Virus genome (UHGV): UHGV-0300374 | DNA length: 64,000 nucleotides | Source of the DNA: a virus | Reading direction: 5' to 3' (one strand) | Part shown: positions 1 to 64,000 of the stretch, piece by piece | Layout: every line of letters starts with the position of its first letter | Position numbering within the stretch: position 1 is the first letter of the stretch | Notes under the pieces: model-generated | Database searches by the model: none | Seen by the model: the letters and a program-made list of their open reading frames with translations, nothing else | What the model was told of the DNA's origin: nothing | Program-made: the position numbers and the translations under genes

Positions 1-2885
<2,885 letters not shown>

Positions 2886-2886
<1 letters not shown>

Positions 2887-3125
2887 TACATTTTTCCTGC
2901 TCTTCTAAGTTCGTTGTAAGCAATTTCCTCTTTATACGACCTCTGAATTTCAAGAAATTGTCTCAATGATAATAAATCAGAGAATGTCATAGCAAAGAGT
3001 TGGTCAAGTGTTTCTTTACACCCTTCCATACCATAAATAGCAAGCACAAATTTCATCTCGTCTGCTTCTTCATAGGTTGCCTCTACAGCAGCATCAGTTA
3101 GTGGTGTCTGTAGAGTGTTACCCAT
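2886..3125 (-). CDS. putative tail assembly chaperone
   Basis: 79-aa acidic ORF immediately upstream of tape measure; assigned by position only. Confidence 0.3.
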
Positions 3126-3127
3126 GT

Positions 3128-3526
3128 TTACTGAGAAGTTAGGCTTTTGAAAATGCTTGCTTCGAAAAAACTTCCGAAGTTTGCCTCCAGCGCAAATGCT
3201 AAGTAATCAATAAACTCACCGTAGTTTGCTTGGAAGTACGTATCAATATTAAGTGGGAAGTCGTCAACAGTTGCCCCTTGAAATAATAAGGTAGCCATCT
3301 CTTCAAGGTTAATTTCTTCAATTCTGTCAAAACAAGCTTCAACAAGTTCTTTAAATGGAACCATTGGAGCTTCTTTCTTACCCTTGTCAGTCAGACTTGA
3401 CAGCATCTGTGCAAAAGTTGGAACAATAATTTTACCCAACTTCATAGACATCTTAATACCATCTCTTGCCCCAAGCAGAACGATATTTACTTTCTTACCA
3501 TTAATTACTCTAAATTCTGTTTTCAT
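3128..3526 (-). CDS. putative tail assembly chaperone
   Basis: 132 aa, between tube-like gene and tape measure; position only. Confidence 0.3.
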   Translation of the reverse strand: MKTEFRVINGKKVNIVLLGARDGIKMSMKLGKIIVPTFAQMLSSLTDKGKKEAPMVPFKELVEACFDRIEEINLEEMATLLFQGATVDDFPLNIDTYFQANYGEFIDYLAFALEANFGSFFEASIFKSLTSQ

Positions 3527-3554
3527 TGTGATTCCTTAATACTTTTAAAAGAAA

Positions 3555-3586
3555 CAAAAAAGGGGAAGACCTTTTAAAGTCTCCCC
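3555..3586 (-). terminator. intrinsic terminator-like hairpin after tail tube gene
   Basis: Imperfect GC-rich stem (ggggaagac / gtctcccc) followed on the minus strand by a U-run (plus a-run 3556-3561). Confidence 0.4.
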
Positions 3587-3599
3587 CTTATAGGATTTA

Positions 3600-4046
3600 T
3601 TAAACACTTGACGCTGGAATTGTAGAAGTGTAGTCTAGCTTCTCACAACCAAAAATCCAAGTTTTAGAGTTCTGGTCACGACCAAGTTCAATCTGTGGTA
3701 ATTCCTGCAACCAAGCATTAATACCAGTTGCCAGAACAGAGCCTGATGGGTCGTAGATTACGAAGTTAGAAGAGATATCTTCTTCAAGTTCCATATTGTC
3801 TTGTTTAGCTTGAATTGCAGAAAGCATCTGGTTAGAGAGAGAAGTCTGCATTAACTCAATCTCAATAGTACCTGTCTTGTCTGCATTTCTCGTCAGAGCA
3901 ACTTGACCACCTGCACCAACAACTGGTGTCACAAGTGGTGATGTTCTCTGTAGACGCAAGAATGAGTCTGGAGCAAAGCCTTCAATGGCAATACCATTCC
4001 AGCTACATACAACGTCTTTAGGGGAATATTGCTGATACATAGCCAT
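3600..4046 (-). CDS. putative tail tube protein
   Basis: 148 aa directly downstream of sheath-sized ORF and followed by terminator; position/size only. Confidence 0.4.
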   Translation of the reverse strand: MAMYQQYSPKDVVCSWNGIAIEGFAPDSFLRLQRTSPLVTPVVGAGGQVALTRNADKTGTIEIELMQTSLSNQMLSAIQAKQDNMELEEDISSNFVIYDPSGSVLATGINAWLQELPQIELGRDQNSKTWIFGCEKLDYTSTIPASSV

Positions 4047-4061
4047 TCCAATTTACCTCTA

Positions 4062-5414
4062 TTATTCGTAAGCCACTGTACCTTTCAAGTCAACATCCAA
4101 GATAGCACCTGCTAAGATACCTGCGAAGGTAACGTCTTTCAGGATACGTGCTTTCTTGTCTGCTAAAGCAACTTGAGAGGCTTTAGGAACATTAACTGTG
4201 TAAGATGACAGGAAGTTTCTGTTGACTGCTCTTTGCAGAGAGGTTTCAATGACTTGACGAATACGGGTAATACCAGTATCATCATAAGTAATCTTACCAC
4301 CCTTCTGATTAATTAGCAAGTCTCTCAGAGAAGTTTTCAGGTCTGATTCTAACCAGTCAACACCACGGACGATATCAATCCATTCCCCACCAGAAGTAAT
4401 CCCTCTACGAACCACTGGAACACCACCATCAAGGTCAATAAAGTTACAGTGACGTGCATCTAAAGCTGACTTCTGAATACTTGTCAGAGGTCTCTTATTA
4501 GCTGGCTGTAGAGAAGCAGCTACACCAGTTAGCTGAGCATTACCCCAAGCAATTGAACCTGCATCATATGGAGCACCATAAGCAATGTATGCCATCTCTG
4601 GATAATCTTCTGCCGCTGTGTGATGCCACAAGCAAACTGTGCGAGTATACATACTCTTAGCAAGCTGTGCTGGAACATCATTTGCACTGTTTAATTCTGT
4701 ACCTTGTAGGGCTGTTACATCAGAGTTAGCTGTAAAGAAAATCTTCTTACGCGCTTGAATCTCAGAAGCCATTGCTAAGACAAACTGTTGAGTTCTATCT
4801 TCTGCTGCAATGAAATACCAGTCAGTAGAATAAGCTTCAATAGCTGCCAGAGCAGTTGATGCTGTATCGGCAGTTGTACTTGCAATATACACAGTCTGTG
4901 CTGTAGTTGTTACTTTCACAAAGTCATTATCACCCGCTTTGGTAATAACCATTGTGGCAGAACCGTTGCTACCAGTAACATTAACTGAGACTTTATCTTT
5001 AATTGATTGGTCAGCTTCAATCTGTGTTTTAAACTGTTGTAATACATTCTCGGCAGTATCTTCACCTTGTGAGGTGTACTGGAATGGTTGTGACATTCCC
5101 CCACTGACAGCTACAGTAATTGAGTAGTCTGTACTTTCGGTAACGGCATCAGGAATTGATACAGTGTACTGCATAGCACGTCTACCAATATAAAGCTGAG
5201 TTACTTTAGGAGTCTGACTCCAAAGTTGTTTAGCAGCCTTATATGCAGCAGAGTTTTCATCGAAATCTTCAGCAACTTCAGTTAAGGAAGTGTAACCACG
5301 GACTCTTTCTTCAAAGTTATCTGTTGAAGCTAAAAATAGTGGCAGCCCAAAACCTTCTCTTGTAGTTCCTGCGGTGTTCAATGTAATATCTACATTAACA
5401 ATTGGATTCCACAT
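4062..5414 (-). CDS. putative tail sheath protein
   Basis: 450 aa, sheath-tube-chaperone-TMP order typical of contractile tails; position/size only. Confidence 0.45.
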   Translation of the reverse strand: MWNPIVNVDITLNTAGTTREGFGLPLFLASTDNFEERVRGYTSLTEVAEDFDENSAAYKAAKQLWSQTPKVTQLYIGRRAMQYTVSIPDAVTESTDYSITVAVSGGMSQPFQYTSQGEDTAENVLQQFKTQIEADQSIKDKVSVNVTGSNGSATMVITKAGDNDFVKVTTTAQTVYIASTTADTASTALAAIEAYSTDWYFIAAEDRTQQFVLAMASEIQARKKIFFTANSDVTALQGTELNSANDVPAQLAKSMYTRTVCLWHHTAAEDYPEMAYIAYGAPYDAGSIAWGNAQLTGVAASLQPANKRPLTSIQKSALDARHCNFIDLDGGVPVVRRGITSGGEWIDIVRGVDWLESDLKTSLRDLLINQKGGKITYDDTGITRIRQVIETSLQRAVNRNFLSSYTVNVPKASQVALADKKARILKDVTFAGILAGAILDVDLKGTVAYE

Positions 5415-6014
5415 TTATTTTACCCCTTTGGAGTCTACATCTAGATGGATAGTATATTCTGGTGGCTCTTGTCCTTCTTCGTAAACTAATTCACCATCAA
5501 CAATGACACGTTCAATAATACATCCACGTTCATCTTTCAGGACTGAATTTTTTACAAGAGTTACAACAAGAGGCGCAGAATTTTCGAAATCTGTATTAAG
5601 ATAAGTATAGTCATTTGGGATAGCTCCAGTGTCTAAAACTGTAGCTCCTGTTTCTTCAAGAATTAAATCCCTGACTGAACTCATCTCTAATCGTTGTTTA
5701 AGCTCAAGCATGATGCTGTGAGCACCTTTACCATTCACCGTAATTAGTACAGGAATCTGAAAAGCAATTCTGTAGCAAACTACATCATCCTCAACAAACT
5801 TATCAAGAACCCAACCATAAGGTGTTGCAGCATCTTGACAATATACGGTAATAAATGGCTGGTCAGGTTTTAAACCTTTGTCATTTGAGTTATCAGAAGG
5901 GTAAGCTCTAATTACGTTTGGTCTATTATTTTTATCACGAGCTAGTCTGTGACCAATAACATCCACTAAGGTTCTAACTAGACCTTTTTCAAGTTCTGCT
6001 GTTTCTAACTGCAT
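5415..6014 (-). CDS. hypothetical virion protein (neck/tail module)
   Basis: ORF track; tightly packed in structural operon. Confidence 0.3.
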   Translation of the reverse strand: MQLETAELEKGLVRTLVDVIGHRLARDKNNRPNVIRAYPSDNSNDKGLKPDQPFITVYCQDAATPYGWVLDKFVEDDVVCYRIAFQIPVLITVNGKGAHSIMLELKQRLEMSSVRDLILEETGATVLDTGAIPNDYTYLNTDFENSAPLVVTLVKNSVLKDERGCIIERVIVDGELVYEEGQEPPEYTIHLDVDSKGVK

Positions 6015-6390
6015 TCATTTTATCCCTTCTAATAATTATATATTCATAATGGGACGTATGGGCTAATTGCTGTGACCAATCCATAGTCATAAATACTTCA
6101 TACTCATGACCATCAATCATAACAATATCAGACTCATTCCACTCTACATCATCTGAAGTTCTAAGTTTATATGTAGTATACAGGATTCTTGTATCGGTAA
6201 GCCTAATACCTTCCGGTAAAGCAATCTGTGTACCATTCTTTACAGAACCTTTGATATATGGCTGGATATTACCTTTGCAGTTAACCTCTACAATATCTTG
6301 TGAAGCTACCCAATCACCATCATCATTATAATAACCGTCTTCAGAGACTTTACGCTTTACTACAAAGCTGTGTCTGTTTAAGAGTCTCAT
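5989..6390 (-). CDS. hypothetical virion protein (neck/tail module)
   Basis: ORF track; overlaps neighbours in operon fashion. Confidence 0.3.
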   Translation of the reverse strand: MRLLNRHSFVVKRKVSEDGYYNDDGDWVASQDIVEVNCKGNIQPYIKGSVKNGTQIALPEGIRLTDTRILYTTYKLRTSDDVEWNESDIVMIDGHEYEVFMTMDWSQQLAHTSHYEYIIIRRDKMNAVRNSRT

Positions 6391-6869
6391 TTCTTAATAC
6401 CCTTCTTAGTAGAAATTTTATAAGCAAGGTTATCTCTTAAGTCACCTGTCTCAACAAGAGGTGCATTAAAGCCTTTTTTCTTGACTGTGGAAGGTGCGTT
6501 AGGAGGGAGGATAGCAGAATTACCAAAACCCCTTTTAATTGCCTTTTGAGTATTCTTTGCAAATGCTTCTAAGGTATTTGAAGGGTCTGTGTTGAGACTG
6601 CTAAGTTGCTTATATAGATTCTTCTTAGTCTGCTCTAACAAGGTCTGTTTGTTTAGCATCATAGTGATTTCAAACAACCTACGATATACTTTACCAGAAG
6701 CTGAAGGAACCCCAATAACTTCTTGTAAATACATTAAAGCAGGATAAGAAAAACCAGAGCTATGTTGACCTTGTTCTTGAAAATACCCAACTTGAGCATT
6801 AGCCGTTTGCAAGTTCTTCATAGCCCCGACTAATTTTGCTCTCGCGGGGTGAATAACCCTTTTAACCAT
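6387..6869 (-). CDS. hypothetical virion protein (head-tail joining candidate)
   Basis: ORF track; 4-nt overlap with upstream gene. Confidence 0.3.
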   Translation of the reverse strand: MVKRVIHPARAKLVGAMKNLQTANAQVGYFQEQGQHSSGFSYPALMYLQEVIGVPSASGKVYRRLFEITMMLNKQTLLEQTKKNLYKQLSSLNTDPSNTLEAFAKNTQKAIKRGFGNSAILPPNAPSTVKKKGFNAPLVETGDLRDNLAYKISTKKGIKK

Positions 6870-7318
6870 TATTCATCTCGCTCGATAATAAATACGCCAT
6901 TAACACGGTTGCAGTAATCTCTGCCTTCGTATCTGGCAGCATCACCATATTCTGTGTATTTCTTGACAGAGCAAGGATTCTGACGACGCATGTCAATATC
7001 ACACTGATTAATACCACCTGCATAGGGCAGTCCTGAAACAGAGCTTTTAACAAGGTCGTCATAAACAGCTTTCAGAGATTTGAATCTGGAAGAGTTACGT
7101 AAGTAAACACCACCAACCTTCTCATCTCCCATCTTGGCTACTTGAAAGAGTAAATATTTAAGAGCTTTGATGGCTGCTTTCTTTTCATCCTTTCCAGATT
7201 CTAGATAGAACCACTCTAGCACAGACTGTTCAATAAGAATCTCATCATTATTGGTGTCTGTGCAGAGGATTCTTACTCTATCAAGAGGGTTATTGGCTGG
7301 GTCGCCTGTATAACACAT
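6869..7318 (-). CDS. hypothetical virion protein (head completion candidate)
   Basis: ORF track; immediately downstream of capsid gene. Confidence 0.3.
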   Translation of the reverse strand: MCYTGDPANNPLDRVRILCTDTNNDEILIEQSVLEWFYLESGKDEKKAAIKALKYLLFQVAKMGDEKVGGVYLRNSSRFKSLKAVYDDLVKSSVSGLPYAGGINQCDIDMRRQNPCSVKKYTEYGDAARYEGRDYCNRVNGVFIIERDE

Positions 7319-7339
7319 TCATAACCCTCCTTAAGAATA

Positions 7340-8449
7340 TTATTCTTGAGCGTCAGAACGAACGTCTACCAGCAACTGAGGACGAGTACAGTATGGCAGC
7401 ATGTAAGAGTGAGCTTCAAAGTCGATACCTTCGTCACGGTCTTTTTCGTATTCGAATACGTACAGTTCCTGACCAAGTGTATTTGCATAACCCATCTTAG
7501 GACATGGGCCATATGCCACTTCGAAGATGTTGTTTGCTTCACCAAGCATAGCAACGTTAGGGAAAGCGTGCCCTACACCTACAGTTCCATCCTGAGTAAC
7601 ACCATCAATGCTCACCAGAGTGTGAACCTTACCACGCTTGTCTTTGAACTTACCGTTGTACTGGACAAACTTAACACCACCGTAGTAGAAAGTGTTCATA
7701 TGAGCCTGAACGCCGTCAGAACCACCAGTTCTCAGAGAACCAGTAATCTGTTGCCAAGCCAGCGGAGTCTGCTGTGCAAGATAAGCGTCACGAATCTTAG
7801 GATGCTTAACCAGCTTGCTGAAGAATACACGGTCAACAACTACGTGAATTTCTTCACCGTTGATTACAGTGCCAGTCTTAGCTTCGTCTTCCATGTGCAT
7901 ACGCAGTTCTTCAATAGAAGCGTCGATGTCAGCATTAGGGTTGTCAAGGTCGAAGTAAACAGTCTTCTTCTGAACGTCGAACTGCTGGTACAGGTCAGCA
8001 TACAGAGTACCACGAGCATCAACAACTTTACCCTTCAGAGCTTGCATAAACAGGAACTCACGAGTAATATCGAACTTGGTACGAATCTTCATCAGCTTCT
8101 TAGCACGTACTACAGCTTCAGTAGTAAGTTCGTTTGCAGTGCCTGGCTGACGTACACCCTGAATCTCATCAGGAGTAATGCTTTCAACTTCTTTGAAGTA
8201 CATCATTGGGAAGCTGATTTGACGAACACGCTCAGGTGCGCTAGTCTCTGCTTTACGGCTATCACGGTCTACCGCATCAAGCAAGCTAACATCCCAATCA
8301 GTCAAGTCCATAAGGAAAGTAGTTTGGGTGATTGGTGCTGAACGGAACAGACCTAAGTTGGAAATATACCCATAAGTATTAGGGATAGACTGGACTTCAC
8401 CAGTCAGGTCAGCAAGGAAAAATCTGCTTTTTTCAGAATTAGTCAACAT
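7340..8449 (-). CDS. major capsid protein
   Basis: 369 aa; position between protease/scaffold and neck genes; GGAG RBS 9 nt upstream; call by size, context and family resemblance. Confidence 0.6.
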   Translation of the reverse strand: MLTNSEKSRFFLADLTGEVQSIPNTYGYISNLGLFRSAPITQTTFLMDLTDWDVSLLDAVDRDSRKAETSAPERVRQISFPMMYFKEVESITPDEIQGVRQPGTANELTTEAVVRAKKLMKIRTKFDITREFLFMQALKGKVVDARGTLYADLYQQFDVQKKTVYFDLDNPNADIDASIEELRMHMEDEAKTGTVINGEEIHVVVDRVFFSKLVKHPKIRDAYLAQQTPLAWQQITGSLRTGGSDGVQAHMNTFYYGGVKFVQYNGKFKDKRGKVHTLVSIDGVTQDGTVGVGHAFPNVAMLGEANNIFEVAYGPCPKMGYANTLGQELYVFEYEKDRDEGIDFEAHSYMLPYCTRPQLLVDVRSDAQE

Positions 8450-8482
8450 TGTAAAATTCTCCAGAATGTCTTATTATTGTTA

Positions 8483-8860
8483 TTACAGGCCAGTTGGTAC
8501 GAAATCAATACCTTTAGCAGCCAGAGCTGCCTTAACACTATCAGCATTAACACTTGCTTCAAGAGTAAGCATGTCTTTCAGTTCTGCATCGCGGTAGATG
8601 CCTACCACTTTCAACTGACCATGATAAGACAGTTGTGAGTCTGCGTAGAAGTTAACGATACATACAGAGTCAGCCTGAGCTTCTTCCCCTGCTGCAACTT
8701 TAGTACCGTCTGCTTTCAGAACTTCACCTACACGGTATTCTGTTGAAGCAACTGGAGTGTACTCTTTACGAGAGTGACCTGTTGGGGTAATCTGTTCCCA
8801 AAGAATGATATCATTTAGAGGTTCTCTGTTACCTAACTTAGTAAAACCTTGATATGCCAT
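8483..8860 (-). CDS. hypothetical protein (possible capsid decoration protein)
   Basis: 125 aa between protease and major capsid genes; position only. Confidence 0.25.
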   Translation of the reverse strand: MAYQGFTKLGNREPLNDIILWEQITPTGHSRKEYTPVASTEYRVGEVLKADGTKVAAGEEAQADSVCIVNFYADSQLSYHGQLKVVGIYRDAELKDMLTLEASVNADSVKAALAAKGIDFVPTGL

Positions 8861-8871
8861 TATTGTGTTCC

Positions 8872-10218
8872 TTATTTGATAAGAGATTTTAGAGCATTCT
8901 GGAGAGCCAGTTTGCGTTGTTCAGCGGTGTCTTCGGAAGCATTCTTAGCTGGTTCTTTTTCTTCTTCAACCAAATCAGCTTCGCCGTCATTACCCATTTC
9001 TTCCATAGCGTTGGAATGTTCAAGAACAGCACCAGCAGTTTCTTTCAGCTTGGTAATTTCTGATTCTTTTTCTTCCATTGCAGAAGCATGGGACGCGATA
9101 GTTTCATTAAGTTTCTGGTTAGCACCTTCCATAGCATTCATAAACAGAACACTCAGAGGGTTATCAAGACCAGCACCTAAAATAGTCGTTGCAGCTTCTT
9201 TTGCATCAAATCCAAAAGATTCAGCAGAAGCAGAAATCTTATTAGTCAAATCTGACAAAGCAGCTTCCTGTTCTTTAGCTTTCATTTGAGCAACCTGAAG
9301 ACGCAAAGCTTCTAGTTCTTGCTTTTCTTGTTCAGTCATTTCTTCACCTGAATTGTTAACGTTTAAACTTACAGGAGCCTCTTCAGAACCTTGTAAGTAA
9401 TTTAAGAAATCATCTTGAGACATGATTGAGTTAATTAAACCAAGTTCAAGAGCTTCCTGAGCAGAATAAACATTCGCCTCAGTATTCTTTACAGCTTCTT
9501 CAGAGAGATTACGAGATTCGGCTACAAAACCTGTAAAGGTTGCGTAGGTATCATTAATTCTCTTTTGAAGTCTTTCTTTGCTTTCTTCTGAGAGTGCTTG
9601 GAATGGTGAACCCATACCTTTAAACTCACCAGCTTTGATGACGTTAATTGTTACGCCATTCTTTTCAAATGCCTTAGTTAATTCCTGATGAACCATAATT
9701 ACACCAATAGAACCAACATCTGCATCTGGTGATGCAATAATTTCTTCAGCAGAAGATGCAAGAGCATATGCAGCGGAACAAGCGAACTCATCTACATAAG
9801 CAATAATTTTCTTTTGGCCTCTTGAAGCCATAATGTGACGTGCTAATTCAAAGCAACCTGAAGCTTCACCACCACCAGAATCAATGTGCAGAACAATAGT
9901 CTTAATTGACTCATCTGCTAAAGCTTCGTCAAAGCCTCTACGCAAACCTTCATAAGAGCTTAGTCCACCTGTACACATTGCATCAATGAATGTCATACGA
10001 TGGGTTAAACCACCCATAATAGGGATAATAGCAATGTCATCTTTTACTTTTAAAAGACTTCTTGCTTCACCTTTGGGTTTATCAAAGTTTACTGCTGCTT
10101 GGACATCACCCAGCAATCTGTTATTCACATAGGTTGCTGCTGAGTGAGCTAATGATTCAGTGGCTAGTAAAGGTTGGTTGAATAATCTATCAGCAAGTCT
10201 GAAGATATTCGAACTCAT
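8872..10218 (-). CDS. prohead serine protease (S49/ClpP-like) fused to scaffold-like C-terminal domain
   Basis: Motif ...IVLHIDSGGGEASG... plus later Ser-containing segment typical of S49 peptidases; C-terminal charged coiled-coil region. Confidence 0.6.
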   Translation of the reverse strand: MSSNIFRLADRLFNQPLLATESLAHSAATYVNNRLLGDVQAAVNFDKPKGEARSLLKVKDDIAIIPIMGGLTHRMTFIDAMCTGGLSSYEGLRRGFDEALADESIKTIVLHIDSGGGEASGCFELARHIMASRGQKKIIAYVDEFACSAAYALASSAEEIIASPDADVGSIGVIMVHQELTKAFEKNGVTINVIKAGEFKGMGSPFQALSEESKERLQKRINDTYATFTGFVAESRNLSEEAVKNTEANVYSAQEALELGLINSIMSQDDFLNYLQGSEEAPVSLNVNNSGEEMTEQEKQELEALRLQVAQMKAKEQEAALSDLTNKISASAESFGFDAKEAATTILGAGLDNPLSVLFMNAMEGANQKLNETIASHASAMEEKESEITKLKETAGAVLEHSNAMEEMGNDGEADLVEEEKEPAKNASEDTAEQRKLALQNALKSLIK

Positions 10219-10229
10219 TTTTACTCACC

Positions 10230-10562
10230 CTATTTGTTTAAATCTACAGAGACTGAAGAGATAACATAGATACCTTCTTCAGCAAAGAATTGAGGTTTGC
10301 TAAGAGCACCAGTTGCCACGCATTTATCGTTAGCATCCCACAAGCTATAGTGTGAGACCGTTGCAGAAGCTGGAACAGTAATATTAACTGCATCTTCTGA
10401 GGCAATTAAGCCATTATCCGGTTCAGAAAAATAAATAGCCACTGGCTGAGTAACCTTATTTGCTGTAGGGTCTGCCGTTGGGTCTACATTGTGTAAAATA
10501 ATAGTCGTTGGGGTTAGCGTGGCGAGGATTTTATTCTTACCATCAATAGTTAATGTTCCCAT
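10230..10562 (-). CDS. hypothetical protein
   Basis: ORF track, 110 aa. Confidence 0.3.
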   Translation of the reverse strand: MGTLTIDGKNKILATLTPTTIILHNVDPTADPTANKVTQPVAIYFSEPDNGLIASEDAVNITVPASATVSHYSLWDANDKCVATGALSKPQFFAEEGIYVISSVSVDLNK

Positions 10563-11062
10563 TAATTAAACCTTACTTTTTGTTTAAGGACTGTTGAATG
10601 GTTACCAGATTCATCTACCACATTTACAATCATATCATATACTTTACCTTTGACAAGTACTTTGTAATCATTTTGTGAAAAAATGTATTCAAGTCTGTTT
10701 GTTTCTTTATTAACTGTCATTGGAGATTGAAATGCAGTGTCGAGGGTAATGAAAGCGGCTTCAATGCTATTAACATTGATACGTTTATTCTCGCAGTTAT
10801 ATAACTTTACACCCAAAAGGCATGAACTGTCAAATGGAATTTTAACAATTTCACTACAATTTCCTGAAATAAACGGTTTTCCACTCATTGGTGCATCAAG
10901 TAACCTACAAATAGTGAAAACGTCAGAGATTCCACCATCACTAACATAACCTGAAAGGCTGACCCTTGAGCCAGCCTCTACAGATAGCCTATCAGTAATG
11001 ATAAGAACACCTCTATACGAATGCACTCGTGCAGCATTTGAAATAGAGATAACTTCAGCCAT
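10562..11062 (-). CDS. hypothetical protein
   Basis: ORF track, 166 aa. Confidence 0.3.
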   Translation of the reverse strand: MAEVISISNAARVHSYRGVLIITDRLSVEAGSRVSLSGYVSDGGISDVFTICRLLDAPMSGKPFISGNCSEIVKIPFDSSCLLGVKLYNCENKRINVNSIEAAFITLDTAFQSPMTVNKETNRLEYIFSQNDYKVLVKGKVYDMIVNVVDESGNHSTVLKQKVRFN

Positions 11063-12528
11063 TATTTATTTGCCTTATTTGCTGTGCTTGGGTCTTTCGC
11101 TGAAGGTGTCTTTGCAGTACCTTCTCCAGCGGTCTTATAACCATCTCCTGAACGGCTTTGGCTATTCGGAGAAAGCTTTTCAGATACTGGCTGAGACTCA
11201 TCAGCAGGAGGAAGACCAATATGCTCTCTAAGTTTGTTAGATAGCTCTTTGTCAACTTCCAAAGCACCTACTGCAACAGTCTTCTGAATATAAGAACCAA
11301 TTGCTTCAAGGTCTGGAGTTTCGATATCATCATATGTGATTTGTACATGTTCTTCATCATCCCACATATTAAGAGCATAAGTCTGTGCAACTAAGTCACG
11401 GTTAATTACGTTCTTAATTTGCTTCAGCAGAATATCTACTGACATTGCTAATAGACTTGTCTTAGAATCTGCAAGAGAGAATGAACCGTACTTTGACTGA
11501 CCCATAGCAAGAACATCTGACATAAATGCCATCATAATCTGCTTAGAATATCTGTCAATGATAGAGCCTGTGTCATATGCTTTAGCACCCTGTCTAGAAA
11601 CTAATGAGAACTCAAAGATATCCTCTTTAGTTTCTGGGTCGATATATCTAGGCCAGATTAAACCTGCTCTGTCATTAGCAATCATATCATTAACAACAGT
11701 TTTGCAGTATTGTACGAAAGCTTTCTTTTCAGGTTCTGCATTTTCATCCAGATAATCTGGTGGTAAACCAATCTTTGGCATACCTACTAAGTCTCTTGAA
11801 ACACCAACAGCTTCGTACTCTTCAATCTGTACTTTATACTTCCACGGTACATAAGCATTAAGTAATGGTGAACGACCTTCTGGATTTCCATATTCATCGT
11901 CATACTTAAACAGCATGAATTTAGCTCGTGGAAGTTTTCTTGTCAGTGGTCTTTCTCCGAGATTAATTGCTCCAGCAATATGTGAAACATTTCTCAGATT
12001 TTGTCTGACACCAGTAACTTTTCTAAAGTCTTCGTCAAAATACCACTTATCAAGTGTTGATTGGTTTCTGATTGGTAATTTAGCCCATCCAATTAAACCG
12101 TCATCAAATTTTGACTGGTACTTTCCTTTCTTACCCTGACGTTTCTTATAAACCTTTTCATTAACACAGAACCCATAAGTGCAGAATGACATTACAGAAT
12201 TAATAAAATCTGCCCAATCATGCTCCATGTCATCCATTAAAGAATTAAAGAAGTCTGCTCTTTCAAGCATTTTAGGGTCTTGCTCTTTTCCCTTTGGAGG
12301 TACGAATCTCCAGTTGACTTTTCTGACAAACATCTTAATAATATTTACAGATGCTGCTACAGCAGGGTCACGCATCATTAATTGGAAAGTTTTAATACTT
12401 TCAGGGAACCTTAGTGCCTGACGAGGTTCTTCATAGATTCTTCCATTCTTAACCTTCAGACCCAAAGAACCTACTTCACCCATCCTAAATGGTGGTAAGC
12501 TTTCTTGTGTTTCTGTAATATCTGCCAT
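11062..12528 (-). CDS. portal protein
   Basis: 488 aa ORF directly downstream of large terminase; size and position. Confidence 0.55.
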   Translation of the reverse strand: MADITETQESLPPFRMGEVGSLGLKVKNGRIYEEPRQALRFPESIKTFQLMMRDPAVAASVNIIKMFVRKVNWRFVPPKGKEQDPKMLERADFFNSLMDDMEHDWADFINSVMSFCTYGFCVNEKVYKKRQGKKGKYQSKFDDGLIGWAKLPIRNQSTLDKWYFDEDFRKVTGVRQNLRNVSHIAGAINLGERPLTRKLPRAKFMLFKYDDEYGNPEGRSPLLNAYVPWKYKVQIEEYEAVGVSRDLVGMPKIGLPPDYLDENAEPEKKAFVQYCKTVVNDMIANDRAGLIWPRYIDPETKEDIFEFSLVSRQGAKAYDTGSIIDRYSKQIMMAFMSDVLAMGQSKYGSFSLADSKTSLLAMSVDILLKQIKNVINRDLVAQTYALNMWDDEEHVQITYDDIETPDLEAIGSYIQKTVAVGALEVDKELSNKLREHIGLPPADESQPVSEKLSPNSQSRSGDGYKTAGEGTAKTPSAKDPSTANKANK

Positions 12529-12545
12529 TCTTCTTCACCTAGCTA

Positions 12546-14162
12546 TCAACGTCTAAGCCCCTCATATGGGTTTCCTCTCACTAAGTCTGTGTGAGCACCC
12601 ATTGATGGTGGCTTGAATAATTTAACTTCGTTAAGACTGTTGAAAGCATCACTGGTAGCATCCACTTGGTCATCTTTAGTTTTGCCATCACCACAAAAGC
12701 CTTCAAGCTCTTGAAAGTAAGCTTCGTTCCAACTACCTCTCAAGACTTTTACAAGTCCAGCTTCAGAAGCAGCAGAAAATCCCGCAAAGCGGGTAACTTT
12801 ATCTTTATTTGTTGGTTTAGCTCTTGCACGATAGCCTTTCTCGGCAAGTTTCCTGATGAGGGATGTTGCGTAGGATTTACCAGCAGCGCCTGGGTCTTGA
12901 GGGATAAAAATACCAGTTCGCTTACCGTCACTTTCAGCAGTCAAATTAATTTGTGTTTCGACTCCAGAGGGTCTATCTCTAAATCTTACTACATCAATGA
13001 TATAATAGCAACCGTCTTTTTTAGATTTACCCATCTTAACACCTGCTGTCCAGTCTGGATTAGGGTTAACCTCAGATGGTAAAGTTGCTGCTAAGTCCCA
13101 TGCTCTAACATCAAATACATCTTCTGGGAGTGAATCAACAATCTCACACCATTGTCTTTGCCAATAGTTTGAACCTTCTGCACGAGCCTTCCAGTTACCG
13201 AAACGAAGTCTTGCAACGTTTACAGGAGTGTTGTTTTCCAACTTACCGCGATACTTTGGTTCTAAGAAGTCAAGAATTGGGTTATCATCAATCGTACCAG
13301 AGATGAAGGTGTATGTTTGAGGAATCTCAAGAGGGAACATTTCAAGAATCTTGTCTCTCTCCCAATCAGAAACCATCACACCATCATTCATTACATACCA
13401 ACGAATACGACCACACTTCTCAGGGTCTGGATAACCTTCTTCATCTAAGAATGGTTCTACCCAATCGTAAATAAAGTGGTCTCTATCTGGGTTCATGGAA
13501 ATCTTCATGTATGAATCACCTTCAGCACCAGAACGTAGACGGGTTTGTAGGTATGAAATCTGTGAAGCAGAGAAGTGTGTACCTTCGTCAAAGTAAATAG
13601 CTGAGTATTCAATACCCTGATGACCTTCAGCGTGCTTTTCAAGTTCTAGGTAGGTAAACTTGATAGTTGCCCCAGAAGGGAATGTGATAGTCATTTTCTG
13701 CTCGTGAGGAATCCCACCAAACTTACCAAATAGTTTCTTTGCAGCAGGCCATAAACCACCTTGTAGCTGTGTTGTATTTCGACGGAAATATACAGCATTA
13801 TAGTTAGGGTCTTCAATAAATCTTAAAGAGTCCATTAACAATGCAGCAGTTTTACCAGCACCAGCAGCACCACCATAAAGAACCAAGTCAGCATTAGTGT
13901 TTAAAAAGACCTCTTGAGAACCCGGCTGAGGGGCTACATAGTTCTTATCAGTCATCAATTTAAAGATAAGGCGAACTTGGTCTGGTGTGTATCTTAATAA
14001 AGTCAGAATTTGAGTTGGAAGGAATTTAGAGGGGTCTTTACCGAATGATTTGATAATTTCTTTTACTTCATCAGAAAGCCCCAACTCTCCAGCTAGGACT
14101 TTCCTAACATCTTCCACTCGCTTCTGCTTAACAGCATTTAAGTCCATTAAGCACCTCCGCAA
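12546..14162 (-). CDS. terL: terminase large subunit
   Basis: Walker A motif VLYGGAAGAGKT near N-terminus; 538 aa; followed by portal. Confidence 0.85.
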   Translation of the reverse strand: MRRCLMDLNAVKQKRVEDVRKVLAGELGLSDEVKEIIKSFGKDPSKFLPTQILTLLRYTPDQVRLIFKLMTDKNYVAPQPGSQEVFLNTNADLVLYGGAAGAGKTAALLMDSLRFIEDPNYNAVYFRRNTTQLQGGLWPAAKKLFGKFGGIPHEQKMTITFPSGATIKFTYLELEKHAEGHQGIEYSAIYFDEGTHFSASQISYLQTRLRSGAEGDSYMKISMNPDRDHFIYDWVEPFLDEEGYPDPEKCGRIRWYVMNDGVMVSDWERDKILEMFPLEIPQTYTFISGTIDDNPILDFLEPKYRGKLENNTPVNVARLRFGNWKARAEGSNYWQRQWCEIVDSLPEDVFDVRAWDLAATLPSEVNPNPDWTAGVKMGKSKKDGCYYIIDVVRFRDRPSGVETQINLTAESDGKRTGIFIPQDPGAAGKSYATSLIRKLAEKGYRARAKPTNKDKVTRFAGFSAASEAGLVKVLRGSWNEAYFQELEGFCGDGKTKDDQVDATSDAFNSLNEVKLFKPPSMGAHTDLVRGNPYEGLRR

Positions 14163-14168
14163 ATAGAA

Positions 14169-14369
14169 TTATTCAGAGTCTGTAGCAGTCTCTTCTTTCT
14201 TAACTTCGAACTTTGCATCAACAGCATCAAGAAGTGCATCCATAGATGCTTCTTTAATATCAATACCTGTTGCTACAGACAATCTGTCTGCAATTGCCAT
14301 GATAGTATTCTGCATAAATTCTAGCTTCTTATTAGCTTCATAAAGTTCTTTATAAACGGTCTCGCTCAT
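14169..14369 (-). CDS. hypothetical small protein upstream of terminase
   Basis: ORF track, 66 aa; too small to call small terminase. Confidence 0.3.
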   Translation of the reverse strand: MSETVYKELYEANKKLEFMQNTIMAIADRLSVATGIDIKEASMDALLDAVDAKFEVKKEETATDSE

Positions 14370-14404
14370 TATGTTTTCTCCAAATAGTTAATCATGTTTC
14401 CCCT

Positions 14405-14430
14405 TAAAAAAGACGGTACAGAGACCGTCA
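14405..14430 (-). terminator. intrinsic terminator at the downstream end of the tRNA array
   Basis: Perfect stem gacggt-acagag-accgtc followed on minus strand by U6. Confidence 0.55.
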
Positions 14431-14582
14431 AGGAGAAACCACAATGTACGTCAGAGACATACTGTATAAGGCTTCTTATAAAGTATAACTCTGTAAAAAA
14501 GCCCTGTCTAAAAATACTCTTCGGTAGCGAAAGGAAGAATACTGATAGCAGGGCATTATTATTATTTTAATTGAGAGAGAGT

Positions 14583-14658
14583 AAAATAACTTGGAGAATC
14601 CGAAGGGACTCGAACCCTTATAAACCTGTTTTGCAGACAGGCACATAGCCATTTCTGT
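14583..14658 (-). tRNA. tRNA-Cys (GCA)
   Basis: Acceptor GAATCCG/CGGATTC, T-arm GGGTTCGAGTCCC, anticodon loop CTGCAAA, CCA encoded. Confidence 0.7.
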
Positions 14659-14662
14659 CACG

Positions 14663-14755
14663 GATTCAAATTGGAGGAAGATACCAGACTTGAACTGGTA
14701 CACCGATTTCTCAGCTACTGGCAGTTTAGCAAACTGCTCCCTTACCTTTTAGGGT
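14663..14755 (-). tRNA. tRNA-Ser (GCU), long variable arm
   Basis: Acceptor GGAAGAT/ATCTTCC, anticodon stem GCAGT/ACTGC with loop TTGCTAA, about 93 nt. Confidence 0.6.
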
Positions 14756-14766
14756 TAATCTTCCAT

Positions 14767-15501
14767 TTATTTCTGTAATGCGCTCTTCATTTCTGGTGTT
14801 GCAATAGTGTCAATCACACCAGTTTTACAGGCATCATCAAACCAGTCTGGTAAGATACCTGCTAAGAACCCATTGATATTCGTTCTAAGGTACTCTGCAA
14901 TAAGGGCAGCTTCTTCTTCAATCATCTGCACAACTTCATCTGCATAAGCTGTAATCTTTGAAATACCTTCATTAATCTTACTAACAGCCTGATTAGCTAA
15001 ATCAGAAACAGTATCAAGACCCTCATCAATAGCGTCTTGTAAGTCACTTAACACACCATTAACACTATCTAGTGTACTGTTAATCATGTCAATAGCTTTT
15101 TGACCATACTCTGTAGCAACACCCATAATACCACTGAATGGTGTACAACCAACTTGTTCTCCTGCTGCACCCATAACATTGGAGTATCCCTTTGCTACCT
15201 GCATACGTGATGAAAACTCATCAATAGACTTTTGACCGTAGTCTGTCAGGGTCTTAGTAGTTGCTGTAGTGCTTGTAAGGCTTGTTGTAAAGCTGTTTAG
15301 AAGGACTGTTGTAAGTCCAGCAGCAACAAGCTTATCTTTTACTGTAGGGTCTGATACAGAACTAATAGAGCTTACAAGTGATGTAGAGGCAGCTACGGTT
15401 CCACCGAGAACTGCTGCACCAGTAATAAGGGGGTTAGAAAACCCTTTACCAGTTTTTAAGAGATTAAAAATCTCCTTACCTTGTTCTGTCATCTCTTTCA
15501 T
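14767..15501 (-). CDS. hypothetical protein (Ser/Thr-rich N-terminal half)
   Basis: ORF-track start 15564 overlaps tRNA-Phe; internal ATG at 15501 has RBS aaaggtg and avoids the tRNA. Confidence 0.45.
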   Translation of the reverse strand: MKEMTEQGKEIFNLLKTGKGFSNPLITGAAVLGGTVAASTSLVSSISSVSDPTVKDKLVAAGLTTVLLNSFTTSLTSTTATTKTLTDYGQKSIDEFSSRMQVAKGYSNVMGAAGEQVGCTPFSGIMGVATEYGQKAIDMINSTLDSVNGVLSDLQDAIDEGLDTVSDLANQAVSKINEGISKITAYADEVVQMIEEEAALIAEYLRTNINGFLAGILPDWFDDACKTGVIDTIATPEMKSALQK

Positions 15502-15517
15502 TAAGCACCTTTGAAAT

Positions 15518-15594
15518 TGGTAGTCCAGTGGGATTTGAACCCTCTTCTCATGTTTTTCAGACACGCGCTTTAACCATATAAGCTACTTGGACTA
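15518..15594 (-). tRNA. tRNA-Phe (GAA)
   Basis: Anticodon stem CGTGT/ACATG with loop CTGAAAA; T-loop TTCAAAT; acceptor TAGTCCA/TGGACTA. Confidence 0.6.
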
Positions 15595-15599
15595 TAAAT

Positions 15600-15675
15600 T
15601 GGGGTGACCTACGGGATTTGAACCCGTATAGACCATGTTCACAGCATGGGTCATTACCATTTATGATAAGGCCAC
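15600..15675 (-). tRNA. tRNA-His (GUG)
   Basis: Anticodon stem CCATG/CATGG loop CTGTGAA; discriminator C; T-arm ACGGGTTCAAATCCCGT. Confidence 0.7.
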
Positions 15676-15706
15676 ATTTAAGGACTCTCGTAAGAATCCT
15701 TAGAAG

Positions 15707-15782
15707 TGGCAGCGGCATAAGGATTTGAACCTTAATAAGACAGCTTCAGAGACTGCTGCATTGCCAGTTATGCTATACCGCT
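15707..15782 (-). tRNA. tRNA-Gln (CUG)
   Basis: Anticodon loop CTCTGAA; T-arm TAAGGTTCAAATCCTTA; acceptor AGCGGTA/TGCCGCT. Confidence 0.6.
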
Positions 15783-15787
15783 AAATT

Positions 15788-15866
15788 TGGTACTCCATAT
15801 CGGATTCGAACCGATACATAACACAGATTTTAAGTCTGGCCTCTCTGCCAATTGGAGTAATGGAGC
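15788..15866 (-). tRNA. tRNA with Leu anticodon UAA (class-I-like short variable arm)
   Basis: Anticodon loop CTTAAAA, discriminator A, T-arm ATCGGTTCGAATCCGAT; variable region only about 7 nt. Confidence 0.5.
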
Positions 15867-15868
15867 AT

Positions 15869-15944
15869 TGGCGGGGGATGTTGGAATTGAACCAACTTCT
15901 TCGATTTCAAAGACCGAGGTTTTAACCTTGTAAACTAATCCCCT
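15869..15944 (-). tRNA. tRNA-Gln (UUG)
   Basis: Anticodon stem TCGGT/ATCGA loop CTTTGAA; T-arm GTTGGTTCAATTCCAAC; 1:72 mismatch. Confidence 0.6.
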
Positions 15945-15952
15945 TTAAATCT

Positions 15953-16510
15953 TTACTTTCTCAGTGGATGAATAAAGAATGCCAACATAACTCTTTCCCT
16001 TGAGAATGCTCTTTCTTCTGGGACAACACTTTTTAGTTTCCATCCAATATAAATTCTCCAGTAAAATTGTTTACCAAAGATTTTAATTGATGGGATAAAA
16101 GCGAATAATCCCCAAGCATTCCTGTTCCACATTAGGAGATAACCAGTCTGATTATCTTCAGGGTCAGAACTTACGTTGATATTACCTTTCCACTTAGTAA
16201 CATCTTTTACATCTCTTCCTAATACATGGTAAGAGAAGTTATAAGCTTTGTTTCTCCAGAGCCATCCGACTCTTTGCATGTAGACACCTAGTTTACCAAT
16301 CCATCTAATATTAGCCCATCTTTTAACGTGACCTTCATCACCATCAATTGGGTTGTCATATGTCTCCATCCATCTGAACCCGAAAGGTAAGTGTCCTTTC
16401 TTCTCACTGTAGAATGGAACTACAAAAGGTGCTAAGATAACTGCTAGTATTGCTGCAAGTGGTTCTAGCAAAGCTAAGAAAATCCATGAAGCATATTTTA
16501 AGTATCTCAT
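15953..16510 (-). CDS. hypothetical membrane protein embedded in tRNA array
   Basis: 185 aa; hydrophobic N-terminus WIFLALLEPLAAILAVILAPFVV. Confidence 0.45.
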   Translation of the reverse strand: MRYLKYASWIFLALLEPLAAILAVILAPFVVPFYSEKKGHLPFGFRWMETYDNPIDGDEGHVKRWANIRWIGKLGVYMQRVGWLWRNKAYNFSYHVLGRDVKDVTKWKGNINVSSDPEDNQTGYLLMWNRNAWGLFAFIPSIKIFGKQFYWRIYIGWKLKSVVPEERAFSRERVMLAFFIHPLRK

Positions 16511-16749
16511 TGTCTAACCCTCGTAAGGAGGTAAGCATTATTACTTGTTTCTGAGCTTTCTGGTAACATTGTCTCAAAATTGACACTTTTAAGTTGTCTT
16601 CCACCAAAGCAATGACCAATAAATCTTTCTACTTTTATTGGGTCGCATTCCCATCCGACTTTTAAGAAAATGTGGGTATCTATAGTGGGAACCCTTACAA
16701 ACTCAATACTATTGGGATTTTCATGTTCAACGACGATTAATGTTTGCAT
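16507..16749 (-). CDS. hypothetical protein embedded in tRNA array
   Basis: ORF track, 80 aa, 4-nt overlap with downstream ORF. Confidence 0.4.
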   Translation of the reverse strand: MQTLIVVEHENPNSIEFVRVPTIDTHIFLKVGWECDPIKVERFIGHCFGGRQLKSVNFETMLPESSETSNNAYLLTRVRQ

Positions 16750-16767
16750 AAATTCCTCTTGCTTATC

Positions 16768-16843
16768 TGGCGCAGGATAAGGGATTCGAACCCCTATTAA
16801 CAGTTTCGTAGACTGTTGCTCTATCCATTTGAACTAATCCTGC
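16768..16843 (-). tRNA. tRNA-Arg (ACG)
   Basis: Anticodon stem ACAGT/ACTGT loop CTACGAA; acceptor GCAGGAT/ATCCTGC; T-loop TTCGAAT. Confidence 0.7.
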
Positions 16844-16848
16844 AAAAT

Positions 16849-16926
16849 TGGTGTTCCAAGACGGATTCGAACCGTCACTAATACAAGGTTTGAGCTTGCA
16901 TCCTCTGCCAATTGGGATACTGGAAC
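16849..16926 (-). tRNA. tRNA with Leu anticodon CAA (class-I-like short variable arm)
   Basis: Anticodon loop CTCAAAC, discriminator A, T-arm GACGGTTCGAATCCGTC. Confidence 0.5.
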
Positions 16927-16927
16927 A

Positions 16928-17002
16928 TGGTACTCACTAAAGGACTTGAACCTTTTTCTTCATCTTGTAAGGGTGGTGTTTTACCATATAAACTAAGCGA
17001 GT
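16928..17002 (-). tRNA. tRNA-Val (UAC) candidate, weak anticodon stem
   Basis: Acceptor ACTCGCT/AGTGAGT, D-arm GTTT..AAAC, T-arm AAAGGTTCAAGTCCTTT, loop CTTACAA but only 3 of 5 anticodon-stem pairs. Confidence 0.4.
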
Positions 17003-17098
17003 GTGAAAGAGGTCTGAAGTTGTGCCGCTAACTCAACTCCGTGGAATTTGTTACGGTCTTCAGTTGACTCAAAGCGGTCTTTCACTTGACCTCTGAAT

Positions 17099-17174
17099 TG
17101 GTGCTCCCACAAGGATTCGAACCCTGATAAGTTGCTTACAAGGCAACCGTAATAGCCAATTATACGATAGGAGC
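17099..17174 (-). tRNA. tRNA-Thr (UGU)
   Basis: Anticodon stem GTTGC/GCAAC loop CTTGTAA; T-arm CAGGGTTCGAATCCTTG. Confidence 0.7.
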
Positions 17175-17181
17175 ATTAATT

Positions 17182-17256
17182 TGGAGCATCCAGAGGGAAT
17201 CGAACCCTCAACCTCAGTTTGGAAGACTGTAATTTTCCCGTTTAAACTATGGATGC
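17182..17256 (-). tRNA. tRNA-Gly (UCC)
   Basis: Anticodon loop CTTCCAA; T-arm GAGGGTTCGATTCCCTC; acceptor GCATCCA/TGGATGC. Confidence 0.65.
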
Positions 17257-17262
17257 ACTAAT

Positions 17263-17338
17263 TGGTGGAGTCACTGAGAATTGAACTCAGTTCCCAAGTT
17301 TGCAAAACTCGAATTTTAACCATATAAACTATGACCCC
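17263..17338 (-). tRNA. tRNA-Ala (UGC)
   Basis: Acceptor GGGGTCA with G3:U70 wobble; anticodon loop TTTGCAA; T-arm CTGAGTTCAATTCTCAG. Confidence 0.7.
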
Positions 17339-17344
17339 ATTGTT

Positions 17345-17420
17345 TGGTACAGGTGGAGGGAATTGAACCCATCGTCTTACTGATTAAGAGTCAGCCGCAT
17401 AACCATTTTGCTACACCTGC
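17345..17420 (-). tRNA. tRNA-Lys (CUU), copy 1
   Basis: Anticodon stem GCTGA/TCAGT loop CTCTTAA; acceptor GCAGGTG/CACCTGT; T-stem weak. Confidence 0.55.
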
Positions 17421-17427
17421 ATTAATT

Positions 17428-17505
17428 TGGTAGGAGACAAGGGATTCGAACCCTCAAACACCAACTTCTAAGGATGGTAGGTTTACCAATTACCGTCAAT
17501 CTCCC
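17428..17505 (-). tRNA. tRNA with Leu anticodon UAG (class-I-like short variable arm)
   Basis: Anticodon loop CTTAGAA, discriminator A, acceptor GGGAGAT/GTCTCCT with wobbles. Confidence 0.45.
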
Positions 17506-17761
17506 ATTAAATCTTTTTAGAGAACTTCTAAGAACCTAAGCAACAAGGTTCCACAACAAGCTGTAATAACCTTAGAAGCCCTCTAAAAAGACCTAAAAAG
17601 GTCTTTGCATAGTCTTGTTTAATCCGGTGACTAGAACCTTTGGAGAGCTTGATATTATCTCTTCTCCGTGACACCTACTAGGTGCTTTATCAGTGTGTAC
17701 GACAATACACGAGGGATACCAAAGCAACATCCGAATGAAGCTTGGCTTTAAAATCTTATTA

Positions 17762-17851
17762 GGCGGTAAGTAAAGGAGTCGAACCCTCACCGTATCTCTA
17801 CAGTGGCAACTGTTTTCAAGACAGTTTGGCTACCATTAGCCGCTACCTACC
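17762..17851 (-). tRNA. tRNA-Ser (UGA), long variable arm
   Basis: Acceptor GGTAGGT/ACTTACC, anticodon stem ACTGT/ACAGT loop CTTGAAA, about 90 nt, CCA not fully encoded. Confidence 0.55.
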
Positions 17852-17864
17852 CCTAATAAGACTT

Positions 17865-17947
17865 TGGCATGGGACGGAGGAGTTGAACCCCTTTGAAACG
17901 GTGTTGGAAGCCGTTGCTCATGCCTTAGAGTCTTAACATCGTCCCAT
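17865..17947 (-). tRNA. tRNA-Trp (CCA) candidate with extended D region
   Basis: Perfect acceptor ATGGGAC/GTCCCAT, T-loop TTCAACT, hairpin AACGG-CTTCCAACA-CCGTT carrying CCA; D region about 7 nt longer than canonical. Confidence 0.4.
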
Positions 17948-18089
17948 ACTATAATTCGAAGCTTACCGTATTATCTCAACACTGTAAAGCCCCTTCTCAG
18001 ATTATTTACATGTTCTGGAAAACATGAGATACAGACCACCTCCCTACAGGAAGACCCGCTTAGGTCGTCTAAGTAATCTGCTAACTAAT

Positions 18090-18166
18090 TGGCACACCCT
18101 ACAGGATTCGAACCTGTAACTAACGATTTAGAAGACCGTTGCTCTATCCAATTGAACTAAGGGTGC
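18090..18166 (-). tRNA. tRNA-Arg (UCU)
   Basis: Anticodon stem ACGGT/ATCGT loop CTTCTAA; D-arm GTTCAATTGGATAGAGC; T-arm ACAGGTTCGAATCCTGT. Confidence 0.7.
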
Positions 18167-18413
18167 ATTAATCTTTAAAGACTCTCTTAGAAAGCCCTTA
18201 AAGATGCCCACCTTATTAATCATACCGTGGGCTAGTACGCCAAATTCTTTGATGAGGGATTGGAAGACCTCACTGGTGTTTAGCCTATCAAGCTACTGCC
18301 AGAAAAACATTGTCGTTTGCATTTATTTTAAATTTGCAAAATAGACGCTACGCAACGAAAACTAAGGTTACTATAAAGTAGTCACATCTCAATGTCAACA
18401 ACTTTATTGAAAT

Positions 18414-18489
18414 TGGTACTGGTAGGTGGAATCGAACCACCAATGTTCCCTTATCAGGGGAGTGTTATAACCTTCTTAACTATACCAGC
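18414..18489 (-). tRNA. tRNA-Ile (GAU)
   Basis: Anticodon loop CTGATAA; T-arm GGTGGTTCGATTCCACC; acceptor GCTGGTA/TACCAGT. Confidence 0.65.
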
Positions 18490-18490
18490 T

Positions 18491-18567
18491 TGGAGGTTCA
18501 GATGGGAATCGAACCCACATTCATAGGGCTTATGAGACCCTTGCATTACCTTATCTGCGACTGAACC
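18491..18567 (-). tRNA. tRNA-Met (CAU)
   Basis: Anticodon stem AGGGT/GCCCT loop CTCATAA; acceptor GGTTCAG/CTGAACC. Confidence 0.65.
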
Positions 18568-18571
18568 ATAT

Positions 18572-18647
18572 TGGTAGAAGTGGAGGGAATTGAACCCATC
18601 GTCTTACTGATTAAGAGTCAGCCGCATAACCATTCTGCTACACTTCC
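18572..18647 (-). tRNA. tRNA-Lys (CUU), copy 2
   Basis: Anticodon/T-arm identical to copy at 17345-17420 but acceptor GGAAGTG/CACTTCT. Confidence 0.55.
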
Positions 18648-18653
18648 ATTAAA

Positions 18654-18793
18654 TTATCTTTGTAGATAAGCTACCCAGACTTGCTTAAGGTCTGTAGCGA
18701 TGTGCCTTTTTGGGTTTAAATCTAGAATTTACCCTTTCACCCTTTGTGGTCGCATACTCACAGGTAAGCTTAATAACTTATCTACAAAGATAA
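18654..18793 (-). ncRNA. structured spacer bounded by perfect 17-bp inverted repeat (candidate small RNA/processing element)
   Basis: ttatctttgtagataag at 18654-18670 and its exact reverse complement at 18777-18793, 106 nt apart; no tRNA fold, no credible ORF. Confidence 0.35.
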
Positions 18794-18829
18794 TTACCAG
18801 ACCGTTGTTTATCATCTTAAGTGCTACCA

Positions 18830-18878
18830 TTACACCAACTCGACATCTGCCGAGTGAAGGAATCGAACCTTCGCCTTT
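18830..18878 (-). ncRNA. tRNA-like minihelix/tRNA fragment (T-arm plus closed acceptor hairpin)
   Basis: GAAGGTTCGATTCCTTC T-arm followed by ACTCGGC-AGAT-GTCGAGT hairpin then a D-arm-like GGTGTAATGGTAGCAC; no matching 5' acceptor strand upstream. Confidence 0.35.
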
Positions 18879-18907
18879 TCTTTACCGAGAAATAGATTGT
18901 TTAAGTT

Positions 18908-18935
18908 TTGCTGTAAACGGTCTTCTGTAAATTTG
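18908..18935 (-). repeat. conserved 28-nt tRNA-spacer motif, copy 1
   Basis: ttgctgtaaacggtcttctgtaaatttg; identical copy at 19390 and variants at 18996 and 19566. Confidence 0.5.
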
Positions 18936-18995
18936 TTGAGCCAGACCAAGTTTTAAATTTTTCAAAATTAAATTGGCTTGAAATTTTAAGTAACT

Positions 18996-19015
18996 TGCTG
19001 TATTTGGTCTTCTGC
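18996..19015 (-). repeat. conserved tRNA-spacer motif, copy 2 (variant)
   Basis: ttgctgtatttggtcttctg. Confidence 0.4.
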
Positions 19016-19075
19016 TCCTTTAAAGGATACTCGTAAGAACCCTTTAAGGGAGGGGCTAAATAGCCCTCTCAAAAT

Positions 19076-19152
19076 TGGCGGTTACGAAGGGATTTGAACC
19101 CTCATCATCTCCCGTGACAGGGGAGTATTTTAACCAAATTAAACTACATAAC
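19076..19152 (-). tRNA. tRNA-Asp (GUC)
   Basis: Perfect anticodon stem CTCCC/GGGAG loop CTGTCAC; acceptor GGTTATG/CGTAACC. Confidence 0.7.
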
Positions 19153-19157
19153 CTTTA

Positions 19158-19246
19158 TTGGTGTGCCGTGTAGGAGTCGAACCTACCGAGTCTCAATGAC
19201 AAGGGATTTACAGTCCCCACCGCTACCATCTACGGGATAACGACAC
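19158..19246 (-). tRNA. tRNA-Tyr (GUA), long variable arm
   Basis: Anticodon stem GGGGA/TCCCT loop CTGTAAA; 89 nt; T-arm GTAGGTTCGACTCCTAC. Confidence 0.65.
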
Positions 19247-19255
19247 ATTTAAATT

Positions 19256-19332
19256 TGGCGGTTAGTCAGGGATTCGAACCCTGTGCCATTCGCTTAACAG
19301 GCGACCGCACATACCTTATGTGCTTCCTAACC
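19256..19332 (-). tRNA. tRNA-Asn (GUU)
   Basis: Anticodon loop CTGTTAA; D-arm GCACA..TGTGC; T-arm CAGGGTTCGAATCCCTG. Confidence 0.6.
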
Positions 19333-19389
19333 ATGTTTAGCATTACCAGACCGTATATTTCAATTTTTCCGCTAAAAATTTAATAAATA

Positions 19390-19418
19390 TTGCTGTAAAC
19401 GGTCTTCTGTAAATTTGG
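19390..19418 (-). repeat. conserved 28-nt tRNA-spacer motif, copy 3
   Basis: ttgctgtaaacggtcttctgtaaatttgg abutting the 3' end of the tRNA at 19416. Confidence 0.5.
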
Positions 19419-19492
19419 AGGCGGGTGCAGGAGTCGAACCTGCCGATACCATGCTAATGAGACATGTGAGACGCCCTTTCTCTATACCCGCA
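19416..19492 (-). tRNA. tRNA with CAU anticodon (second Met, initiator or Ile-lysidine type)
   Basis: Anticodon stem CATGT/GCATG loop CTCATTA; T-arm GCAGGTTCGACTCCTGC; 1:72 mismatch. Confidence 0.5.
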
Positions 19493-19565
19493 ATTCTTAA
19501 TGACCAGACCAAATATCTTCTTTGTCCGATTAACTTTCAGATGAGTAGATTAAGTTTGCTGTAAT

Positions 19566-19595
19566 TGGTCTTCTGTCAAAACTGGCGTTCCAGAA
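19566..19595 (-). repeat. conserved tRNA-spacer motif, copy 4 (variant)
   Basis: ttgctgtaattggtcttctgtcaaaactgg; minus-strand reading contains TTGACA. Confidence 0.45.
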
Positions 19596-19670
19596 GGGAT
19601 TTGAACCCTCAAATATCCACTTTGAAAGAGTGGTGACTTTACCATTTTGTCTACTGGAACATTAATTTGG
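19593..19670 (-). tRNA. tRNA-Glu (UUC)
   Basis: Perfect anticodon stem CCACT/AGTGG loop CTTTCAA; acceptor GTTCCAG/CTGGAAC. Confidence 0.7.
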
Positions 19671-19677
19671 TCTCTGT

Positions 19678-19754
19678 TGGAGGACTTGAACCTCCGGCCT
19701 TACCGCCCCAAACGGAACGCTCTACCAAGCTGAGCTAAACAGAGATAAACTTTT
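19678..19754 (-). tRNA. tRNA-Pro (UGG)
   Basis: Anticodon loop TTTGGGG with G37; D-arm GCTCAGCTTGGTAGAGC; T-arm GGAGGTTCAAGTCCTCC. Confidence 0.65.
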
Positions 19755-19909
19755 CAAACTCTATGTAACCACTTTAACATTATTTTTTAGTGGTTGTCAA
19801 GAACTTTTTTAAAATATTTTTCAGTATCTTAGAAAAGCTCTCGTTTCGTTTCTATGTAGAACATATTAAAGGGTATCAAACACATTGTCAATACCCTTTT
19901 TAAAACTTT

Positions 19910-21325
19910 TTACCAGATATAACGGTCAATCATTACTGCTTTGAGCATTACACTGATTGGGTCAAACTTCTCACCACCAAGCAGAGCTTTTAAAGTGGCT
20001 GGAGAGAACCCTGATACCATTGCTACACCATTATCCTTAACAGATACTTCGCAAGTACCATTACGGTTTGCTAAGTACCAGAATACCAGTTGTGGCATCT
20101 CATATCCAGCTTTTTTGTACTTACTCTGAATTGCTTCAAAGTTTGTACGACCGTTAGCTCCATCAACCTGATTGAACTCCATATCGGAGAAGATGATAAG
20201 CTTACTTGGCATATCTTTCTGAGTCAAGTTGTTTCTTTTACCTGTTTCAAGAATGCGGTCAAAAGCTGCTTGTAAGTTAGTTGAGCCATATTCAACGTGT
20301 CGCATCACCTGACGATGACGGTTTCGTAAATCACCACTCAGTTCGATGAAGTGAGGGTTTGTTGAATAAACCATTAACTCATTCTTAAAGCAACCTGTAT
20401 TGCGTTCTGCTACATACAAGGCAAGTGATACACCAATATCCAGAGCAGTAATGGAGCCAAAATTCACCCAAGACATCGAACTTGATACATCAGACATACA
20501 CAAGATGTTTTCACCTTCTGCCATCCAGTTTGGTAGTGCTTTCCACTGCTCATTAGCAACATCTGCATTACCATACTTGACAGATTTAATCACATCGTAT
20601 GGGTAAACAGCACCAGCGTTAATCTTAGTCTCACCTTTTGATAAGGACTCGATGTAAGCTTTGTAACGTTCTCCATCCTTACGGTTAAACAGTTTTTGGT
20701 AACGTGCAGCAGCAAGTGAAGGAACCTTACTGTAGTCAATCTTGCCAAACTCATTAGCAGAGATTTTTTGCTCAACTGTATCAGATAGTGCAGACAACAG
20801 TGTGCGGTACTCTTTCTCATTCAAGTTGGCAAACTTGCAGAAACGTTTTACAAACTGCTTATGACGTGGTTTGACTCGTGGTAGCCACTTGGCTGCCAAA
20901 CCTGCTGTTGCAGGGTCTAGTAATGCTGCTTCTAAATGTTTGAAGGCATCTGTCTCGAAACGAGTACCTACGAAGATTTTGAAGTCATCAAAACGACCAA
21001 GTTCTGCAATCTTATCCATAATGCGAAGAACCTGTGTAGGCTCTAAAACTTTATCTTCAATTGCTTGAAGCAAAACAGTTCTGAAGGCTTTACGCTCACC
21101 CATACCTTCTCGTACATCTCGCATATGCAGTAAAATACGAACTGCAACATCAACATCCTCATGCAAAGCTTTGTAGAACAGGTCTGGTAAGATTTCTACG
21201 TTGCTACGGCTTGAACCAGCAGCTTTGTAAAAGTCTACAAGAGCAGACATTGATGAAGTATGGTTTACAGCACCATTTTCAGTTCGACCTGCATGAAGGT
21301 GCGCATGTTTAAATAATTCGCTCAT
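19910..21325 (-). CDS. von Willebrand factor A (MIDAS) domain protein, possibly TROVE/Ro60-like (DUF2828-type)
   Basis: 471 aa; motif ENILCMSDVSSSMSW matches vWA MIDAS DxSxS after a hydrophobic strand; alpha-helical N-terminal part; immediately upstream of tRNA array. Confidence 0.5.
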   Translation of the reverse strand: MSELFKHAHLHAGRTENGAVNHTSSMSALVDFYKAAGSSRSNVEILPDLFYKALHEDVDVAVRILLHMRDVREGMGERKAFRTVLLQAIEDKVLEPTQVLRIMDKIAELGRFDDFKIFVGTRFETDAFKHLEAALLDPATAGLAAKWLPRVKPRHKQFVKRFCKFANLNEKEYRTLLSALSDTVEQKISANEFGKIDYSKVPSLAAARYQKLFNRKDGERYKAYIESLSKGETKINAGAVYPYDVIKSVKYGNADVANEQWKALPNWMAEGENILCMSDVSSSMSWVNFGSITALDIGVSLALYVAERNTGCFKNELMVYSTNPHFIELSGDLRNRHRQVMRHVEYGSTNLQAAFDRILETGKRNNLTQKDMPSKLIIFSDMEFNQVDGANGRTNFEAIQSKYKKAGYEMPQLVFWYLANRNGTCEVSVKDNGVAMVSGFSPATLKALLGGEKFDPISVMLKAVMIDRYIW

Positions 21326-21406
21326 ATTTTACTCTCTTCTCTCATTTGTTGTTTGATGTGACAGACTTTAGAGCAACTTTGAAGAGTCTGTCAACACCTT
21401 TTAAAA

Positions 21407-21778
21407 TTATTTTTTAAGCGTTGCTACAGCAGAGAACGTTGGTTTGTTATCTGTCTGAGACTGACCGCCGTTATCAGGGGTCTTCTTAGTGTCTGCTGCA
21501 ATTGCTTTCATCTCACCTGCTGAGTGAGTCATGATAGTTTTACCGACCTCAATCATGCTCTTGATGGTTACGTCGTCTGTGTTTAACCCGAACTCTGCAA
21601 GCTTAGCAGCGTCCCTTGTAACAATCGCTTCAAACAACTTTGCAGCAAACTCAGCAGAATTATCAATGGTCAGTTGAGCTTTTACAAGTGAGCTTTTGTT
21701 ACGAGAGCCTTTTGGTCTTCCAGATGGGTTTCCAGATTGGCCTTTTTTAAACTGGCCTTTGTTTGTTCTGTTTTTCAT
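21407..21778 (-). CDS. small basic protein with N-terminal GNPxGRPKG motif
   Basis: 123 aa; N-terminus KGQFKKGQSGNPSGRPKGSRNKS, a motif recalled from phage DUF5681-type proteins. Confidence 0.4.
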   Translation of the reverse strand: MKNRTNKGQFKKGQSGNPSGRPKGSRNKSSLVKAQLTIDNSAEFAAKLFEAIVTRDAAKLAEFGLNTDDVTIKSMIEVGKTIMTHSAGEMKAIAADTKKTPDNGGQSQTDNKPTFSAVATLKK

Positions 21779-21826
21779 TGGTATGCCTCTTATAAGACCT
21801 CTTAAAAGGCTTTTAAGATAAAAGAT

Positions 21827-21846
21827 AGATATCCAGAAAGATATCT
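21827..21846. promoter_or_regulatory. palindromic operator-like site in divergent intergenic region
   Basis: AGATATC-cagaaa-GATATCT inverted repeat between divergently oriented gene blocks. Confidence 0.3.
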
Positions 21847-22027
21847 GTTTAAATAGCCTTTTTAGAGGAACCTTTTAAGTTATCTTCTAAGTATTTATAA
21901 GCCTACACCTTGTCAAGTACTTTGTCAACAACTTTTTTAACTTGCAATAGTTCTTGACTTGTTGTATGGATTACTGTACCATCTTACTTAAAGCTGTAGG
22001 TCTGCCTTGTTCTACAAAGGAGACTTA

Positions 22028-22189
22028 ATGAGAAAATCAAATAAACCGAAGAAAGGTAAGAATACCAATCACTGTAAGGAATCAAAAAGGGTAGAATTAA
22101 TCTACTATTCATCCTCTGAAATTGGTCTGTACCTGTTCTTTCAAAATTACAGAAGACAAGAGGATTATCTATGTGTAGTTCCCAATTAG
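22028..22189 (+). CDS. hypothetical small basic protein (first gene of plus-strand block)
   Basis: ATG at 22028 preceded by AAGGAG 6 nt upstream; ORF-track start 22007 lacks RBS. Confidence 0.4.
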   Translation: MRKSNKPKKGKNTNHCKESKRVELIYYSSSEIGLYLFFQNYRRQEDYLCVVPN

Positions 22190-22404
22190 AAATCGCAGAT
22201 ATTATAGATTTATATCAAACTGCAAAGAGTCATGGCTATATAACCTCAATTGGAAAGAATAGTCACTATGATGCTTTGACTGGAATGTATTTCAGGGCAA
22301 TGGCTCAATCTAGTGAACAACACTTAATGGTTTCTTCCAGTGAGTTTACTTCGTTTCTCTATTGCAGCAAAATTATAAATCGCAGGAGAACTGAAAAATG
22401 TTAA
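22171..22404 (+). CDS. hypothetical protein
   Basis: ORF track, 77 aa, RBS aagagga. Confidence 0.35.
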   Translation: MCSSQLEIADIIDLYQTAKSHGYITSIGKNSHYDALTGMYFRAMAQSSEQHLMVSSSEFTSFLYCSKIINRRRTEKC

Positions 22405-22988
22405 CAGTAAGTTTTAATTACAATAGTGATGGCTCTGTATCAATTAATTCGCCATATGCAAATGACCTGCTTAAAGAGCTAGTCAATCAGTGTGATAGAG
22501 GTCTTCACTATGTTCAAAATTCTTTTAAACAGAAGACTATTGCTAATAACTTGATGCGTGTAACAGTAACGGCATCGAATCCAAATTATGACTTTGATAG
22601 TGAAAGTCCGTACTCATTAGTTGCGCTTGGAGAGAGCAGCCAATTCAAACTTGTTTGCCACGACTCAGAAACATTCCTTAAGGTATTTTCAAACCTTATC
22701 CATAATAATAAGTACAGCTACGTTGACGGTAGTGTAAATTTCTATCCAGCAAACTATACATGTTTGTTGGTTGATAATATGAGAAAAAGTAAGCAAGAGC
22801 CTACAGAAATTTCATTTGATGTGAACTCTAGTCCAGACGCAGAAACAAGTAAGAACTTTGATATGAGTTACGCATTGTCACTCAGTAAGAAATCCGAGTT
22901 CATTGATTATGTCAATGGATTTGGTTTTAAGTTTGATGAGAGTATGAATCTTAAAAAACTTAAGAACCTGCTTAAGACCAAAGCTTAA
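22398..22988 (+). CDS. hypothetical protein
   Basis: ORF track, 196 aa. Confidence 0.45.
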   Translation: MLTVSFNYNSDGSVSINSPYANDLLKELVNQCDRGLHYVQNSFKQKTIANNLMRVTVTASNPNYDFDSESPYSLVALGESSQFKLVCHDSETFLKVFSNLIHNNKYSYVDGSVNFYPANYTCLLVDNMRKSKQEPTEISFDVNSSPDAETSKNFDMSYALSLSKKSEFIDYVNGFGFKFDESMNLKKLKNLLKTKA

Positions 22989-23035
22989 GTGTGAATAGGG
23001 GCTGATGCCCCTTTAACTATTTATAAGGATATTTA

Positions 23036-23407
23036 ATGAAAGCTAAGAGTGCAAAAGACTTTTATTGCTTCCTACAATCCTATATCAATTCCGTGCAAAA
23101 TGGTGAAAGGTACAACCTTAATGATGTTATCCCAACACCTTTGACATGGAGACTCAGTAAATGGCCTGAAGAAGATATTACACCAACAATCGAACAACGC
23201 ACCTACAAACCTGAAATCAATATTCCAGATTCTGAGAACCTATTATATCCAATGTTCCATATTGTTGGACTTGGAAGATTCCTTATGGATATCCAGTATG
23301 TAATTGGTAAAGGTTATAAGGTTAAAGGCATTGTTGTTGGTGATGTATCTCCGCATCACAAAGGTTATTTTAGACTAAACGCACATTTAGAGGCTAAAAA
23401 GAAATGA
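23036..23407 (+). CDS. hypothetical protein, paralog of N-terminal domain of next gene
   Basis: 123 aa; shares Y..F.....V..G.RY......P.T......WPE.DI......YKP architecture with residues 1-120 of the 23404 ORF. Confidence 0.5.
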   Translation: MKAKSAKDFYCFLQSYINSVQNGERYNLNDVIPTPLTWRLSKWPEEDITPTIEQRTYKPEINIPDSENLLYPMFHIVGLGRFLMDIQYVIGKGYKVKGIVVGDVSPHHKGYFRLNAHLEAKKK

Positions 23408-24789
23408 TTAAAGCAAAGACTTACCCAGACTTCAAAGAGTTTGTGAAGGGCTTCGTTGCAAATGTAAAGGCTGGTAAGAGATATGATTTTAGAACATATC
23501 AAGAGGCTATTTTACCACTCACATATAGTTCATATTGGCCTGAAGCTGATATTGCAGAAGTTGAGAAGTTTGACTACAAACCAGACTATAAAGTCCCATT
23601 TAGTGATGAGTTGCTTTACAGCATCGGTGCTCAAATGAGAACTTCTGACTTCTTCATGGACTTACAATATGCAATTATCAATGGTAAAGACGTTGACACA
23701 GTTTATTGTGAATGGCTGGCAAGAGTTAAACCGTTCTCAATGTTGAATGCTAAGTTGAAGGATGCTATCAAGCCACCATCAATCACTCAGCAACCAACCA
23801 ATCAAACAGTAAATGAAGGTGGCACACTTACCCTAAGCGTTATTGCAACTAATGCCACTGGATATCAATGGAAAAAAGATGGTGAGGATATCACTAGCGC
23901 CACATCTGCAACCTACACAAAACAGTCTGTAGCACCTTCTGATGCTGGTTCTTATACTTGTGTTGTTTCTGGAGAGGCTGGTACAAGTGTTACCTCAGAT
24001 GCGGCAACAGTTACTGTCAACGCACTGCCTGTGATTACACAGCAACCTTCTAGCCAGACCATCAATGAGGGTGGAAACATCAGCTTGGAAGTGACTGCAA
24101 CGGGTGCAACGGGTTACCAGTGGAAGAAAGATGGCTCTGACATTCCTTCGGCTACAGAGGCTACCTATAGCAAGTCTGGTGCGCTGCCAGCAGATGCAGG
24201 TTCATACACTTGCGTTGTAACAGGTGCAGGTGGTTCTGTTACTTCTAGCCCTGCAACTGTCACAGTAAATGCTTTGCCAGTTATTACCAAGCAGCCAACC
24301 AATCAGGTAGTTAATGAGGGTAACTCTTTGACACTGAGTGTTGAGGCTACAGGTGCAGAAGGTTACCAATGGAAAAAGGACAATGTGAACATCCCTAGCG
24401 CAACTGGTGCGACTTACACGAAAGCTAACGCAGTTCCTGCCGATGCTGGTTCATATACCTGTGTAGTTACTGGCGCTGGTGGTACAACAGTCACATCCAA
24501 TGCAGCAACAGTTACTGTGAATGCACTTCCAGTAATCACTCAGCAACCAACCAATCAAGAAATCAATGAAGGTGAGACCTTAACGCTGAATGTTGTGGCA
24601 ACAGGTGCGACAGGTTACCAGTGGAAGAAAGGTGAGGAAGACATCCTCGATGCAACTACTGCAACTTACACCAAAGAAGGTGCAACCGCTGCTGATTCAG
24701 GAAGCTACACTTGTGTAGTTACTGGTGCAGGTGGCTCTGTAACATCTAATGCGGCAACAGTTACAGTTAACCCAGCAGGGGAGGCATAA
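23404..24789 (+). CDS. Ig-like repeat protein (four tandem Ig-like domains after an N-terminal domain)
   Basis: Four about 80-aa repeats of form ITQQPTNQxVNEGxxLTLxVxATGATGYQWKKDGxDI...AGSYTCVVTGAGGSVTSxxATVTVNALPV. Confidence 0.6.
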   Translation: MIKAKTYPDFKEFVKGFVANVKAGKRYDFRTYQEAILPLTYSSYWPEADIAEVEKFDYKPDYKVPFSDELLYSIGAQMRTSDFFMDLQYAIINGKDVDTVYCEWLARVKPFSMLNAKLKDAIKPPSITQQPTNQTVNEGGTLTLSVIATNATGYQWKKDGEDITSATSATYTKQSVAPSDAGSYTCVVSGEAGTSVTSDAATVTVNALPVITQQPSSQTINEGGNISLEVTATGATGYQWKKDGSDIPSATEATYSKSGALPADAGSYTCVVTGAGGSVTSSPATVTVNALPVITKQPTNQVVNEGNSLTLSVEATGAEGYQWKKDNVNIPSATGATYTKANAVPADAGSYTCVVTGAGGTTVTSNAATVTVNALPVITQQPTNQEINEGETLTLNVVATGATGYQWKKGEEDILDATTATYTKEGATAADSGSYTCVVTGAGGSVTSNAATVTVNPAGEA

Positions 24790-25253
24790 TGCAACTCTCA
24801 CAGAAAGGTTTAGAAGCTATTAAGTTCTTTGAAGGTCTTAAGCTGGAGGCTTACGAAGATTCTGCTGGAATCCCCACAATTGGGTATGGGACTATCCGTA
24901 TTGCTGGTAAACCTGTTAAGATGGGTATGAAAATTACGGCTGAACAAGCTGAACAGTATCTTCTTGCAGATGTTGAAAAATTCGTTGCAGCAGTTAACAA
25001 AGCTATCAAGGTTCCAACTTCTCAGAATGAGTTTGATGCACTTGTAAGTGAAACATACAACATTGGTATCACGGCTATGCAGGACTCCACATTTATCAAG
25101 CGCCACAATGCTGGTAATAAGGTTGGTTGTGCAGAAGCTATGCAGTGGTGGAACAAGGTCACAGTCAAAGGTAAGAAGGTCACTTCAAACGGCCTGAAAA
25201 ACAGACGTAGAATGGAAGCTGACATTTATCTTGACAGTGTATATCCAAAGTAA
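24789..25253 (+). CDS. endolysin, T4-lysozyme-like muramidase (GH24)
   Basis: N-terminal FEGLKLEAYEDSAGIPTIGYGT motif with catalytic Glu/Asp spacing; 154 aa; start overlaps upstream stop (TAATG). Confidence 0.75.
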   Translation: MQLSQKGLEAIKFFEGLKLEAYEDSAGIPTIGYGTIRIAGKPVKMGMKITAEQAEQYLLADVEKFVAAVNKAIKVPTSQNEFDALVSETYNIGITAMQDSTFIKRHNAGNKVGCAEAMQWWNKVTVKGKKVTSNGLKNRRRMEADIYLDSVYPK

Positions 25254-25263
25254 TATCTTCATA

Positions 25264-25290
25264 GGCTCCTTCGGGAGCCTTTTTTATTTT
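25264..25290 (+). terminator. intrinsic terminator after endolysin
   Basis: aggctcc-ttcg-ggagcct stem-loop followed by tttttatttt. Confidence 0.6.
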
Positions 25291-25304
25291 CTAAGGAGAA
25301 AACT

Positions 25305-25703
25305 ATGAAACTTTGGGCTAGTGACTTTGGAACTTTTAAGTACACTCGTAATGGCTCGCTTGTACGCATTGTCGGGAACAATGTGGTTTCAAGAGGTGAC
25401 AAGGTATATACACGGTTTACTGTAGAGCTTGTTGAGTTGTCACCTATTGAGTCTGTGAACAATGGCCTGTTCAAGTTTGAGACTTACAATGTCAACGAAC
25501 ATGGACAATTCAACCCTCTTGGTGAAAGTGGACTTGATATTATTTCAGAGCACCCATTGACAAAAGAGCAACTTGCAGGTTACTATAAATCTGTTCTGGA
25601 AAGGCAGTTAGCAACACATGAACAAGAAGCTAACTACCATCTACAGCATTGCGAAACTTTAAGAGCAAAAATCGAACAAGCAGAGAGAGGTTTTTATGAA
25701 TAA
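25305..25703 (+). CDS. hypothetical protein
   Basis: ORF track, 132 aa, RBS aaggaga. Confidence 0.45.
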   Translation: MKLWASDFGTFKYTRNGSLVRIVGNNVVSRGDKVYTRFTVELVELSPIESVNNGLFKFETYNVNEHGQFNPLGESGLDIISEHPLTKEQLAGYYKSVLERQLATHEQEANYHLQHCETLRAKIEQAERGFYE

Positions 25704-26103
25704 AGATGTTAGAGATATTCAAGTAAAGGTTGACACATTTGGTCATGATGGTCGAGAAGACATCGGTTTTGCCGACGCAGTAATATTCAAGTGCAACGGA
25801 GATTTATTCCTTCGTTTTACAGGGTCTGGAAGCACCCTTCATCGGGTGCGAGATGATGAAGATGGCTGCCCTGTATTTGGTTGGTTTAACACAGAGTTCC
25901 CTCTCTACGTAATCCACTATCCAGATGGTGGAGAAGACTGGACAACTCAATCAATCTTTGATGAGCTTAATGGTGTTCCAGTTGAGCAAGAAGAGCAAGA
26001 AGAGCAAGAACCTGTTGAACTCACCTTCACTTTTATCAAAGAAGAGAAAGTGGGTGATTTGTCAGTAACTGAAGCAATTCAAGTCTCACAGGTTATTCGT
26101 TAA
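25696..26103 (+). CDS. hypothetical acidic protein
   Basis: ORF track, 135 aa. Confidence 0.45.
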   Translation: MNKDVRDIQVKVDTFGHDGREDIGFADAVIFKCNGDLFLRFTGSGSTLHRVRDDEDGCPVFGWFNTEFPLYVIHYPDGGEDWTTQSIFDELNGVPVEQEEQEEQEPVELTFTFIKEEKVGDLSVTEAIQVSQVIR

Positions 26104-26396
26104 TGAGTAAAGTACAGGTTGTTTTCCCTATTTGTGACTTCTCACTAGAGCGTGAACTAGACCTGTACGAAGAAATTACTGACGAAATTATCTGGTCTGT
26201 TGTAGAAGAGGCTATCAAGAAGCTGTATGGTGGCCTCTTAAACCCATCAAGTAAGAAGTTAAGCACTAAGCAAGTAGCTGACCCATATGTTTCATATGAT
26301 GCCTACAACAAACCTTTTGAGAATACCTGCTTTGACCTTATGGTAGGTAATAACAAAGTCAACTATTTCTTCGTCAGAGAGTTTAACGATGAGTAA
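26103..26396 (+). CDS. hypothetical protein
   Basis: ORF track, 97 aa. Confidence 0.4.
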   Translation: MSKVQVVFPICDFSLERELDLYEEITDEIIWSVVEEAIKKLYGGLLNPSSKKLSTKQVADPYVSYDAYNKPFENTCFDLMVGNNKVNYFFVREFNDE

Positions 26397-26733
26397 GCTC
26401 CATGTCACAGTGTACAAAAACTTCTCAGATATCAAAGAGTCTTTAACAAATAAGCTTGACTTACAACGTAAAAGACTCTTTTTAATGTACGACATAGACA
26501 ACTACAACCATCCTAAAGAGTTTAACTACAAAGATGGTACAAAGGTCGTTGAATTTGAAGATTCTGTGACGGTGTATGTCAAGCATGACTTACCAGCAAA
26601 GTACATAGGGATGTTAGAGTACTACATATTCAAACATACAGGTATGCGTGGTGAAGCTGTTAAGATATCTTCTATAGAAGTTTTTGAGAAACCTAACACA
26701 CAACTTAAAAAGTATTTAATGAGGAAACTGTAA
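26389..26733 (+). CDS. hypothetical protein
   Basis: ORF track, 114 aa. Confidence 0.4.
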   Translation: MSKLHVTVYKNFSDIKESLTNKLDLQRKRLFLMYDIDNYNHPKEFNYKDGTKVVEFEDSVTVYVKHDLPAKYIGMLEYYIFKHTGMRGEAVKISSIEVFEKPNTQLKKYLMRKL

Positions 26734-27314
26734 TGTCCGAAGAGCAACAGAATATTACCCCACAAGTAACATTAGTCCAACATTTTGGAAATATTGAAGG
26801 TTGTATTGCACTTTTTCAACCAAATATCAACTCTCCTGTAAAAGTTTGCAAGTTGACTATGAATGTCAACAATATCAGTGTTTGCCTTGTTGAAGAGGTT
26901 CAATATTTCAAGTTCAATGACAGAGAGGTTGATGCTGCACTATTGAAGTATCGAGCAAACCTCGAAAAAGATATTGACCACAAAGAACTAGTAACACTGT
27001 TTGGTGACCTTCACAAGCTTCTTGAAAAGGTTATGAAGCGCACATATTACATGAACAACGGTTCAATCATCACCACTTTGATTTCACCATGTATTTCAGA
27101 GCCAATTTTAACTGATGACGGTGGATACTACGTGGTAGCATCAGCAGATTCTGATTGGTGGATGAAGAACACAGCACTTAAGACAGTGATTGAGGCTATC
27201 CGCGAACATATCCCTTCATTCAGCCCGTGGAAAGGTAAAAGTGATGATTTCATTGCACTATTGAGTGAAGAGAGTAACAAGCGCAGTGCATTACTGCCTA
27301 AAAAATACTCTTGA
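26733..27314 (+). CDS. hypothetical protein
   Basis: ORF track, 193 aa. Confidence 0.45.
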   Translation: MSEEQQNITPQVTLVQHFGNIEGCIALFQPNINSPVKVCKLTMNVNNISVCLVEEVQYFKFNDREVDAALLKYRANLEKDIDHKELVTLFGDLHKLLEKVMKRTYYMNNGSIITTLISPCISEPILTDDGGYYVVASADSDWWMKNTALKTVIEAIREHIPSFSPWKGKSDDFIALLSEESNKRSALLPKKYS

Positions 27315-27386
27315 CCGAGTATACAATATTGCTTATGATGGGAGCTATCGAGAGGTAGTTCCCTTTTTAGTTTCTGGAGAATAGAT

Positions 27387-27932
27387 ATGGCTAAAGTGAA
27401 AGAGCACGATAAAATTATTTTGTATGTTAAACAGAATCCTTCAAAGAGTGTTGAGGCTGTTGTAACATACATCTCACACAATGGTACAGTTTATTTCCGA
27501 CCACTGAAGAACTTAGACTTTGACACAACACCAAACCACACATTCACTACTTCTGCAAGACTGTGTGCAGGGACTGTATACTCAACTGCTGAGATTGAGT
27601 CCTTATCTTTCACAGGTGCTTACAAAAACTTTATAGGGATTGCTCTAAAGGACTCTGAAGAATCTTTTAAATTTTTCATGGAGACTAATAAAGGTTGCTA
27701 CGCACATGTTATGCCAGTCTATAAGAAAGTTGACACAGAGCTTACCAGTAAGTGCGAAGAGCTTAGTAGTGACCTGAAGGAGCGTAAAACAGCTACTCAG
27801 AATGCTATTTACATCATTGAGAGGAACCATTTAGAAGTTCTTTTCAGAGATATGCTAAAAGCAGGGTTTACTCCAAACGAAATTACAAGAGAAACACAAC
27901 GCCAGTTCAGAAATGCTATGGTGAAAGAATGA
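27387..27932 (+). CDS. hypothetical protein
   Basis: ORF track, 181 aa. Confidence 0.45.
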   Translation: MAKVKEHDKIILYVKQNPSKSVEAVVTYISHNGTVYFRPLKNLDFDTTPNHTFTTSARLCAGTVYSTAEIESLSFTGAYKNFIGIALKDSEESFKFFMETNKGCYAHVMPVYKKVDTELTSKCEELSSDLKERKTATQNAIYIIERNHLEVLFRDMLKAGFTPNEITRETQRQFRNAMVKE

Positions 27933-28147
27933 AAAAGTTAACTACAGTTGAAGATTACTACAAACTATCCCTGTTAGAGCAGTATCGCAGAAGCCAGAAT
28001 ATCAGAAAATGCTATGGTAAACACGCTGAAGGTGACTTTTACCGTTGTTACGATGCAGATTTAAAAGGTGTAACACCTAGAGGGAAAGTCCTGCAAAGAC
28101 TTGTTGACCTTGAGTGGAACAAACGATTGAGAGGGTTTGGAAAATGA
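27929..28147 (+). CDS. hypothetical protein
   Basis: ORF track, 72 aa, ATGA overlaps on both sides. Confidence 0.4.
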   Translation: MKKLTTVEDYYKLSLLEQYRRSQNIRKCYGKHAEGDFYRCYDADLKGVTPRGKVLQRLVDLEWNKRLRGFGK

Positions 28148-28647
28148 TTTACGAAGAAAGATACAAAATAGATTACCAGAAGACTGGTCATCATACTTCT
28201 CTTAGAGTAACCAAACCGAATGGAGATACCGGTATCATAGCACATTTTGGTGGTGATTATTGGTACGGTACAGGTTGCTTTGAGGGCTACAGTCAAGAAT
28301 ACTTGAAAGCTTTCTACAGAGACTTTACAAACGACTACAACAGGGTTGTTGACGAAAAGAACAAGTGCATTAAGCATGAATATCATGCCAGAGGCTGCCT
28401 AAATATTGTTATGATACTAGTGTTCTTCTTAGCAACATTACTAGCTGTATCAGCAATCAGCTACATAGCTCAAGACTTGACAATTACACAGATTACTGCA
28501 AAGCTACATGATATCTGGTACTTGTATGTTGTTCCTTTAGCTGGTATCATCATCTCACTAATGAGGTTCAGAGTTCATAAGAAACGACTTAAGGATTCTG
28601 AGGTTAAACTTGAAGAGGTAAGTAAAGAATGCAACCTACAATTATAG
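28144..28647 (+). CDS. hypothetical membrane protein
   Basis: Start moved to ATG 28144 (ATGA overlap with upstream stop); C-terminal helices LNIVMILVFFLATLLAVSAISYIA and YLYVVPLAGIIISLM. Confidence 0.45.
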   Translation: MIYEERYKIDYQKTGHHTSLRVTKPNGDTGIIAHFGGDYWYGTGCFEGYSQEYLKAFYRDFTNDYNRVVDEKNKCIKHEYHARGCLNIVMILVFFLATLLAVSAISYIAQDLTITQITAKLHDIWYLYVVPLAGIIISLMRFRVHKKRLKDSEVKLEEVSKECNLQL

Positions 28648-28723
28648 CTGTATGTGTTCGTTTTGCAATCGCTGAAATGATTAACAAGGCAATCTTAAAA
28701 GATGCCTATGGAGAGACTAAGTA

Positions 28724-28948
28724 ATGATTAAGACACCTGTACCAATTTTTGGATTTCCTTCTATAGAAGAGTTCAAAGTTTATCTTGACAAAAACTTCTA
28801 CAACGAGCAGCCTGTTACTTTGCTGAAGAGTGACTTATCAGAGCTTCTTGATATGGTTATTAAGGCAACTTCTGAGAAGGAGCCTGAACAGAAAGCTGAG
28901 AAGAAGACTAGTAAGAAATCCGATAAGAAGACTGAAAAGTCTGAGTAA
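28724..28948 (+). CDS. hypothetical protein with Lys/Glu-rich tail
   Basis: ORF track, 74 aa. Confidence 0.4.
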   Translation: MIKTPVPIFGFPSIEEFKVYLDKNFYNEQPVTLLKSDLSELLDMVIKATSEKEPEQKAEKKTSKKSDKKTEKSE

Positions 28949-29000
28949 TAACTTAGGGGTTACTTGATAGCCCCTTTGTAGAAACTTAGAAGGTAGCGAA

Positions 29001-29450
29001 ATGAAAGAGCTTATTGGTAAAAGATTGACAGTTTACTGCTCTAAAACAAAGAAACCACTCACTTCTGTGAAGGTTTTTGATGTTGACACCACTGGTGTAG
29101 AGTACCCAATCCAATGCACAATAATTACTCCATTCAATGCAGATGATATGGACTTTAAAGAGTGTGAAGTGATATCTTTTAATGCTGATGGGTATTGGAG
29201 AGGTAAGTTAAACAAGCAATCAAAAGATTTTGATATGCAAATCCTTATCAATGAAGGCTATATCGGTGTAAAAGATATCCTCGTAGAAGCCTATGAAGAG
29301 GGTATAATAGATGTTGTGCATGATGTTGAAGAAGCTTTAAAGCTCATTATGCCACATTTAGAATCTGGAAAGCTGACTTTAGAAATGTTTAATAGGGTTA
29401 TTCGGAGAGCTTATGAAAGTAAAAGAGATAGTGCAAAGAGCAATGCTTGA
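29001..29450 (+). CDS. hypothetical protein
   Basis: ORF track, 149 aa. Confidence 0.45.
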   Translation: MKELIGKRLTVYCSKTKKPLTSVKVFDVDTTGVEYPIQCTIITPFNADDMDFKECEVISFNADGYWRGKLNKQSKDFDMQILINEGYIGVKDILVEAYEEGIIDVVHDVEEALKLIMPHLESGKLTLEMFNRVIRRAYESKRDSAKSNA

Positions 29451-29877
29451 CAACTCAACTAAAGATGAGATGTACACAGAAATTTGTGATAAGTTGAACT
29501 GTTCAAGACATGCTGCTAAGGTTCTTGTACATTGTTTTATCTGGGAATGCTCAGAAGCTTATATGAAACACGTAGCTTTTGAGAGTTCTCATTTACTCGG
29601 TGATGCAAAAATAGGTGTAGCACTAAAAGAGCCTGAGATGAAAACAGTACCTAAAGTTGGTAATGTGTATAAACTAAAAAATTTTATTACAGGCGAGATT
29701 GTTGCAGAAGGTGAAGTGCAACAGGTTTATCATGATGGTAAATATCTGTTTAAGATATTCGAGTATGATAGTCGTTACAGACACTTATGTGGTATTACAT
29801 TTTTAGTTTCAGAGGATGACCTCATAAAGAACAATAGTAATAAATTCGCAGTACCAGAATATCAAGTTTTACGATAA
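29413..29877 (+). CDS. hypothetical protein
   Basis: ORF track, 154 aa. Confidence 0.4.
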   Translation: MKVKEIVQRAMLDNSTKDEMYTEICDKLNCSRHAAKVLVHCFIWECSEAYMKHVAFESSHLLGDAKIGVALKEPEMKTVPKVGNVYKLKNFITGEIVAEGEVQQVYHDGKYLFKIFEYDSRYRHLCGITFLVSEDDLIKNNSNKFAVPEYQVLR

Positions 29878-29881
29878 TGGT

Positions 29882-30439
29882 GTGATAGATATGGAAAAAG
29901 ATAACTTAAAAGATGTTGAAGGTAACTATCTAGTCCTTGACTGGAAGGATGTTCGGGAAGCACTCTCCGAAGAAAATCTTGACTGGTTCGAACAAATTAT
30001 CTTTGCAGTACGGCATAACCGAGAAGTTGAAAATGGTAAAGAGCCATTAGAAGGAATCTTTGTAGAGAGGTCTTATCCGTTCTATGAAGACACTTTGCAG
30101 AAAGTTAAGATGTACTTTAAACAGAAGAACCGTAAAGTGGTCACTATGGTATCTCTTGGTGGACAGAGTATGTCTGTGATGGAAGATATCAACCCTAAGA
30201 GACCGAGTAAAGGCGTTTGTATAAAAATCACAGGACATGAAGAGTATATCTCAGTTGATGACTTTAGTGCATTCTGTAATGGCTCTTGTGTCTTTAATGG
30301 TTTTCACTATGATATCCGAGTGTACCCAATCAAGGGAGATGATATCATGATGCAGGTATTTGATAACAACAATGGCTTTACTCATTTTTATCAGACAACC
30401 AAGTCATCACTAAAAACAGTTCTGGAAACACTGATTTAA
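29882..30439 (+). CDS. hypothetical protein (last gene of plus-strand block)
   Basis: ORF track, 185 aa, followed by terminator. Confidence 0.45.
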   Translation: MIDMEKDNLKDVEGNYLVLDWKDVREALSEENLDWFEQIIFAVRHNREVENGKEPLEGIFVERSYPFYEDTLQKVKMYFKQKNRKVVTMVSLGGQSMSVMEDINPKRPSKGVCIKITGHEEYISVDDFSAFCNGSCVFNGFHYDIRVYPIKGDDIMMQVFDNNNGFTHFYQTTKSSLKTVLETLI

Positions 30440-30450
30440 AATATCTTAAG

Positions 30451-30476
30451 AGCCTCCTTAATTGGGGGCTTTTTAT
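30451..30476 (+). terminator. intrinsic terminator closing plus-strand block
   Basis: agcctcc-ttaatt-gggggct hairpin followed by ttttt. Confidence 0.5.
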
Positions 30477-30479
30477 TGA

Positions 30480-32060
30480 GTAAAATTTACGAAATTTATA
30501 TTTTTATAAAATTTTATCGGTTGTCCCAACCTCTGGGTCACCATCATATGTGAACAAAATATCTACCCTTCTTAACAACCTTCTTAATCTTACTCTCTAT
30601 ATAGTTATATAGTACTATATAGTATCTTAGTAACTATCTAGTGGTCTTAATAGCCCTCTGTATAGCCCTTCTAAATAGCCATCTAAACACTCTTCTAACA
30701 AGCCTTCTAAACAACCTATACAATCATCTTAACCATCTCTCTACACACTCTTAGAAGCTCCTATACACCTCTTAATCTCTATGTAAGCTATGATACTCTC
30801 TATAGGTGTTCACTAGGTATTACTAAGCCTCTATATAGACTGTTTTAGCCAACTTAACAGGAATATCTTTACAGACCTTATCTCACAAGGTCTAACACGG
30901 TACTAACAAGGTATCTTATAAGCCTGTTTCTACCTGTATTTTAGAAAGACTGTATAGGTAATTATTCAGAATTTTAAAATTTTTATAAAATAGGACTATC
31001 AAGTCATTTTTTAGGGTCTTTGAAGGAACTGAAAAATATCTGATTAGGATGTATATCTGCTTGGTAGCCCTTAACAGCTCCCTTACAAGTACTTTGCAAA
31101 ATTTTAAAATATCCTTAACAATCTCTTAACAGTTCTCACATCTTCTTAACAACTCTTCAAAGGTCTTAACAGATTCTTAACAAGTCTAACAAGGTTGTAA
31201 CAGTTTTCTAACAAGACTTAATAGGGCTTTACAGAATCTTAACAGATGACTAACAAGAGCTAACAAGTTAATTTTAAAGAGTTATTTTGTTAAGATAATT
31301 AACAAGTTTCTAACAAGTGTTTAATCTTTTTAACAAGCTATTAACATGGTCACTATCTCTTTCTTATCGTTCCCTTTCCCTTCTTAGTGATTCCTTAAAC
31401 ATACCTCTTAAAAGCTCTCTATAGCTCTCTATAGCTCTTTATAAGCCCCTTTAAGCCTCTTCCTAGTATTTACCCCCCAACTGTACAGATAGCTCTTTAT
31501 AGGTCTTTACAGGAGCTTTTAAGGCTATGTCAAAGACTCTTACAAGGCTTTTACGTGGTCTTAACAGAGATTTAACAAGGGGCTAACAAGTTGCTAACAA
31601 GTGCCTTAAAAGCATAACTATGTAGGGTTTGTTAAGAAATTGTTAAGAAAATGTTAAGGGGGCTAGCATTTACGTAACTTTATAGCCTCTTTTACGTAAC
31701 TTTGAAGTAACTTTATAGCCCCTATAACATGTTTTTTAGTGACTAGCAAGGGGGTTGTTTAACCATTCACAAGATACTAACCAGCCTATAAGCTTACACC
31801 CTTATAAGATTCTTTTAAGCCTCTATAAAGCCCTGTAAAGAGCTTTTTAAGATAGGTTAATGCAATCCCTTAAGTTAGGTTGATAAGGCTGTTATAGAGC
31901 TTTATAGAGCGTTTAAATGGGCCATCCCCTTTCTGGGGTTATTGGCTTTTATTTAAGTTGATTTGATAAAAGGTTATAGAGTAGACTATAGAGTTATTGC
32001 TTTTAAGGTCTGATAAGATTCTGGAAAGGAAAGGGAAAGGGATTGTATAAGGATTCGATA
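30480..32060. repeat. 1.6-kb ORF-free block of phased degenerate short repeats (CTTAACAAG / CTAACAAG / CTCTATAG families, both orientations)
   Basis: No ORF of 60 aa or more on either strand; between 31083 and 31330 about 20 copies of nnCTTAACAr every 10-12 bp; inverted copies tgttaagaaa x3 near 31620; tacgtaactttatagcc x2 near 31670. Confidence 0.7.
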
Positions 32061-32063
32061 GAC

Positions 32064-32090
32064 GTAAAAAAGCCCCTATTTAAAGGGGCT
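32064..32090 (-). terminator. intrinsic terminator closing the minus-strand small-gene array
   Basis: agcccct-atttaa-aggggct hairpin with U6 on minus strand; a second hairpin ggggctatttagcccc sits at 32103-32118. Confidence 0.55.
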
Positions 32091-32128
32091 GTTCAGGTAT
32101 CTGGGGCTATTTAGCCCCGCTGCGTCGA

Positions 32129-32377
32129 TTAGTTATAATCTTGTTTGTTGTAGTACAGGGAGACGATTTTTTCTCCCCAATAGTGATAAGTATAACCATC
32201 CTTGAGAACTTCTTGTTTTGTTTCCTCCCAGAACTCATCCGAAGGATTATAATCTTTGATGGTCTGACTGATAAGACCTTTCACCATTTCAAAGGCGTTA
32301 TCAGTGCCTGCAATGTCAAATTTAACATCCAGAGAGGAAAAACCGAACTCGTTAACAGTAGCGCGGATAGTTGCCAT
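32129..32377 (-). CDS. hypothetical small protein (leader-cassette gene)
   Basis: ORF track, 82 aa; ATG directly preceded by conserved leader. Confidence 0.5.
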   Translation of the reverse strand: MATIRATVNEFGFSSLDVKFDIAGTDNAFEMVKGLISQTIKDYNPSDEFWEETKQEVLKDGYTYHYWGEKIVSLYYNKQDYN

Positions 32378-32469
32378 TTTTGAATCTCCTAGTTTAAGGG
32401 TTTTATTTAATGGGGAGGTTATCGCCTCCCGTTGATTAGTAATTTACTGCATATTGGCGTATGTTGCAA
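32378..32469 (-). promoter_or_regulatory. leader cassette, family B (promoter / stem-loop / RBS)
   Basis: Minus strand: TTGCAA-N17-TAAATT, then hairpin GGGAGGCG..CCTCCCC variant, then CTAGGAGATTCAAAATG. Confidence 0.45.
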
Positions 32470-32707
32470 GCCTTTTTTCGTTGTATTTTGTAAGAATCTC
32501 ACAAGATAAAACATCATATTTTGTAACAGCTTTGCCTTTGTCGAGGTCAAAGAATCCAAATGATTTACCATCTTTGAATCCGACAACTTCGTAAGATTCT
32601 TTAATGATTTCACCATTGAACAAATCGCTTTCGATACGGTGGAATAATGCTACATCCTCTTTGTCGGTTGCAATTTGTAAAAGAGTGGTCAGTTCGACGT
32701 GTTCCAT
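32444..32707 (-). CDS. hypothetical small protein (leader-cassette gene)
   Basis: ORF track, 87 aa. Confidence 0.5.
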   Translation of the reverse strand: MEHVELTTLLQIATDKEDVALFHRIESDLFNGEIIKESYEVVGFKDGKSFGFFDLDKGKAVTKYDVLSCEILTKYNEKRLATYANMQ

Positions 32708-32794
32708 TTTGAATCTCCAGTTTAGGATTTTATTTAGTGGGGGAGGTCATCCCCCGTTGATTGACAATTTACAGACTTTTGATTGTCTCGTCAA
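32708..32794 (-). promoter_or_regulatory. leader cassette, family B
   Basis: Minus strand: TTGACG-N17-TAAATT, hairpin GGGGGATGACCTCCCCC, ...CTGGAGATTCAAAATG. Confidence 0.45.
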
Positions 32795-33299
32795 TATCTT
32801 TTTCAATTTCTCTTAAAGTTTTTTCTAAGTTCTTGATATTCAGCATTAACCCCTCTCCCAGTGTCTTAGCGTAACCATTTGGGCGATGGTCATAAAGCTC
32901 GATTTCTTCCACTTCGTAAAGGCTGACATTGAAGCCCCCTACCCCGTAGGCTGTGGATGAAGTGCCTTCCGGTGCTTTGTAGTACTTATTGAGATTCTTT
33001 AAAGAGCGCTCGTAAGCCATACGATAACCGTTTAACACTGTTTTAGTGCAATCTCGTACACCTTCACACTGTACCGCATACTTTTCTAAGAACAGCGGGA
33101 GGAGTTCCGCTACCGCTTGCATGAAGTTCGATACTACAACGGTAGAAACATTACGACGATGAACGTAATAAGCCCCGTTTTCTGATTTAGTGATAGTTGC
33201 GAAATGTTCACCATTGCAACGGAATTCATAGGTATCTTTTACAGGCTTTGACATGACATGAATTGAACGGATGTAGTTGATAGCTTTGAACTTGTTCAT
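32769..33299 (-). CDS. hypothetical protein (leader-cassette gene)
   Basis: ORF track, 176 aa. Confidence 0.5.
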   Translation of the reverse strand: MNKFKAINYIRSIHVMSKPVKDTYEFRCNGEHFATITKSENGAYYVHRRNVSTVVVSNFMQAVAELLPLFLEKYAVQCEGVRDCTKTVLNGYRMAYERSLKNLNKYYKAPEGTSSTAYGVGGFNVSLYEVEEIELYDHRPNGYAKTLGEGLMLNIKNLEKTLREIEKDIDETIKSL

Positions 33300-33393
33300 T
33301 TTAGAATCTCCTAGTTTAAGGGCTTTGTTTAGTGGGGAAGTTCATTCCCTCCCCGTTGATTAGTAATTTACTTGTTTTGATATCTGATTGCAA
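33300..33393 (-). promoter_or_regulatory. leader cassette, family B
   Basis: Minus strand: TTGCAA-N17-TAAATT, hairpin GGGGAGGGAATGAACTTCCCC, ...CTAGGAGATTCTAAAATG. Confidence 0.45.
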
Positions 33394-33523
33394 GCAATTT
33401 TTTAAGCTTATCTATAAAGAAATCTTTTAAGTGAATCCCTTTTAGATAAACCCCCTCGAACAAAGTTACCAATGTCAATGGGTATTGTCAACACTTTTTT
33501 AAAAGTTTTTTATAAGTTATTGA

Positions 33524-33865
33524 TTAACTGATGAATATTTTTTCAGGCTTTACATAGCTGATACGCTGACTTTTTAGCAGGTCATCCCAGATTAACGCGG
33601 CGATATGGGCATAACCGGATTCACGTAAAAGTTTCATTGTTTTACTTCTCGTTTCAAAACGGCTTGCATAGTACTCACTATTCAGTGTCGTTTTATTCCC
33701 TTCGTTGTCTACATGGATAATCTGCATCACTTGAAAGGGGCTTGTGTCCTCGCCTTTATTCCACTGTTCAAAGTATTTTAGGCACTGCATAGGTGACATC
33801 TTATCACTGACCTGAGTTGACCAAGATGCGCCAGCTTTATCGGTAATTACGGTTACATAAGCCAT
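33524..33865 (-). CDS. hypothetical protein (leader-cassette gene)
   Basis: ORF track, 113 aa. Confidence 0.5.
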   Translation of the reverse strand: MAYVTVITDKAGASWSTQVSDKMSPMQCLKYFEQWNKGEDTSPFQVMQIIHVDNEGNKTTLNSEYYASRFETRSKTMKLLRESGYAHIAALIWDDLLKSQRISYVKPEKIFIS

Positions 33866-33958
33866 TTTTAGATTCTCCAGTTTAGGACTTTATTTAGTGG
33901 GGAAGGTCATTCCCTCCCCGTTGATTGACAATTTACAGATTTTTATCAGGCTTGTCTA
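33866..33958 (-). promoter_or_regulatory. leader cassette, family B
   Basis: Minus strand: TAGACA-N17-TAAATT, hairpin GGGGAGGGAATGACCTTCCCC, ...CTGGAGAATCTAAAATG. Confidence 0.45.
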
Positions 33959-34189
33959 GTCTTTTTCAATGATAATTTCATACTGACCATCAACACTATC
34001 GAAATAGATTCCGTCGTCATCTTCTGTCTTAAAGTAACACTGAATATCATCACTTGCGGGGTAGTCTTGCCTTGCTATCTGGCAAACTTGAATAGCATTT
34101 TCTTTACTTCCTGTAAACTCTTCAAGCCCTTTAAAATCGCATGAATGACCGTTACAAATAGAAAGGATGAGGTAAACGGTTGTAAGCAT
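33956..34189 (-). CDS. hypothetical small Cys-rich protein with hydrophobic N-terminus
   Basis: ORF track, 77 aa; N-terminus MLTTVYLILSICNGHSC; own leader with GGGAGG RBS, no cassette. Confidence 0.45.
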   Translation of the reverse strand: MLTTVYLILSICNGHSCDFKGLEEFTGSKENAIQVCQIARQDYPASDDIQCYFKTEDDDGIYFDSVDGQYEIIIEKD

Positions 34190-34211
34190 GATTTAAGCCT
34201 CCCAAAAGCCC

Positions 34212-34232
34212 CTGTAAGGGGCTAAATAGTGT
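34212..34232 (-). terminator. terminator-like hairpin between cassette genes
   Basis: agcccct-gtaa-ggggct hairpin followed on minus strand by UUUUGGG. Confidence 0.35.
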
Positions 34233-34255
34233 TTATAAGGTGATTGCATAGGTTT

Positions 34256-34798
34256 TTAGAAAAAGCTCTTTAAATCCTCTTCTGTGATGTTTCCTGTTAG
34301 TGTATCCATGATGTCACAAAAAACCTGAATACTGTCCGACTGTTGAACACTTTTAGCAAGAAGCTCCAGAGACTCATCAAGATAATTTAAATTTGGGTTA
34401 TCCAATGAAGGAAGACAAAAAGGTGAAAACATGGCATTAAATTCAGTGATGTAAACCTTTTTAATCCAGCTTATATCAAAATACTCTGTAAAACTTGCCA
34501 CGCTCGACATATTATCACAAGAATAATCATCATTCAACTCATCCTCTGGAATATCAAGTTCCAAGATAACAATATTTTGAGTTTTCATCTGAAAAGCTGC
34601 CGTTATAGTGGCATTGCCAAGAGCTTGCTGGATACCTTCAGAGATTATTTCTTCCTCATCGTCGCCATAGATTTTATTTTCTGGATACACGTAAAAATTG
34701 CCGTCCATATCCGAACAATTCCATGCGCCTGATGGTTTATCACCGTTATTAATCAGGTTGAGGAAATTTTCTTGAGTAGTACCGTGAAAACATTTCAT
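34256..34798 (-). CDS. hypothetical acidic protein (leader-cassette gene)
   Basis: ORF track, 180 aa. Confidence 0.5.
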   Translation of the reverse strand: MKCFHGTTQENFLNLINNGDKPSGAWNCSDMDGNFYVYPENKIYGDDEEEIISEGIQQALGNATITAAFQMKTQNIVILELDIPEDELNDDYSCDNMSSVASFTEYFDISWIKKVYITEFNAMFSPFCLPSLDNPNLNYLDESLELLAKSVQQSDSIQVFCDIMDTLTGNITEEDLKSFF

Positions 34799-34885
34799 TT
34801 TTGAATCTCCAGTTTAGGATTTAGTGGTAAAGCTCTTTATCTGGGGCTTAAGATATCAACTTTTAAGCCCCTTGTAAAGTACTTT
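34799..34885 (-). promoter_or_regulatory. leader cassette, family A
   Basis: Minus strand: TTTACA-N17-TATCTT spanning perfect 9-bp hairpin GGGGCTTAA..TTAAGCCCC, then CTAAACTGGAGATTCAAAATG. Confidence 0.45.
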
Positions 34886-35087
34886 ATTTGTTATTTTTGA
34901 CAACTTTTAAAACTGCAAGATAACCTAAGCAATAAGAATCCCCGAAGAGAGTTCTACCCATGAAAGAGTCCTCTTTGATATCCTTTGCAGTGACAGTTTT
35001 TTCTACGCCGTGGGAAAGGACTACATCACCGACTTTAATATCTTTGATGTGTGCAGTCTCGATAGATACGCCGTTAATAATAGCCAT
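34884..35087 (-). CDS. hypothetical small protein (leader-cassette gene)
   Basis: ORF track, 67 aa. Confidence 0.45.
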   Translation of the reverse strand: MAIINGVSIETAHIKDIKVGDVVLSHGVEKTVTAKDIKEDSFMGRTLFGDSYCLGYLAVLKVVKNNK

Positions 35088-35172
35088 TTTAGAATCTCCA
35101 GTTTAGGATTTAGTGGTAAAGCTCTTTATCTGGGGCTTAAGATATCAACTTTTAAGCCCCTTGTAAAGTACT
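35088..35172 (-). promoter_or_regulatory. leader cassette, family A
   Basis: Near-identical to 34799-34885 copy. Confidence 0.45.
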
Positions 35173-35421
35173 TTATTGCGTCTTCTTCGTAAATATTAGT
35201 TTTACAGCGATTGTTGGAAGCTCTTCGATATTTGTAAATAGTGTTACTTTTTGAGTAGTAACCTTGTAACCGTTTTTTGCAGCGTAACCCGTAAAGCGGT
35301 TAACCGTGTAGCTATATGTTTTTGGTGTATTGTCTGGCATATGGTACAGGAAAGGTTTGCCTAAATTTTCTGGTTGCGTCAACAGTCGGCAAGTATCAGG
35401 GATATTTAAAAAATTCATCAT
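35173..35421 (-). CDS. hypothetical small protein (leader-cassette gene)
   Basis: ORF track, 82 aa. Confidence 0.5.
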   Translation of the reverse strand: MMNFLNIPDTCRLLTQPENLGKPFLYHMPDNTPKTYSYTVNRFTGYAAKNGYKVTTQKVTLFTNIEELPTIAVKLIFTKKTQ

Positions 35422-35513
35422 TTTAGAATCTCCAGTTTAGGACTTTATTTAGTGGGGAAGGTCATTCCCTCCCCGTTGATGTGTAATTTAATCTATCTAA
35501 AAATCAGTGTCAA
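35422..35513 (-). promoter_or_regulatory. leader cassette, family B, with consensus -35
   Basis: Minus strand: TTGACA-N17-TAAATT, hairpin GGGGAGGGAATGACCTTCCCC, ...CTGGAGATTCTAAAATG. Confidence 0.5.
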
Positions 35514-35522
35514 CAAAATTTT

Positions 35523-35927
35523 TTAAAGTTCTGCATAAATTGCATCACAGATATTACGGAAGTCATGATTAGTCAAATTACGCTGCAACCAAGTGGCGAA
35601 AAAGTCAGCGATTGCAAAGTTAGCATCATACTCGACAGATAGCCACACTTTAACAGCAAATCGGAACATTTTCAAATCTAACTCTTTATTCATTACCTTA
35701 GATTTGCCTAACATGTCGGACATTTCATATTGCGCACCGTCTAGCGTGATACCTGCTGCAACGTCAGCCAATGAATTTTTTACGTTTTCAACGTCTAAAA
35801 TAACGCTTTGAATCTTCCCGATAATGTTGTGCAATGTCTCATCAGGTGCTGATGACGTAATAACATTAATCCGGTTGACGGTCAAACGTGCTTTTAAAAT
35901 TGATAATTCACGGTTATTAATAGCCAT
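35523..35927 (-). CDS. hypothetical protein (leader-cassette gene)
   Basis: ORF track, 134 aa. Confidence 0.5.
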   Translation of the reverse strand: MAINNRELSILKARLTVNRINVITSSAPDETLHNIIGKIQSVILDVENVKNSLADVAAGITLDGAQYEMSDMLGKSKVMNKELDLKMFRFAVKVWLSVEYDANFAIADFFATWLQRNLTNHDFRNICDAIYAEL

Positions 35928-36012
35928 TTTAGAATCTCCAATTTAGGATTTAGTGGTAAAGTTCTTTATCTGGGGCTTACTTTATCGAACTATAAGCCCC
36001 TTGTAAAGTACT
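35928..36012 (-). promoter_or_regulatory. leader cassette, family A variant
   Basis: Hairpin GGGGCTTATAGTTCGATAAAGTAAGCCCC; TTTACA-N17-TAAAGT; RBS TTGGAGATTCTAAAATG. Confidence 0.45.
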
Positions 36013-36285
36013 TTATACTAAATGCAGCTTTTTACCTTTTACTATAATGTAACTCGATGCGCTATTGCTTTGCACATCCTGATAAATTCTGCGCAAACGT
36101 CCTTCGTAGTATACTTTCCAACTGGTTGGAATCTTTTTCCCGTATCCTGTAGCAGTTTTTTGGAGTCCTGCAACTTGCCAATCCAAAATGTGCTGTTCAG
36201 CTTGTAAATCCTCGAAGTGCATTACACCGTTCACATAGTGGCGTAGGGTTACGTTTAAGGTGCGACCGTTGTTAGTAGTGTACAT
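36013..36285 (-). CDS. hypothetical small protein (leader-cassette gene)
   Basis: Start moved to internal ATG 36285, which is followed by the conserved leader start (cat-tttaaaagctcctagtttaaggg); ORF-track start 36327. Confidence 0.4.
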   Translation of the reverse strand: MYTTNNGRTLNVTLRHYVNGVMHFEDLQAEQHILDWQVAGLQKTATGYGKKIPTSWKVYYEGRLRRIYQDVQSNSASSYIIVKGKKLHLV

Positions 36286-36310
36286 TTTAAAAGCTCCTAG
36301 TTTAAGGGTT

Positions 36311-36469
36311 TTATTTTGACAGTTCACTAATTAAGACATCAAAGATTATATCATTATCTGCTACAGTTGCAACACCAGTGATATAATCAATTTCTAGGAT
36401 AACAACAACTTTCGTACATAAACCGTCATCTATATCATTCCAGACAACTTTATCACCTGCACAAAACAT
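36311..36469 (-). CDS. hypothetical 52-aa protein (leader-cassette gene, below ORF-track cutoff)
   Basis: Hand-translated MFCAGDKVVWNDIDDGLCTKVVV...; ATG sits exactly at the end of a family-B leader. Confidence 0.35.
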   Translation of the reverse strand: MFCAGDKVVWNDIDDGLCTKVVVILEIDYITGVATVADNDIIFDVLISELSK

Positions 36470-36562
36470 TTTCAGAATCTCCAGTTTAGGACTTTATTTA
36501 GTGGGGAAGGTCATTCCCTCCCCGTTGATGTGTAATTTAACCTATCTAAAAACCAGTGTCAA
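36470..36562 (-). promoter_or_regulatory. leader cassette, family B, with consensus -35
   Basis: Near-identical to 35422-35513 copy; TTGACA-N17-TAAATT. Confidence 0.5.
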
Positions 36563-36891
36563 CAGTTTTGTTTTCGTTTGCTCAATTCTTGAACAATTAC
36601 AGCATGATAGTCTTTTAAATCACTGATATTTAAAGCATTTATCAGAGAGTTATAATCATCGACTAACTGAAAATTATCTTTGAAGATGTCACTTATCTGA
36701 TAGGTTTTCGCTTTATATCTGAAGCTCATCTCTAGCCGCTTTATTTGCTCATCACTGAGGCGCCCTAGAAAGCTTTCTACAAGGTTATTACTAACCTGCT
36801 GTGTGATTGACTTATTTGCTAGATTATAGGCTTTATATGCCTTATATAGCGCGAAAATGGCAATGATTGCAGTGATACCAGTCATTAACAT
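36559..36891 (-). CDS. hypothetical membrane-anchored protein
   Basis: ORF track, 110 aa; N-terminal helix MLMTGITAIIAIFALYKAY; RBS AGAGGAAA; overlaps upstream stop. Confidence 0.45.
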   Translation of the reverse strand: MLMTGITAIIAIFALYKAYKAYNLANKSITQQVSNNLVESFLGRLSDEQIKRLEMSFRYKAKTYQISDIFKDNFQLVDDYNSLINALNISDLKDYHAVIVQELSKRKQNC

Positions 36892-37181
36892 GGTGTTTCC
36901 TCTTTACGTGATACTTTGCCATTTACAGTTATCTCATAGGATTCTAATAAATCGCTTTTAGACTTTACAGGACTTTTAAAAGTATCATCATAAATATTAA
37001 CTTGCAATACAGGCTTTTTATATTCCCTACAACTATTCCATAAGCAAATCACTACACGACGGCCTTTTATTTTGCCGTGTAACCATTCCATAACATCATG
37101 ACTATTCCTTGATGTTTCAATGAAATCAATTTTGTTGAGTAATTTGCTTATACTTTCACGGACTCTATTTGATAATTTCAT
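36885..37181 (-). CDS. hypothetical small protein (leader-cassette gene)
   Basis: ORF track, 98 aa. Confidence 0.5.
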   Translation of the reverse strand: MKLSNRVRESISKLLNKIDFIETSRNSHDVMEWLHGKIKGRRVVICLWNSCREYKKPVLQVNIYDDTFKSPVKSKSDLLESYEITVNGKVSRKEETPC

Positions 37182-37271
37182 TTTGAATCTCCTAGTTTAA
37201 GGGTTATTTTGATAAATCTCTTTATCTGGGGCTATCATATCAGCTTGTTAGCCCCGTGTAAAGAGGTCTAT
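37182..37271 (-). promoter_or_regulatory. leader cassette, family A divergent variant
   Basis: Hairpin GGGGCTAACAAGCTGATATGATAGCCCC; RBS CTAGGAGATTCAAAATG. Confidence 0.4.
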
Positions 37272-37784
37272 TTAGTTCTTAAAGATATTCATCACTGAAT
37301 CTTTTAATGCTTCCAAGCGTTCTAATACTTCAGTTTCTGCGTCTGAATTGTTCACCTCTTCTTTTAGTCTATCCTCTAAATCATCGCCGTCACTATAGCA
37401 CCAATCAAAGGCATATCCTAGATAAAAACTCTCTAAAACCGTGTTGCCATTTGCATCGATAACTTTCGCGGCAAGGTTGTATTCTGAAGCCTCTAAATCT
37501 CTTTCTAGTTCTTTCTGTAAGCTGGTGTAAGCCTCTTTTGATGGGTTTTCCCGGCCTTGTTTTGCATAGTCACTTGAAAGCTGTTTAAGGCTGTAATGCA
37601 AAGGGATTGCATATTTAAAATCATTATGCTGACAGTTAGGATTTTTAACAGTCACACCGCCTTGATGGTCGTTTGTAAACTCCCAATTATCGAGATTATG
37701 GCTTGCTTCGTAGCAATTTACCGCTTCGTAGATGATGGAAAATTTTTCTTTTACAACTTCAAAGGTAGCGTCTACAGTTTTCAT
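37272..37784 (-). CDS. hypothetical acidic protein (leader-cassette gene)
   Basis: ORF track, 170 aa. Confidence 0.5.
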   Translation of the reverse strand: MKTVDATFEVVKEKFSIIYEAVNCYEASHNLDNWEFTNDHQGGVTVKNPNCQHNDFKYAIPLHYSLKQLSSDYAKQGRENPSKEAYTSLQKELERDLEASEYNLAAKVIDANGNTVLESFYLGYAFDWCYSDGDDLEDRLKEEVNNSDAETEVLERLEALKDSVMNIFKN

Positions 37785-37869
37785 TTTAGAATCTCCAGTT
37801 TAGGATTTAGTGGTAAAGCTCTTTATCTGGGGCTTAAGATATCAACTTTTAAGCCCCCTGTAAAGTACT
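37785..37869 (-). promoter_or_regulatory. leader cassette, family A
   Basis: Near-identical to 34799-34885 copy. Confidence 0.45.
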
Positions 37870-38163
37870 TTATTTGTTAATTTTCAGCTTTGCATAACTT
37901 CTCATTGTACGAATGGGGGATGTTAATGCTACGCGTCTAATGTATGCCTTTTTCGTGTATACATTTGTCTTCCCGATAGTGTTTACACATGTAAAAAGGT
38001 TTATCGGTGAATTTTTTAACTTCAACTGTTTATCAACCTTCACGCCCCACCTTACAGCAGATTGTTTTCCGTTGTCAACCACTTTCCCGCATAACTTTTT
38101 AGCCATGATACGAGCGTCATCACGAGTCTTTGCGGTAATTACAACGTTTTTGATAATAGCCAT
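37870..38163 (-). CDS. hypothetical basic small protein (leader-cassette gene)
   Basis: Start moved to ATG 38163 (MAIIKNVV...), which abuts the conserved leader; ORF-track start 38178 lies inside the leader. Confidence 0.45.
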   Translation of the reverse strand: MAIIKNVVITAKTRDDARIMAKKLCGKVVDNGKQSAVRWGVKVDKQLKLKNSPINLFTCVNTIGKTNVYTKKAYIRRVALTSPIRTMRSYAKLKINK

Positions 38164-38249
38164 TTTTAAGTTCTCCAATTTAGGATTTAGTGTTAAAGCT
38201 CTTTATCTGGGGCTTACTTTATCGAACTATAAGCCCCTTGTAAAGTACT
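38164..38249 (-). promoter_or_regulatory. leader cassette, family A variant
   Basis: Hairpin GGGGCTTATAGTTCGATAAAGTAAGCCCC as in the 35928 copy. Confidence 0.45.
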
Positions 38250-38633
38250 TTATTTGTTAATTTTGAAGATAGTTACATAACCATCGCTGCCGATGATTTG
38301 TGATGCTCCAGCTTTTTCTACTTGATAGCCCATATTTTCAAGATGGTAAACAGCATCATCATAACCATATGCGCCGCCCTGATAACGTCTCTTATCACAT
38401 CTTACTAATACCTTTCCACGTCCTGCCAGTGCATTTAGTACGGCTTTTTCACTTGAAAGTGTACCATCTAACATGGTTGCCGTGTAATGGTTGATTCTAT
38501 TCCCGTTTACATCATACTTAAAATTGAATGCGTGAACAACGATAATGTTACCTTTAAAATTTTCATCAAGTGACTTCTCCAGTGCGTTGCGAAAGTTGTC
38601 TTTGTTGATGAATTTAGGTGCACGATATGCCAT
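38250..38633 (-). CDS. hypothetical protein (first gene of leader-cassette array)
   Basis: ORF track, 127 aa. Confidence 0.5.
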   Translation of the reverse strand: MAYRAPKFINKDNFRNALEKSLDENFKGNIIVVHAFNFKYDVNGNRINHYTATMLDGTLSSEKAVLNALAGRGKVLVRCDKRRYQGGAYGYDDAVYHLENMGYQVEKAGASQIIGSDGYVTIFKINK

Positions 38634-47421: not shown

Positions 47422-49203
47422 TTAAAGCTGCTTGTCAATATTATTTCGAATATCACCAAGAGTTGTGTAGCCGAACTGCTCAGAGTCACTAAAGACTAGA
47501 CGTAAAGCACAAGCTGGGTGTTCAAGTGCATCTGCAAAGCTCTGGAACCCATAGCCATCTACAGCTTTCAGCTTATCACCATCCCACATAGGCGCTACAC
47601 CACCAAAGGCAGATTTCTTAACACCACTATCTGTTTTAGGGTCTTTTGCAAGCATAATCTCTTTACCACCAATGCTTGCAAGAGTTGCTTTGACAGCAAA
47701 TGCAAAGGTGTCACGAGTCATGTACTGGTAAGTGTAAGAGCCTACACCAAACACTACGTTAGAGCTTGCAAAACCCATTTCATACAGACGCTTCAGGATT
47801 TCGTTTGCACGTTCCAGCGTGATAGAGTCGCCATAAATAAGTCCAATATGCTCATCCAGTACTTTAAAGCCTTTAGAGTTAATAGTTCCCCCAAAGATGT
47901 TGTACAGTGTCTTAATAGCTCCATCAATCTCAGCTACAGGACGTGTTACAACGTTTGCAGAACCAACCATATAAGCATTTTTCAACATCACTGTATCAGC
48001 AACTTCAAAGTCTTCTCTGTCAACAACCATCTCGTAGCCTTCTGACAGTAGCCATCCAGCAATACCATAGTTGATGTTCTCAAGCTTCATGTTCAGAACA
48101 GCATTCAACATTGTGTCACTGGCTTCCAGCTTGCTTAGGTGCTCGTAATAAGCCTTCTTAGCACATTCTAAGTGGATTGCTTTATAACCTGTGACAATAT
48201 GTACAGGGTCTCCAGAGTCAGGACGAATTACCAGTTTGCCATCACGTTCCATAATTTCTTTACGGAGTGCTGGTAAAATTTCTGACACAGTTCTCCAGAA
48301 GTTATAAGTGTCTGAAACAACACTTGCAATACCAGTTGGGTAAGTTTCTGTTAAGAAACGACGGAAGGTTTGTAACTCACCTTTAAAGCGTCTTTCTTCT
48401 TCAATCAACTCATTACCACCTTCCCAAGCAATGTTTGCACACATTACAGAGTGTTCAGTGGCTGGTACAGAACTACCAATATCAGAGATTGGGTAAGACT
48501 GTCCATAGATGCGTTTAGCCGTGTATACAGCAGGGAAGCTATCGGTTCCTTTAAAGCTGGTTAAGTGACCTACAGCGTTAAATGCGTCATCAGTAAAGCC
48601 GGACATACCACGCATAGCAAAGTCGTGACACTGATAAGGTAAATGTAGGTCGTTGTCACAAGTAAGGTCAGCCCACTTCTTACATATACGTTTGTAGTGC
48701 AATGCAATAGTCGCAATGGTGCAAGCCTTCCAAATCTCAGCAGAGAAAGCATCTTCCAGATAACCTGCTACCCAATGGAAGCCTGAAACAGTGTTCTGGA
48801 AGACAATCATTGGGACACGCATCGGGACAACTGTACCTTCTTCTACAGCATATACTTCAACTGGTAGATAACCTAAATCGTGGAGTGCTTCCCAATGCTC
48901 TCGACCGATAGCATCTTTGCCCAGAACACCATTCATGACTTCTAAGATTTCGTCAATTGCTTCTTTTTTGTCACGTTCAAAGAACGTAGCATTCCAGTGG
49001 TCTATCAAGTAATCTTTAACAAAACGTTGAATACCAAAAGCGACTACACCATCAATTGCTAATGGACTGTTAAACCATTTGTTGCTACGTGGTGTCAGGT
49101 TGAACATCAAATATTCTGTTGCACTAGGGTACTGGTAAACATGACCAGATTTGTAAGCATCTGCGTTTAAACCTGCTGGTACTGCATAAAGTGATTTAGT
49201 CAT
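47422..49203 (-). CDS. nadV: nicotinamide phosphoribosyltransferase family protein (NadV/NAMPT-like)
   Basis: 593 aa, N-terminus MTKSLYAVPAGLNADAYKSGH and length fit the NAMPT family; recognition from memory, no search run. Confidence 0.6.
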   Translation of the reverse strand: MTKSLYAVPAGLNADAYKSGHVYQYPSATEYLMFNLTPRSNKWFNSPLAIDGVVAFGIQRFVKDYLIDHWNATFFERDKKEAIDEILEVMNGVLGKDAIGREHWEALHDLGYLPVEVYAVEEGTVVPMRVPMIVFQNTVSGFHWVAGYLEDAFSAEIWKACTIATIALHYKRICKKWADLTCDNDLHLPYQCHDFAMRGMSGFTDDAFNAVGHLTSFKGTDSFPAVYTAKRIYGQSYPISDIGSSVPATEHSVMCANIAWEGGNELIEEERRFKGELQTFRRFLTETYPTGIASVVSDTYNFWRTVSEILPALRKEIMERDGKLVIRPDSGDPVHIVTGYKAIHLECAKKAYYEHLSKLEASDTMLNAVLNMKLENINYGIAGWLLSEGYEMVVDREDFEVADTVMLKNAYMVGSANVVTRPVAEIDGAIKTLYNIFGGTINSKGFKVLDEHIGLIYGDSITLERANEILKRLYEMGFASSNVVFGVGSYTYQYMTRDTFAFAVKATLASIGGKEIMLAKDPKTDSGVKKSAFGGVAPMWDGDKLKAVDGYGFQSFADALEHPACALRLVFSDSEQFGYTTLGDIRNNIDKQL

Positions 49204-49248
49204 CTTTTAATCTCTCTCAAAATGGGGCTTTCAAGCCCCTATAAACTT

Positions 49249-50145
49249 TCAATCAAGGTTTGCTACAGTAACTTGACCATAATGTGTTAAGCCACGGTCT
49301 TTAGCTTCGCCTAAAGAGTTTGTAGTGTAAATATGGTCGATACCATTGTCAAGAAGGTTTTCAACACCTTTAGAGAAGATACCATGTGTTACATAAAGCT
49401 CAACACGTTTTGCACCTGCTTCACGAAGATGTTTAGCTGCTTCTATGAAGGTTCGACCACCATCACAGATATCATCAAGAATCATAACAGTTTTATCTGT
49501 CAAATCAACATCATCAAGGATTCGCATACCAGTAATTTCTCCAGTCTTAAGATTTCGCACCTTAGACATTGTGATATATGGTTTATCCACCTCTTTAGCA
49601 GTCTCTGCAATCTTCTTAGAAGCACCTGCATCTGGGGCTACTAAGTAATCAACCAGTGGGTCATTTGCATAGTGGACTGCAATTTCCTTTTGAGGAATAC
49701 TCTGGAAGCAGTTAAACAGGTTATCTGGTGCATAACTGTGAGGGTCAACTGCACAGACTGCACCAAACCCCATTGCATTGACCTGTTTAGCAAAAACCTT
49801 TAAAGCTGCTGCATCACCTTTAAACATGTGACGGTCGTATCGTGCATTTGGCAAGTAGTAAAAAATGACAGTCTTCAGGGCATAATCATGAGGAACTAAA
49901 TCGTCAATTGCTTCTTTAGCCAGTGCCACAGCAAACAGTGTGTCTTTGTCATAACCCTTTACAATCATAACCACATTGTTAATAGATGATGCTGCATAAG
50001 CAGTAAAATCAACAAGCTCTTGTGAAAAGTGGCCACCAATCTCACCAGAAGGGAATTGGATGATGTTAAACTCTTCTTCATGAGTTCCTTTAGTCGGTGA
50101 ATGAATTGTGACACGGATAGATGTTTTCATAGTTTCCTCTCTCAA
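49249..50145 (-). CDS. ribose-phosphate pyrophosphokinase family protein (Prs-like)
   Basis: PRTase signature VMILDDICDGGRT and Prs-like architecture; adjacent to nadV-like gene. Confidence 0.55.
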   Translation of the reverse strand: MREETMKTSIRVTIHSPTKGTHEEEFNIIQFPSGEIGGHFSQELVDFTAYAASSINNVVMIVKGYDKDTLFAVALAKEAIDDLVPHDYALKTVIFYYLPNARYDRHMFKGDAAALKVFAKQVNAMGFGAVCAVDPHSYAPDNLFNCFQSIPQKEIAVHYANDPLVDYLVAPDAGASKKIAETAKEVDKPYITMSKVRNLKTGEITGMRILDDVDLTDKTVMILDDICDGGRTFIEAAKHLREAGAKRVELYVTHGIFSKGVENLLDNGIDHIYTTNSLGEAKDRGLTHYGQVTVANLD

Positions 50146-50420
50146 TCAAAAGTTACGTTTGTTACTGCCATTGCAGATTTGCATTTTACAGGGTCTACAA
50201 CGTGGTAAAGTACACTACAGTTACCTGTGCTGTCTGGTACAGGCTTTACCCATTGCTGCTTTATAGTTGGCTCTCCTAAGTCTTTGTAAGAACCATCTGT
50301 AAAGTTGTTTACCATCTCAAGTGCAATTGGTTCTGGAACATGACCACGTATCATGTACATCTCACAACCATTACCTCCTTCACTGACTAATGGTAAAATC
50401 TCCCACTTTTCTTTAGCCAT
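50142..50420 (-). CDS. hypothetical protein
   Basis: ORF track, 92 aa. Confidence 0.4.
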   Translation of the reverse strand: MAKEKWEILPLVSEGGNGCEMYMIRGHVPEPIALEMVNNFTDGSYKDLGEPTIKQQWVKPVPDSTGNCSVLYHVVDPVKCKSAMAVTNVTFD

Positions 50421-50928
50421 TATAAGTTGCCCTATAAACTGTCTCGAACTTCAACAGGAGAGATATTGCCAAATCTGTATAGTTGTTGTCAAGCACATCT
50501 GGCATATTATTTTTGATATATTTCTCTTGCTCTTCATAGGTCATCTTAGGGATGCTTAGAAGGATATCTCCTTGCTTCTGGTTATCAGCTTTAGTTTGGA
50601 TAAACCAGTTCGCACAGTGATGTTCACCACCTTTTGTAACAGGCTTGTGGTGGCCTAGTGTAAATGTTTGCTTACCCGTATACCTGCAAAGATTGTTCAG
50701 TGTTGCAATGGTGTTCTTCACAACACACCATTCATACAGGTTATCTATTGTGTAGTATGGGTAATAACGGACAAGTGCTCTTTCACGGAAGTTATCATGA
50801 TTCCAAAGAACCATGTGATTAGAATTTGAAGGGTCATATTTGTGGGAGTCTATAAACTCTTGACGCTCATCAAAGCTGAGTCTTAGAACTGACATTGCAA
50901 CCGAACGTTTCAGGTTTGACAGGTACAT
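50413..50928 (-). mobile_element. HNH endonuclease gene (homing-endonuclease-like)
   Basis: Motif LGHHKPVTKGGEHHCANW (HH...N...H with Cys). Confidence 0.5.
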
Positions 50929-50947
50929 TTTACCTCCAAAATAAAAA

Positions 50948-50966
50948 GGGAACCTTTACAGTTCCC
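50948..50966 (-). terminator. terminator-like hairpin
   Basis: gggaac-ctttacag-ttccc with A-run on plus side. Confidence 0.4.
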
Positions 50967-50979
50967 CTATAGTATCTGT

Positions 50980-51300
50980 TTACTGAGCTACTTTCAAGAT
51001 GCTTGTGAATGAAATCTCACTCTCATCCATAAACTCTTTTGCTTCTCCAGTAACTTTCACAAAGTTATCTAGGCAGATAATCTTCTTATCTTTCTTGCTG
51101 TAGGTTAGCTTAACCTTTTCAATATCTTTCTTAGAGCTTTTCTCTTCATTAAAGAGCTTCACAGCTTCTTTAAATGGTAGGTATGAACCATCATCGTCGC
51201 TAATAAAACCTGTGCCGCAATAGTAGAAGTTATATTCTTTAGCCATAAACTGGCACAGTACGAAAATCTGTAATTTGCGAGTGTTATAAACTTTGCTCAT
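50980..51300 (-). CDS. hypothetical protein
   Basis: ORF track, 106 aa. Confidence 0.4.
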   Translation of the reverse strand: MSKVYNTRKLQIFVLCQFMAKEYNFYYCGTGFISDDDGSYLPFKEAVKLFNEEKSSKKDIEKVKLTYSKKDKKIICLDNFVKVTGEAKEFMDESEISFTSILKVAQ

Positions 51301-51302
51301 GA

Positions 51303-51560
51303 TTATTTAGCCTTCTTATTACGTTTACGGTTACGAGCTTTCTTAGCTGCTCGTTTAATAGCTGCTGCACCAGACGGACGGTGGGCTTGTTTCTTACCAC
51401 CTTTACCACGGCCTACATAGATACTTTTCATAATCTCATTAGCCAGCTTCTCATCCATCTTGAAGTTCTGCATAAGGTGAGTCACATCAACACCAGTGAG
51501 CATACCTAATGAAGCTAGTGCGGCTTTTACTTTTGATTTAAAACTATTCCAGAGTCCCAT
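51303..51560 (-). CDS. hypothetical protein with highly basic C-terminal tail
   Basis: ORF track, 85 aa; C-terminus AAKKARNRKRNKKAK. Confidence 0.4.
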   Translation of the reverse strand: MGLWNSFKSKVKAALASLGMLTGVDVTHLMQNFKMDEKLANEIMKSIYVGRGKGGKKQAHRPSGAAAIKRAAKKARNRKRNKKAK

Positions 51561-51684
51561 TTCATATCTCTCTCAATCTTTTCACAAAATGTTTTAAGTT
51601 CTTTTTCAGTGACACAAACGGTTAAGTTTGTTCTGTAGAACATTGTAAAGTGCCCTTTACCAATAACCTACTTTACGACGAGAC

Positions 51685-52170
51685 TTACTCGGCTCTCCAT
51701 TGACAATCGCCTTGCCACCCATACTCTTTTCTCCAGAGGTTTTGGTTATCAGAACCACGATATGGTTTAACTGTTGGTTTAGATGAATCATACTTACCAT
51801 CAATCACCACGTCAACATATTTCATTACATCTAGGTGAATTTTTTCGTGTAACTGAAAACCTGTCCAGAGCCAGATAGATTTTTCTGGGTAAACGGTTTT
51901 AATACGTTTGCATATGTTGGTAACCTCTTGAATGTTTCTATCATCCAGAGGTTCTCCACCAAGTATTGACAGCCCACTGATGGCATTATCATCCATTAAC
52001 TTAATGATGCCATAAAGGTTTGCATAAGTGAACTCTTTACCAGCATTAAACTTCCAAGATTCCTTATTAAAGCAACCTTCACAGTGATGCTTACAACCAG
52101 CTACGAAGAGGCTTACACGAACCCCTTCACCATTAGCTGTGTCAAATGGTCGAATCTCCATGTAATTCAT
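51685..52170 (-). CDS. nrdG: anaerobic ribonucleotide reductase activating protein (radical SAM)
   Basis: CKHHCEGC (Cx3Cx2C) cluster near N-terminus; 161 aa; adjacent to nrdD. Confidence 0.7.
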   Translation of the reverse strand: MNYMEIRPFDTANGEGVRVSLFVAGCKHHCEGCFNKESWKFNAGKEFTYANLYGIIKLMDDNAISGLSILGGEPLDDRNIQEVTNICKRIKTVYPEKSIWLWTGFQLHEKIHLDVMKYVDVVIDGKYDSSKPTVKPYRGSDNQNLWRKEYGWQGDCQWRAE

Positions 52171-52179
52171 CTAGTTACC

Positions 52180-52479
52180 TCACCAATACATATAAGTGTT
52201 CTTAGCGGATTTCTTTGGAGACTTGCTATCAATATCAAAATCTTCATCTAAGAAGGATGTCTTAGAAAGCTGCCTTATTTGTGTTCTTGTAAGACGTTTA
52301 GTGGCCTTCTTAATCTCTCTACAAGGCTGGCTTGTGAAGTCGTAAGAGCCACCTTTTCTGGACATCATATCAGAATGGAAGTAGACATCTGAAGCATTTT
52401 CTCTGTTACGTACCTCATTTCTCCACTCATAGAGTCCATGAACGTTCTTTAAACCTTTTCTTCGAATTGTTTTACTCAT
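52180..52479 (-). CDS. hypothetical protein
   Basis: ORF track, 99 aa. Confidence 0.35.
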   Translation of the reverse strand: MSKTIRRKGLKNVHGLYEWRNEVRNRENASDVYFHSDMMSRKGGSYDFTSQPCREIKKATKRLTRTQIRQLSKTSFLDEDFDIDSKSPKKSAKNTYMYW

Positions 52480-52871
52480 TCAAACACCACCTGACAAGGA
52501 ACCTGTTTAGTAATAAATTCTTCACAGTGCTCTTTAATGAAGTTTTGTAATGGTACACAATCTTGTGCGCAAGTCATTAACATAATGTACTCTGGATTCA
52601 TGATGTTTTCAAGACTGTAGAAGACAACATCATCAGATAGTTCGTGACCATCTTCTTCAGACCAAGTTCCAGTGACTACAGCTAATTTGTCAAGCAATTC
52701 ATTAGGCAATGCTACACCATCTTCTACAGAATCACTTAGAACATTGTCGCCGATATACAATGTGAAGACCGTGTGGAATGTTGAGTATCTTACGTGATTC
52801 TTTTCACAAGAGCCACACTCTGAGGCATAATCTTTAATCCACTCTAACTGTTTTTGGCTCAACTTAATCAT
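52476..52871 (-). CDS. hypothetical protein
   Basis: ORF track, 131 aa. Confidence 0.4.
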   Translation of the reverse strand: MIKLSQKQLEWIKDYASECGSCEKNHVRYSTFHTVFTLYIGDNVLSDSVEDGVALPNELLDKLAVVTGTWSEEDGHELSDDVVFYSLENIMNPEYIMLMTCAQDCVPLQNFIKEHCEEFITKQVPCQVVFE

Positions 52872-53068
52872 AATTTCACCTTAGTTGGTAATGCACTGAA
52901 TGCTATGACTAACCCTAAAAATGGTTTGAAGCATGACCATAAATCCATCTGACCATGATATGAGAAACTCCATTGTGGGTCTGAAAAACCCCATACCATA
53001 ACACTAACCCCAAAGAAGAAGACTAGAATATGGAGTATGTATATCAACGCTTTTGATATCTTAAACAT
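52868..53068 (-). CDS. hypothetical small membrane protein
   Basis: ORF track, 66 aa; hydrophobic ALIYILHILVFFFGVSVMVWGF. Confidence 0.35.
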   Translation of the reverse strand: MFKISKALIYILHILVFFFGVSVMVWGFSDPQWSFSYHGQMDLWSCFKPFLGLVIAFSALPTKVKL

Positions 53069-53221
53069 TTTAACTTACCTTTCAATTCACAATAAGAGAG
53101 TCCTAAAAAGAACCCTAGTAAGACAGAACCTATGAACAACCCAATAATACTCTCTGCCATATCTAACATCCAATAAAAAGGTGATGTAAGCCTATCAAGA
53201 CTCACACCACCATGTCAAGTT

Positions 53222-55366
53222 TTACATAGAAACTCTGTCACGAATCTCAGCGATTTTTGCATCGTTCATTCGGGATTCACCTTTAATCTTAGTCCATCCA
53301 AGATACCCACACACCCTGTTAATCACAGAGATATCATGTGAGTGACAAACTTCACATTCTTCAACATCAGCCTTTGGCCTGTTACCACAATGTTCACAGA
53401 TTGCTAAGTCAAAGTTAAGTCCCTGATAGAAACCTTTCAACATTCCTCTTGTAATACAGCTCTTAAGTGCTGATAAGTTTTCTGGGTTAGCTACTCTTAC
53501 ATACTGGATTCTACCGCCTCTACAGATATGGAAGAATGGCTCTTCTAAGTCCTGCTTCTCAAATGGTGAGATGTCTGCTGCAACATTCATATGGAAACTG
53601 TTTGTAAAGTATTCCTTATCGGAAACACCTTTGATAACCCCAAACATATCTCTGAACTGTTTTAGCTGAGTCCCACATAGTGATTCTGCTGGAGTACCAT
53701 AGACGGCATATAAGAAGCCATCTTCATTTTTAAACTCTTCGGTTTTCATGTTAATGTATGCCAGAACATCATATGCAAAACTATAGCTTCCAACTTCATG
53801 AAGTCGTTTACCTTCAGCAAGAACAGACAACTCATCAAGCGCAGTAACACCAAAAGAAGCTGTGAAGGACTTCACAATATCCCAACCAACCTTGTCAGTA
53901 GGTTTCTTAGTTCCTTTGTACAGACCACCTTGTGTGAACGCAAGAGGGTTAGAACTTGCTGGCATATTAGCAATCATTTCGTAGCGTTTCTTGTGGAAGT
54001 TGCGAATCATCTCTAGGTACTTATCAAGCTCTTTCCAGAAATCTAAACCATTCTCTTTAGAATACTGGTAAATCATTGGTAAGTTCAAAGATACAGCACC
54101 AATATTAGCACGACCAACGTAGAACTCTTCTCCATTCTCGTTAAGATATGGGGATAAGAAAGCTCTGCAACCCATCGGTGAAATTACCTTGCCAGAACGC
54201 TCAAAAGCTTCTGCTACAGCACCATGACCAGATACACTTAAGAAATCTGGATACATCGCTTTAGAGCAACACTCAATAGCTTTGCTGTACAGTTGGCCTT
54301 GACAGATATTCTCATCGTGTCTCTTCTGGTCATGAATATAAACCAGTTTAGGGAATACAACAGGCTTCTTACTCTTACCTTGTCCATTCATGCGAACATC
54401 AAGAATGGTGTTTGCAATCATGTATTGCAGTCGGTTGTCTTCATTAGACATATCTGAGTCAAGTAATCCAAATGTCAAAGTTGTAAATGCAAAATCACCA
54501 CGGCTACAAGGTACAGTATTTAGTTTCATTTCGAGTGACTGGAAACCCTGAGTTAATTCAAGCTGTAGCTGCTCCATGACATAATTGTGGTAATGTTCTT
54601 TAGGAATACCATAAGATGCTGCTTTCTCAGCATGATAGCGTAGAGACTTCTTAGCATACGGCACAAGTACCTTATCAATCTCTGCTAAAGTAAAACCACC
54701 AAATTGCTGTGCAGTTGCTGAAAGAACTACGTCACCAATAACCTGTAAGGCCGACAGCACAGACTTCGGTTCACAATATTCGATGCCAGACATTTCAAAG
54801 CCACCTTTCAGGACTTTACCAATGTCAAACAGGCAACAGTTGATACCACCAAAAATTAGGTCTCTTAAATCATGGATATAGATAAACCCTTTTTCAATGG
54901 CTTCAAGTTCCTCTGGTGTTAAATGGTACTGTTTAAAGATTTCTTTAGTCAGATAACCACGAATAATTGAACCTTTTGTAGAAATTAAACTGCTGTCAAA
55001 GTTAGCATTCTCTCTGTCACCTAAGAAGAGTGTATCTCTGGTCTTCTGGTAGAGTTCATCCCAATTTTGAGCAACTTCTTTACGGTAATTTCTATATGTT
55101 GAGTAAGACTCATAGATTTCGTGATTGACTTCTGCCAAAGCACCCTCAACAATACTGTGAATATCATTTACCGAAATTAGCAAATTATTCTGCTTAGTGG
55201 ACTTTACCAGAATCCTCATAAATGCTGACTCAAGAGCTTGAGTAACATCTGGTGGAAGCTCTTTATAACCAACTCTGTTAGCTGACTTTGTGACTGCTGC
55301 TAAAACTTTTTTGATATCAGGTTCTTCAAGTGAGCCATTCTTTTTAATAATCTGTACTTTGTTCAT
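53222..55366 (-). CDS. nrdD: anaerobic ribonucleoside-triphosphate reductase (class III)
   Basis: C-terminal glycyl-radical motif NRVCGYLGW preceded by Cys cluster CEHCG...CEVC; 714 aa. Confidence 0.75.
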   Translation of the reverse strand: MNKVQIIKKNGSLEEPDIKKVLAAVTKSANRVGYKELPPDVTQALESAFMRILVKSTKQNNLLISVNDIHSIVEGALAEVNHEIYESYSTYRNYRKEVAQNWDELYQKTRDTLFLGDRENANFDSSLISTKGSIIRGYLTKEIFKQYHLTPEELEAIEKGFIYIHDLRDLIFGGINCCLFDIGKVLKGGFEMSGIEYCEPKSVLSALQVIGDVVLSATAQQFGGFTLAEIDKVLVPYAKKSLRYHAEKAASYGIPKEHYHNYVMEQLQLELTQGFQSLEMKLNTVPCSRGDFAFTTLTFGLLDSDMSNEDNRLQYMIANTILDVRMNGQGKSKKPVVFPKLVYIHDQKRHDENICQGQLYSKAIECCSKAMYPDFLSVSGHGAVAEAFERSGKVISPMGCRAFLSPYLNENGEEFYVGRANIGAVSLNLPMIYQYSKENGLDFWKELDKYLEMIRNFHKKRYEMIANMPASSNPLAFTQGGLYKGTKKPTDKVGWDIVKSFTASFGVTALDELSVLAEGKRLHEVGSYSFAYDVLAYINMKTEEFKNEDGFLYAVYGTPAESLCGTQLKQFRDMFGVIKGVSDKEYFTNSFHMNVAADISPFEKQDLEEPFFHICRGGRIQYVRVANPENLSALKSCITRGMLKGFYQGLNFDLAICEHCGNRPKADVEECEVCHSHDISVINRVCGYLGWTKIKGESRMNDAKIAEIRDRVSM

Positions 55367-55384
55367 TATTGCCCCTTTACATGC

Positions 55385-55406
55385 TAAAAAGGTCTCCGAA
55401 GAGACC
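55385..55406 (-). terminator. intrinsic terminator-like hairpin
   Basis: ggtctc-cgaa-gagacc hairpin with flanking A/T runs. Confidence 0.45.
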
Positions 55407-55414
55407 CTTTCATT

Positions 55415-55621
55415 TTAAATCTTTTTAGAAAACTTTGAAACGAGTTTTCTTAGTTTTTCAGTGATGCCTAGCTGTATCTCTAATATTTCAAAGATAACCC
55501 ATAGTAACATGGCTCCAAACAATGAACCTTGTTCAAAATCAGTAAATAGGTTAACAACAAGCATACCAATCACAATAGCTGGTGCATCAACAACCAAACC
55601 TTCCCAAAGGCGTTTAAGCAT
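55415..55621 (-). CDS. hypothetical small membrane protein
   Basis: ORF track, 68 aa, two hydrophobic segments. Confidence 0.35.
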   Translation of the reverse strand: MLKRLWEGLVVDAPAIVIGMLVVNLFTDFEQGSLFGAMLLWVIFEILEIQLGITEKLRKLVSKFSKKI

Positions 55622-55856
55622 TATTCACCTCTGCCATAAAATTCTGTAGCGTTCCAACAGGTTTTAGGTTTTGACCGTCAGTTTTCATGATGAATGGCAT
55701 CTGACGAACTGGCATCTGTGCAATATCCATCAGGTCTGGCAGTTCATAATCCTGCCCTAACATTCTCACAACATGGTCAATACCACGAGCTTTCGCAAAA
55801 TTCTTTGCAGTCTCACACTGAGGGCATCCAGTTTTGGAGTAAATTACATAAGTCAT
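55614..55856 (-). CDS. nrdH: glutaredoxin-like protein (NrdH/Grx)
   Basis: CPQC active site in MTYVIYSKTGCPQCETAK; 80 aa; next to nrdB. Confidence 0.65.
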   Translation of the reverse strand: MTYVIYSKTGCPQCETAKNFAKARGIDHVVRMLGQDYELPDLMDIAQMPVRQMPFIMKTDGQNLKPVGTLQNFMAEVNNA

Positions 55857-56929
55857 TAAGGAACCTCTAAAAATCCACTATTCAAATCATCTACAACAGT
55901 ATTCAATAAATACGCACCGTTCTGTTGCTCCTGATTAGCATTCTGCTCTTTATCAATTTCCATCTTCTTAATCATATACTTCAAAGGTGGTTCTTTAGGA
56001 GCTACAAAATCTCTGGGAATGCCAAACATATCATACAGTGGGGCAGCATTATAGTAAACCCACTCATGAAGAAGCTTTGTATTTAACCCAACTACAGCAC
56101 GTCCTTCGGAGAAGATATAATACGACCATTTCTCTTCACTTTCAACTACTTCATCTAAGATTACTTTAATCTCTGGAAGAATTTGTTGGAAAGCTTTTTG
56201 CCACTCATCATCTCTTAAAGTTTCTTTTAAAACTTCAATATCAATTTTAGTGTGAAGGATTTCGTCAAGCATAATTTTCTGGACAGCTTGAGCAATACCC
56301 TGAAATTTATCTTGAGCATCAAGTGCAAAAGTACATGCAAAGGATGCCATAAAAGATATACCTTCAAGTGCAGTCACTGCAAACAACCCTTTTAGAATCA
56401 CTTTATGGAAGTGTAAAGGGTCTTTGTCCAGAAGTGAGTCACGCACATAACTCAGACGATAGTTTATACCTTCATCCAGTAATTCTTCAAGAACACGATT
56501 CACAGTTTTTAATCGGTCTTGCACAGCAACATTCTGGTTAATCTCATCTAAGATTGTTTCAGGGTTTTTAATACATTGTCTTACAATCTCTGAGTAAGTA
56601 AGAGCATGTAGGTTTTCAATCTCAGATTGCTTCATAATTGCAGTTGCATAGATGTCATCAGAGATAAAGGGTGCAAAGGCAAATGCCAAGCTCTTAGCAA
56701 CTTGAGTGTCTGCTTCCCATTGCCACTTAAGAATCTCAAGCATTACACCTGACATTGATGCTGGGACACTCTCAAAATCAAGACGTGATTGTTCAAAAGG
56801 GAACTCATCTTCTGACCAGTCTTGTGCTTTTTGTTGTTTATAAAGTTCAAAGATTTTTGGGTAGTGCTTATTGAGTGAGTCAAAAGTTTTTCTCTCACCA
56901 CCTAAAAAGATTGGGTGCTGGTTAATCAT
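55856..56929 (-). CDS. nrdB: ribonucleotide reductase class Ia beta subunit
   Basis: Start at ATG 56929 (MINQHPIF...) forming ATGA overlap with upstream stop; di-iron-site-like EILH segment; adjacent to nrdA. Confidence 0.65.
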   Translation of the reverse strand: MINQHPIFLGGERKTFDSLNKHYPKIFELYKQQKAQDWSEDEFPFEQSRLDFESVPASMSGVMLEILKWQWEADTQVAKSLAFAFAPFISDDIYATAIMKQSEIENLHALTYSEIVRQCIKNPETILDEINQNVAVQDRLKTVNRVLEELLDEGINYRLSYVRDSLLDKDPLHFHKVILKGLFAVTALEGISFMASFACTFALDAQDKFQGIAQAVQKIMLDEILHTKIDIEVLKETLRDDEWQKAFQQILPEIKVILDEVVESEEKWSYYIFSEGRAVVGLNTKLLHEWVYYNAAPLYDMFGIPRDFVAPKEPPLKYMIKKMEIDKEQNANQEQQNGAYLLNTVVDDLNSGFLEVP

Positions 56930-57183
56930 AGCGTGATTTCTCCTTTCTTTATCATTTCTAAGGCTTGTTTTCTGTCTAAAACTTCCCAATTCTCTTTGTT
57001 AAACATCTCATAAGGTCTTGCGTAGATTTTACCATCTGATGTAGAGATGTAAGAGGCTCCAGTGACCCATAAGTCATCATTCTGCTTTATCATGATACCT
57101 GTGCTGCTCACATAGTATAATGTTTTGCGGGGTTTGTAGAGCAAGTATATTGGTCGCTCATGTTTTTCTATTAAATCTTTCAT
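56926..57183 (-). CDS. hypothetical small protein between nrdA and nrdB
   Basis: Start at ATG 57183 (MKDLIEKHERP) with GGAGAG RBS; ORF-track start 57267 would overlap nrdA. Confidence 0.4.
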   Translation of the reverse strand: MKDLIEKHERPIYLLYKPRKTLYYVSSTGIMIKQNDDLWVTGASYISTSDGKIYARPYEMFNKENWEVLDRKQALEMIKKGEITL

Positions 57184-57238
57184 GGTCTCTCCAAAGTTAT
57201 TTTTAGAGGGTCTTTTACGACCCTCATAGTTATTAAAA

Positions 57239-64000: not shown

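What the first reader, a model, noticed from the sequence alone, without database searches (positions are those of the whole stretch)
14583..19754. Near-complete tRNA complement (about 27 genes) with embedded ORFs and long structured spacers
Predicted specificities cover Cys, Ser(x2), Phe, His, Gln(x2), Leu(x3), Arg(x2), Val?, Thr, Gly, Ala, Lys(x2), Trp?, Ile, Met(x2), Asp, Tyr, Asn, Glu, Pro. Two Lys-CUU copies share identical anticodon and T arms but differ in the acceptor stem. Three protein genes (14767-15501, 15953-16510, 16507-16749) sit inside the array. Spacers of 95-250 nt lack tRNAs; one (17003-17098) is bounded by AGAGGTC / GACCTCT inverted repeats. Such a set implies broad translational autonomy or resistance to host tRNA-targeting nucleases.
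Basis: seen in the sequence. Interest (0 to 1): 0.45.

Follow-up and report, generated by a model that had tools for sequence, protein, structure and literature searches.

The report
Phage tRNA array hiding Y-like RNAs
The tRNA cluster is real but already known for Felix O1-type phages; the new part is that four of its "empty" spacers hold a small-RNA family that travels with a neighbouring Ro60-like gene in over 100 phage and bacterial loci and has the same build as the unexplained "Class I" RNAs of Dictyostelium.

Summary
Observation confirmed. There are 26 canonical tRNA genes on the minus strand (14592-19744) plus one non-canonical tRNA-Trp-like gene, three embedded ORFs and long structured spacers. 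The window is a Felixounavirus (97.8% identical to phage KhF1), so the array itself is already known.

The new part is in the spacers. Four hold copies of one RNA module: a G-initiated 6-bp closing stem, UUACAGCAA right after its 5' strand, an A-rich interior, and UG right after its 3' strand. Three copies are short (58-68 nt). One is long (125 nt) and carries a permuted tRNA-like domain (V, T, acceptor-like and D arms), as in bacterial YrlA Y RNAs.

The gene directly upstream (19910-21325, DUF2828+DUF7788) models as Ro60. It is 97% identical to Bas63 gp130, a published anti-Ppl factor.

A covariance model of the module gave 146 hits in 155 other loci that encode homologues of this gene. All 146 lie on the gene's strand, mostly right beside the gene.

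The module has the same architecture as Dictyostelium Class I RNAs (Rfam RF01414), but only at sub-threshold scores.

Best reading: these are the cognate Y-like RNAs of a divergent phage Ro60, released from the array by tRNA processing. Binding and expression are not tested.

The parts
19910..21325 (-). Ro60-like protein gene (471 aa; Pfam DUF2828 + DUF7788; PHROG 850 'RNA-binding protein'), directly upstream of the array
   Evidence: Pfam and PHROGs. AF2 model with pLDDT 89. The 12 best Foldseek PDB hits are all Ro60/TROVE, E 4e-8 to 4e-6, TM about 0.5-0.67. The MIDAS residues D279, S281, S283, T349 and D381 are invariant in 36 homologues. 97% identical to Bas63 gp130.
19771..19891 (-). two sigma-70-like promoter matches between the Ro60-like gene and tRNA-Pro
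   Evidence: TTGACA-17-TAATAT and TTGACA-18-TAAAGT, each 10 of 12. These are consensus matches only.
19583..19744 (-). tRNA-Pro(UGG), tRNA-Glu(UUC)
19501..19578 (-). short Y-like / Class-I-like RNA element 1. Core 19505-19570: GACCAA-UUACAGCAA...UUGGUC-UG. Flanking helix TGAC/GTCA across an AGAA/UG internal loop. It fills the whole Glu-Met spacer.
   Evidence: Motif search: 3 matches against 0 expected. Model R1: 48.9 bits, E 4.9e-7. Rfam Dicty_Class_I full-length match at 19505-19570, 17.8 bits, sub-threshold.
19416..19492 (-). tRNA-Met(CAU), atypical D arm
   Evidence: ARAGORN. Not reached by the Rfam tRNA model.
19343..19412 (-). short element 2. Core 19347-19404: GACCGU-UUACAGCAA...ACGGUC-UG. 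Flanking helix TTAC/GTAA. It fills the Met-Asn spacer.
   Evidence: R1: 49.9 bits, E 3e-7. Rfam Dicty_Class_I full-length match at 19347-19404, 20.5 bits, sub-threshold.
19076..19332 (-). tRNA-Asn, tRNA-Tyr, tRNA-Asp
18938..19017 (-). short element 3. Core 18942-19009: GACCAA-AUACAGCAA...UUGGUC-UG. Flanking helix GAGC/GCTC.
   Evidence: R1: 41.3 bits, E 2.4e-5.
18794..18930 (-). long element 4 (core 18798-18922). Same closing module, enclosing a permuted tRNA-like domain: V hairpin 18874-18895, T arm 18856-18872, 7-bp acceptor-like stem-loop 18838-18855, D arm 18821-18835.
   Evidence: Regex scan, fold, coordinates. The acceptor-like helix covaries in relatives: ACTCGGC/GTCGAGT, ACCCTTC/GAAGGGT, ACACGT/GCGTGT.
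18648..18797 (-). 150-nt structured spacer RNA of unknown role. Closing stem of about 24 bp, and an inner mini-hairpin CAGAC-CUUAAGCAA-GUCUG (18676-18694).
   Evidence: MFE -48.3 kcal/mol, z = -6.3. Compensatory changes in both the closing stem and the mini-hairpin in Michonne, SUSP1 and Sf17.
18414..18647 (-). tRNA-Lys(CUU, chimeric), tRNA-Met/Ile2(CAU), tRNA-Ile(GAU)
18167..18413 (-). 247-nt spacer with the best promoter match of the region (18370-18398, 11 of 12) and a structured 3' part
   Evidence: Fold z = -3.7 for 18167-18300. No tRNA or tmRNA found.
18090..18166 (-). tRNA-Arg(UCU)
17865..17947 (-). non-canonical tRNA-Trp-like gene (anticodon CCA, G73, encoded CCA, aberrant D region)
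   Evidence: ARAGORN mitochondrial mode only. Counterpart with compensatory acceptor changes read by eye in L007. Coordinates.
17762..17851 (-). tRNA-Ser(UGA), the only tRNA without an encoded CCA
17099..17505 (-). tRNA-Leu(UAG), Lys(CUU), Ala, Gly, Thr
17003..17098 (-). 96-nt hairpin spacer bounded by AGAGGTC/GACCTCT. Contains UGAAGACCGUAACAAAUUCC, possibly a decayed copy of the module's 5' half.
   Evidence: Fold -30 kcal/mol, z = -3.7. Not hit by R1.
16768..17002 (-). tRNA-Val, Leu(CAA), Arg(ACG)
15953..16749 (-). two embedded ORFs: 80 aa (PHROG 14202) and 185 aa (DUF7338, hydrophobic N-terminus)
15518..15944 (-). tRNA-Gln(UUG), Leu(UAA), Gln(CUG), His, Phe
14767..15501 (-). embedded ORF, 244 aa, DUF7217
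14592..14764 (-). tRNA-Ser(GCU), tRNA-Cys

Best explanation
The locus is the Felixounavirus tRNA array: 26 tRNAs plus one atypical tRNA-Trp-like gene. It is read on the same strand as, and just downstream of, a gene for a divergent Ro60-type protein (a TROVE-like helical-repeat domain plus a vWA/MIDAS domain).

Four of the tRNA-free spacers are not junk. They encode a small-RNA family with one shared protein-binding-type module. The module has a 6-bp closing stem whose first pair is always G-C. The conserved single strand (U)UACAGCAA directly follows the stem's 5' strand. The interior is A-rich, and UG directly follows the 3' strand. Three copies are short (58-68 nt). The fourth carries a tRNA-like domain whose acceptor stem is closed by a loop, as in bacterial YrlA Y RNAs.

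Shown here: the module exists, it is a widespread family, and it is specifically linked in position and strand to genes for this protein family.

Inferred: (1) the RNAs are made as part of the tRNA precursor and are cut out by the enzymes that trim the neighbouring tRNAs; elements 1 and 2 fill their spacers exactly; (2) the Ro60-like protein binds the conserved module, as Ro60 binds Y RNAs; (3) the RNAs then regulate or retarget the protein, and the long form offers a tRNA-shaped handle for tRNA-binding enzymes or nucleases. This would sit in the setting of RNA quality control or counter-defence, since the near-identical Bas63 gp130 counters the Ppl defence system.
For: Protein:
- Its fold matches only Ro60/TROVE structures over the full length.
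- The MIDAS residues are invariant.
- It is 97% identical to Bas63 gp130, which the authors called Ro60-like and showed to counter Ppl.

RNA module in the window:
- AGAAGACC...GGTCTGG gives 3 matches against 0 expected, plus the long copy.
- The flanking helices covary between copies: TGAC/GTCA, TTAC/GTAA, GAGC/GCTC.

Family level:
- In 75 non-Felixounavirus viral loci that encode a homologue, 79 of 459 CAGCAA sites on the gene strand have a perfect 6-bp partner followed by UG. Swapping stems between sites gives 8.5 on average. The opposite strand gives 3 of 377 (Fisher p 1e-18).
- Sites cluster in the kilobase just before or just after the gene.
- Model R1 gives 88 hits at E<=1, all on the gene strand.
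- In 80 independent loci from bacterial genomes, none used for training, R1 gives 58 hits, all on the gene strand and mostly within 300 nt upstream of the gene.
- 146 of 146 hits on one strand has a binomial p of 2e-44.
- Reverse test: of 122 matches to a gene-blind 18-nt pattern in the viral collection, 18 of the 44 with a stem partner have the gene in the fetched stretch, all co-oriented. None of the 78 without a partner do (p 7e-10).

tRNA-like domain:
- Order V, T, acceptor-like stem-loop, D, with a covarying acceptor-like helix.
- Long copies in other loci get full-length sub-threshold YrlA matches: 38.9 and 34.8 bits against a gathering score of 69.
- All three short elements are present in Bas63.
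Against: - There is no binding, expression or processing data for any of these RNAs.
- gp130 alone, expressed from a plasmid or from the T7 genome, restored T7 growth on a Ppl strain. The RNAs are therefore not needed for that phenotype.
- The canonical Ro-binding motif is absent (GGUCCGA in animals, GNCGAAN0-1G in YrlA).
- The window's elements fall below the Rfam gathering scores for both YrlA and Dicty_Class_I.
- The protein does not match Pfam TROVE by sequence.
- 20 of 75 viral loci and 36 of 80 genome loci had no R1 hit at E<=1.
- In bacterial genomes the element usually sits just upstream of the gene, which also fits a cis-acting leader.
- The closing stem shows no G-U pairs that would prove RNA-level pairing. 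That stem was also selected for complementarity, so its covariation count is circular; the controls carry the weight.
Confidence: 0.7

Rival explanations
1. The module is a cis-acting element of the Ro60-like gene or of the tRNA operon, such as an autoregulatory leader, a processing signal or a stability signal. It would not be a separate trans-acting partner RNA.
For: In bacterial-genome loci most hits lie within about 300 nt upstream of the gene on the same strand. In the window the elements sit inside a polycistronic tRNA transcript.
Against: In the window and in many viral loci the elements lie downstream of the gene, up to 1.1 kb away, in 3-5 copies and separated from it by tRNAs. Long copies carry an elaborate tRNA-like domain. 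Canonical Y RNAs are also encoded next to rsr on the same strand.
Confidence: 0.13
2. They are independent phage small RNAs whose conserved CAGCAA loop acts on something else, for example a host protein sponge or base-pairing with a target. They would be co-inherited with the Ro60-like gene only because both belong to the same accessory tRNA module.
For: gp130 works without them against Ppl. The Dictyostelium look-alikes bind an RRM protein, Rnp1A. tRNA arrays often accompany the gene.
Against: The link to the gene holds in loci with no tRNAs at all, for example L024, L014 and L018. It is tighter than the link to tRNAs: 55 of 75 viral loci have the element, against 33 of 75 with any tRNA.
Confidence: 0.12
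3. The spacers are decayed tRNA genes, or leftovers of tRNA gene rearrangement, with no function of their own.
For: The long element contains T-arm and D-arm sequences. Tandem tRNAs can mimic YrlA (caveat). Gene conversion does occur in this array.
Against: The acceptor-like strands pair with each other and covary. The short elements have no tRNA features. The module is conserved in phages whose Ro60-like proteins are only 35-47% identical, and it also occurs outside tRNA arrays.
Confidence: 0.03
4. DNA-level repeats, such as promoters, terminators, recombination sites or homing sites, rather than RNA genes.
For: Homing endonuclease genes are inserted in these spacers in some relatives. A weak promoter-like match overlaps element 2.
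Against: There is absolute strand bias relative to the gene, and conserved asymmetric single-strand motifs flank a stem whose sequence is free to vary. There are no T-tracts as in terminators.
Confidence: 0.02

Closest known systems
Ro60 / Y RNA ribonucleoproteins, especially bacterial and phage Rsr with YrlA and YrlB (Chen et al. 2014, PMC4201824; Thermus phage phiLo Ro60 with Yrl1/Yrl2, PMC12135203)
   Same: A Ro60-fold protein has several small RNA genes beside it on the same strand. The RNAs are modular: a conserved stem-plus-motif module next to a variable module. One long form has a tRNA-like domain in the order V, T arm, acceptor-like stem-loop, D arm, and there are shorter forms without it.
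   Different: The protein is DUF2828/DUF7788, not Pfam TROVE. The conserved RNA motif is UUACAGCAA plus a 3' UG, not GNCGAAN0-1G or GGUCCGA. The RNAs are embedded between tRNA genes. Rfam YrlA is not reached: no hit in the window, and 25-39 bits elsewhere against a gathering score of 69.
Dictyostelium Class I RNAs (Rfam RF01414; Kjellin et al. 2021, PMC7919456)
   Same: The match holds feature by feature: length about 42-65 nt; a 6-bp stem joining the 5' and 3' ends with an invariant first G; the motif (CC)UUACAGCAA directly after the 5' strand; a variable A-rich interior; conserved AAG...CUG(U) termini; and a few long members with an inserted structured domain. The Rfam model aligns full-length to the phage elements with exactly the boundaries I had defined independently. 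A sequence profile built from the phage elements finds 24 of 26 D. discoideum Class I RNAs in register, against 5% of shuffled copies.
   Different: The hosts are phages and bacteria, not social amoebae. All scores are below the gathering score of 41.5: 17.8-20.5 bits in the window and up to 30.8 elsewhere. The gap between stem and CAGCAA is 3 nt, not 4. There is no DUSE promoter. The known Dictyostelium partner is the RRM protein Rnp1A, and a DUF2828 partner there is untested. Homology and convergence cannot be told apart here.
Felix O1-type (Ounavirinae) tRNA arrays, and more generally phage tRNA clusters that also carry stable RNAs of unknown function (T4 species 1 and 2 RNAs; from my own knowledge)
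   Same: The gene order and content match annotated relatives: KhF1 has 26 tRNAs and Bas63 is the same. The non-tRNA RNAs are co-transcribed with tRNAs.
   Different: No public record I looked at annotates the spacer RNAs. Some records place short opposite-strand 'hypothetical protein' ORFs over them instead.

Membership tests
Canonical bacterial-type tRNA genes | Cloverleaf recognised by ARAGORN and by the Rfam RF00005 model at gathering score | tested here: met
   26 by ARAGORN. 24 of them by Rfam at 33-65 bits against a gathering score of 29. Tyr and Met(19416) are ARAGORN-only. The Trp-like gene fails both standard tests.
Ro60 / TROVE proteins | Match to Pfam TROVE (PF05731) by sequence | tested here: not met
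   Only DUF2828 and DUF7788 are matched. No PDB sequence match.
Ro60 / TROVE proteins | Ro60 fold: helical-repeat domain followed by a vWA domain with a MIDAS site | tested here: met
   The top 12 Foldseek PDB hits are all Ro60/TROVE over about 510-560 aligned columns. DxSxS...T...D is invariant.
Ro60 / TROVE proteins | Binds Y RNA and misfolded RNA | not testable with these tools
   Needs RIP, CLIP or gel-shift assays.
Y RNA, YrlA type (Rfam RF02553) | Encoded within about 4 kb of the Ro60 gene on the same strand | tested here: met
   Window elements lie 0.34-1.1 kb downstream of the stop codon on the same strand. 146 of 146 model hits elsewhere are co-oriented with the gene.
Y RNA, YrlA type (Rfam RF02553) | tRNA-like domain in the order V, T arm, acceptor-like stem-loop, D arm | tested here: met
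   Long element 18798-18922. The acceptor-like helix covaries.
Y RNA, YrlA type (Rfam RF02553) | GNCGAAN0-1G (or GGUCCGA) Ro-binding motif near the 5' end | tested here: not met
   The corresponding position holds UUACAGCAA.
Y RNA, YrlA type (Rfam RF02553) | Rfam gathering score of 69 bits | tested here: not met
   No YrlA hit in the window at E<=10. 24.7-38.9 bits for long elements in other loci.
Dictyostelium Class I RNA (Rfam RF01414) | 6-bp stem joining the 5' and 3' ends, with an invariant 5' G | tested here: met
   G-C is the first pair in 39 of 39 aligned phage elements, and the other five pairs vary freely. The elements were selected for pairing; controls are.
Dictyostelium Class I RNA (Rfam RF01414) | Conserved 11-nt motif CCUUACAGCAA next to the 5' strand; termini AAG...CUG(U); length about 60 nt; variable interior | tested here: met
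   Phage consensus AAAG-NNNNN-(U)UACAGCAA...A-rich...-CUG, 46-70 nt, compared. The junction is one nucleotide shorter in the phage elements.
Dictyostelium Class I RNA (Rfam RF01414) | Rfam gathering score of 41.5 bits | tested here: not met
   17.8 and 20.5 bits in the window. 25.9-30.8 bits in other loci. The discoverers' working cut-off was 25 bits or more plus a stem.
Dictyostelium Class I RNA (Rfam RF01414) | DUSE promoter about 60 nt upstream; found only in Dictyostelia | tested here: not met
   This is a phage context, and the elements are flanked by tRNAs.

The most novel reading that the evidence does not exclude
The phage and bacterial RNAs and the Dictyostelium Class I RNAs are one family, and its members are the cognate 'Y RNAs' of the DUF2828 branch of Ro60-like proteins. 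Class I RNAs are abundant, developmentally regulated, reported as unique to social amoebae, and have had no known mechanism since 2004. On this reading they would be partners of a Ro-like RNA-surveillance protein. Their origin would be shared with, or acquired from, phages of the bacteria that amoebae eat. Plants and other eukaryotes that carry DUF2828 genes might hold undiscovered relatives.
Probability: 0.3. Interest if true: 0.9.

Novelty: new variant of a known kind. Interest (0 to 1): 0.8.

Why it matters
1. It gives concrete, testable candidates for the RNA partners of a phage Ro60-like protein that is already known to defeat a bacterial defence system (Ppl). The authors of that work only guessed that "some tRNA genes are possibly Y RNAs".

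2. It defines a widespread, unannotated RNA family in phages and bacteria. Public records mostly leave these spacers blank or cover them with spurious small ORFs.

3. It extends the Ro60 / Y RNA principle to a second, sequence-divergent protein lineage (DUF2828) with a different recognition motif.

4. It links that family to the Dictyostelium Class I RNAs, whose mechanism is unknown and which were thought to be confined to dictyostelids. This suggests which protein family to test there.

5. It shows that phage tRNA arrays can serve as production lines for non-tRNA small RNAs.

Tried and rejected
- Hairpin ribozyme. The AGAA internal loop and GGUCUGGUA suggested it by eye. I rejected it because the opposite strand has UG rather than N^GUC and there is no loop B. 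Rfam shows no ribozyme hit.
- Kink-turn or hammerhead (CUGANGA in 17003-17098). No supporting structure and no Rfam hit.
- A flanking helix H1 as a family-wide feature. It is paired in only 47% of cells, about the level of the slid controls, so it is specific to Felixounavirus and a few other lineages.
- tmRNA in spacer 18167-18413. There are only weak partial Rfam matches overlapping tRNA-Ile, and ARAGORN finds no tmRNA.
- Further tRNAs in the spacers. None beyond the Trp-like gene.
- Whether Dictyostelium encodes a DUF2828 protein, or whether one of the four proteins pulled down with a Class I RNA is such a protein. I could not test this: the AlphaFold-database library was unavailable, Avesson et al. 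2011 is not held, peptide searches in the Kjellin supplements were empty because only a fraction of the proteome is held, and literature searches gave nothing.
- Literature search for a prior description of these RNAs. None was found in the held library. The nearest is the speculation in the PhageMaP preprint.

Full report
**1.

The region is 97.8% identical over its whole length to Enterobacteria phage KhF1. It matches 407 phage records, mostly Felixounavirus (Felix O1-like).

- ARAGORN finds 26 tRNA genes, all on the minus strand, between 14592 and 19744.
- Rfam's tRNA model confirms 24 of them at gathering score.
- KhF1 and Bas63 are annotated with the same genes in the same order. The array as such is therefore already known.
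- 25 of the 26 encode CCA.
It has a 7-bp acceptor stem, anticodon CCA, G73 and CCA, but a deviant D region. ARAGORN calls it only in mitochondrial mode. A counterpart with compensatory acceptor-stem changes is visible by eye in a distant relative (L007).
- The three embedded ORFs belong to DUF7217, DUF7338 and PHROG 14202.
- The AGAGGTC/GACCTCT hairpin is real.

The two Lys-CUU genes are explained by gene conversion. The copy at 18572-18647 has the acceptor stem of the Lys-UUU gene of KhF1 but the body of the Lys-CUU gene.

**2. The spacers**

Reading the minus strand, four tRNA-free spacers carry the same module. In order it reads: a 4-bp helix; AGAA; GACCNN; (U/A)UACAGCAA; a variable stretch; NNGGUC; UG; and the partner strand of the 4-bp helix.

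- The outer helices differ and compensate between copies: TGAC/GTCA, TTAC/GTAA, GAGC/GCTC.
- A pattern search gives 3 matches against 0 expected. A scan with a longer allowed interior finds the fourth copy.
- Elements 1 and 2 fill the Glu-Met and Met-Asn spacers almost exactly.
- The fourth copy (18798-18922) encloses a V hairpin, a canonical T arm (GAAGG-UUCGAUU-CCUUC), a 7-bp helix closed by a 4-nt loop (ACUCGGC-AGAU-GUCGAGU) and a D arm. This is a tRNA whose acceptor end is closed and whose anticodon stem is replaced by the module.
- In Mooglevirus and Suspvirus relatives the closed helix is ACCCUUC/GAAGGGU or ACACGU/GCGUGU, while the T and D arms stay fixed. That is covariation not imposed by my search.

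**3. The neighbouring gene**

The ORF at 19910-21325 ends 340 nt before element 1.

- It matches Pfam DUF2828 and DUF7788 and PHROG 850, 'RNA-binding protein'.
- An AlphaFold2 model built on 36 homologues has pLDDT 89.
- Its 12 best PDB matches are all Ro60/TROVE proteins, including the Ro60 of Thermus phage phiLo.
- The vWA MIDAS residues are invariant.
- It is 97% identical to Bas63 gp130.

The PhageMaP preprint reports gp130 as Ro60-like, as a counter to the Ppl defence system, and as transferable to T7. It speculates that some of the downstream 'tRNA genes' might be Y RNAs.

**4. Is the RNA a family tied to that gene?**

I fetched 80 viral loci that encode homologues, five of them Felixounavirus and the rest with 39-47% protein identity.

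- A simple scan for a 6-bp stem, 3 nt, CAGCAA, an interior, the partner strand and UG gave 131 hits against 11 in shuffled sequence. Nearly all were on the gene's strand.
- That scan selects for pairing, so I ran a control that does not. Among all CAGCAA sites on the gene strand of the 75 non-Felixounavirus loci, 79 of 459 have a partner followed by UG. Swapping stems between sites gives 8.5 on average. The opposite strand gives 3 of 377.
- The sites cluster in the kilobase just before or just after the gene.
- A covariance model (R1) from 39 short elements gave 88 hits at E<=1 in 1.1 Mb, all on the gene strand. In the 64-kb window it hit only the three short elements.
- In 80 further loci from bacterial and archaeal genome assemblies, none used in training, R1 gave 58 hits. 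All were on the gene strand, and most lay within 300 nt upstream of the gene.
- Reverse test: of 122 matches to a gene-blind 18-nt pattern in the viral collection, 44 have the stem partner. 18 of those have the gene in the short stretch fetched, always co-oriented. None of the 78 without a partner do.
- The link does not depend on tRNAs. Loci without any tRNA still have the element beside the gene. tRNAs accompany the gene in only 33 of 75 viral loci, though then always on the same strand.

**5. Comparison with known families**

Rfam has no family that reaches threshold on any of these elements. Two families appear below threshold, and both are informative.

YrlA (RF02553):
- It aligns full-length to long elements of other loci at 25-39 bits, against a gathering score of 69.
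- The V-T-AS-D order, the same-strand proximity to a Ro60-type gene, and the coexistence of long and short forms are the published hallmarks of YrlA and YrlB.
- The published Ro-binding motif (GNCGAAN0-1G) is absent.

Dicty_Class_I_RNA (RF01414):
- Its consensus is GaUcuC-CUUACAGCAA...A-rich...GagAuC-UG.
- It aligns full-length to eight short elements. The boundaries are exactly those I had defined independently. Scores are 17.8 to 30.8 bits against a gathering score of 41.5.
- The published description of Class I RNAs matches the phage consensus point by point: about 60 nt; a 6-bp terminal stem with an invariant first G and free covariation; an 11-nt motif next to the 5' strand; AAG...CUGU termini; and a variable interior.
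- The curated D. discoideum sequences show it directly, for example GTTGAC-CTTACAGCAA...GTCAAC-TG. They include two long members with an inserted domain.
- A sequence profile built from the phage elements finds 24 of 26 of them in register, against 5% of shuffles.
- Those authors reported Class I RNAs as absent outside Dictyostelia and of unknown mechanism.
- I could not test whether Dictyostelium has a DUF2828 protein.

**6. Mechanism**

Shown:
- the anatomy of the elements;
- the family;
- the positional and strand link to the Ro60-like gene;
- the tRNA-like domain with covariation;
- the Ro60 fold of the protein.

Inferred:
- The RNAs are transcribed with the tRNAs. Promoter-like sites lie at 19771-19891 and 18370-18398.
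- They are released by RNase P and 3' trimming of the flanking tRNAs.
- The protein binds the stem, UUACAGCAA and UG module.
- The RNAs then gate or retarget the protein, as Y RNAs do for Ro60. The tRNA-shaped long form would act as a handle for tRNA-binding factors.

Against a strict requirement for the RNAs: gp130 alone rescues T7 on a Ppl host. The RNAs are therefore more likely modulators, or serve another task of the protein, such as quality control of the phage's own tRNA precursors.

**7. Verdict**

The finding as written describes a known feature correctly. Followed up, it leads to an undescribed Y-RNA-like family hidden in the array's spacers, its likely protein partner, and an unexpected structural match to an orphan eukaryotic RNA class. 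I found no prior description in Rfam 15 or in the held literature.

Noticed in passing
window 18572-18647 (-) versus 17345-17420 (-): The second tRNA-Lys(CUU) is a chimera. Its acceptor stem and position 13 match the tRNA-Lys(UUU) gene of phage KhF1 and Bas63. Positions about 14-68 are identical to the other Lys(CUU) gene. This looks like gene conversion that cost this phage its Lys-UUU tRNA.
   Followed up: yes
window 17865-17947 (-): Non-canonical tRNA-Trp-like gene (CCA anticodon, C31-A39 mismatch, G73, encoded CCA, oversized and aberrant D region). It is missed by standard ARAGORN and by Rfam, is not annotated in KhF1 or Bas63, and is conserved with compensatory changes in the distant relative L007 (about 11990-12060).
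   Followed up: partly
window 18648-18797 (-): 150-nt RNA-like structure (z = -6.3). Its closing stem of about 24 bp, and an inner hairpin CAGAC-CUUAAGCAA-GUCUG, both show compensatory changes in Michonne, SUSP1 and Sf17, while the rest of the interior is unalignable. The inner hairpin looks like a minimal version of the Class-I-like module. Bas63 annotates opposite-strand ORFs (bas63_0137 and 0138) over this region.
   Followed up: partly
window 17946-18089 (-) and 17003-17098 (-): Both spacers hold degenerate look-alikes of the module's strands: AGACGACC...GGUCUGUA at 18028-18070, and UGAAGACCGUAACAAAUUCC at about 17045-17064. Both lack CAGCAA and are not hit by model R1. They may be decayed or diverged copies.
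   Followed up: no
window 19023-19044 and 15680-15701 (-): A 22-nt hairpin AAGGRUUCUUACGAGWRUCCUU occurs twice in the array, once in the Asp-element 3 spacer and once as the whole Gln-His spacer. Its function is unknown; it could be a processing site.
   Followed up: no
window 17506-17640 (-) and 18167-18300 (-): Long, very stable hairpins directly upstream of tRNA-Leu(UAG) and tRNA-Arg(UCU) (z = -4.5 and -3.7). The best sigma-70-like promoter of the region (18370-18398, 11 of 12) sits inside the array after tRNA-Ile.
   Followed up: no
window 17762-17851 (-): tRNA-Ser(UGA) is the only one of the 26 tRNAs without an encoded 3' CCA, and it has the lowest Rfam score (33 bits).
   Followed up: no
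L282 (Citrobacter phage Michonne) about 300-431 (-): In this relative the loop that closes the acceptor-like helix of the long element reads GCCAAACA. That is a discriminator base plus CCA, followed by a short trailer before the 5' acceptor strand. RNase P cleavage and trimming could expose a tRNA-like CCA end, as reported for M. smegmatis YrlA.
   Followed up: no
L229 1007-1068 (+): The orphan Rfam motif freshwater-1 (RF02979) scores 82.7 bits, above its gathering score. It lies inside a tRNA / Class-I-like RNA array immediately upstream of a DUF2828 gene on a Micavibrio MAG contig.
   Followed up: no
L023 8605-9054; L030, L037, L059 (about 13.8-17.1 kb): Several phage loci with the Ro60-like gene also carry a phage-encoded tmRNA on the same strand within a few kilobases.
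   Followed up: no
L008, L009, L012, L015, L016, L028 (long elements, for example L008 7277-7371): A second class of long elements shares the closing module but encloses a different conserved insert (CCUUUCUGGAGGGGAAAG...AAAAACUCGCC) in place of the tRNA-like domain. A third class of 150-215 nt also exists, for example L054 7480-7643.
   Followed up: no

Follow-up and report, generated by a model that had tools for sequence, protein, structure and literature searches.

Leucine tRNAs with short variable regions in the tRNA cluster of a Felix O1-like coliphage

Textbooks give tRNALeu a long variable arm everywhere except in animal mitochondria. A 2023 review of tRNA identity also describes tRNALeu as long-armed everywhere but there (PMC9976931). 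Animal mitochondrial tRNALeu is a class I tRNA with a leucine anticodon and a short variable loop, and its identity elements are A73 and A14 (PMC9976931). Streptomyces coelicolor encodes, beside its class II tRNALeu, a type I tRNALeu(CAA) with a 5-nt variable loop, and leucylation of this tRNA has been shown (Fan et al., NAR 2019, PMC6614811). A73 does not serve as an identity element in the S. coelicolor system, and features of the leucine-specific domain of the Streptomyces leucyl-tRNA synthetase (LeuRS) are needed; the LeuRS of E. coli (EcLeuRS) left the type I tRNA uncharged and was described as acting on type II tRNALeu only (PMC6614811). A mycobacterial tRNA cluster, which is a mobile, phage-like array, includes a tRNALeu(UAG) whose variable loop is short, and a normal class II gene is present in the chromosome alongside (PMC6582537); the authors gave the short tRNA one sentence. 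Short tRNALeu have also been engineered: E. coli variants that lack the variable arm (minimalist tRNALeu) are still substrates for LeuRS (reviewed in PMC9976931), and the VLAD mutant of E. coli tRNALeu, whose variable arm was removed, is still a substrate for TrmL (PMC4615657). In the open literature (subscription-only sources, such as the tRNA sequencing of T5 and BF23 from the 1980s, were outside our scope), we found no report bearing on short-armed phage tRNALeu beyond the Streptomyces study, the sentence on the mycobacterial cluster, and a paper on Shigella phage Sf14, which is silent on the variable arm (PMC12482277).

We analyzed a stretch of 64,000 nucleotides (the window) from a Felixounavirus, or Felix O1-like coliphage. 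ARAGORN finds a cluster of 26 tRNAs at 14592..19744 (-), with small ORFs interleaved, and three of these genes have leucine anticodons. The annotation of Enterobacteria phage KhF1 shows the cluster's genes in the same order. At its gathering score of 29 bits, the Rfam tRNA model (RF00005) recovers 24 of the 26 tRNAs. The leucine genes are tRNA-Leu(UAA) at 15788..15866 (-; 79 nt, Rfam 47.5 bits), tRNA-Leu(CAA) at 16849..16926 (-; 78 nt, 44.0 bits), and tRNA-Leu(UAG) at 17428..17505 (-; 78 nt, 40.0 bits). These lengths include the encoded CCA, and all three scores are above the gathering score (E = 1e-8 to 2e-6). A sequence-only reading had described three such tRNAs, 78–79 nt long and with A73 and short variable regions, and ARAGORN and Rfam concur with it.

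The discriminator base is A73 in all three leucine tRNAs, the T loop is perfect, and the CCA is intact. The anticodon loops are CTTAAAA in Leu(UAA), CTCAAAC in Leu(CAA), and CTTAGAA in Leu(UAG). If the anticodon and T stems are counted as 5 bp each, the variable region is GTTATGT (7 nt) in Leu(UAA), ATTAGT (6 nt, or 5 nt if U26-A44 is taken as a pair) in Leu(CAA), and TGTTT (5 nt) in Leu(UAG). At 7, 6, and 5 nt, and without a stem, none of these is the stem-forming arm of over 10 nt that marks class II tRNAs. Instead, all three tRNAs combine a leucine anticodon with a variable loop of about 5 nt, as type I tRNALeu do. The D arm is CTC|CAATTGGCAGA|GAG in Leu(UAA), which makes an 11-nt loop closed by a 3-bp stem, and TCC|CAATTGGCAGA|GGA in Leu(CAA). 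In Leu(UAA), G1 pairs with U72, and C27.U43 is a mismatch. Leu(UAG) has a U30.U40 mismatch, and it has one additional nucleotide at the junction of the acceptor and the D arm, which three programs place in different ways: ARAGORN moves the D stem and leaves a 3-nt linker, Rfam shifts the register of the acceptor, and a Leu-specific model bulges a C within a 3-bp D stem.

Could these folds be wrong, as the earlier reading had allowed? This is ruled out: ARAGORN and two covariance models (Rfam and the Leu-specific model) concur on the fold, and all give a short variable region. Rfam's alignment has the same three anticodons, with insertions of just 1–4 nt in the variable region and no long arm in any of the three. 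Neither a long arm nor a different anticodon emerged from Rfam or from R1, the Leu-specific covariance model, which we built from 47 long-arm (class II) tRNALeu only. (Thermodynamic folding of the unmodified sequences gave z = -0.8 to -2.2 and partial cloverleaves, which is uninformative for AT-rich tRNAs.) The cluster also has its own internal contrast. Beside the short leucine tRNAs, class II architecture is retained in tRNA-Ser(GCU) (14672..14764, -), tRNA-Ser(UGA) (17762..17851, -), and tRNA-Tyr(GUA) (19159..19246, -), which have long variable arms of 21, 20, and 15 nt.

Apart from the arm, the window's tRNAs resemble the class II tRNALeu of E. coli (leuZ, leuW, leuX, and leuQPV) and the tRNALeu(UAG) of phage T5. 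They have the anticodons, A73, and the predicted U8:A14 and A15:U48 pairs in common, as well as the T loop; Leu(UAA) and Leu(CAA) also share the D arm, in which a 3-bp stem closes an 11-nt loop containing AAUUGG-A-A. But the E. coli and T5 tRNAs have a stemmed variable arm of 12–17 nt, where the window's leucine tRNAs have 5–7 unpaired nucleotides, and position 37, which is A in the phage Leu(UAG), is G and an m1G site in that of the host. Leu(UAG) has true homologues, at 81–84% identity, in T5-like phages and Vequintavirinae: tRNAL1 (Leu, UAG) of BF23 and of Salmonella phage 5 (AJ604531), and a tRNA-Leu of the Seunavirus SalP219. These share its 5-nt variable loop, CUUAGAA anticodon loop, U30.U40 mismatch, and T arm, but their D arm is a regular one of 3 bp and 11 nt, and the additional nucleotide of the Ounavirinae is absent. 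The other known systems differ as well. The S. coelicolor gene is a chromosomal host gene and has C48, whereas the phage tRNAs have U48 (PMC6614811); the mycobacterial tRNALeu(UAG) is from another host phylum than that of the window's phage; and animal mitochondrial tRNALeu have a dedicated mitochondrial LeuRS, degenerate D and T loops, and sequences unrelated to the window's tRNAs. The engineered E. coli tRNAs, which have a leucine body and no long arm, are laboratory constructs, and the phage genes resemble natural versions of them.

All three of the window's leucine tRNAs have U8, A14, A15, U48 (directly 5' of the T stem), G18G19, A20a, and A73. The set of identity elements for E. coli LeuRS, with the predicted U8:A14 and A15:U48 pairs, thus appears to be kept in each of them. 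In Leu(UAA) and Leu(CAA), the D arm of 3 bp with the 11-nt loop xAAUUGGYAGA has the layout of E. coli leuZ/W/X/V and of T5 tRNALeu; in Leu(UAG), a Leu-type D arm holds only if one C is bulged, and the registers from ARAGORN and Rfam differ from this. A k-nearest-neighbor test of isotype, using bodies with the anticodon masked and the arm deleted, missed its Cys, Phe, Ala, and Ile controls and was uninformative, and we used R1 in its place. R1 ranks Leu(UAA) first (53.4 bits), Leu(UAG) second (51.3 bits), and Leu(CAA) third (50.0 bits) among the window's 26 tRNAs; Glu follows in fourth place (46.5 bits), only 3.5–7 bits behind. With the generic Rfam model, the same three tRNAs rank 19th, 22nd, and 23rd of 24. 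For the near-identical tRNAs of phage Sf14, Leu is the top isotype model of tRNAscan-SE, with scores of 67.4, 49.1, and 60.2 (PMC12482277). The identity elements, the ranks from R1, and the Sf14 scores favor atypical leucine tRNAs among the options that the sequence-only reading had listed.

The three genes are widespread in phages and nearly invariant. For Leu(UAA), 216 of 264 phage records match at 100% identity, and the gene is annotated as tRNA-Leu; for Leu(CAA), 249 of 292 reach an identity of 95% or more; and Leu(UAG) is found in 355 phage records, most of them 95–100% identical. Purifying selection on the window's leucine genes is evident from these comparisons. Because they lie in a cluster of 26 tRNAs and are 95–100% conserved in phage records, the short leucine tRNAs are far beyond what chance would give. 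The Leu(UAG) of phage VpaE1 differs from the window's copy only in that five positions of the anticodon stem are swapped on both strands: VpaE1 has five Watson-Crick pairs, and the window's copy has four pairs and the U.U mismatch. The swap is fully compensatory. Recent capture from the host is ruled out, as BLAST against 5,426 complete E. coli genomes found nothing similar to the window's leucine tRNAs.

We surveyed tRNAs in viral contigs (a sample, with 120 loci per scan). In an unbiased sample, the arm is short in 22 of 52 tRNALeu but in 0 of 45 tRNASer. Just two of 22 tRNATyr are short; one comes from the contig of a giant virus, and the other, from a locus of 3 tRNAs, is a lone call that may be degenerate. 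So the statement in the earlier reading that phage leucine tRNAs are normally long-armed is only half true. The length of the variable region in phage tRNALeu is bimodal, at either 5 nt or at least 10 nt. In a set of 175 unique short-arm viral tRNALeu, standard pairs fill 97.9% of stem positions, versus 58.8% with shuffled partners, and most stem positions show 4–6 types of pairs. Of 174 unique short-arm viral tRNALeu, all 174 have A73 and 168 have A15:U48. These loci also hold 1,553 class I tRNAs for other amino acids, and just 79 of them join A73 and A15:U48 to a D arm of 17 nt or longer. Short leucine tRNAs are thus no isolated oddity but common among phages, and type I tRNALeu was already known from S. 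coelicolor. (Many Actinomycetota have similar lone, chromosomal short-armed genes.)

Loss of the arm is recurrent, and close pairs of long and short tRNALeu exist, such as L061/L026, with 87% identity outside the arm. Long and short tRNALeu are carried together in 11 of 27 phage loci; in Pectobacterium phage Wc4, for instance, Leu(UAG) is class I but Leu(UAA) is class II. In the slot between tRNA-Ala and tRNA-Ser2, the gene of BF23 and phage 5 is class I and 77 nt long, and T5 has an 85-nt class II Leu(UAG). A simple deletion of the T5 arm is ruled out as the origin of the BF23-type gene: despite the shared slot, the two genes differ throughout, which indicates a replacement of the gene.

We propose that the three genes probably encode functional leucine-accepting tRNAs which lost the long arm, and so have class I geometry, but kept the body of tRNALeu, and that host LeuRS would charge them; the published biochemistry of E. 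coli tRNALeu without the arm, which LeuRS and TrmL still accept (PMC9976931, PMC4615657), is in keeping with this. They would be transcribed within the tRNA cluster with their CCA encoded, be charged by the host's leucyl-tRNA synthetase, and then be used in translation, where UAA would read UUA and UUG, CAA would read UUG, and UAG would read CUA and CUG and perhaps CUU. It is plausible that, as the earlier reading suggested, the three jointly read all six leucine codons; reading of CUU and CUC by the anticodon UAG depends on the modification state of U34. Across 64 ORFs of the window, leucine is encoded by UUA (25%), CUU (28%), CUA (12%), and CUG (16%), among others. The corresponding values for E. 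coli are roughly 13%, 10%, 4%, and 50%, so this AT-rich phage uses UUA, CUA, and CUU far above the level of its host. The arm was lost probably because bacterial LeuRS has no need for it. SerRS needs the arm, and TyrRS needs it in part, so deletion would be tolerated only in tRNALeu, where phage lineages have undergone it repeatedly. Some irregularities count against our proposal: the irregular D arm and A37 of Leu(UAG), and the G1.U72 pair and C27.U43 mismatch of Leu(UAA). So do the small lead over Glu with R1, the unclean cloverleaves from thermodynamic folding, and the result of Fan et al. with EcLeuRS (PMC6614811).

We also considered that loss of the arm might be a form of immune evasion. 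If a class II tRNA's variable arm is what host nucleases or toxins recognize or cut, then an armless tRNALeu would be invisible to them, and the phage could go on decoding leucine codons after the host's tRNALeu are destroyed. This idea is compatible with ordinary leucine acceptors, and adds a selective reason for their shape, but we consider it unlikely. There is a precedent in another class II tRNA: the tRNATyr of T5, with an altered variable loop, escapes PtuAB. Also, the toxin MenT3 anchors on the long variable loop of tRNASer (PMC11541572), the lengths of variable regions are bimodal with a recurrent and Leu-specific loss, and the anticodon loops of the phage tRNAs are unlike the host's, a trait also reported of nuclease-evading phage tRNAs (PMC10264068). 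However, we found no defense system in the literature that is aimed at tRNALeu or its variable arm. A link to bacterial Schlafens did not hold up: human Schlafens cut type II tRNAs, but the sole characterized bacterial Schlafen shows no specificity for class II, and its cuts fall in the anticodon arm of Lys, Met, and Ala tRNAs. Nucleases directed at the arm also predict armless phage tRNATyr, which is not what the survey shows, and many phages carry both forms of tRNALeu. Neutral loss, allowed by LeuRS, is a simpler account of the specificity for leucine.

EcLeuRS's failure with S. coelicolor's type I tRNALeu(CAA) (PMC6614811) raises a further alternative, which is that EcLeuRS cannot use class I tRNALeu, and that the phage tRNAs decode leucine codons while carrying another amino acid, or are uncharged decoys or regulators. 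We consider this very improbable, and charging with another amino acid, which the sequence-only reading had listed, gained no support. The Streptomyces tRNA differs at position 48, and because it has C48 whereas the phage tRNAs have A15:U48, the result with EcLeuRS may not transfer to them. We saw no other synthetase's identity set: G3:U70 is absent, as is the long arm for SerRS, and synthetases that read the anticodon would reject UAA, CAA, and UAG. The leucine identity elements appear complete, and Leu is the best isotype model. Furthermore, it is implausible that about 10% of all codons are recoded, as the phage's proteins are ordinary homologues of those of other phages. Least probable of all, we think, is that a deletion damaged class II tRNALeu genes and that these are the remnants, pseudo-tRNAs in decay: this would fit their scores below those of their neighbors in the generic model, the mismatches in the anticodon stems, the irregular D arm of Leu(UAG), and the clearly broken, chimeric Leu gene of the related Salmonella phage FG1m, but not their identity or near-identity across hundreds of phages, the compensatory stem changes, the CCA and T loops, or the recurrence of the architecture in 175 distinct viral tRNAs with paired stems.

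By the survey, the arm has been lost repeatedly just where the biochemistry of bacterial LeuRS predicts that it is dispensable. The rule of textbooks and of the review, that tRNALeu are long-armed outside of animal mitochondria, is contradicted by these coliphage genes and by our survey, in which about 40% of the sampled phage tRNALeu are short. The role of the long arm of tRNALeu could be studied in E. coli and Salmonella with Felix O1-like and BF23-like phages, which make a tractable system. They also suit the questions of whether EcLeuRS acts on type II tRNALeu only and whether loss of the arm protects against tRNA-directed immunity; if immune evasion were true, then the share of about 40% short tRNALeu would mark an undiscovered family of defense systems that target tRNALeu. 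We also noticed that annotation pipelines sometimes tag such short leucine genes as tRNA-OTHER or pseudo.

Three genes on the minus strand of the window encode tRNAs with leucine anticodons and short variable arms, as the sequence-only reading had reported. These are tRNA-Leu(UAA) at 15788-15866 (anticodon loop CTTAAAA and a 7-nt variable region, GTTATGT), tRNA-Leu(CAA) at 16849-16926 (CTCAAAC; 6 nt, ATTAGT), and tRNA-Leu(UAG) at 17428-17505 (CTTAGAA; 5 nt, TGTTT). The lengths assume 5-bp anticodon and T stems. All three genes have discriminator A and encode the CCA end. ARAGORN and Rfam agree on the short arms: alignment to the Rfam covariance model leaves the anticodons unchanged and the variable region short, with no more than 1-4 inserted bases. 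Since covariance folding yielded neither a long arm nor a different anticodon, the observation is confirmed.

The window has 38.9% G+C over 64 kb, and its tRNA region matches, at 94-98% identity, those of the Felix O1-like phages in the genus Felixounavirus (myoviruses of E. coli and Salmonella), such as OZ035766 and KhF1 (KT184313). ARAGORN finds a cluster of 26 tRNA genes at 14592-19744, all on the minus strand, and the Rfam tRNA model recovers 24 of them at its gathering score. The annotation of KhF1, a near-identical record, has the same tRNA genes in the same order, including the three tRNA-Leu. The cluster's two tRNA-Ser and its tRNA-Tyr have variable arms of 15-21 nt; within the cluster, the loss of the arm is specific to Leu.

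The reading had also raised the possibility that these are atypical Leu tRNAs, and this was right. In Leu(UAA) and Leu(CAA), ARAGORN's bracket strings show an 11-nt D loop, which reads CAAUUGGCAGA, on a D stem of 3 bp. E. coli leuZ, leuW, leuX, and leuV and T5 tRNALeu have exactly this arrangement (such as GAAUUGGUAGA). The identity elements of E. coli leucyl-tRNA synthetase (LeuRS) exclude both the anticodon and the variable arm (PMC9976931; introduction of PMC6614811). The listed elements (U8:A14, A15:U48, G18G19, A20a, and A73) are all present in all three tRNAs, although the D arm of Leu(UAG) is Leu-type only if one C is bulged. We see no identity set in them for any other synthetase. We also built a Leu covariance model from 47 long-arm tRNALeu only (4 from E. 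coli, 1 from T5, and 42 from viral contigs) and scored the cluster with filters off. Despite a deletion of 6-8 nt, the three short-arm tRNAs ranked first, second, and third of 26 (53.4, 51.3, and 50.0 bits), followed by Glu (46.5 bits) and Cys (44.8 bits). With the generic Rfam model, the same tRNAs ranked only 19th, 22nd, and 23rd of 24. Similarly, all three homologues in Shigella phage Sf14 have their best tRNAscan-SE isotype scores with the Leu model (PMC12482277); two of the Sf14 anticodon loops are the same as ours and the third is one base off. The Sf14 paper nowhere mentions the variable arm (PMC12482277).

These genes are also conserved. Of 264 phage records for the Leu(UAA) gene, 216 have a 100% identical copy; for the Leu(CAA) gene, 249 of 292 records match at 95% identity or more. 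Leu(UAG) has two alleles among the phage records: the window and VpaE1 differ at eight positions, all in the anticodon stem, which is wholly replaced (CCAUC/GUUGG → UCUCG/CGAGA). Pectobacterium phage Wc4 has a third compensated stem. More broadly, across 175 unique short-arm viral tRNALeu, 97.9% of pairs at 20 stem positions are standard, as compared to 58.8% if the 3' partners are shuffled, and most positions have 4-6 pair types. From these patterns, we infer that the window's Leu tRNAs are under selection and are not pseudogenes. In several GenBank records (such as Si3, ST11, and NBSal004), the Leu(UAG) homologue is labelled as "tRNA-OTHER" or "tRNA-pseudo", or the Leu genes are unannotated. 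The short arm probably lowers the scores of annotation tools.

Related short-arm genes are found in other phages. Homologues of Leu(UAG) with 81-84% identity are present in T5-like phages and Vequintavirinae, including the 77-nt tRNAL1 of phage 5 and BF23 (GenBank AJ604531) and a gene of Salmonella phage SalP219. T5 itself has, in the same slot, a class II Leu(UAG) of 85 nt. Wc4 combines class I Leu(UAG) with a class II Leu(UAA) of 87 nt. A targeted scan of IMG/VR, for a Leu-type D loop and an NAR anticodon lying close to the T loop, gave at least 159 short-arm tRNALeu from at least 120 loci. For an unbiased sample, we fetched 120 viral loci with a tRNA-Gly(UCC) pattern and analyzed the 114 that were new to the survey. 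The variable region was 4-7 nt in 22 of 52 tRNALeu (42%; one of the 22, in locus L188, looks dubious), and all 22 were in loci with 10-28 tRNAs. None of 45 tRNASer were short-armed. Just 2 of 22 tRNATyr were short: one from a giant-virus contig and one lone, possibly degenerate call in a 3-tRNA locus. The sequence-only reading took a long arm to be the norm for phage tRNALeu; long forms (10 nt or more) do occur, but the short arm is far less unusual than it assumed. Lengths were bimodal, with 4-5 nt in 20 of 52, 7 nt in 2, none at 6, 8, or 9 nt, and 10-21 nt in the remainder. The 7 nt of the window's Leu(UAA) and the 6 nt of its Leu(CAA) are rare intermediate lengths.

Of 27 loci with Leu genes, 3 had short forms only, 13 had long forms only, and 11 had both. 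Short and long tRNALeu are interleaved by similarity (for instance, a long form from locus L061 and a short one from L026 are 87% identical outside of the arm), which indicates that the arm was lost more than once, not in just one ancient lineage. The short-arm tRNALeu keep the Leu identity set: among 174 unique viral sequences, A73 is present in all and A15:U48 in 168. Among the 1553 class I tRNAs of those loci that are not Leu, just 79 combine A73, A15:U48, and a long D arm. The window's genes belong to a class of short-armed, bacterial-type tRNALeu that is widespread, particularly among phages, yet has been little described.

The best-supported account is that their function is ordinary and their architecture is what is interesting. 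We propose that the phage expresses the three tRNAs, that host LeuRS charges them via A73 and the tertiary core, and that they add decoding capacity for Leu codons that the phage over-uses. Over 64 ORFs from the window, leucine is encoded by UUA (25%), UUG (13%), CUU (28%), CUC (6%), CUA (12%), and CUG (16%). About half of the Leu codons in E. coli are CUG and about 4% are CUA. The arm is probably dispensable in tRNALeu because bacterial LeuRS makes no use of it: arm-less E. coli tRNALeu is still active with LeuRS (PMC9976931) and with the anticodon methylase TrmL (PMC4615657). tRNASer cannot lose its arm because its synthetase depends on it (PMC9976931). This difference accounts for the sharp divide that our survey showed between tRNALeu and tRNASer. 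Fan et al. found that E. coli LeuRS failed to charge the type I tRNALeu(CAA) of Streptomyces (PMC6614811). However, the Streptomyces tRNA carries C48, and identity in that system does not depend on A73 (PMC6614811), while the phage tRNAs retain A15:U48 and A73, so we think that this failure would not transfer to them.

We also considered that immune evasion might be an added selective reason for losing the arm. There is a precedent with tRNATyr: PtuAB of retron-Eco7 and Septu cleaves the variable loop, and the tRNATyr of T5 escapes via a different loop. However, our literature searches turned up no defence system directed at tRNALeu, and phage tRNATyr does not lose its arm, so this seems unlikely. 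Mischarging or decoy roles are very improbable and pseudogenes are a shade less probable still, as both conflict with the identity elements and the covariation.

Scanning one genome per prokaryotic species with the same short-arm Leu pattern gave at least 160 short-arm tRNALeu; 80 of those recovered are lone tRNA genes and the remainder are in tRNA arrays. Among the loci with record titles listed, most are from Actinomycetota (Nocardia, Mycobacterium, Gordonia, Rhodococcus, Arthrobacter, and Bifidobacterium), with lone genes in, for example, loci L242 (Gordonia), L247 (Nocardia), L249 (Mycobacterium), and L273 (Bifidobacterium). The D arm of these genes (GCCCAAUUGGCAGAGGC) is similar to the one in the window's Leu(UAA) and Leu(CAA). 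The lone chromosomal genes of Actinomycetota are chiefly UAA, but also CAA and UAG, and have the D arm GCCCAATTGGCAGAGGC in common. Further matches lie in arrays of 7-28 tRNA genes from cyanobacteria, Acidobacteriota, Planctomycetota, and others. These genes contradict the general statement that bacterial tRNALeu are always class II. Short-arm tRNALeu already have some precedent in the literature: type I tRNALeu(CAA) of S. coelicolor was studied biochemically (PMC6614811), and another paper notes, in one sentence, a tRNALeu(UAG) with a short loop from a tRNA cluster of mycobacteria (PMC6582537). A paper on MenT3 names only tRNALeu-2, -3, and -5 of M. tuberculosis as long-looped (PMC11541572). 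BLAST against 5,426 complete E. coli genomes found nothing similar to the window's Leu genes.

Leu(UAG) of Ounavirinae has one more nucleotide near the acceptor/D junction than its BF23 homologue, and each of three programs settles on a different register. ARAGORN has a 3-nt linker, a GGU/ACC stem, and a 9-nt loop; Rfam shifts the acceptor stem; and the Leu model bulges a C out of a stem of A-U, G-C, and G-C, on which it puts a Leu-type loop of 11 nt. Taken jointly, the changes relative to BF23 (a U insertion, U to A, and A to C) are consistent with a re-registered stem. The sequence is kept from Felixounavirus through Wc4, which argues that the fold, in whichever register, is selected. In class I Leu(UAG), the anticodon stem has a U30.U40 mismatch that is conserved in Felixounavirus, Wc4, the T5-like phages 5 and BF23, and the Seunavirus SalP219 (17428-17505 on the minus strand of the window; 3997-4073, 3001-3077, and 4001-4078 of the fetched loci L002, L003, and L364). 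In place of the mismatch, the VpaE1 allele has its entirely different, perfectly paired stem.

Elsewhere in the cluster (all on the minus strand), two of the tRNAs that ARAGORN calls do not reach the gathering score of Rfam: tRNA-Tyr (19159-19246) and one with a CAU anticodon (19416-19492). tRNA-Ser(UGA) (17762-17851) has only 33.2 bits with Rfam, and its ARAGORN call ends in GCC, not CCA. Directly upstream of the cluster, a 471-aa ORF (19910-21325) matches phrog_850 ("RNA-binding protein") and Pfam DUF2828 and DUF7788. Three ORFs lie among the tRNA genes, at 14767-15501 (DUF7217/phrog_2114), 15953-16510 (DUF7338/phrog_2143), and 16519-16752 (phrog_14202); unlike in the tRNA region of T5, none of the three match homing-endonuclease families. 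The second tRNA-Lys (18572-18647) combines the acceptor stem of Lys(UUU), which occupies the same slot in KhF1 and VpaE1, with the inner body and CUU anticodon of the Lys(CUU) gene at 17345-17420. Gene conversion between these Lys paralogues is the likely cause, and the phage now has Lys(CUU) twice and lacks Lys(UUU). Because PrrC and PARIS target tRNALys(UUU), its absence may be relevant. Finally, in Salmonella phage FG1m (PP068123; locus L365, 3999-4076), a chimeric gene begins with the 5' part of Leu(CAA) and continues as the 3' part of Leu(UAA), the two meeting inside CGGTTCGAATCCG, which both genes contain. This chimera has a broken acceptor stem, and the genes usually between Leu(CAA) and Leu(UAA) are absent; it is the product of a deletion via recombination between the two paralogous Leu genes.

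Follow-up and report, generated by a model that had tools for sequence, protein, structure and literature searches.

In a 64,000-nt stretch of DNA (the window) from a Felix O1-like phage (Felixounavirus), whose tRNA array lies on the minus strand, the interval 18654–18935 comprises, with a probability of roughly 0.7, two adjacent modules of a noncoding RNA cluster within the phage tRNA operon: M2, which together with three short RNAs would be Y-RNA-like and dock a Ro60-like protein, and M3, a separate RNA domain. Judged from its sequence, M2 belongs to the Y-RNA-like RNAs of the YrlA type and is one of four related RNAs downstream of the gene for the Ro60-like protein (Table 1). The observations behind this reading are sequence, RNA structure and its covariation, synteny, and the fold of the encoded protein. 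The inverted repeat and the tRNA-like minihelix, which an initial annotation of the interval had taken as a single object, belong to M3 and M2, respectively. The cluster RNAs occupy unannotated gaps of the array or lie beneath antisense ORF annotations and are not among the annotated tRNAs; literature searches by DUF2828, Bas63/Ro60, Felix O1 tRNA-like, and the motif string yielded no earlier account of them.

Table 1. Features of the RNA cluster and of the adjoining region, with positions in the window.
Feature	Position	Strand	Context or basis
Ro60-like protein gene, 471 aa	19910..21325	minus	DUF2828 + DUF7788/vWA; PHROG 850 'RNA-binding protein'; orthologue of Bas63 gp130
Two sigma-70-type promoter matches	19771..19891	minus	between Ro60-like gene and first tRNA
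Copy A, short form: ACAGAAGACCAA-UUACAGCAA ... UUGGUCUGG	19500..19576	minus	between tRNA-Glu and tRNA-Met
Copy B, short form: ACAGAAGACCGU-UUACAGCAA ... ACGGUCUGG	19342..19410	minus	between tRNA-Met and tRNA-Asn
M0, two conserved hairpins	19017..19072	minus	directly after tRNA-Asp; inverted repeat I2
M1 = copy C, short form: GCAGAAGACCAA-AUACAGCAA, AU-rich loop, UUGGUCUGG	18937..19015	minus	direct repeat D3
M2, long-form RNA with tRNA-like head, ~136 nt	18793..18928	minus	fold, covariation, R1/R2 models
M3, ~145-nt domain closed by inverted repeat (arms 18795-18774, 18673-18652)	18652..18795	minus	RNAalifold, R3

M2 carries a permuted tRNA-like head

On the minus strand, a T-arm, a closed acceptor hairpin, and a D-arm-like segment follow each other in the order described by the initial annotation, together spanning 18872–18821, and, as also noted there, no 5′ acceptor partner lies upstream. 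The T-arm reads GAAGG-UUCGAUU-CCUUC (18872–18856) and is followed by the acceptor hairpin ACUCGGC-AGAU-GUCGAGU (18855–18838), a 7-bp stem capped by AGAU; after a UG comes the D-arm GUGU-AAUGGUA-GCAC (18835–18821). Upstream of the T-arm lies a V hairpin (18892–18877). The termini of M2 form a 7-bp stem between AGACCGU (18923–18917) and ACGGUCU (18805–18799), and directly after the 5′ strand of this stem the motif UUACAGCAA is single-stranded (18916–18908). M2 thus contains a capped, circularly permuted top half of a tRNA (V, T, closed acceptor, D) that is conserved with covariation, which bears out the earlier suggestion of a tRNA top-half mimic. The minus-strand fold of 18935–18648 has a z-score of −5.2, and M2 scores 150 bits with model R1 and 101 bits with R2.

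Conservation in related phages, which had been proposed as a check, supports this structure. The T-arm and D-arm are invariant over three Ounavirinae genera, and within Ounavirinae the acceptor hairpin takes covarying forms (ACUCGGC/GUCGAGU, ACACGU-UACG-GCGUGU, and ACCCUUC/GAAGGGU), with compensatory changes in the RNAalifold consensus. The nucleotides that build the tRNA elbow (U54 U55 C56 and A58; U8, A14, G18 G19) are present in UUCGAUU and U-G-GUGU-AAUGGUA and are invariant in 9 Ounavirinae, and the Levitt 15:48 pair is non-canonical (A15 with C or A). In some relatives the acceptor loop encodes N-CCA, as with the GCCA of the Michonne/Mordin variant.

ARAGORN made no tRNA or tmRNA call in 18648–19075, and Rfam 15, at gathering score as well as at E ≤ 10, returned for the interval only the flanking tRNAs, a bare T-arm fragment, and sub-threshold Class I RNA hits. 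No tmRNA family of Rfam matched 18600–19600 at E ≤ 10; this and the lack of an ARAGORN call speak against the two-piece tmRNA-like gene that had been considered. Neither an anticodon stem-loop nor a bulge-helix-bulge was found in M2, whose termini are instead the 7-bp stem and the UUACAGCAA internal loop. Rfam contains a YrlA model, and no Y-RNA-type family matched the interval at E ≤ 10 or reached its gathering score in 15 related loci. The earlier proposal to check Y-RNA models pointed in the right direction.

The same DNA has also been annotated as coding. A 76-aa antisense ORF (18700–18930, plus strand) and small sense ORFs are not conserved, with relatives having 12–48 aa; moreover, the 76-aa ORF reads through the antisense of the T-arm, and acceptor-loop indels have lengths not divisible by three. 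We therefore reject the 'hypothetical proteins' bas63_0137/0138 and vse102_041, and the antisense 'hypothetical protein' annotations found here in many Felixounavirus records are probably wrong.

Short forms share the stem and motif of M2

Copies A, B, and C share the stem and motif of M2 without the tRNA head. Copy A scores 35.9 bits with R2, 35.5 bits with R1, and 17.8 bits, over its full length, with the Class I RNA model RF01414; for copy B the values are 41.3, 48, and 20.5 bits. M1 (copy C) reaches 30.5 bits with R2 and 15.3 bits with RF01414 and is conserved in 9 Ounavirinae. By pattern match, AGAAGACCNNNTACAGCAA has four exact or near-exact copies in the window compared to 0.65 expected by chance, and the motif itself occurs in the window as UUACAGCAA or AUACAGCAA.

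Across the family the motif consensus is UUWCAGCAA. Among 76 hits, G7 and U14 are invariant (76/76), and C16, G18, C19, and A20 are each kept in at least 74; the individual motif counts are 75/76 for C16 and C19, 76/76 for A20, and 67/76 for A21. The genomic flanks read A-A-G ... C-U-G-(N)-(U), and the short forms, which are about 60–75 nt long with 23–41% GC, extend over 59–79 nt by model span.

A Ro60-like protein is encoded upstream of the cluster

The Ro60-like gene lies ~1 kb upstream of the M2/M3 interval on the same strand. Fold comparison shows a Ro60 fold over the full length of the encoded protein, with a HEAT-repeat ring followed by a vWA domain in which the MIDAS motif is intact. 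Pfam yields DUF2828 and DUF7788 (PF11443/PF25043) alone, with no match to TROVE (PF05731), and phmmer and profile searches against the PDB gave nothing significant (TROVE chains, E = 2). The link to Ro60 thus comes from the fold comparison, because the sequence searches were not significant. Compared to Ro60/Rsr and the Ro60 of phage phiLo (PDB 1YVP, 2NVO, 9KOP/9L5Y; PMC12135203), sequence identity is 10–15%, and the Pfam TROVE match is missing.

Two phage proteins provide a context for this gene. The gp130 of the Felix O1-like phage Bas63, reported in a 2024 screen, is Ro60-like, encoded upstream of tRNAs, and counters the Ppl anti-phage system, a g130 deletion giving small plaques on Ppl+ hosts (PMC11482910); that Y RNAs may hide among the phage tRNAs was raised by its authors as speculation only. 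The Ro60 of phage phiLo binds Y-like RNAs and PNPase (PMC12135203). The RNAs described here differ from those of the phiLo RNPs in lying downstream of the gene, in the tRNA array, whereas the phiLo RNAs lie upstream of it, and in carrying a motif unlike CGAA.

Upstream of the first tRNA, in the gap that separates it from the Ro60-like gene, we observe TTGACA-17-TAATAT (19891–19863) and TTGACA-18-TAAAGT (19800–19771), both on the minus strand; these promoter matches are to the consensus only, and their regional count is no greater than in shuffled sequence. Within the array, M0 of the window differs from that of 8 relatives by a compensatory G-C to A-U change (alignment A1). Further long helices flank tRNAs elsewhere in the array. 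Two natural deletion variants are viable: SP116 lacks half of M2 plus M3, and VSe102 lacks M0, M1, and copy B.

The RNA family accompanies the gene in distant viral contigs

We compared 75 distant viral loci in which the encoded protein is 39–47% identical, with 4 kb fetched on each side of the gene. An M2-type RNA adjoins the Ro60-like homologue in 48 of them (69 non-tRNA hits, E ≤ 0.01). In the remaining 27 loci no RNA hit was detected at E ≤ 0.01 within 4 kb per side, 21 of these being without any hit. The covariance-model hits fall on the strand of the gene, in 57 of 58 and then in 118 of 118 cases. This strand bias alone would be weaker evidence because the tRNA genes are co-oriented with the gene, but it is complemented by 27 RNA-bearing loci with no tRNA within about 4 kb. 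In addition, 21 hits begin 15–64 nt past the stop codon of the gene.

A descriptor scan of the distant loci likewise found capped T-acceptor-D modules solely on the gene's strand, and ARAGORN does not call them tRNAs. One descriptor hit (L062, 1012–1067) was excluded, as it corresponds to two adjacent real tRNAs. In a model-fitted alignment of 45 family members, pairing covers 95.7% of cells, compared to 60.6% in shuffles and 33–45% in slid controls, and 25 of 26 pairs show double changes, with covariation in all five helices. The terminal stem (helix 1) is 97.1% paired and has double changes in 7 of 7 pairs. Many acceptor hairpins of the family are capped by GNRA or UNCG tetraloops.

The inverted repeat closes a separate domain

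The 17-bp inverted repeat reported earlier was recovered as described: TTATCTTTGTAGATAAG at 18654–18670 on the plus strand, with its exact reverse complement at 18777–18793 after 106 nt. It had been considered unlikely to arise by chance, and indeed, in 100 first-order Markov simulations of the window, no perfect inverted repeat of 17 nt arose within 300 nt. Allowing one mismatch, the arms reach 22 nt (18652–18673 and 18774–18795). In the RNA they form an outer helix of ~23 bp that RNAalifold supports by 3–4 compensatory pairs and a paired 1-nt insertion, so that the pairing is kept in relatives. Inside this helix lie the hairpin CAGAC-CUUAAGCAA-GUCUG (18694–18676) and a conserved core, AUUCUAGAUU (18728–18719); internal hairpins covary too. 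M3 ends 4 nt before tRNA-Lys.

The R3 covariance model found no M3 homologue in the 75 distant loci. Being seen only in Ounavirinae, M3 cannot be tied to the Ro60-like gene. This separate, Ounavirinae-specific RNA domain would most likely act as a stable processed RNA, as an RNase III-type processing helix, or as both.

That the repeat acts as DNA, through palindromic protein-binding sites, a cruciform, or the ends of a small mobile cassette, we regard as quite unlikely. In the phage clade of the window both arms are themselves palindromes (TTATCT-N4-AGATAA), and the M3 interior, which differs sharply between this clade and other Ounavirinae, appears swapped like a cassette while the arms are kept. 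However, the relatives lack this self-palindromy and yet retain the long-range pairing through the compensatory changes and the paired insertion, the internal hairpins covary, and the repeat lies within a tRNA operon, next to tRNA-Lys. The arm has no other occurrence in the window, and this single-copy state led us to reject a reading as a mobile element.

Proposed mechanism and alternative explanations

For transcription, processing, protein binding, and function of the cluster RNAs we infer the following model. The RNAs would share a transcript with the tRNAs, driven by the promoters near 19891 and 19800, and be released by tRNA-processing nucleases. The Ro60-like ring protein, whose gene lies immediately upstream, may then dock on the stem and motif module, and the tRNA-like head could be the effector end, recruiting, gating, or decoying a host factor that recognises tRNAs, comparable to Y RNAs that tether Ro60 to exoribonucleases. 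Because the orthologue Bas63 gp130 counters Ppl, such an RNP would probably be involved in RNA surveillance or counter-defence during infection.

The same elements could alternatively be processing or punctuation signals of the tRNA transcript (entry sites for RNase P, RNase E, or RNase III, or folding spacers) without any tie to the Ro60-like protein. Each copy in the window sits between tRNAs, other long helices flank tRNAs in the array, and a 7-bp acceptor stacked on a T-arm is a minimal RNase P substrate; RNase P cuts M. smegmatis YrlA (PMC4201824), and the N-CCA in the acceptor loop of some relatives fits such cleavage. We nevertheless consider this explanation unlikely, since the 27 distant loci mentioned above, which lack a tRNA within about 4 kb, still carry the RNA beside the gene, and many copies begin 15–64 nt past the gene's stop codon. 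Moreover, a processing signal has no need for an invariant 9-nt single-stranded motif kept at 40% protein identity, and acceptor hairpins sealed by GNRA or UNCG loops are unlikely cleavage sites.

The order of the parts, with the 3′ half before the 5′ half and complementary acceptor strands, is also that of a circularly permuted or split tRNA gene, as the initial annotation had proposed, the transcript of which would be circularised or assembled in trans into a working tRNA. In the distant locus L039 the same parts are arranged as in a normal tRNA, the acceptor ends are free, and a CCA is encoded; the Rfam tRNA model bridges neighbouring units there and in L018. Still, this origin of a functional tRNA appears very improbable: the anticodon stem-loop and the bulge-helix-bulge are missing, the 7-bp end stem and UUACAGCAA, which also exist alone in short RNAs lacking the tRNA part, stand where an anticodon arm would be, ARAGORN makes no call, and stable tetraloops cap the acceptor in many members. 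We find it hardly credible that M2 is functionless, decayed debris of two tandem tRNA genes. The family plausibly derives from tandem tRNA-like units, and parts of it have been lost in some phages, but covariation contradicts decay: the T- and D-arms are invariant across three Ounavirinae genera, the changes in the acceptor are compensatory, and the fold is stable (z = −5.2). The earlier idea of a decayed pseudo-tRNA is further at odds with the same architecture recurring beside the same gene family at 39–47% protein identity.

Relation to known RNAs

The Y-RNA-like reading of M2 draws on its resemblance to the YrlA Y RNAs of S. Typhimurium, M. smegmatis, and mycobacteriophages (Chen et al. 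2014, PMC4201824), which have the order V-T-AS-D and are encoded on the same strand as Ro60 within 4 kb. YrlA RNAs are further characterised by Ro60 binding in vivo and by tRNA-type modifications (pseudouridine 55, dihydrouridine). Like these, M2 is modular, with a terminal stem between its 5′ and 3′ ends and a single-stranded motif by the 5′ strand, and its tRNA-like domain has V, T, closed acceptor, and D in this order with canonical T- and D-loop nucleotides. It likewise lies on the same strand as, and a few kb from, a gene for a protein with a Ro60 fold, and has shorter partners without the full tRNA-like domain (cf. YrlB). In both groups some members have a 7-bp acceptor plus CCA inviting RNase P, while others are capped. 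In contrast to YrlA, however, the phage motif is UUACAGCAA (5′ region of M2, AGACCGU-UUACAGCAA) and not the GNCGAA(N)G or CGAA near the 5′ end that is the presumed Ro60 contact of bacterial Y RNAs, the predicted partner protein belongs to DUF2828/DUF7788 and not to Pfam TROVE, and the RNAs are multi-copy and interleaved with real tRNAs.

A second resemblance is to the dictyostelid Class I RNAs (RF01414; Kjellin et al. 2021, PMC7919456), which have a mature AAG start, a CUGU end, and a length of about 42–65 nt. Shared features are a covarying terminal stem of 6–7 bp and variable sequence whose 5′-most G is invariant, the motif (CC)UUACAGCAA adjoining its 5′ strand, in which C, C, A, and A are near-invariant, and a variable AU-rich interior; the genomic flanks of the phage copies, AAG and CUG(U), would correspond to the Class I ends. 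The phage family motif has the residues C6, C9, A10, and A11 that are near-invariant in the 11-nt Class I motif CCUUACAGCAA. RF01414 aligns over its full length to 9 of 10 short copies tested, and scores 15.3–20.5 bits in the window and 26.1–30.7 bits in 6 of 7 distant loci, in all cases below the gathering cut-off of 41.5 bits. Class I RNAs are reported to be confined to Dictyostelia, with the RRM protein Rnp1A as the sole known direct binder (PMC7919456). Unlike them, the RNAs described here are hosted by bacterial phages and have no DUSE promoter, and a long form with a tRNA-like insert is unknown in Dictyostelium.

Permuted tRNA genes of the Cyanidioschyzon merolae type and mascRNA are similar to M2 in having the 3′ half upstream of the 5′ half, a short acceptor linker, and a tRNA-like elbow recognisable to tRNA enzymes. 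In contrast to permuted tRNA genes, M2 lacks an anticodon arm and a bulge-helix-bulge, and its termini form the stem of the protein module and are not ligated.

Implications for phage biology and the Y-RNA world

Ro60-Y RNA particles constitute a conserved yet poorly understood RNA-surveillance machine. Our analysis provides four concrete Y-RNA candidates for a gp130-type phage, with a structure and an invariant motif. These candidates and the motif open the proposed RNP to direct tests, through binding assays, mutation of the motif, and deletion of the RNAs on Ppl+ hosts. Among viral contigs with DUF2828 genes the pairing of RNA and gene is widespread, and an RNP formed by the cluster would extend the Y-RNA world by a large new branch.

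Knowledge of Class I RNAs goes back to 2004, and giant viruses and plants also carry DUF2828. As the putative docking module of the phage RNAs is near-identical to that of Class I RNAs, the latter gain a candidate protein partner and, with it, a hypothesis for the RNA class. We tentatively suggest, as a possibility of rather low probability, that the phage RNAs with stem and UUACAGCAA and the Class I RNAs form one family, with a DUF2828-type Ro60-like ring protein as its conserved partner. If so, Class I RNAs would represent a second, previously unrecognised 'Y RNA' lineage present in phages as well as eukaryotes, and perhaps also in giant viruses and plants. The phage versions, some of them fused to a tRNA mimic, would then reveal the ancestral RNP and offer a genetic handle on it through Ppl counter-defence.

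A conserved modular spacer within the tRNA array

Judged by its sequence, the phage is a Felix O1-like myovirus (Felixounavirus), and the Escherichia phages VpaE1_ev035 and adrianh share 98.5% identity with it over 601 bases around the finding. ARAGORN called 26 tRNA genes in the window, all on the minus strand (14592-19744), and Rfam confirmed 24 of them. Between tRNA-Asp (19153-19076) and tRNA-Lys (18647-18572) lies a tRNA-free stretch of 428 nt which holds the inverted repeat and the tRNA-like half described in the initial annotation. Both are present as described: the 17-mer TTATCTTTGTAGATAAG (18654-18670) has an exact reverse complement at 18777-18793, and the order T-arm, capped acceptor hairpin, UG, D-arm is found on the minus strand. 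The repeat arms reach 22 nt with one mismatch, and 100 Markov simulations of the window yielded no inverted 17-mer repeat that was perfect and lay within 300 nt.

The check in related phages that had been proposed came out positive: an alignment of nine Ounavirinae, drawn from the genera Felixounavirus, Mooglevirus and Suspvirus and including loci L001-L008, showed that the entire Asp-Lys spacer is conserved throughout and is modular. M2 is a long-form RNA with a tRNA-like head. Its interior holds a short connecting helix and a hairpin resembling a variable arm, after which come the T-arm, the capped acceptor hairpin and the D-arm. Its T-arm and D-arm are invariant in all nine phages, and the acceptor hairpin varies by compensatory changes, from the sequence of the window clade to ACACGU-UACG-GCGUGU in Sf17, KMM2, Silverhawkium and SUSP1 and to ACCCUUC-GCCAAACA-GAAGGGU in Michonne and Mordin, where the discriminator and CCA are encoded in the loop. 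The 288-nt stretch made up of M2 and the following domain M3 has a folding z-score of -5.2. The 19-nt pattern AGAAGACCNNNTACAGCAA has four mismatch-free occurrences on the minus strand, compared to an expectation of 0.65 even with three mismatches allowed.

Features of the tRNA array and its upstream gene
Feature	Coordinates	Strand	Description
Ro60-like ORF	21325-19910	minus	471 aa; stop 166 nt ahead of first tRNA
Short stem+motif copy	19576-19500	minus	between tRNAs, upstream
Short stem+motif copy	19410-19342	minus	between tRNAs, upstream
M0	19072-19017	minus	two hairpins; compensatory change G-C to A-U
M1	19015-18937	minus	GCAGAAGACCAA-AUACAGCAA, AU-rich loop, UUGGUCUGG
M2	18928-18793	minus	starts ACAGAAGACCGU-UUACAGCAA as M1 does, ends ACGGUCUGG
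M2 T-arm	18872-18856	minus	GAAGG-UUCGAUU-CCUUC
M2 capped acceptor hairpin	18855-18838	minus	ACUCGGC-AGAU-GUCGAGU
M2 D-arm	18835-18821	minus	GUGU-AAUGGUA-GCAC, preceded by UG
M3	18795-18652	minus	domain whose closing helix is the inverted repeat

Two natural variants lack parts of the cluster, indicating that these are dispensable in culture. Salmonella phage SP116 is missing the stretch from the M2 T-arm through the T-arm region of tRNA-Lys; in Salmonella virus VSe102 tRNA-Met is fused straight to M2, with loss of tRNA-Asn, tRNA-Tyr, tRNA-Asp, M0 and M1. Both deletions appear to result from recombination between copies of the T-arm or stem+motif sequences. Small proteins encoded in the spacer were rejected as candidates, as the ORFs are not conserved among relatives. 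Several GenBank records carry 'hypothetical proteins' antisense to M2/M3 (bas63_0137, bas63_0138, vse102_041; also in the region L092:2449-2723). The antisense ORF 18700-18930 (plus strand) encodes 76 aa in the window and 12-48 aa in relatives and crosses the antisense of the T-arm, so that this annotation is likely spurious.

The inverted repeat closes a lineage-specific domain

The RNAalifold consensus of M3, computed from eight sequences, has an outer helix of ∼23 bp and a three-way junction. Compensatory changes in the outer helix are C-G to U-A (two pairs) and C-G to G-C (one pair), and the window clade carries a one-base insertion there that is paired. The arms are each self-palindromic in the window clade only, and the repeat arm is single-copy within the window. 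The interior diverges strongly between clades; the only segment common to both M3 types is the conserved palindromic core AUUCUAGAUU (18719-18728, minus strand), whose UCUAGA palindrome is predicted to lie in a loop. That this loop permits loop-loop dimerisation is speculation only. M3 also contains a hairpin, CAGAC(C)-(C)UU(U/A)AGCAA-(G)GUCUG, whose loop is reminiscent of the UUACAGCAA motif. In the window it reads CAGAC-CUUAAGCAA-GUCUG (18676-18694, minus strand), and it covaries between clades (CAGACC/GGUCUG versus CAAACC/GGUUUG). It resembles a minimal stem+UUACAGCAA module without the variable interior, and could be a putative fifth docking site. The M3 model had no match in distant loci, and other tRNAs of the array also adjoin long helices similar to that of M3. 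In our reading, M3 is a structured RNA restricted to this lineage or a processing helix of the RNase III type.

Further long inverted repeats are found on the transcribed strand of the array (17507-17596, 17750-17865 and 18171-18205). These are a pair of 26-nt arms with 85% complementarity directly upstream of tRNA-Leu, 14-nt arms on either side of tRNA-Ser that resemble an rRNA-type processing stem, and a 17-nt hairpin immediately ahead of tRNA-Arg, which suggests that RNase III-type processing helices are a recurrent theme. Two more minus-strand gaps of ∼250 nt each lack a tRNA (18167-18413 and 17506-17761). The former is preceded by a strong promoter match, TTGACA-17-TATAGT (18398-18370), and gave a weak partial match to the tmRNA model (15 bits versus a gathering score of 47) that is probably noise. 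An unannotated stretch at 17865-17947 (minus strand) resembles a tRNA, AUGGGAC ... GGGGUUCAACUCCUCC-GUCCCAU-G-CCA, in which CUUCCAA could form an anticodon-like loop. Neither ARAGORN nor the Rfam tRNA model at E ≤ 1 called this sequence, which is perhaps a degenerate tRNA or an unusual one. 'tRNA-OTHER' or pseudo-tRNAs are annotated in the same array of some relatives.

M2 resembles YrlA and lies downstream of a Ro60-like gene

Bacterial Y RNAs of the YrlA type carry a V hairpin, T-arm, closed acceptor and D-arm in this order, entered via a stem of the RNA's 5' and 3' ends; they are encoded on the same strand as Ro60, at most 4 kb away from it, and in some variants RNase P cleaves the 7-bp acceptor, which receives CCA (PMC4201824). 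Their shorter partner RNAs are termed YrlB, and a conserved single-stranded motif lies next to the 5' strand (PMC4201824, Chen et al. 2014). M2 has the same topology, and the neighbouring gene was inspected for this reason. Its 471-aa product matches Pfam DUF2828 and DUF7788 as well as PHROG 850 ('RNA-binding protein') and is annotated as 'vWFA protein' in relatives. A link to Ro60 is not apparent at the sequence level, as there is no Pfam TROVE match and a profile search of the PDB gave E = 2. AlphaFold2, run with 30 homologues, gave a confident model (pLDDT 88.5, pTM 0.88). In a Foldseek search of the PDB, each of the ten best matches to this model is a full-length structure of Ro60/TROVE, from Xenopus, human, D. 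radiodurans (Rsr) or Thermus phage phiLo (E 2e-8 to 4e-6, TM ≤0.65). The MIDAS residues are invariant across the family. The protein shares 97% identity with Bas63 gp130, whose Ro60-like nature is already published: a 2024 preprint describes gp130 as structurally Ro60-like, encoded upstream of tRNAs and countering the Ppl defence system; its authors speculated that Y RNAs are concealed among the tRNAs, and identified none (PMC11482910). Upstream, 21407-21778 (minus strand) encodes a 123-aa DUF5681 protein of unknown function (PHROG 4114), and a promoter match, TTGACA-18-TAAAGT (21394-21365), lies between the two genes.

Stem+motif RNAs accompany the gene in distant viral contigs

The set examined comprised 80 viral contigs in which a homologue of the Ro60-like protein is encoded (only 39-47% identity in 75 of them). 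A descriptor scan required a T-arm, then a capped hairpin with perfect pairing, and a D-arm two bases further on. Such modules occurred in L018, L021, L034, L036, L045 and L075 (twice), all on the strand of the gene and none called as a tRNA; a match in L062 was discarded as two real tRNAs. In all true modules the terminal stem is 6-8 bp long and unrelated in sequence, and U[UA]CAGCAA follows it immediately. A covariance model built from Ounavirinae sequences only (R1, E ≤ 10) placed 57 of 58 matches on the gene's strand, and the model rebuilt from these matches (R2, E ≤ 1) 118 of 118. After removal of tRNA overlaps, 69 matches at E ≤ 0.01 remained in 48 of 75 loci; 21 start 15-64 nt past the stop codon and others end 11-60 nt ahead of the start. 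A T-loop is present in 24 (long form) and absent from 45 (short form).

The 45-member alignment, itself fitted to the model, has 95.7% of cells paired, compared to 60.6% in shuffles and 33-45% in slid controls, and two-sided changes in 25 of 26 pairs. In the consensus A-A-G-R-W-U-N-N-U-U-W-C-A-G-C-A-A ... N-N-A-W-Y-C-U-G, G7 and U14 occur in 76/76 matches and C16, G18, C19 and A20 in at least 74. Many acceptor caps are GNRA or UNCG tetraloops, and others, such as those in L039, L075, Michonne and Mordin, start with N-CCA. Within L039:5896-6294, two tRNA-like RNAs keep the usual order of a tRNA and have free acceptor ends (GGAGAGA/UCUCUCC and GGGGUGA/UCACCCC), each followed by an encoded N-CCA; in both the anticodon arm is replaced by the hairpin GCAAACU/AGUUUGU and then AUUCAGCA, i.e., stem+motif. 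A permuted unit follows at 6149-6294. The same helices thus occur in both topologies, which explains why the Rfam tRNA model bridges neighbouring units, and the arrangement suggests descent from tandem tRNA-like genes. In L079 (5928-5982) and L059 (5924-5978), the model of cyanobacterial NsiR1 matches just below its gathering score of 39 (38.6 and 37.7 bits), ∼170 nt downstream of the short-form RNA. Both matches end in a terminator-like hairpin with a U-run and may be mere terminators.

Short forms resemble Dictyostelid Class I RNAs

In a permissive Rfam scan, Dicty_Class_I_RNA (RF01414) was the sole non-tRNA family matching M1 end-to-end (15.3 bits). Class I RNAs are ∼60 nt long with 32-41% GC, start with AAG and end with CUGU; their 6-bp terminal stem varies in sequence and covaries, apart from an invariant G at its 5' end, and adjoining its 5' strand is the 11-nt motif CCUUACAGCAA, with C6, C9, A10 and A11 near-invariant; the interior of the RNA is variable (Kjellin et al. 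2021, PMC7919456). They were reported as unique to Dictyostelia, with one known direct binder, Rnp1A (PMC7919456). The phage module fits this description at each point. RF01414 matched full-length, on the correct strand and exactly on the short forms in six of seven distant loci (26-31 bits), and full-length on the correct strand on all three short copies of the window (15-20 bits); every score lies below the curated 41.5 bits, i.e., outside formal membership. Chance is not a plausible explanation for agreement in family, position and strand in nine of ten cases. DUF2828 is also found in eukaryotes and mimivirus-like sequences. No earlier description of the stem+motif RNAs was found in Rfam 15 or the searchable literature.

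Alternative explanations

Among the identities initially considered for the tRNA-like half, a tRNA top-half mimic proved right. Covariation and deep conservation contradict a decayed pseudo-tRNA. The missing anticodon arm and the stand-alone copies of stem+motif contradict a functional permuted tRNA, and neither ARAGORN nor Rfam supports a tmRNA. The main remaining rival is that the modules are pure processing signals; the RNA-bearing loci without any tRNA (27 of 48) and the invariant single-stranded motif weaken it.

The best-supported reading is a cluster of Y-RNA-like RNAs, one of which bears a tRNA-like head of the YrlA type; a divergent Ro60-like protein would be the partner of them all. 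Sequence, structure, covariation, synteny and protein fold were observed here, and the transcription, processing, protein binding and function of these RNAs are inferred. The system of Ro60-like protein and Y-RNA-like RNA is widespread among viral contigs encoding this protein family.

Follow-up and report, generated by a model that had tools for sequence, protein, structure and literature searches.

The window, i.e., the whole 64,000-nt stretch of virus DNA analyzed, contains four paralogous RNA modules (M1-M4) downstream of, and on the same strand as, a gene for a Ro60-like protein of the DUF2828 type. As judged from sequence, the modules appear to belong to a previously undescribed RNA family that accompanies DUF2828-type proteins and is recognized by a common structural element, here termed the handle; the family is conserved, shows covariation, and is strictly linked to DUF2828 genes in position and strand. 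Taken as a whole, the material is best explained by a modular adaptor particle in which the protein and M1-M4, as Y-RNA-like partners, are combined, and we regard this explanation as probable, with considerable room for doubt. Ro60/Y-RNA particles are a classic RNA-surveillance system that is still poorly understood, and to our knowledge those of phages have so far been tied only to canonical TROVE proteins. In Ro60 proteins, the outer surface of the ring contacts Y RNA and the central hole receives single-stranded RNA ends. The Ro60 likeness of the protein and its anti-Ppl phenotype, together with the boost to T7, were already known; the candidate partner RNAs M1-M4 are new. The RNA partners supposed for this protein had never been found before; with named candidates whose handle is defined and can be mutated, the protein-RNA question becomes directly testable. 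The features are as follows; E-values of R1, the covariance model of the handle, are rough owing to its short calibration.

21365-21394, minus strand: promoter-like site ahead of the gene (TTGACA-18-TAAAGT), consensus match only
19910-21325, minus strand: gene for the Ro60-like protein (predicted DUF2828 helical-repeat ring plus DUF7788 vWA/MIDAS domain), ortholog of Bas63 gp130
19771-19891, minus strand: two near-consensus promoter-like sites between the gene and tRNA-Pro, by consensus match
14592-19744, minus strand: tRNA array of 26 tRNAs (ARAGORN) with the modules embedded
19499-19578, minus strand: M1, short handle RNA between tRNA-Glu and tRNA-Met (R1 43.9 bits, rough E 3.7e-7)
19341-19412, minus strand: M2, short handle RNA between tRNA-Met and tRNA-Asn (R1 49.6 bits, rough E 2e-8)
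18936-19017, minus strand: M3, short handle RNA between tRNA-Asp and tRNA-Lys (R1 44.6 bits, rough E 2.6e-7)
18794-18930, minus strand: M4, long handle RNA with a permuted tRNA-like domain as its cargo (MFE and RNAalifold)
18652-18793, minus strand: M5, structured RNA immediately after M4, of uncertain membership in the system (dG -48.6, z -5.1)

The open reading frame at 19910..21325 (minus strand) begins with ATG and encodes a 471-aa product. This protein matches DUF2828 (PF11443, 1.4e-29) and DUF7788 (PF25043, 1.7e-43), both beyond the curated Pfam cut-offs, and PHROG 850 'RNA-binding protein' (phrog_850) at 1e-183 across residues 1-471. Its residues 272-286 read ENILCMSDVSSSMSW, and the MIDAS residues D279, S281, S283, T349, and D381 are invariant in an alignment of 45 sequences. 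The protein thus carries the MIDAS motif (DxSxS...T...D) that characterizes the Ro60 family, and a profile alignment pairs its DVSGSM with DVSASM of Ro60. In the AF2 model (pLDDT 89, pTM 0.88), approximately 265 N-terminal residues are all-helical and the C-terminal domain is alpha/beta; in this prediction, a ring of helical repeats precedes a vWA domain, and the fold superposes on solved structures of Ro60. An earlier sequence-only reading of this DNA had proposed a MIDAS signature and a helical N-terminal half, both of which are borne out, as well as a Ro60-like architecture, with which the model agrees; its mention of a DUF2828-type phage family was right, given the Pfam matches.

Neither TROVE (PF05731) nor vWA_Ro60 (PF25045) of Pfam matched the 471-aa protein at E<=1, and in a control the phage Gilson protein matched both (1.5e-36 and 3.4e-56, respectively); an Aeromonas homolog gave a faint vWA_Ro60 match (E 0.029). 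A single-sequence search of PDB chains returned no match and a profile search of PDB sequences reached Ro60 at E 0.5-0.9 only, within the MIDAS region only, so the fold is not settled by sequence alone; identity between the protein and Ro60 is 10-16%. The missing Pfam matches, the profile result, and the identity value would suit a plain vWA/MIDAS protein that has an unrelated helical N-terminus and resembles Ro60 superficially, a reading that we find scarcely credible. The model suggests instead that the gene product is a distant phage-type relative of Ro60, ring-shaped and putatively RNA-binding.

All 26 tRNAs of the array were placed on the minus strand by ARAGORN. The first of them, tRNA-Pro (19668-19744), begins 165 nt past the stop codon, so the gene heads the array at its 5' end and shares its strand, just where the sequence-only reading had put it. 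The two promoter-like sites in between (19891-19863, TTGACA-17-TAATAT, and 19800-19771, TTGACA-18-TAAAGT, both minus strand) would direct transcription of the leading part of the array, M1-M5 included, although promoter-like sites are no more numerous in this region than in shuffled sequence. The gaps between M1 or M2 and the neighboring tRNAs measure 3-9 nt, so both modules would be set free as the tRNAs are processed at their 5' and 3' ends. The tRNA cluster of phage T4 yields small stable non-tRNA RNAs (species 1 and 2) that are co-transcribed and co-processed with tRNAs; we know of no associated Ro60-like protein there. M1-M4 sit 330-1120 nt downstream of the gene on its strand, i.e., inside the same-strand range of approximately 4 kb typical of YrlA. 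The tRNA-free structured spacers that the same reading had listed do exist, and one of them (18654-18935) holds M4; the other four (17003-17098, 17506-17761, 17948-18089, and 18167-18413) contain structured elements without the handle, and the spacers of M1-M3 (19493-19582, 19333-19415, and 18936-19075) were absent from its list. Its central idea, a Ro60-like protein partnered by tRNA-like RNAs from spacers of the array, is supported.

The four modules (18794-19578, minus strand) share one fold. Their handle is formed by a helix with the 5' strand 5'-AGR-N4-5, a single-stranded UWCAGCAA, a variable cargo, the 3' strand N4-5-YCU, and an unpaired G; a G:C pair of the handle is invariant. M1 has the outer stem UGAC/GUCA, the bulge AGA, the helix AGACCAA/UUGGUCU, and UUACAGCAA; M2 combines the outer stem UUAC/GUAA with the helix AGACCGU/ACGGUCU, and M3 combines GAGC/GCUC with AGACCAA/UUGGUCU. 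The outer stems are compensatory among the paralogs, and the M2 ortholog in UAB_Phi87 has the compensatory outer stem UUGC/GCAA. The short modules have modest MFE z-scores, from -1.2 to -2.1. The handle motif occurs at 4 sites of the window vs. 0.07 expected, and R1, applied to both strands of the 64-kb window, matched nothing besides M1-M4, with zero matches in the remaining array (14592-18650). A motif site at 47196 (plus strand) was discarded as a further module, lacking both CAGCAA and an R1 match. The conserved motif was not taken for a promoter, because it has a compensating partner strand at a variable distance (47-140 nt) and is common to phages whose hosts differ in their promoters; a terminator was rejected because a G+C-rich stem with a U tract is absent.

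The cargo of M4 consists, in order, of a V hairpin, a T arm (18856-18872), a closed 'AS' hairpin (18838-18855), and a D arm (18820-18836). Enclosed by the terminal helix, this arrangement of V, T arm, closed acceptor-like hairpin, and D arm has the topology of the YrlA type (MFE and RNAalifold compared with the description in PMC4201824). RNAalifold recovered all six helices and 3 covarying pairs in the AS hairpin, for which the orthologs have three different sequences, each able to pair; the T arm aligns to positions 43-63 of the Rfam tRNA model. M4 gave no match to Rfam YrlA (RF02553) at E<=10 (181 nt) or E<=1 (9 kb) and did not reach the gathering threshold of 69 bits. No Rfam 15 family matched at the modules scanned, and a search over the array and the gene (E<=1) returned only tRNAs and sub-threshold noise, with no Y_RNA or YrlA. 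This noise comprised MIR473, tmRNA fragments, and Plastid-ycf2 on the tRNA antisense. The adjoining M5 has a 24-bp closing stem and a mini-hairpin CAGAC-CUUAAGCAA-GUCUG, and 8 of its 38 pairs are compensatory between the Felixounavirus and Moogle-type lineages.

Scanning 70 distant DUF2828 loci (636 kb, both strands, E<=0.01) with R1 yielded 58 matches in 42 loci, every one on the gene strand; 47 matches are located within 500 nt of the DUF2828 gene and none inside it. One-half of the positive loci (21/42) were outside the training set of the model, whereas about 20-28 of the 70 have no confident handle within 4 kb. The handle adjoins the gene in phages of Staphylococcus, Campylobacter, Bacillus, and Enterococcus, which were absent from training, and it is also present in phages of Listeria, Aeromonas, and Mycobacterium. 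Many loci have single modules directly past the stop codon or ahead of the start codon, and tandem copies were observed in Aeromonas phage 4_4572 (8 copies), Listeria LMSP-25 (3 copies), and mycobacteriophage Lolly9 (3 copies). Of 60 distant loci, 15 have tRNAs in the vicinity, every one of them on the same strand; the handle also occurs at loci without any tRNA, including those without one within 4 kb (e.g., L027, L029, L032-L035, and L037-L043). The helix boxes are compensatorily rewritten in Yersinia phage P778 (GGACUGU/ACAGUCC and others) and likewise in Moogle. The cargos comprise small hairpins, permuted tRNA-like domains, normal-order tRNA bodies, and unrelated hairpins, and that of Lolly9 aligns with the Rfam YrlA core at 37.7 bits. 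Downstream genes include RtcB, 1.3 kb away in the Listeria phage, and Rnl2, 4 kb away in the Aeromonas phage.

Structure-based scanners were adopted because a strict regular expression of the Felixounavirus boxes failed on compensatory changes, missing M1 and M4 of Moogle and all Yersinia modules. The first scanner (T arm, perfect hairpin, D arm) produced false positives at three loci (L050-L052), identified by ARAGORN as tandem tRNAs with similar acceptor stems. The other, accepting any 7-bp helix around C[AC]GCAA, returned 208 gene-strand and 89 opposite-strand sites vs. approximately 49 in shuffled sequence; given this high background, it served for harvesting candidates only, and the statistics were based on the covariance model. 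The covariation count of alignment A2 is partly circular, as its sequences were picked for a perfect helix, and was excluded from the primary evidence.

Four canonical TROVE-Ro60 phage loci provided a comparison. Each has an Rfam YrlA match (30-52 bits) and none has an R1 match at E<=10, including the tRNA arrays that adjoin canonical Ro60 in Forza (20 tRNAs) and Gilson (17 tRNAs); in these four control loci, handle type tracks protein type. Similarly to bacterial Ro60 (Rsr) with YrlA/Yrn1 (Chen et al., 2014, PMC4201824; RF02553), the system studied here combines a predicted ring-plus-vWA fold with small RNAs, often several paralogs, whose genes lie on the same strand at a distance of a few kb at most; YrlA RNAs are encoded <=4 kb from Ro60 on its strand (PMC4201824). 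In both systems, the modular RNAs join a conserved terminal helix and motif to a variable module, a permuted tRNA-like domain (V, T, closed hairpin, D) occurs in one or more RNAs of each genome, and some genomes encode RtcB nearby. The phage protein falls into DUF2828/DUF7788 of Pfam, outside TROVE/vWA_Ro60, and the modules have the AGR helix, UWCAGCAA, and YCU-G in place of GNCGAAN0-1G, the presumed Ro contact of YrlA; the handle likewise differs from GGUCCGA, the other Ro-binding motif of known Y RNAs. Moreover, up to 8 tandem copies occur, and non-tRNA hairpins as well as tRNA bodies in normal order are found among the cargos.

Two further kinds of phage Ro60 system can be compared. The Ro60 of Thermus phage phiLo, with Yrl1/Yrl2 (PMC12135203; PDB 9KOP, 9L5Y), is recognizably a TROVE protein whose RNAs have the CGAA motif; its binding of Y-like RNAs of the phage and its recruitment of host PNPase have been demonstrated (PMC12135203), a point of difference from the putative RNA binding of the DUF2828-type protein. 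The actinophage TROVE 'Ro-like RNA binding proteins' (cluster C mycobacteriophages, Streptomyces BE phages, and Gordonia phage Forza) have genes within a tRNA array or at its head, and a same-strand spacer holds a YrlA-type RNA, which is the genomic logic of the window; however, they belong to another protein family by sequence and have another RNA handle, R1 being blank at these loci.

The protein has an ortholog in Bas63, gp130, which is 97% identical and has identical neighbors; the Bas63 counterparts of M1-M4 map to approximately 82065-82912 of MZ501086. It was previously reported as structurally Ro60-like, located upstream of tRNAs, and suspected of pairing with Y RNAs (PhageMaP preprint, PMC11482910). 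Deletion of gp130 sensitizes Bas63 to the Ppl defense, and the gene confers protection on T7; gp130 alone, from a plasmid or within T7, rescues T7 on the Ppl host (PMC11482910). Since T7 has no handle RNAs, anti-Ppl activity, at least, needs no cognate RNAs. The preprint supposed that some annotated tRNA genes are Y RNAs and identified none (PMC11482910), whereas the handle modules are located in unannotated spacers, outside annotated tRNA genes. A literature search for transcriptomic reports on the handle RNAs, whose returns were almost all irrelevant, yielded none, and no expression or binding data for them were found; a paper on retron Eco2 was set aside as circumstantial support only.

We infer transcription and processing of the modules, direct binding of the handle by the protein, and a downstream mechanism of the following kind. 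M1-M4, as Y-RNA-like partners of the Ro60-like protein, would share transcripts with the tRNAs, driven by the promoter-like sites at 19891/19800, and be excised by tRNA-processing enzymes. Each RNA would present one protein-docking handle (AGR helix, YCU with the unpaired G, and single-stranded UWCAGCAA) together with its variable cargo, and the cargo of M4 would form a tRNA-like elbow (T loop/D loop) able to engage enzymes that recognize tRNA shape. With a shared handle and variable tRNA-like cargo, the particle would act as a modular adaptor, as in Ro60/Y-RNA particles, joining the ring protein to tRNA-recognizing or RNA-degrading/repairing host factors; alternatively, it may decoy such factors during infection. 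In either role, the phage would be helped against host defenses.

The handles could instead be cis-acting sites, either for autoregulation of the protein's own mRNA or as loading or processing marks on the tRNA precursor, with the Ro60-fold anti-defense protein acting alone or with host RNAs or proteins (e.g., inhibiting Ppl via its MIDAS face). The sufficiency of gp130 against Ppl, both in T7 and from a plasmid, is consistent with this, as are the many loci with a single module 22-60 nt past the stop codon or 7-60 nt ahead of the start codon and the KVP40/ValKK3-type Vibrio phages, in which the handle helix would enclose the Shine-Dalgarno sequence and AUG of the gene. In the window, however, two promoter-like sites and at least two tRNAs come between the stop codon and the modules, which lie 330-1100 nt beyond it and are each tightly flanked by tRNAs; further, operators would hardly account for as many as 8 tandem copies or for cargos as elaborate as complete tRNA-like domains. 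We consider cis-acting sites rather unlikely, and even they would imply that the handle is the binding site of the protein. It is very improbable that the modules are mere features of the tRNA array (spacer hairpins, processing signals, or decayed tRNA genes) functionally unconnected with the protein, their adjacency being a by-product of the 'RNA region' of the genome. The location of M1-M5 within tRNA spacers, the tRNA-derived arms of M4, the same-strand tRNAs near 15 of 60 distant loci, and the unrelated hairpins in other array spacers agree with such an origin, but the handle adjoins the gene in many loci that have no tRNA within 4 kb, and it is missing both from the Forza and Gilson arrays beside canonical Ro60 and from 14592-18650 of the array in the window.

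If the adaptor particle is the correct reading, a protein family invisible to TROVE profiles would follow the same logic of a protein plus modular RNAs with its own recognition code. By a more tentative extension, DUF2828 proteins and 'ACAGCAA-handle' RNAs could constitute a second, unrecognized lineage of Ro60/Y-RNA-type RNPs, carried by 710 or more sequenced phages that infect Proteobacteria, Firmicutes, or Actinobacteria, a larger number than the canonical Ro60 carriers; in it, a universal docking handle and interchangeable cargos (tRNA mimics, tRNA bodies, and other hairpins) would recruit or decoy host RNA enzymes and defense nucleases. DUF2828 is also found in eukaryotes according to its Pfam description, and similar partner RNAs might therefore exist there. 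The covariance model can be used to annotate hundreds of phage genomes, where the handle RNAs are unannotated or lie under spurious small ORFs; in Bas63, M3 and M4 lie beneath the opposite-strand 'hypothetical' CDS bas63_0137, and bas63_0138 covers the adjoining M5.

The gene of the Ro60-like protein (19910-21325, minus strand) opens with an ATG codon and specifies a product of 471 residues. ARAGORN identified 26 tRNA genes in the window, all on the minus strand and extending from 19744 down to 14592, so that the Ro60-like gene forms the head of the array on the same strand. The ORF and tRNA coordinates confirm the observation from the sequence-only reading that a vWA/MIDAS gene is located at the upstream end of a tRNA array. 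The window belongs to Felixounavirus and shows 97% identity to LF110P2 and KhF1 over the gene and array region. Features flanking the gene are as follows.

21407-21778, minus strand: DUF5681 protein gene (match 2.1e-14), directly upstream of the Ro60-like gene
19891-19863, minus strand: promoter-like site preceding the array (consensus match only)
19800-19771, minus strand: promoter-like site preceding the array (consensus match only)

UAB_Phi87, Moogle and Bas63 retain the pair of DUF5681 and Ro60-like genes, as does Yersinia phage P778 judging by position; the pair is absent from the distant DUF2828 loci.

The 471-aa protein matches the Pfam families DUF2828 (1.4e-29) and DUF7788 (1.7e-43), as well as PHROGs family 850, "RNA-binding protein" (1e-183). 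The MIDAS signature proposed from the sequence, with residues 272-286 reading ENILCMSDVSSSMSW, was borne out by a 45-sequence alignment, in which D279, S281, S283, T349, and D381 do not vary; an RD-R-G-GER motif at 69-78 is likewise invariant. In a confident AlphaFold2 model (pLDDT 89, pTM 0.88), the N-terminal part is helical and the C-terminal domain is of the alpha/beta type. With this predicted model as the query, the top 11 Foldseek matches in the PDB are all Ro60/TROVE proteins from Thermus phage phiLo, Xenopus, human, and Deinococcus (E 1e-8 to 9e-7; 507-571 alignment columns), followed by vWA domains at 2.7e-3 or worse. Sequence searches with the protein gave no match to TROVE or vWA_Ro60 at E<=1, and a profile search of PDB sequences reached Ro60 only at E 0.5-0.9, through the MIDAS segment. 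Since the structural matches are not reached by sequence methods, and on the basis of a predicted model, we regard the protein as distantly related to Ro60 in structure and as belonging to a sequence family of its own. Its homologs number more than 3000 in a large protein collection and occur in 710 of 50,697 phage records, with hosts including Escherichia, Salmonella, Mycobacterium, Vibrio, Listeria, Staphylococcus, Campylobacter, Enterococcus, and Bacillus; many are labelled "Ro-like RNA binding protein" by SEA-PHAGES annotators.

Within the array, the box CAGAAGACC-N3-TACAGCAA followed 55-122 nt later by GGTCTGG was found at four sites on the tRNA strand, versus 0.07 expected. These sites correspond to four paralogous candidate partner RNAs (M1-M4), the last of which adjoins another structured element (M5).

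19499-19578, minus strand: M1, occupying an inter-tRNA spacer with gaps of 3-9 nt
19341-19412, minus strand: M2, occupying an inter-tRNA spacer with gaps of 3-9 nt
18936-19017, minus strand: M3, between tRNA-Asp and tRNA-Lys
18794-18930, minus strand: M4, between tRNA-Asp and tRNA-Lys
18856-18872, minus strand: T arm of M4, GAAGG-UUCGAUU-CCUUC
18838-18855, minus strand: closed hairpin of M4
18820-18836, minus strand: D arm of M4, GGUG-UAAUGGUAG-CACU
18652-18793, minus strand: M5, about 140 nt, adjoining M4 and closed by a 24-bp stem (dG -48.6, z -5.1)
18700-18930, plus strand: small ORFs over M3-M5 (bas63_0137/0138 in Bas63, Phi87_08/09 in UAB_Phi87)

M1-M4 share a fold in which a 4-bp outer stem and a 3-nt AGA bulge lead into a 7-8-bp helix, AGACCNN/NNGGUCU; a single-stranded UACAGCAA and a variable interior (the cargo) follow, and a single G is left unpaired on the 3' side. 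The helix, the CAGCAA-type motif, and the unpaired G are hereafter called the handle. The outer stems are compensatory among the paralogs (UGAC/GUCA, UUAC/GUAA, GAGC/GCUC), and the MFE z-scores of the short modules are modest. The interior of M4 runs from a small hairpin through the T arm and the closed hairpin to the D arm, the order that defines Y RNAs of the YrlA type (PMC4201824). RNAalifold recovered all six M4 helices from six Ounavirinae variants, with three covarying pairs in the closed hairpin. M5, which is conserved in both the Felixounavirus and the Moogle-type lineages through compensatory changes, contains a mini-hairpin, CAGAC-CUUAAGCAA-GUCUG, whose loop is reminiscent of the handle motif. 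The "hypothetical protein" ORFs over M3-M5 are probably spurious calls on RNA genes. With no terminator between the promoter-like sites and the modules, M1-M4 are predicted to be transcribed as part of the tRNA precursor, as far as consensus matches can indicate.

All four modules are present in UAB_Phi87 and Bas63. Citrobacter phage Moogle (86% protein identity) also has the modules, with G-U-compatible helix changes and an M4 closed hairpin of wholly different sequence that retains its pairing. The permuted "tmRNA*" called by ARAGORN across several Moogle tRNAs (L002, 8382-9130) was rejected as an artefact to which M4, with its permuted tRNA-like domain, gives rise. In Yersinia phage P778 (53% identity) there are three modules, whose helices are rewritten (GGACUGU/ACAGUCC, GGAUUC/GAAUCC, GGACUC/GAGUCC). 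The bulge of 3 nt, CAGCAA, and the unpaired base on the 3' side are retained in these modules, one of which includes a T arm. Across 88 loci, a scanner for the succession of T arm, perfect hairpin, and D arm matched 29 times on the gene strand, against 3 matches on the opposite strand and 4 in shuffled sequence; tandem-tRNA artefacts were then filtered out using ARAGORN. The permuted elements left after this step adjoin DUF2828 genes in mycobacteriophage Lolly9 and in four uncultured phages (L025, L031, L044, L067), each inside a helix with (U)ACAGCAA or a near variant following its 5' strand; the Lolly9 element aligns with the Rfam YrlA core at 37.7 bits, below the threshold of 69. A looser scanner for short modules, used for candidate collection only due to its high background, yielded eight tandem modules ending 13 nt before the gene in Aeromonas phage 4_4572, three before the gene of Listeria phage LMSP-25, three after that of Lolly9, and, in roughly a dozen uncultured phages, a single module immediately downstream of the stop codon.

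In an alignment of 37 diverse short modules the helix pairs in 97.7% of cells, versus 30-44% with a slid partner, a count that is partly circular because the sequences were selected for a perfect helix. The covariance model R1 of the handle (68 positions, 7 pairs) suits short modules and detects long-cargo ones weakly; its E-values are rough, as the calibration was shortened. Three applications of R1 are considered not circular: the whole window, 70 distant loci, and four cultured phages outside its construction. Over both strands of the window it matched M1-M3 (E 2e-8 to 4e-7), M4 weakly, and nothing else. Over both strands of the distant loci (636 kb) it gave 58 matches at E<=0.01 in 42 of 70 loci, all 58 on the gene strand; 47 are no more than 500 nt away from the DUF2828 gene, and the gene itself contains none. 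Twenty-eight of these matches are non-training sequences, and 21 matched loci contributed nothing to the model. The four cultured phages, Staphylococcus phage 6ec, Campylobacter phage F370, Bacillus phage FADO, and Enterococcus phage VRE9_2, carry copies beside the gene. The consensus of 65 distinct matches is A-G-R-N4-U-U-W-C-A-G-C-A-A ... N4-Y-C-U-G, with an invariant G:C second pair and C-GCA core (C18, G20, C21, A22) and the trailing G at 98%, none of which was demanded by the scanner. A confident handle within 4 kb was not found in approximately 20-28 of the 70 loci.

Four canonical, TROVE-type Ro60 loci served as controls, one being that of Streptomyces phage Gilson (TROVE 1.5e-36, vWA_Ro60 3.4e-56). 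The Rfam YrlA model matched on the gene strand in Gilson (30.8 bits), Mycobacterium phage Catera (36.1), Gordonia phage Forza (52.1), and Microbacterium phage Pumpernickel (30.0); these four loci have no R1 match even at E<=10, and CAGCAA is absent from all their YrlA flanks. Handle type thus follows protein type in the four control loci. As the large tRNA arrays of Forza and Gilson lack R1 matches, the handle does not belong to phage tRNA arrays in general, and many handle-bearing DUF2828 loci have no tRNA within 4 kb. tRNAs occur within 4 kb in 15 of 60 distant DUF2828 loci (L023-L082), where all 64 calls are on the strand of the DUF2828 gene. Forza (L093) resembles the window in layout and differs in the type of protein and RNA: its TROVE Ro60 gene immediately precedes an array of 20 tRNAs plus a tmRNA, in which one tRNA spacer (6730-6829) is occupied by an RNA of the YrlA type.

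The same handle encloses several cargo classes, namely a small A/U hairpin, a permuted tRNA-like domain, a normal-order tRNA body, and unrelated hairpins; this parallels the Y RNA design of a constant protein-docking end and an exchangeable module. Two loci carry normal-order tRNA bodies, in which the handle helix replaces the acceptor stem.

L067, 6328-6428: cargo with D arm, anticodon-like arm, and T arm
L070, 6191-6315: cargo with D arm, anticodon-like arm, and T arm

Cargo containing CCUUUCCGGAGGGGAAAGC, common to two unrelated uncultured phages (L026, 2102-2196; L031, 3707-3805), suggests a further conserved class. In Vibrio phages of the ValKK3/KVP40 type (L004, L023, L024), the DUF2828 gene is closely preceded by a handle 5' strand with UUACAGCAA, whose pairing strand falls just within the gene (about 4957-5013 in L004). 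The predicted helix would enclose the Shine-Dalgarno sequence and AUG, an arrangement typical of RNA-binding proteins that autoregulate, making an autoregulatory site possible.

Neither the protein assignment, already present in database annotation and a 2024 preprint, nor phage Ro60 particles as such are new. Canonical TROVE Ro60/Y-like RNA pairs were described for mycobacteriophages, CcrColossus, and phage G (PMC4201824), and Y-like RNA binding and PNPase recruitment by Ro60 were demonstrated for Thermus phage phiLo (PMC12135203); such phage pairs are established for canonical TROVE proteins only. The PhageMaP preprint described a Bas63 protein as highly Ro60-like in structure, with its gene upstream of tRNAs, and proposed certain annotated tRNA genes as possible Y RNAs (PMC11482910). 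That protein, gp130 (bas63_0130), is the ortholog of the window protein (97% identity, same gene neighbors). Our literature search found no paper naming RNA partners of the DUF2828 family. The novelty lies in an RNA family distinguished by a handle of its own, in the YrlA-like member of that family in the window (M4), and in the linkage of handle RNAs to DUF2828 genes in phages whose hosts span three bacterial phyla.

In the best-supported reading, particles analogous to those of Ro60 and Y RNA would form from the Ro60-like protein and handle RNAs, with the handle as putative docking site. Strict linkage, the handle tracking protein type, and the KVP40-type layout support this reading indirectly. 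The Ro60-like RNP partnership suggested as possible by the sequence-only reading is thereby supported. On a host carrying the Ppl defense, the Bas63 deletion mutant forms tiny plaques, and the gene alone, plasmid-borne or inserted in T7, restores T7 growth (PMC11482910); the T7 result argues against a strict requirement for the RNAs. Either host RNAs substitute, or the activity is RNA-independent and the RNAs serve another task. Under the particle reading, the T-loop/D-loop elbow of M4 could engage enzymes recognizing tRNA shape. RtcB lies 1.3 kb downstream of the DUF2828 gene in LMSP-25 (L007), and Rnl2 near the Aeromonas phage gene, a neighborhood that fits a role in RNA repair or surveillance. 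The tRNA region upstream of the LMSP-25 gene holds matches to two further RNAs.

L007, 3428-3979: ROOL RNA match (88.5 bits, threshold 99.1, E 1.8e-16)
L007, 941-1039: drum RNA (50.2 bits, above threshold)

Other structured elements were observed in the window's array.

17003-17098, minus strand: stable hairpin with GAAGACCGUAACAAAUU (dG -30, z -3.7)
17506-17610, minus strand: long near-perfect hairpin just upstream of tRNA-Leu (dG -37.6, z -5.7)
17852-17950, minus strand: tRNA relic resembling a cloverleaf, with 10 bp in the acceptor stem, 9 nt in the "anticodon" loop, and 3' GCCA
19021-19075, minus strand: two small hairpins ahead of M3, one with a UUACGAG loop

The GAAGACCGUAACAAAUU segment looks like a decayed handle box, and R1 gives no match at this hairpin. 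The relic is called by neither ARAGORN nor the Rfam tRNA model. A weak Rfam match of the 17506-17610 hairpin to MIR473 was dismissed as a mislabel; a small AAAGACC/GGUCUUU hairpin with a U run precedes it. Moogle has the UUACGAG loop as well, and Yersinia phage P778 has a variant of it.

Follow-up and report, generated by a model that had tools for sequence, protein, structure and literature searches.

The closest described systems are the Hoc-like decoration proteins that cryo-EM has resolved in phage Bas63, where the protein is called Hex-Dec, and in Shigella phage Sf14, where it is gp20 (PMC12609058, PMC11821841). The corresponding PDB entries are 9NCF, an icosahedral capsid reconstruction of Bas63 (JohannRWettstein), and 9C2D and 9C3A, from Sf14, whose virion map is EMD-45155. 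The asymmetric unit of these capsid entries holds nine chains of the major capsid protein (MCP), nine of the decoration protein Dec and a single Hex-Dec chain, S, which is labelled "immunoglobulin-like domain protein" in 9NCF and "putative tail protein" in 9C2D and 9C3A. [quoted passage not shown] No protein is seen in the other 20 hexamers, those lying on icosahedral three-fold axes, and the flexible Ig domains that follow the CapBD are disordered in the maps (PMC12609058, PMC11821841). In Sf14, Arg79 and Arg107 hold the anchor in place by forming salt bridges with MCP Asp221 (Sf14 paper). Virion mass spectrometry has detected both the Felix O1 counterpart, gp36 (44% coverage), and Sf14 gp20. 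The Bas63 paper already noted that more than 10 kb separate the gene from the structural module.

The stretch of DNA analysed here, 64,000 nucleotides of virus genome UHGV-0300374 and referred to as the window, is by its sequence a Felixounavirus genome. Over 2.9 kb its DNA is 93–97% identical to that of numerous Felixounavirus genomes, MET-P1-301, AN17P8 and pinkbiff among them, and the gene order is that of Felix O1. A sequence-only reading had singled out two tandem plus-strand genes with a common N-terminal domain, immediately upstream of the endolysin and remote from the virion module, and this description of the locus is borne out. BLASTP aligns the two products at 36% identity over 101 residues (E=3e-17), in agreement with PHROG cross-matches in which the 123-aa paralog and the 461-aa Hex-Dec each hit both phrog_4463 and phrog_3995. 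The plus-strand gene with the PF00959 domain follows Hex-Dec directly, and the minus-strand MCP gene is ~15 kb from the Hex-Dec gene with a 26-tRNA array between them (Table 1).

Table 1 Features of the paralog/Hex-Dec/endolysin cassette and of the capsid genes in the window.
Feature	Position	Strand	Match or location
Hairpin GGGGC-TGAT-GCCCC then TTT	22998..23014	+	Spacer 5' of paralog
Shine-Dalgarno AAGGA	23026-23030	+	3' of hairpin, 5' of paralog
CapBD-only paralog, 123 aa	23036..23407	+	phrog_4463
Hex-Dec gene, 461 aa	23404..24789	+	ORF
Hex-Dec N-terminal CapBD, aa 1-124, with Arg79 and Arg107	23404..23775	+	98% identity to Bas63 residues 1-124
Ig-like repeat 1, aa 125-208	23776..24027	+	Pfam Ig_3, Ig_2, I-set
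Ig-like repeat 2, aa 209-291	24028..24276	+	Pfam Ig_3, Ig_2, I-set
Ig-like repeat 3, aa 292-375	24277..24528	+	Pfam Ig_3, Ig_2, I-set
Ig-like repeat 4, aa 376-459, plus two residues and stop codon	24529..24789	+	Pfam Ig_3, Ig_2, I-set
Endolysin, T4-type lysozyme	24789..25253	+	PF00959 E=6.8e-41
Predicted intrinsic terminator AGGCTCC-TTCG-GGAGCCT then TTTTTTATTTT	25263..25290	+	3' of endolysin
Major capsid protein (MCP)	7340..8449	-	9ncf_A E=7e-242; 9c2d_A E=3e-233
Dec, beta-tulip trimeric decoration protein, 125 aa	8483..8860	-	9ncf_J E=7.9e-73; 9c2d_J E=1.1e-69

The three plus-strand genes are tightly packed. The stop codon of the paralog overlaps the start codon of Hex-Dec (ATGA), and the Hex-Dec stop codon shares one base, at 24789, with the start codon of the endolysin (TAATG); these overlapping codons suggest translational coupling from the paralog to Hex-Dec and from Hex-Dec to the endolysin. 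Upstream, a 47-nt spacer containing the hairpin separates the paralog from a 196-aa ORF, and this hairpin is possibly a weak terminator or boundary. The structure downstream of the endolysin is predicted to be a strong terminator that closes the three-gene cassette. A simple promoter scan of 21300–25500 returned 8 sigma-70-like sites compared with 9.4±2.4 in shuffled sequence, and therefore no promoter is claimed for the cassette.

In a phmmer search against the PDB, the 461-aa protein matched 9ncf_S with E=6.9e-272 over residues 1–459 and 9c2d_S with E=5.8e-162. Identity to Bas63 Hex-Dec is 91% overall and 98% within the CapBD, which in turn is 88% identical to that of Sf14 gp20. Genes of the window match all three chain types of the capsid entries. 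Bas63 Hex-Dec (bas63_0124; 9NCF_S) has the same succession of CapBD and four Ig-like repeats, and Arg79, Arg107, MCP Asp221 (found in the window in the motif KIRDAY) and a gene position 5' of the endolysin are common to Bas63, Sf14 and the window. The differences from the two structurally solved proteins are at the sequence level alone and fall mostly in Ig repeat 3. As far as can be judged from sequence, the 461-aa protein has all of the testable defining features of the Hex-Dec/gp20 family. It is very probable that this gene is the Felixounavirus Hex-Dec gene, with a Hoc-like role, and that its 123-aa neighbour is an old duplicate of the CapBD maintained by selection. The main feature of the locus is already known, is structurally solved in orthologues, and is largely ordinary. 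On the strength of 91–98% identity to orthologues, one Hex-Dec monomer would dock its CapBD in each of the 60 pentamer-proximal hexamers through salt bridges from Arg79 and Arg107 to MCP Asp221, leaving the 20 three-fold hexamers empty. The sequence-only reading had implied a contrast with the Ig-like proteins of capsids and tails, and here it has to be reversed: the protein is a virion component, given cryo-EM of the Bas63 and Sf14 orthologues and virion mass spectrometry of those in Felix O1 and Sf14.

Most GenBank records give this protein as a tail protein. The label has apparent backing, as the best PHROG match is phrog_3995, "tail protein" (E=3.7e-242), the major-tail-protein families phrog_158, phrog_853 and phrog_3575 are also matched, and Felix O1 gp36 was named "major tail protein" in 2010. 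However, phrog_3995 is the protein's own family under an inherited name, and the matches to tail families are restricted to the Ig region (residues 96–207 and similar), which explains how the wrong name has spread; with PHROG, no tail tube or tail homology was found outside the Ig domains. The solved structures 9NCF and 9C2D place chain S on the capsid and so refute a tail function, to which we give virtually no credence, and the Bas63 paper states explicitly that the tail annotation is incorrect. In hundreds of Felixounavirus, Mooglevirus and Suspvirus records, "tail protein" should read "hexamer decoration protein (Hoc-like)".

The four Ig-like repeats seen by the sequence-only reading were recovered by a Pfam search as four stretches matching Ig_3 (E=5.7e-45), each 83–84 aa long. 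They start at residues 125, 209, 292 and 376, with the motif P[SV]IT[QK]QP at their boundaries. Mutual identity is 72–73% in protein and 61–70% in DNA, a divergence that explains why Tandem Repeats Finder reported no repeats in 22900–25000, and the repeats appear to be old copies. Relatives carry between one and four of them (protein lengths of 210, 294, 372–377 and 461 aa), and the window shows that Bas63 is not alone in having four. With a net charge of about -15, the Ig portion is strongly acidic. We hypothesize that the four acidic domains would project from the capsid as a flexible fibre through which the virion could adhere weakly to cells or to surfaces in its environment, a non-essential contribution. 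The best-supported reading of Hex-Dec is the one already published, a display fibre of the Hoc type that is non-essential and may aid weak adhesion. Surface binding by the Ig repeats, as guessed earlier from the sequence, agrees with the weak-adhesion hypothesis published for the orthologues. Of the outcome that the earlier reading had set against itself, a decoration protein devoid of envelope-binding activity, the first half is borne out by the orthologue cryo-EM and mass spectrometry data. Knockdown of the Hex-Dec orthologue agp125 of phage SUSP1 by CRISPRi-ART had no fitness effect in a laboratory host (scored "Not Fit"). In the PhageMaP pooled screen, Bas63 g124 mattered more on E. coli S17-1 than on three further strains, an effect that the authors of the screen read, speculatively, as adhesion.

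Like Hex-Dec, T4 Hoc occupies the hexamer centre as a monomer, and its Ig-like domains extend in a row from the capsid surface; for the window protein this arrangement is predicted from its four Ig domains and from the one chain S per asymmetric unit of 9NCF. Both proteins are acidic and non-essential, and for both a role in weak adhesion or aggregation has been proposed. They differ in that the capsid-binding domain of Hoc is C-terminal whereas the Hex-Dec anchor is N-terminal, and in that the CapBD is larger, topologically distinct and has pseudo-two-fold symmetry (Bas63 paper). Hoc-like PHROG families match residues 121–372 of Hex-Dec only. Hex-Dec works like T4 Hoc and stands outside the strict Hoc family, with no homology beyond the Ig domains. 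Phage T5 pb10 has the same domain order as Hex-Dec, and Ig repeat 3 of Hex-Dec resembles the Ig domain of pb10 in PDB 5LXK (E=8e-12), but no similarity was detected between the anchor domains of the two proteins. A fold search with a model of the CapBD fold, built from the paralog, returned no solved structure beyond 9NCF, 9C2D and 9C3A.

The same CapBD as in Hex-Dec is found in four distant Ounavirinae-like phages (P0101, P0102, P0105 and P0109), which differ from Hex-Dec in their C-terminal modules: Big_2, an unassigned ~100-aa domain, or a Lys/Ser-rich tail. As an N-terminal anchor that in nature accommodates different kinds of C-terminal cargo (Ig, Big_2 or Lys/Ser-rich tails), the CapBD could be useful for phage display. 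An exhaustive HMM search of 1.84 billion representatives returned 13 matches to the CapBD family, so it seems to be small and confined to Ounavirinae-like phages; word-indexed protein searches returned close relatives only. In every relative examined, a CapBD gene lies directly 5' of a lysozyme gene, and its place beside the endolysin therefore looks ancestral. In P0105 and P0109 it follows an ORF of ~185–207 aa and is opposite a DUF5681 gene.

The tandem paralog has a narrower distribution. It is present at full length directly 5' of Hex-Dec in 233 of 253 Ounavirinae records, under the names ORF37 in Felix O1, bas63_0125 in Bas63, gp021 in Sf14, ORF40c in VpaE1 and agp126 in SUSP1. In a much more distant relative, the 87-kb metagenomic scaffold L016, all three genes recur and their stop and start codons again overlap, and its paralog and anchor domain are 45% and 58% identical to those of the window. 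The readable contexts in P0105 and P0109 hold a single CapBD gene and no tandem paralog, which indicates that only the clade comprising the window and L016 has the duplication. A neighbour-joining tree of anchor domains places paralogs in one clade and Hex-Decs in another. The duplication appears, from these sequences, to be old but derived, with both copies retained. This conserved, anchor-only tandem paralog is the new item at the locus: the structure papers on Bas63 and Sf14 include it in no model and make no mention of it (PMC12609058, PMC11821841).

The paralog is under purifying selection. Pairwise Nei-Gojobori comparison of nine phages (dS up to 1.4) gave a dN/dS of 0.12, alongside 0.04 for the Hex-Dec CapBD, 0.11–0.13 for Ig repeat 1 and 0.09 for both the endolysin and the upstream gene. 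An AlphaFold2 model built from a 27-sequence alignment (pLDDT 78, pTM 0.77) has the CapBD fold; a single-sequence model was unusable (pLDDT 50). In all members of the paralog clade, down to the deep-branching P0099, the Arg79 column is an invariant Gly, and the Arg107 column is occupied by His in the window paralog and by Gln or Arg in other paralogs, with a 1-residue indel nearby in the alignment; the capsid-facing surface is judged here at these two published contact residues only. In Felix O1, ORFs 36 and 37 reach their transcription maximum at 60 min, as do the genes for portal, sheath, baseplate and fibre; for the endolysin and the upstream ORF38 the peak comes at 25 min.

Virion proteomics offers no sign of the paralog on mature particles. 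Felix O1 gp37 is absent from the 17 listed virion proteins, a list cut at 25% coverage, though four proteins of 9.7–13.7 kDa are on it. The VpaE1 text adds only gp54, gp58 and gp68 to the Felix O1 set, from which we infer that the paralog is absent there too, and the Sf14 proteome table is confined to assigned structural proteins. A low-copy or symmetry-mismatched paralog could have been missed in such data. We conclude that the paralog, a late protein with the fold of the anchor domain, is functional yet dispensable, and that most likely it is not stably bound to mature capsids.

Several explanations of what the paralog does can be weighed against these data. It might be an Ig-less plug of the 20 three-fold hexamers, so that two paralogs divide the quasi-equivalent hexamers between them. 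Its CapBD fold, late expression together with Hex-Dec in Felix O1 and translational coupling to it are in keeping with such a plug, and the change of Arg79 to Gly would fit a different site geometry. The Sf14 paper ascribes the site specificity of Hex-Dec to shifted Asp221 residues in the three-fold hexamers, and icosahedral averaging would blur a monomer on a three-fold axis. Yet neither cryo-EM study found density in the other hexamers, where 14 kDa should survive three-fold averaging, and the plug would also have to be reconciled with the missing virion-list entries for Felix O1 and, by inference, VpaE1, and with loss of the gene in one lineage. We regard it as improbable. That REP5/SP116 lineage, of 19 records, has a pseudogene with a lost ATG, a 226-nt deletion and frameshifts, and CRISPRi-ART knockdown of SUSP1 agp126 had no fitness effect ("Not Fit"); both observations would also suit a functionless relic of the duplication in decay. 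A relic is nonetheless very doubtful given a dN/dS of 0.12 over nine phages at dS up to 1.4, the full-length gene in 233 of 253 records and the retention of the tandem pair in L016 at a paralog protein identity of just 45%.

The paralog could instead act away from the capsid, in an unrelated intracellular role such as interaction with a factor of the host or of its defences, or simply as a leader cistron through which Hex-Dec translation is coupled, and this we consider somewhat unlikely. Arg79 is missing from it, its protein changes at roughly twice the rate of the CapBD, it is dispensable by the 19-record loss and the SUSP1 knockdown, and some of its neighbours in Bas63 have defence phenotypes (g123 is the trigger of retron Ec67 and g130 counters ppl). 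Its net charge varies between genera (pI 5.6–9.1), a spread that might suit such a role and that led us to reject charge as a clue to its partner. On the other side, searches of Pfam, NCBIfam and PADLOC gave no match, PhageMaP reports g125 as neither a counter nor a trigger, and its late timing is that of the morphogenesis genes. The dN/dS of 0.12 indicates that the protein sequence itself counts, and this speaks against the gene being no more than a leader cistron. We had also considered Bas63 g123, the retron Ec67 trigger, as the paralog itself; this was ruled out from GenBank (MZ501086), in which g123 is the endolysin and g125 the paralog.

Our best guess is that the paralog would be a late accessory protein, absent from mature virions or present in low copy, dispensable in the laboratory, and acting on capsid hexamers or on Hex-Dec during assembly. 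The more specific proposal of an unrecognised capsid-assembly or decoration factor, either a plug of the three-fold hexamers or a transient binder that controls Hex-Dec loading, is unlikely as matters stand. If it were true, a duplicated anchor domain would discriminate between the quasi-equivalent hexamers of a T=9 shell, and action on the hexamers or on Hex-Dec loading would make the pair a tidy case of subfunctionalised decoration-protein paralogs. Apart from Hex-Dec, the window also encodes Dec beside the MCP gene (8483..8860), the second capsid decoration protein of this phage group.

In metagenomic contigs resembling Ounavirinae (L016, an 87-kb scaffold of a distant relative, and L006 and L007), a gene for the anchor domain, the N-terminal capsid-binding domain of Hex-Dec, is kept directly upstream of the lysozyme. 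The C-terminal display modules are exchanged among these contigs, being two Ig domains, an unassigned domain of ~100 aa, or a Lys/Ser-rich tail. Because the position of the anchor gene is kept while its C-terminal modules are exchanged, we conclude that the anchor domain acts as a modular display scaffold.

The number of Ig repeats in relatives ranges from one to four. The four repeats of Hex-Dec are more similar to one another in protein (72–73% identity) than in DNA (61–70%), as would be expected if purifying selection has acted over a long time while synonymous sites diverged. Recombination between the repeats may also have been selected against.

Features of the window and related sequences.
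Feature	Sequence	Position	Strand
Anchor-domain gene and lysozyme	L016	4001-5726	
Anchor-domain gene and lysozyme	L006	10001-11213	
Anchor-domain gene and lysozyme	L007	10001-10968	
Ig repeats	Window	23776-24780	
Endolysin	Window	24789-25253	+
tRNA gene array (26 genes)	Window	14592-19744	-
DUF2828/vWA-like protein (471 aa)	Window	19910-21325	-
Region without ORFs ≥60 aa (~1.1 kb)	Window	30440-31600	
Iterated motif TAACA...CTAACAAG (18–24 nt, at least six copies)	Window	31167-31348; also 30685 and 30893	
Non-coding counterpart	Felix O1	12305-13928	

The endolysin shares 98% protein identity with g123 of the related phage Bas63, which, according to the PhageMaP screen of Bas63 genes, triggers the retron Ec67 defence system and is toxic only when that retron is present. 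The DUF2828/vWA-like protein, named an RNA-binding protein in relatives, has a homologue in bas63_0130, which counters the "ppl" defence system in the same study. The tRNA array stands between the structural/packaging operon and the divergent region where the Hex-Dec block begins.

The plus-strand block is separated from the next minus-strand block by the ORF-free region, which carries A/T-rich palindromes along with the iterated motif and may be a replication origin or genome-end region. Its counterpart in Felix O1 is likewise non-coding.
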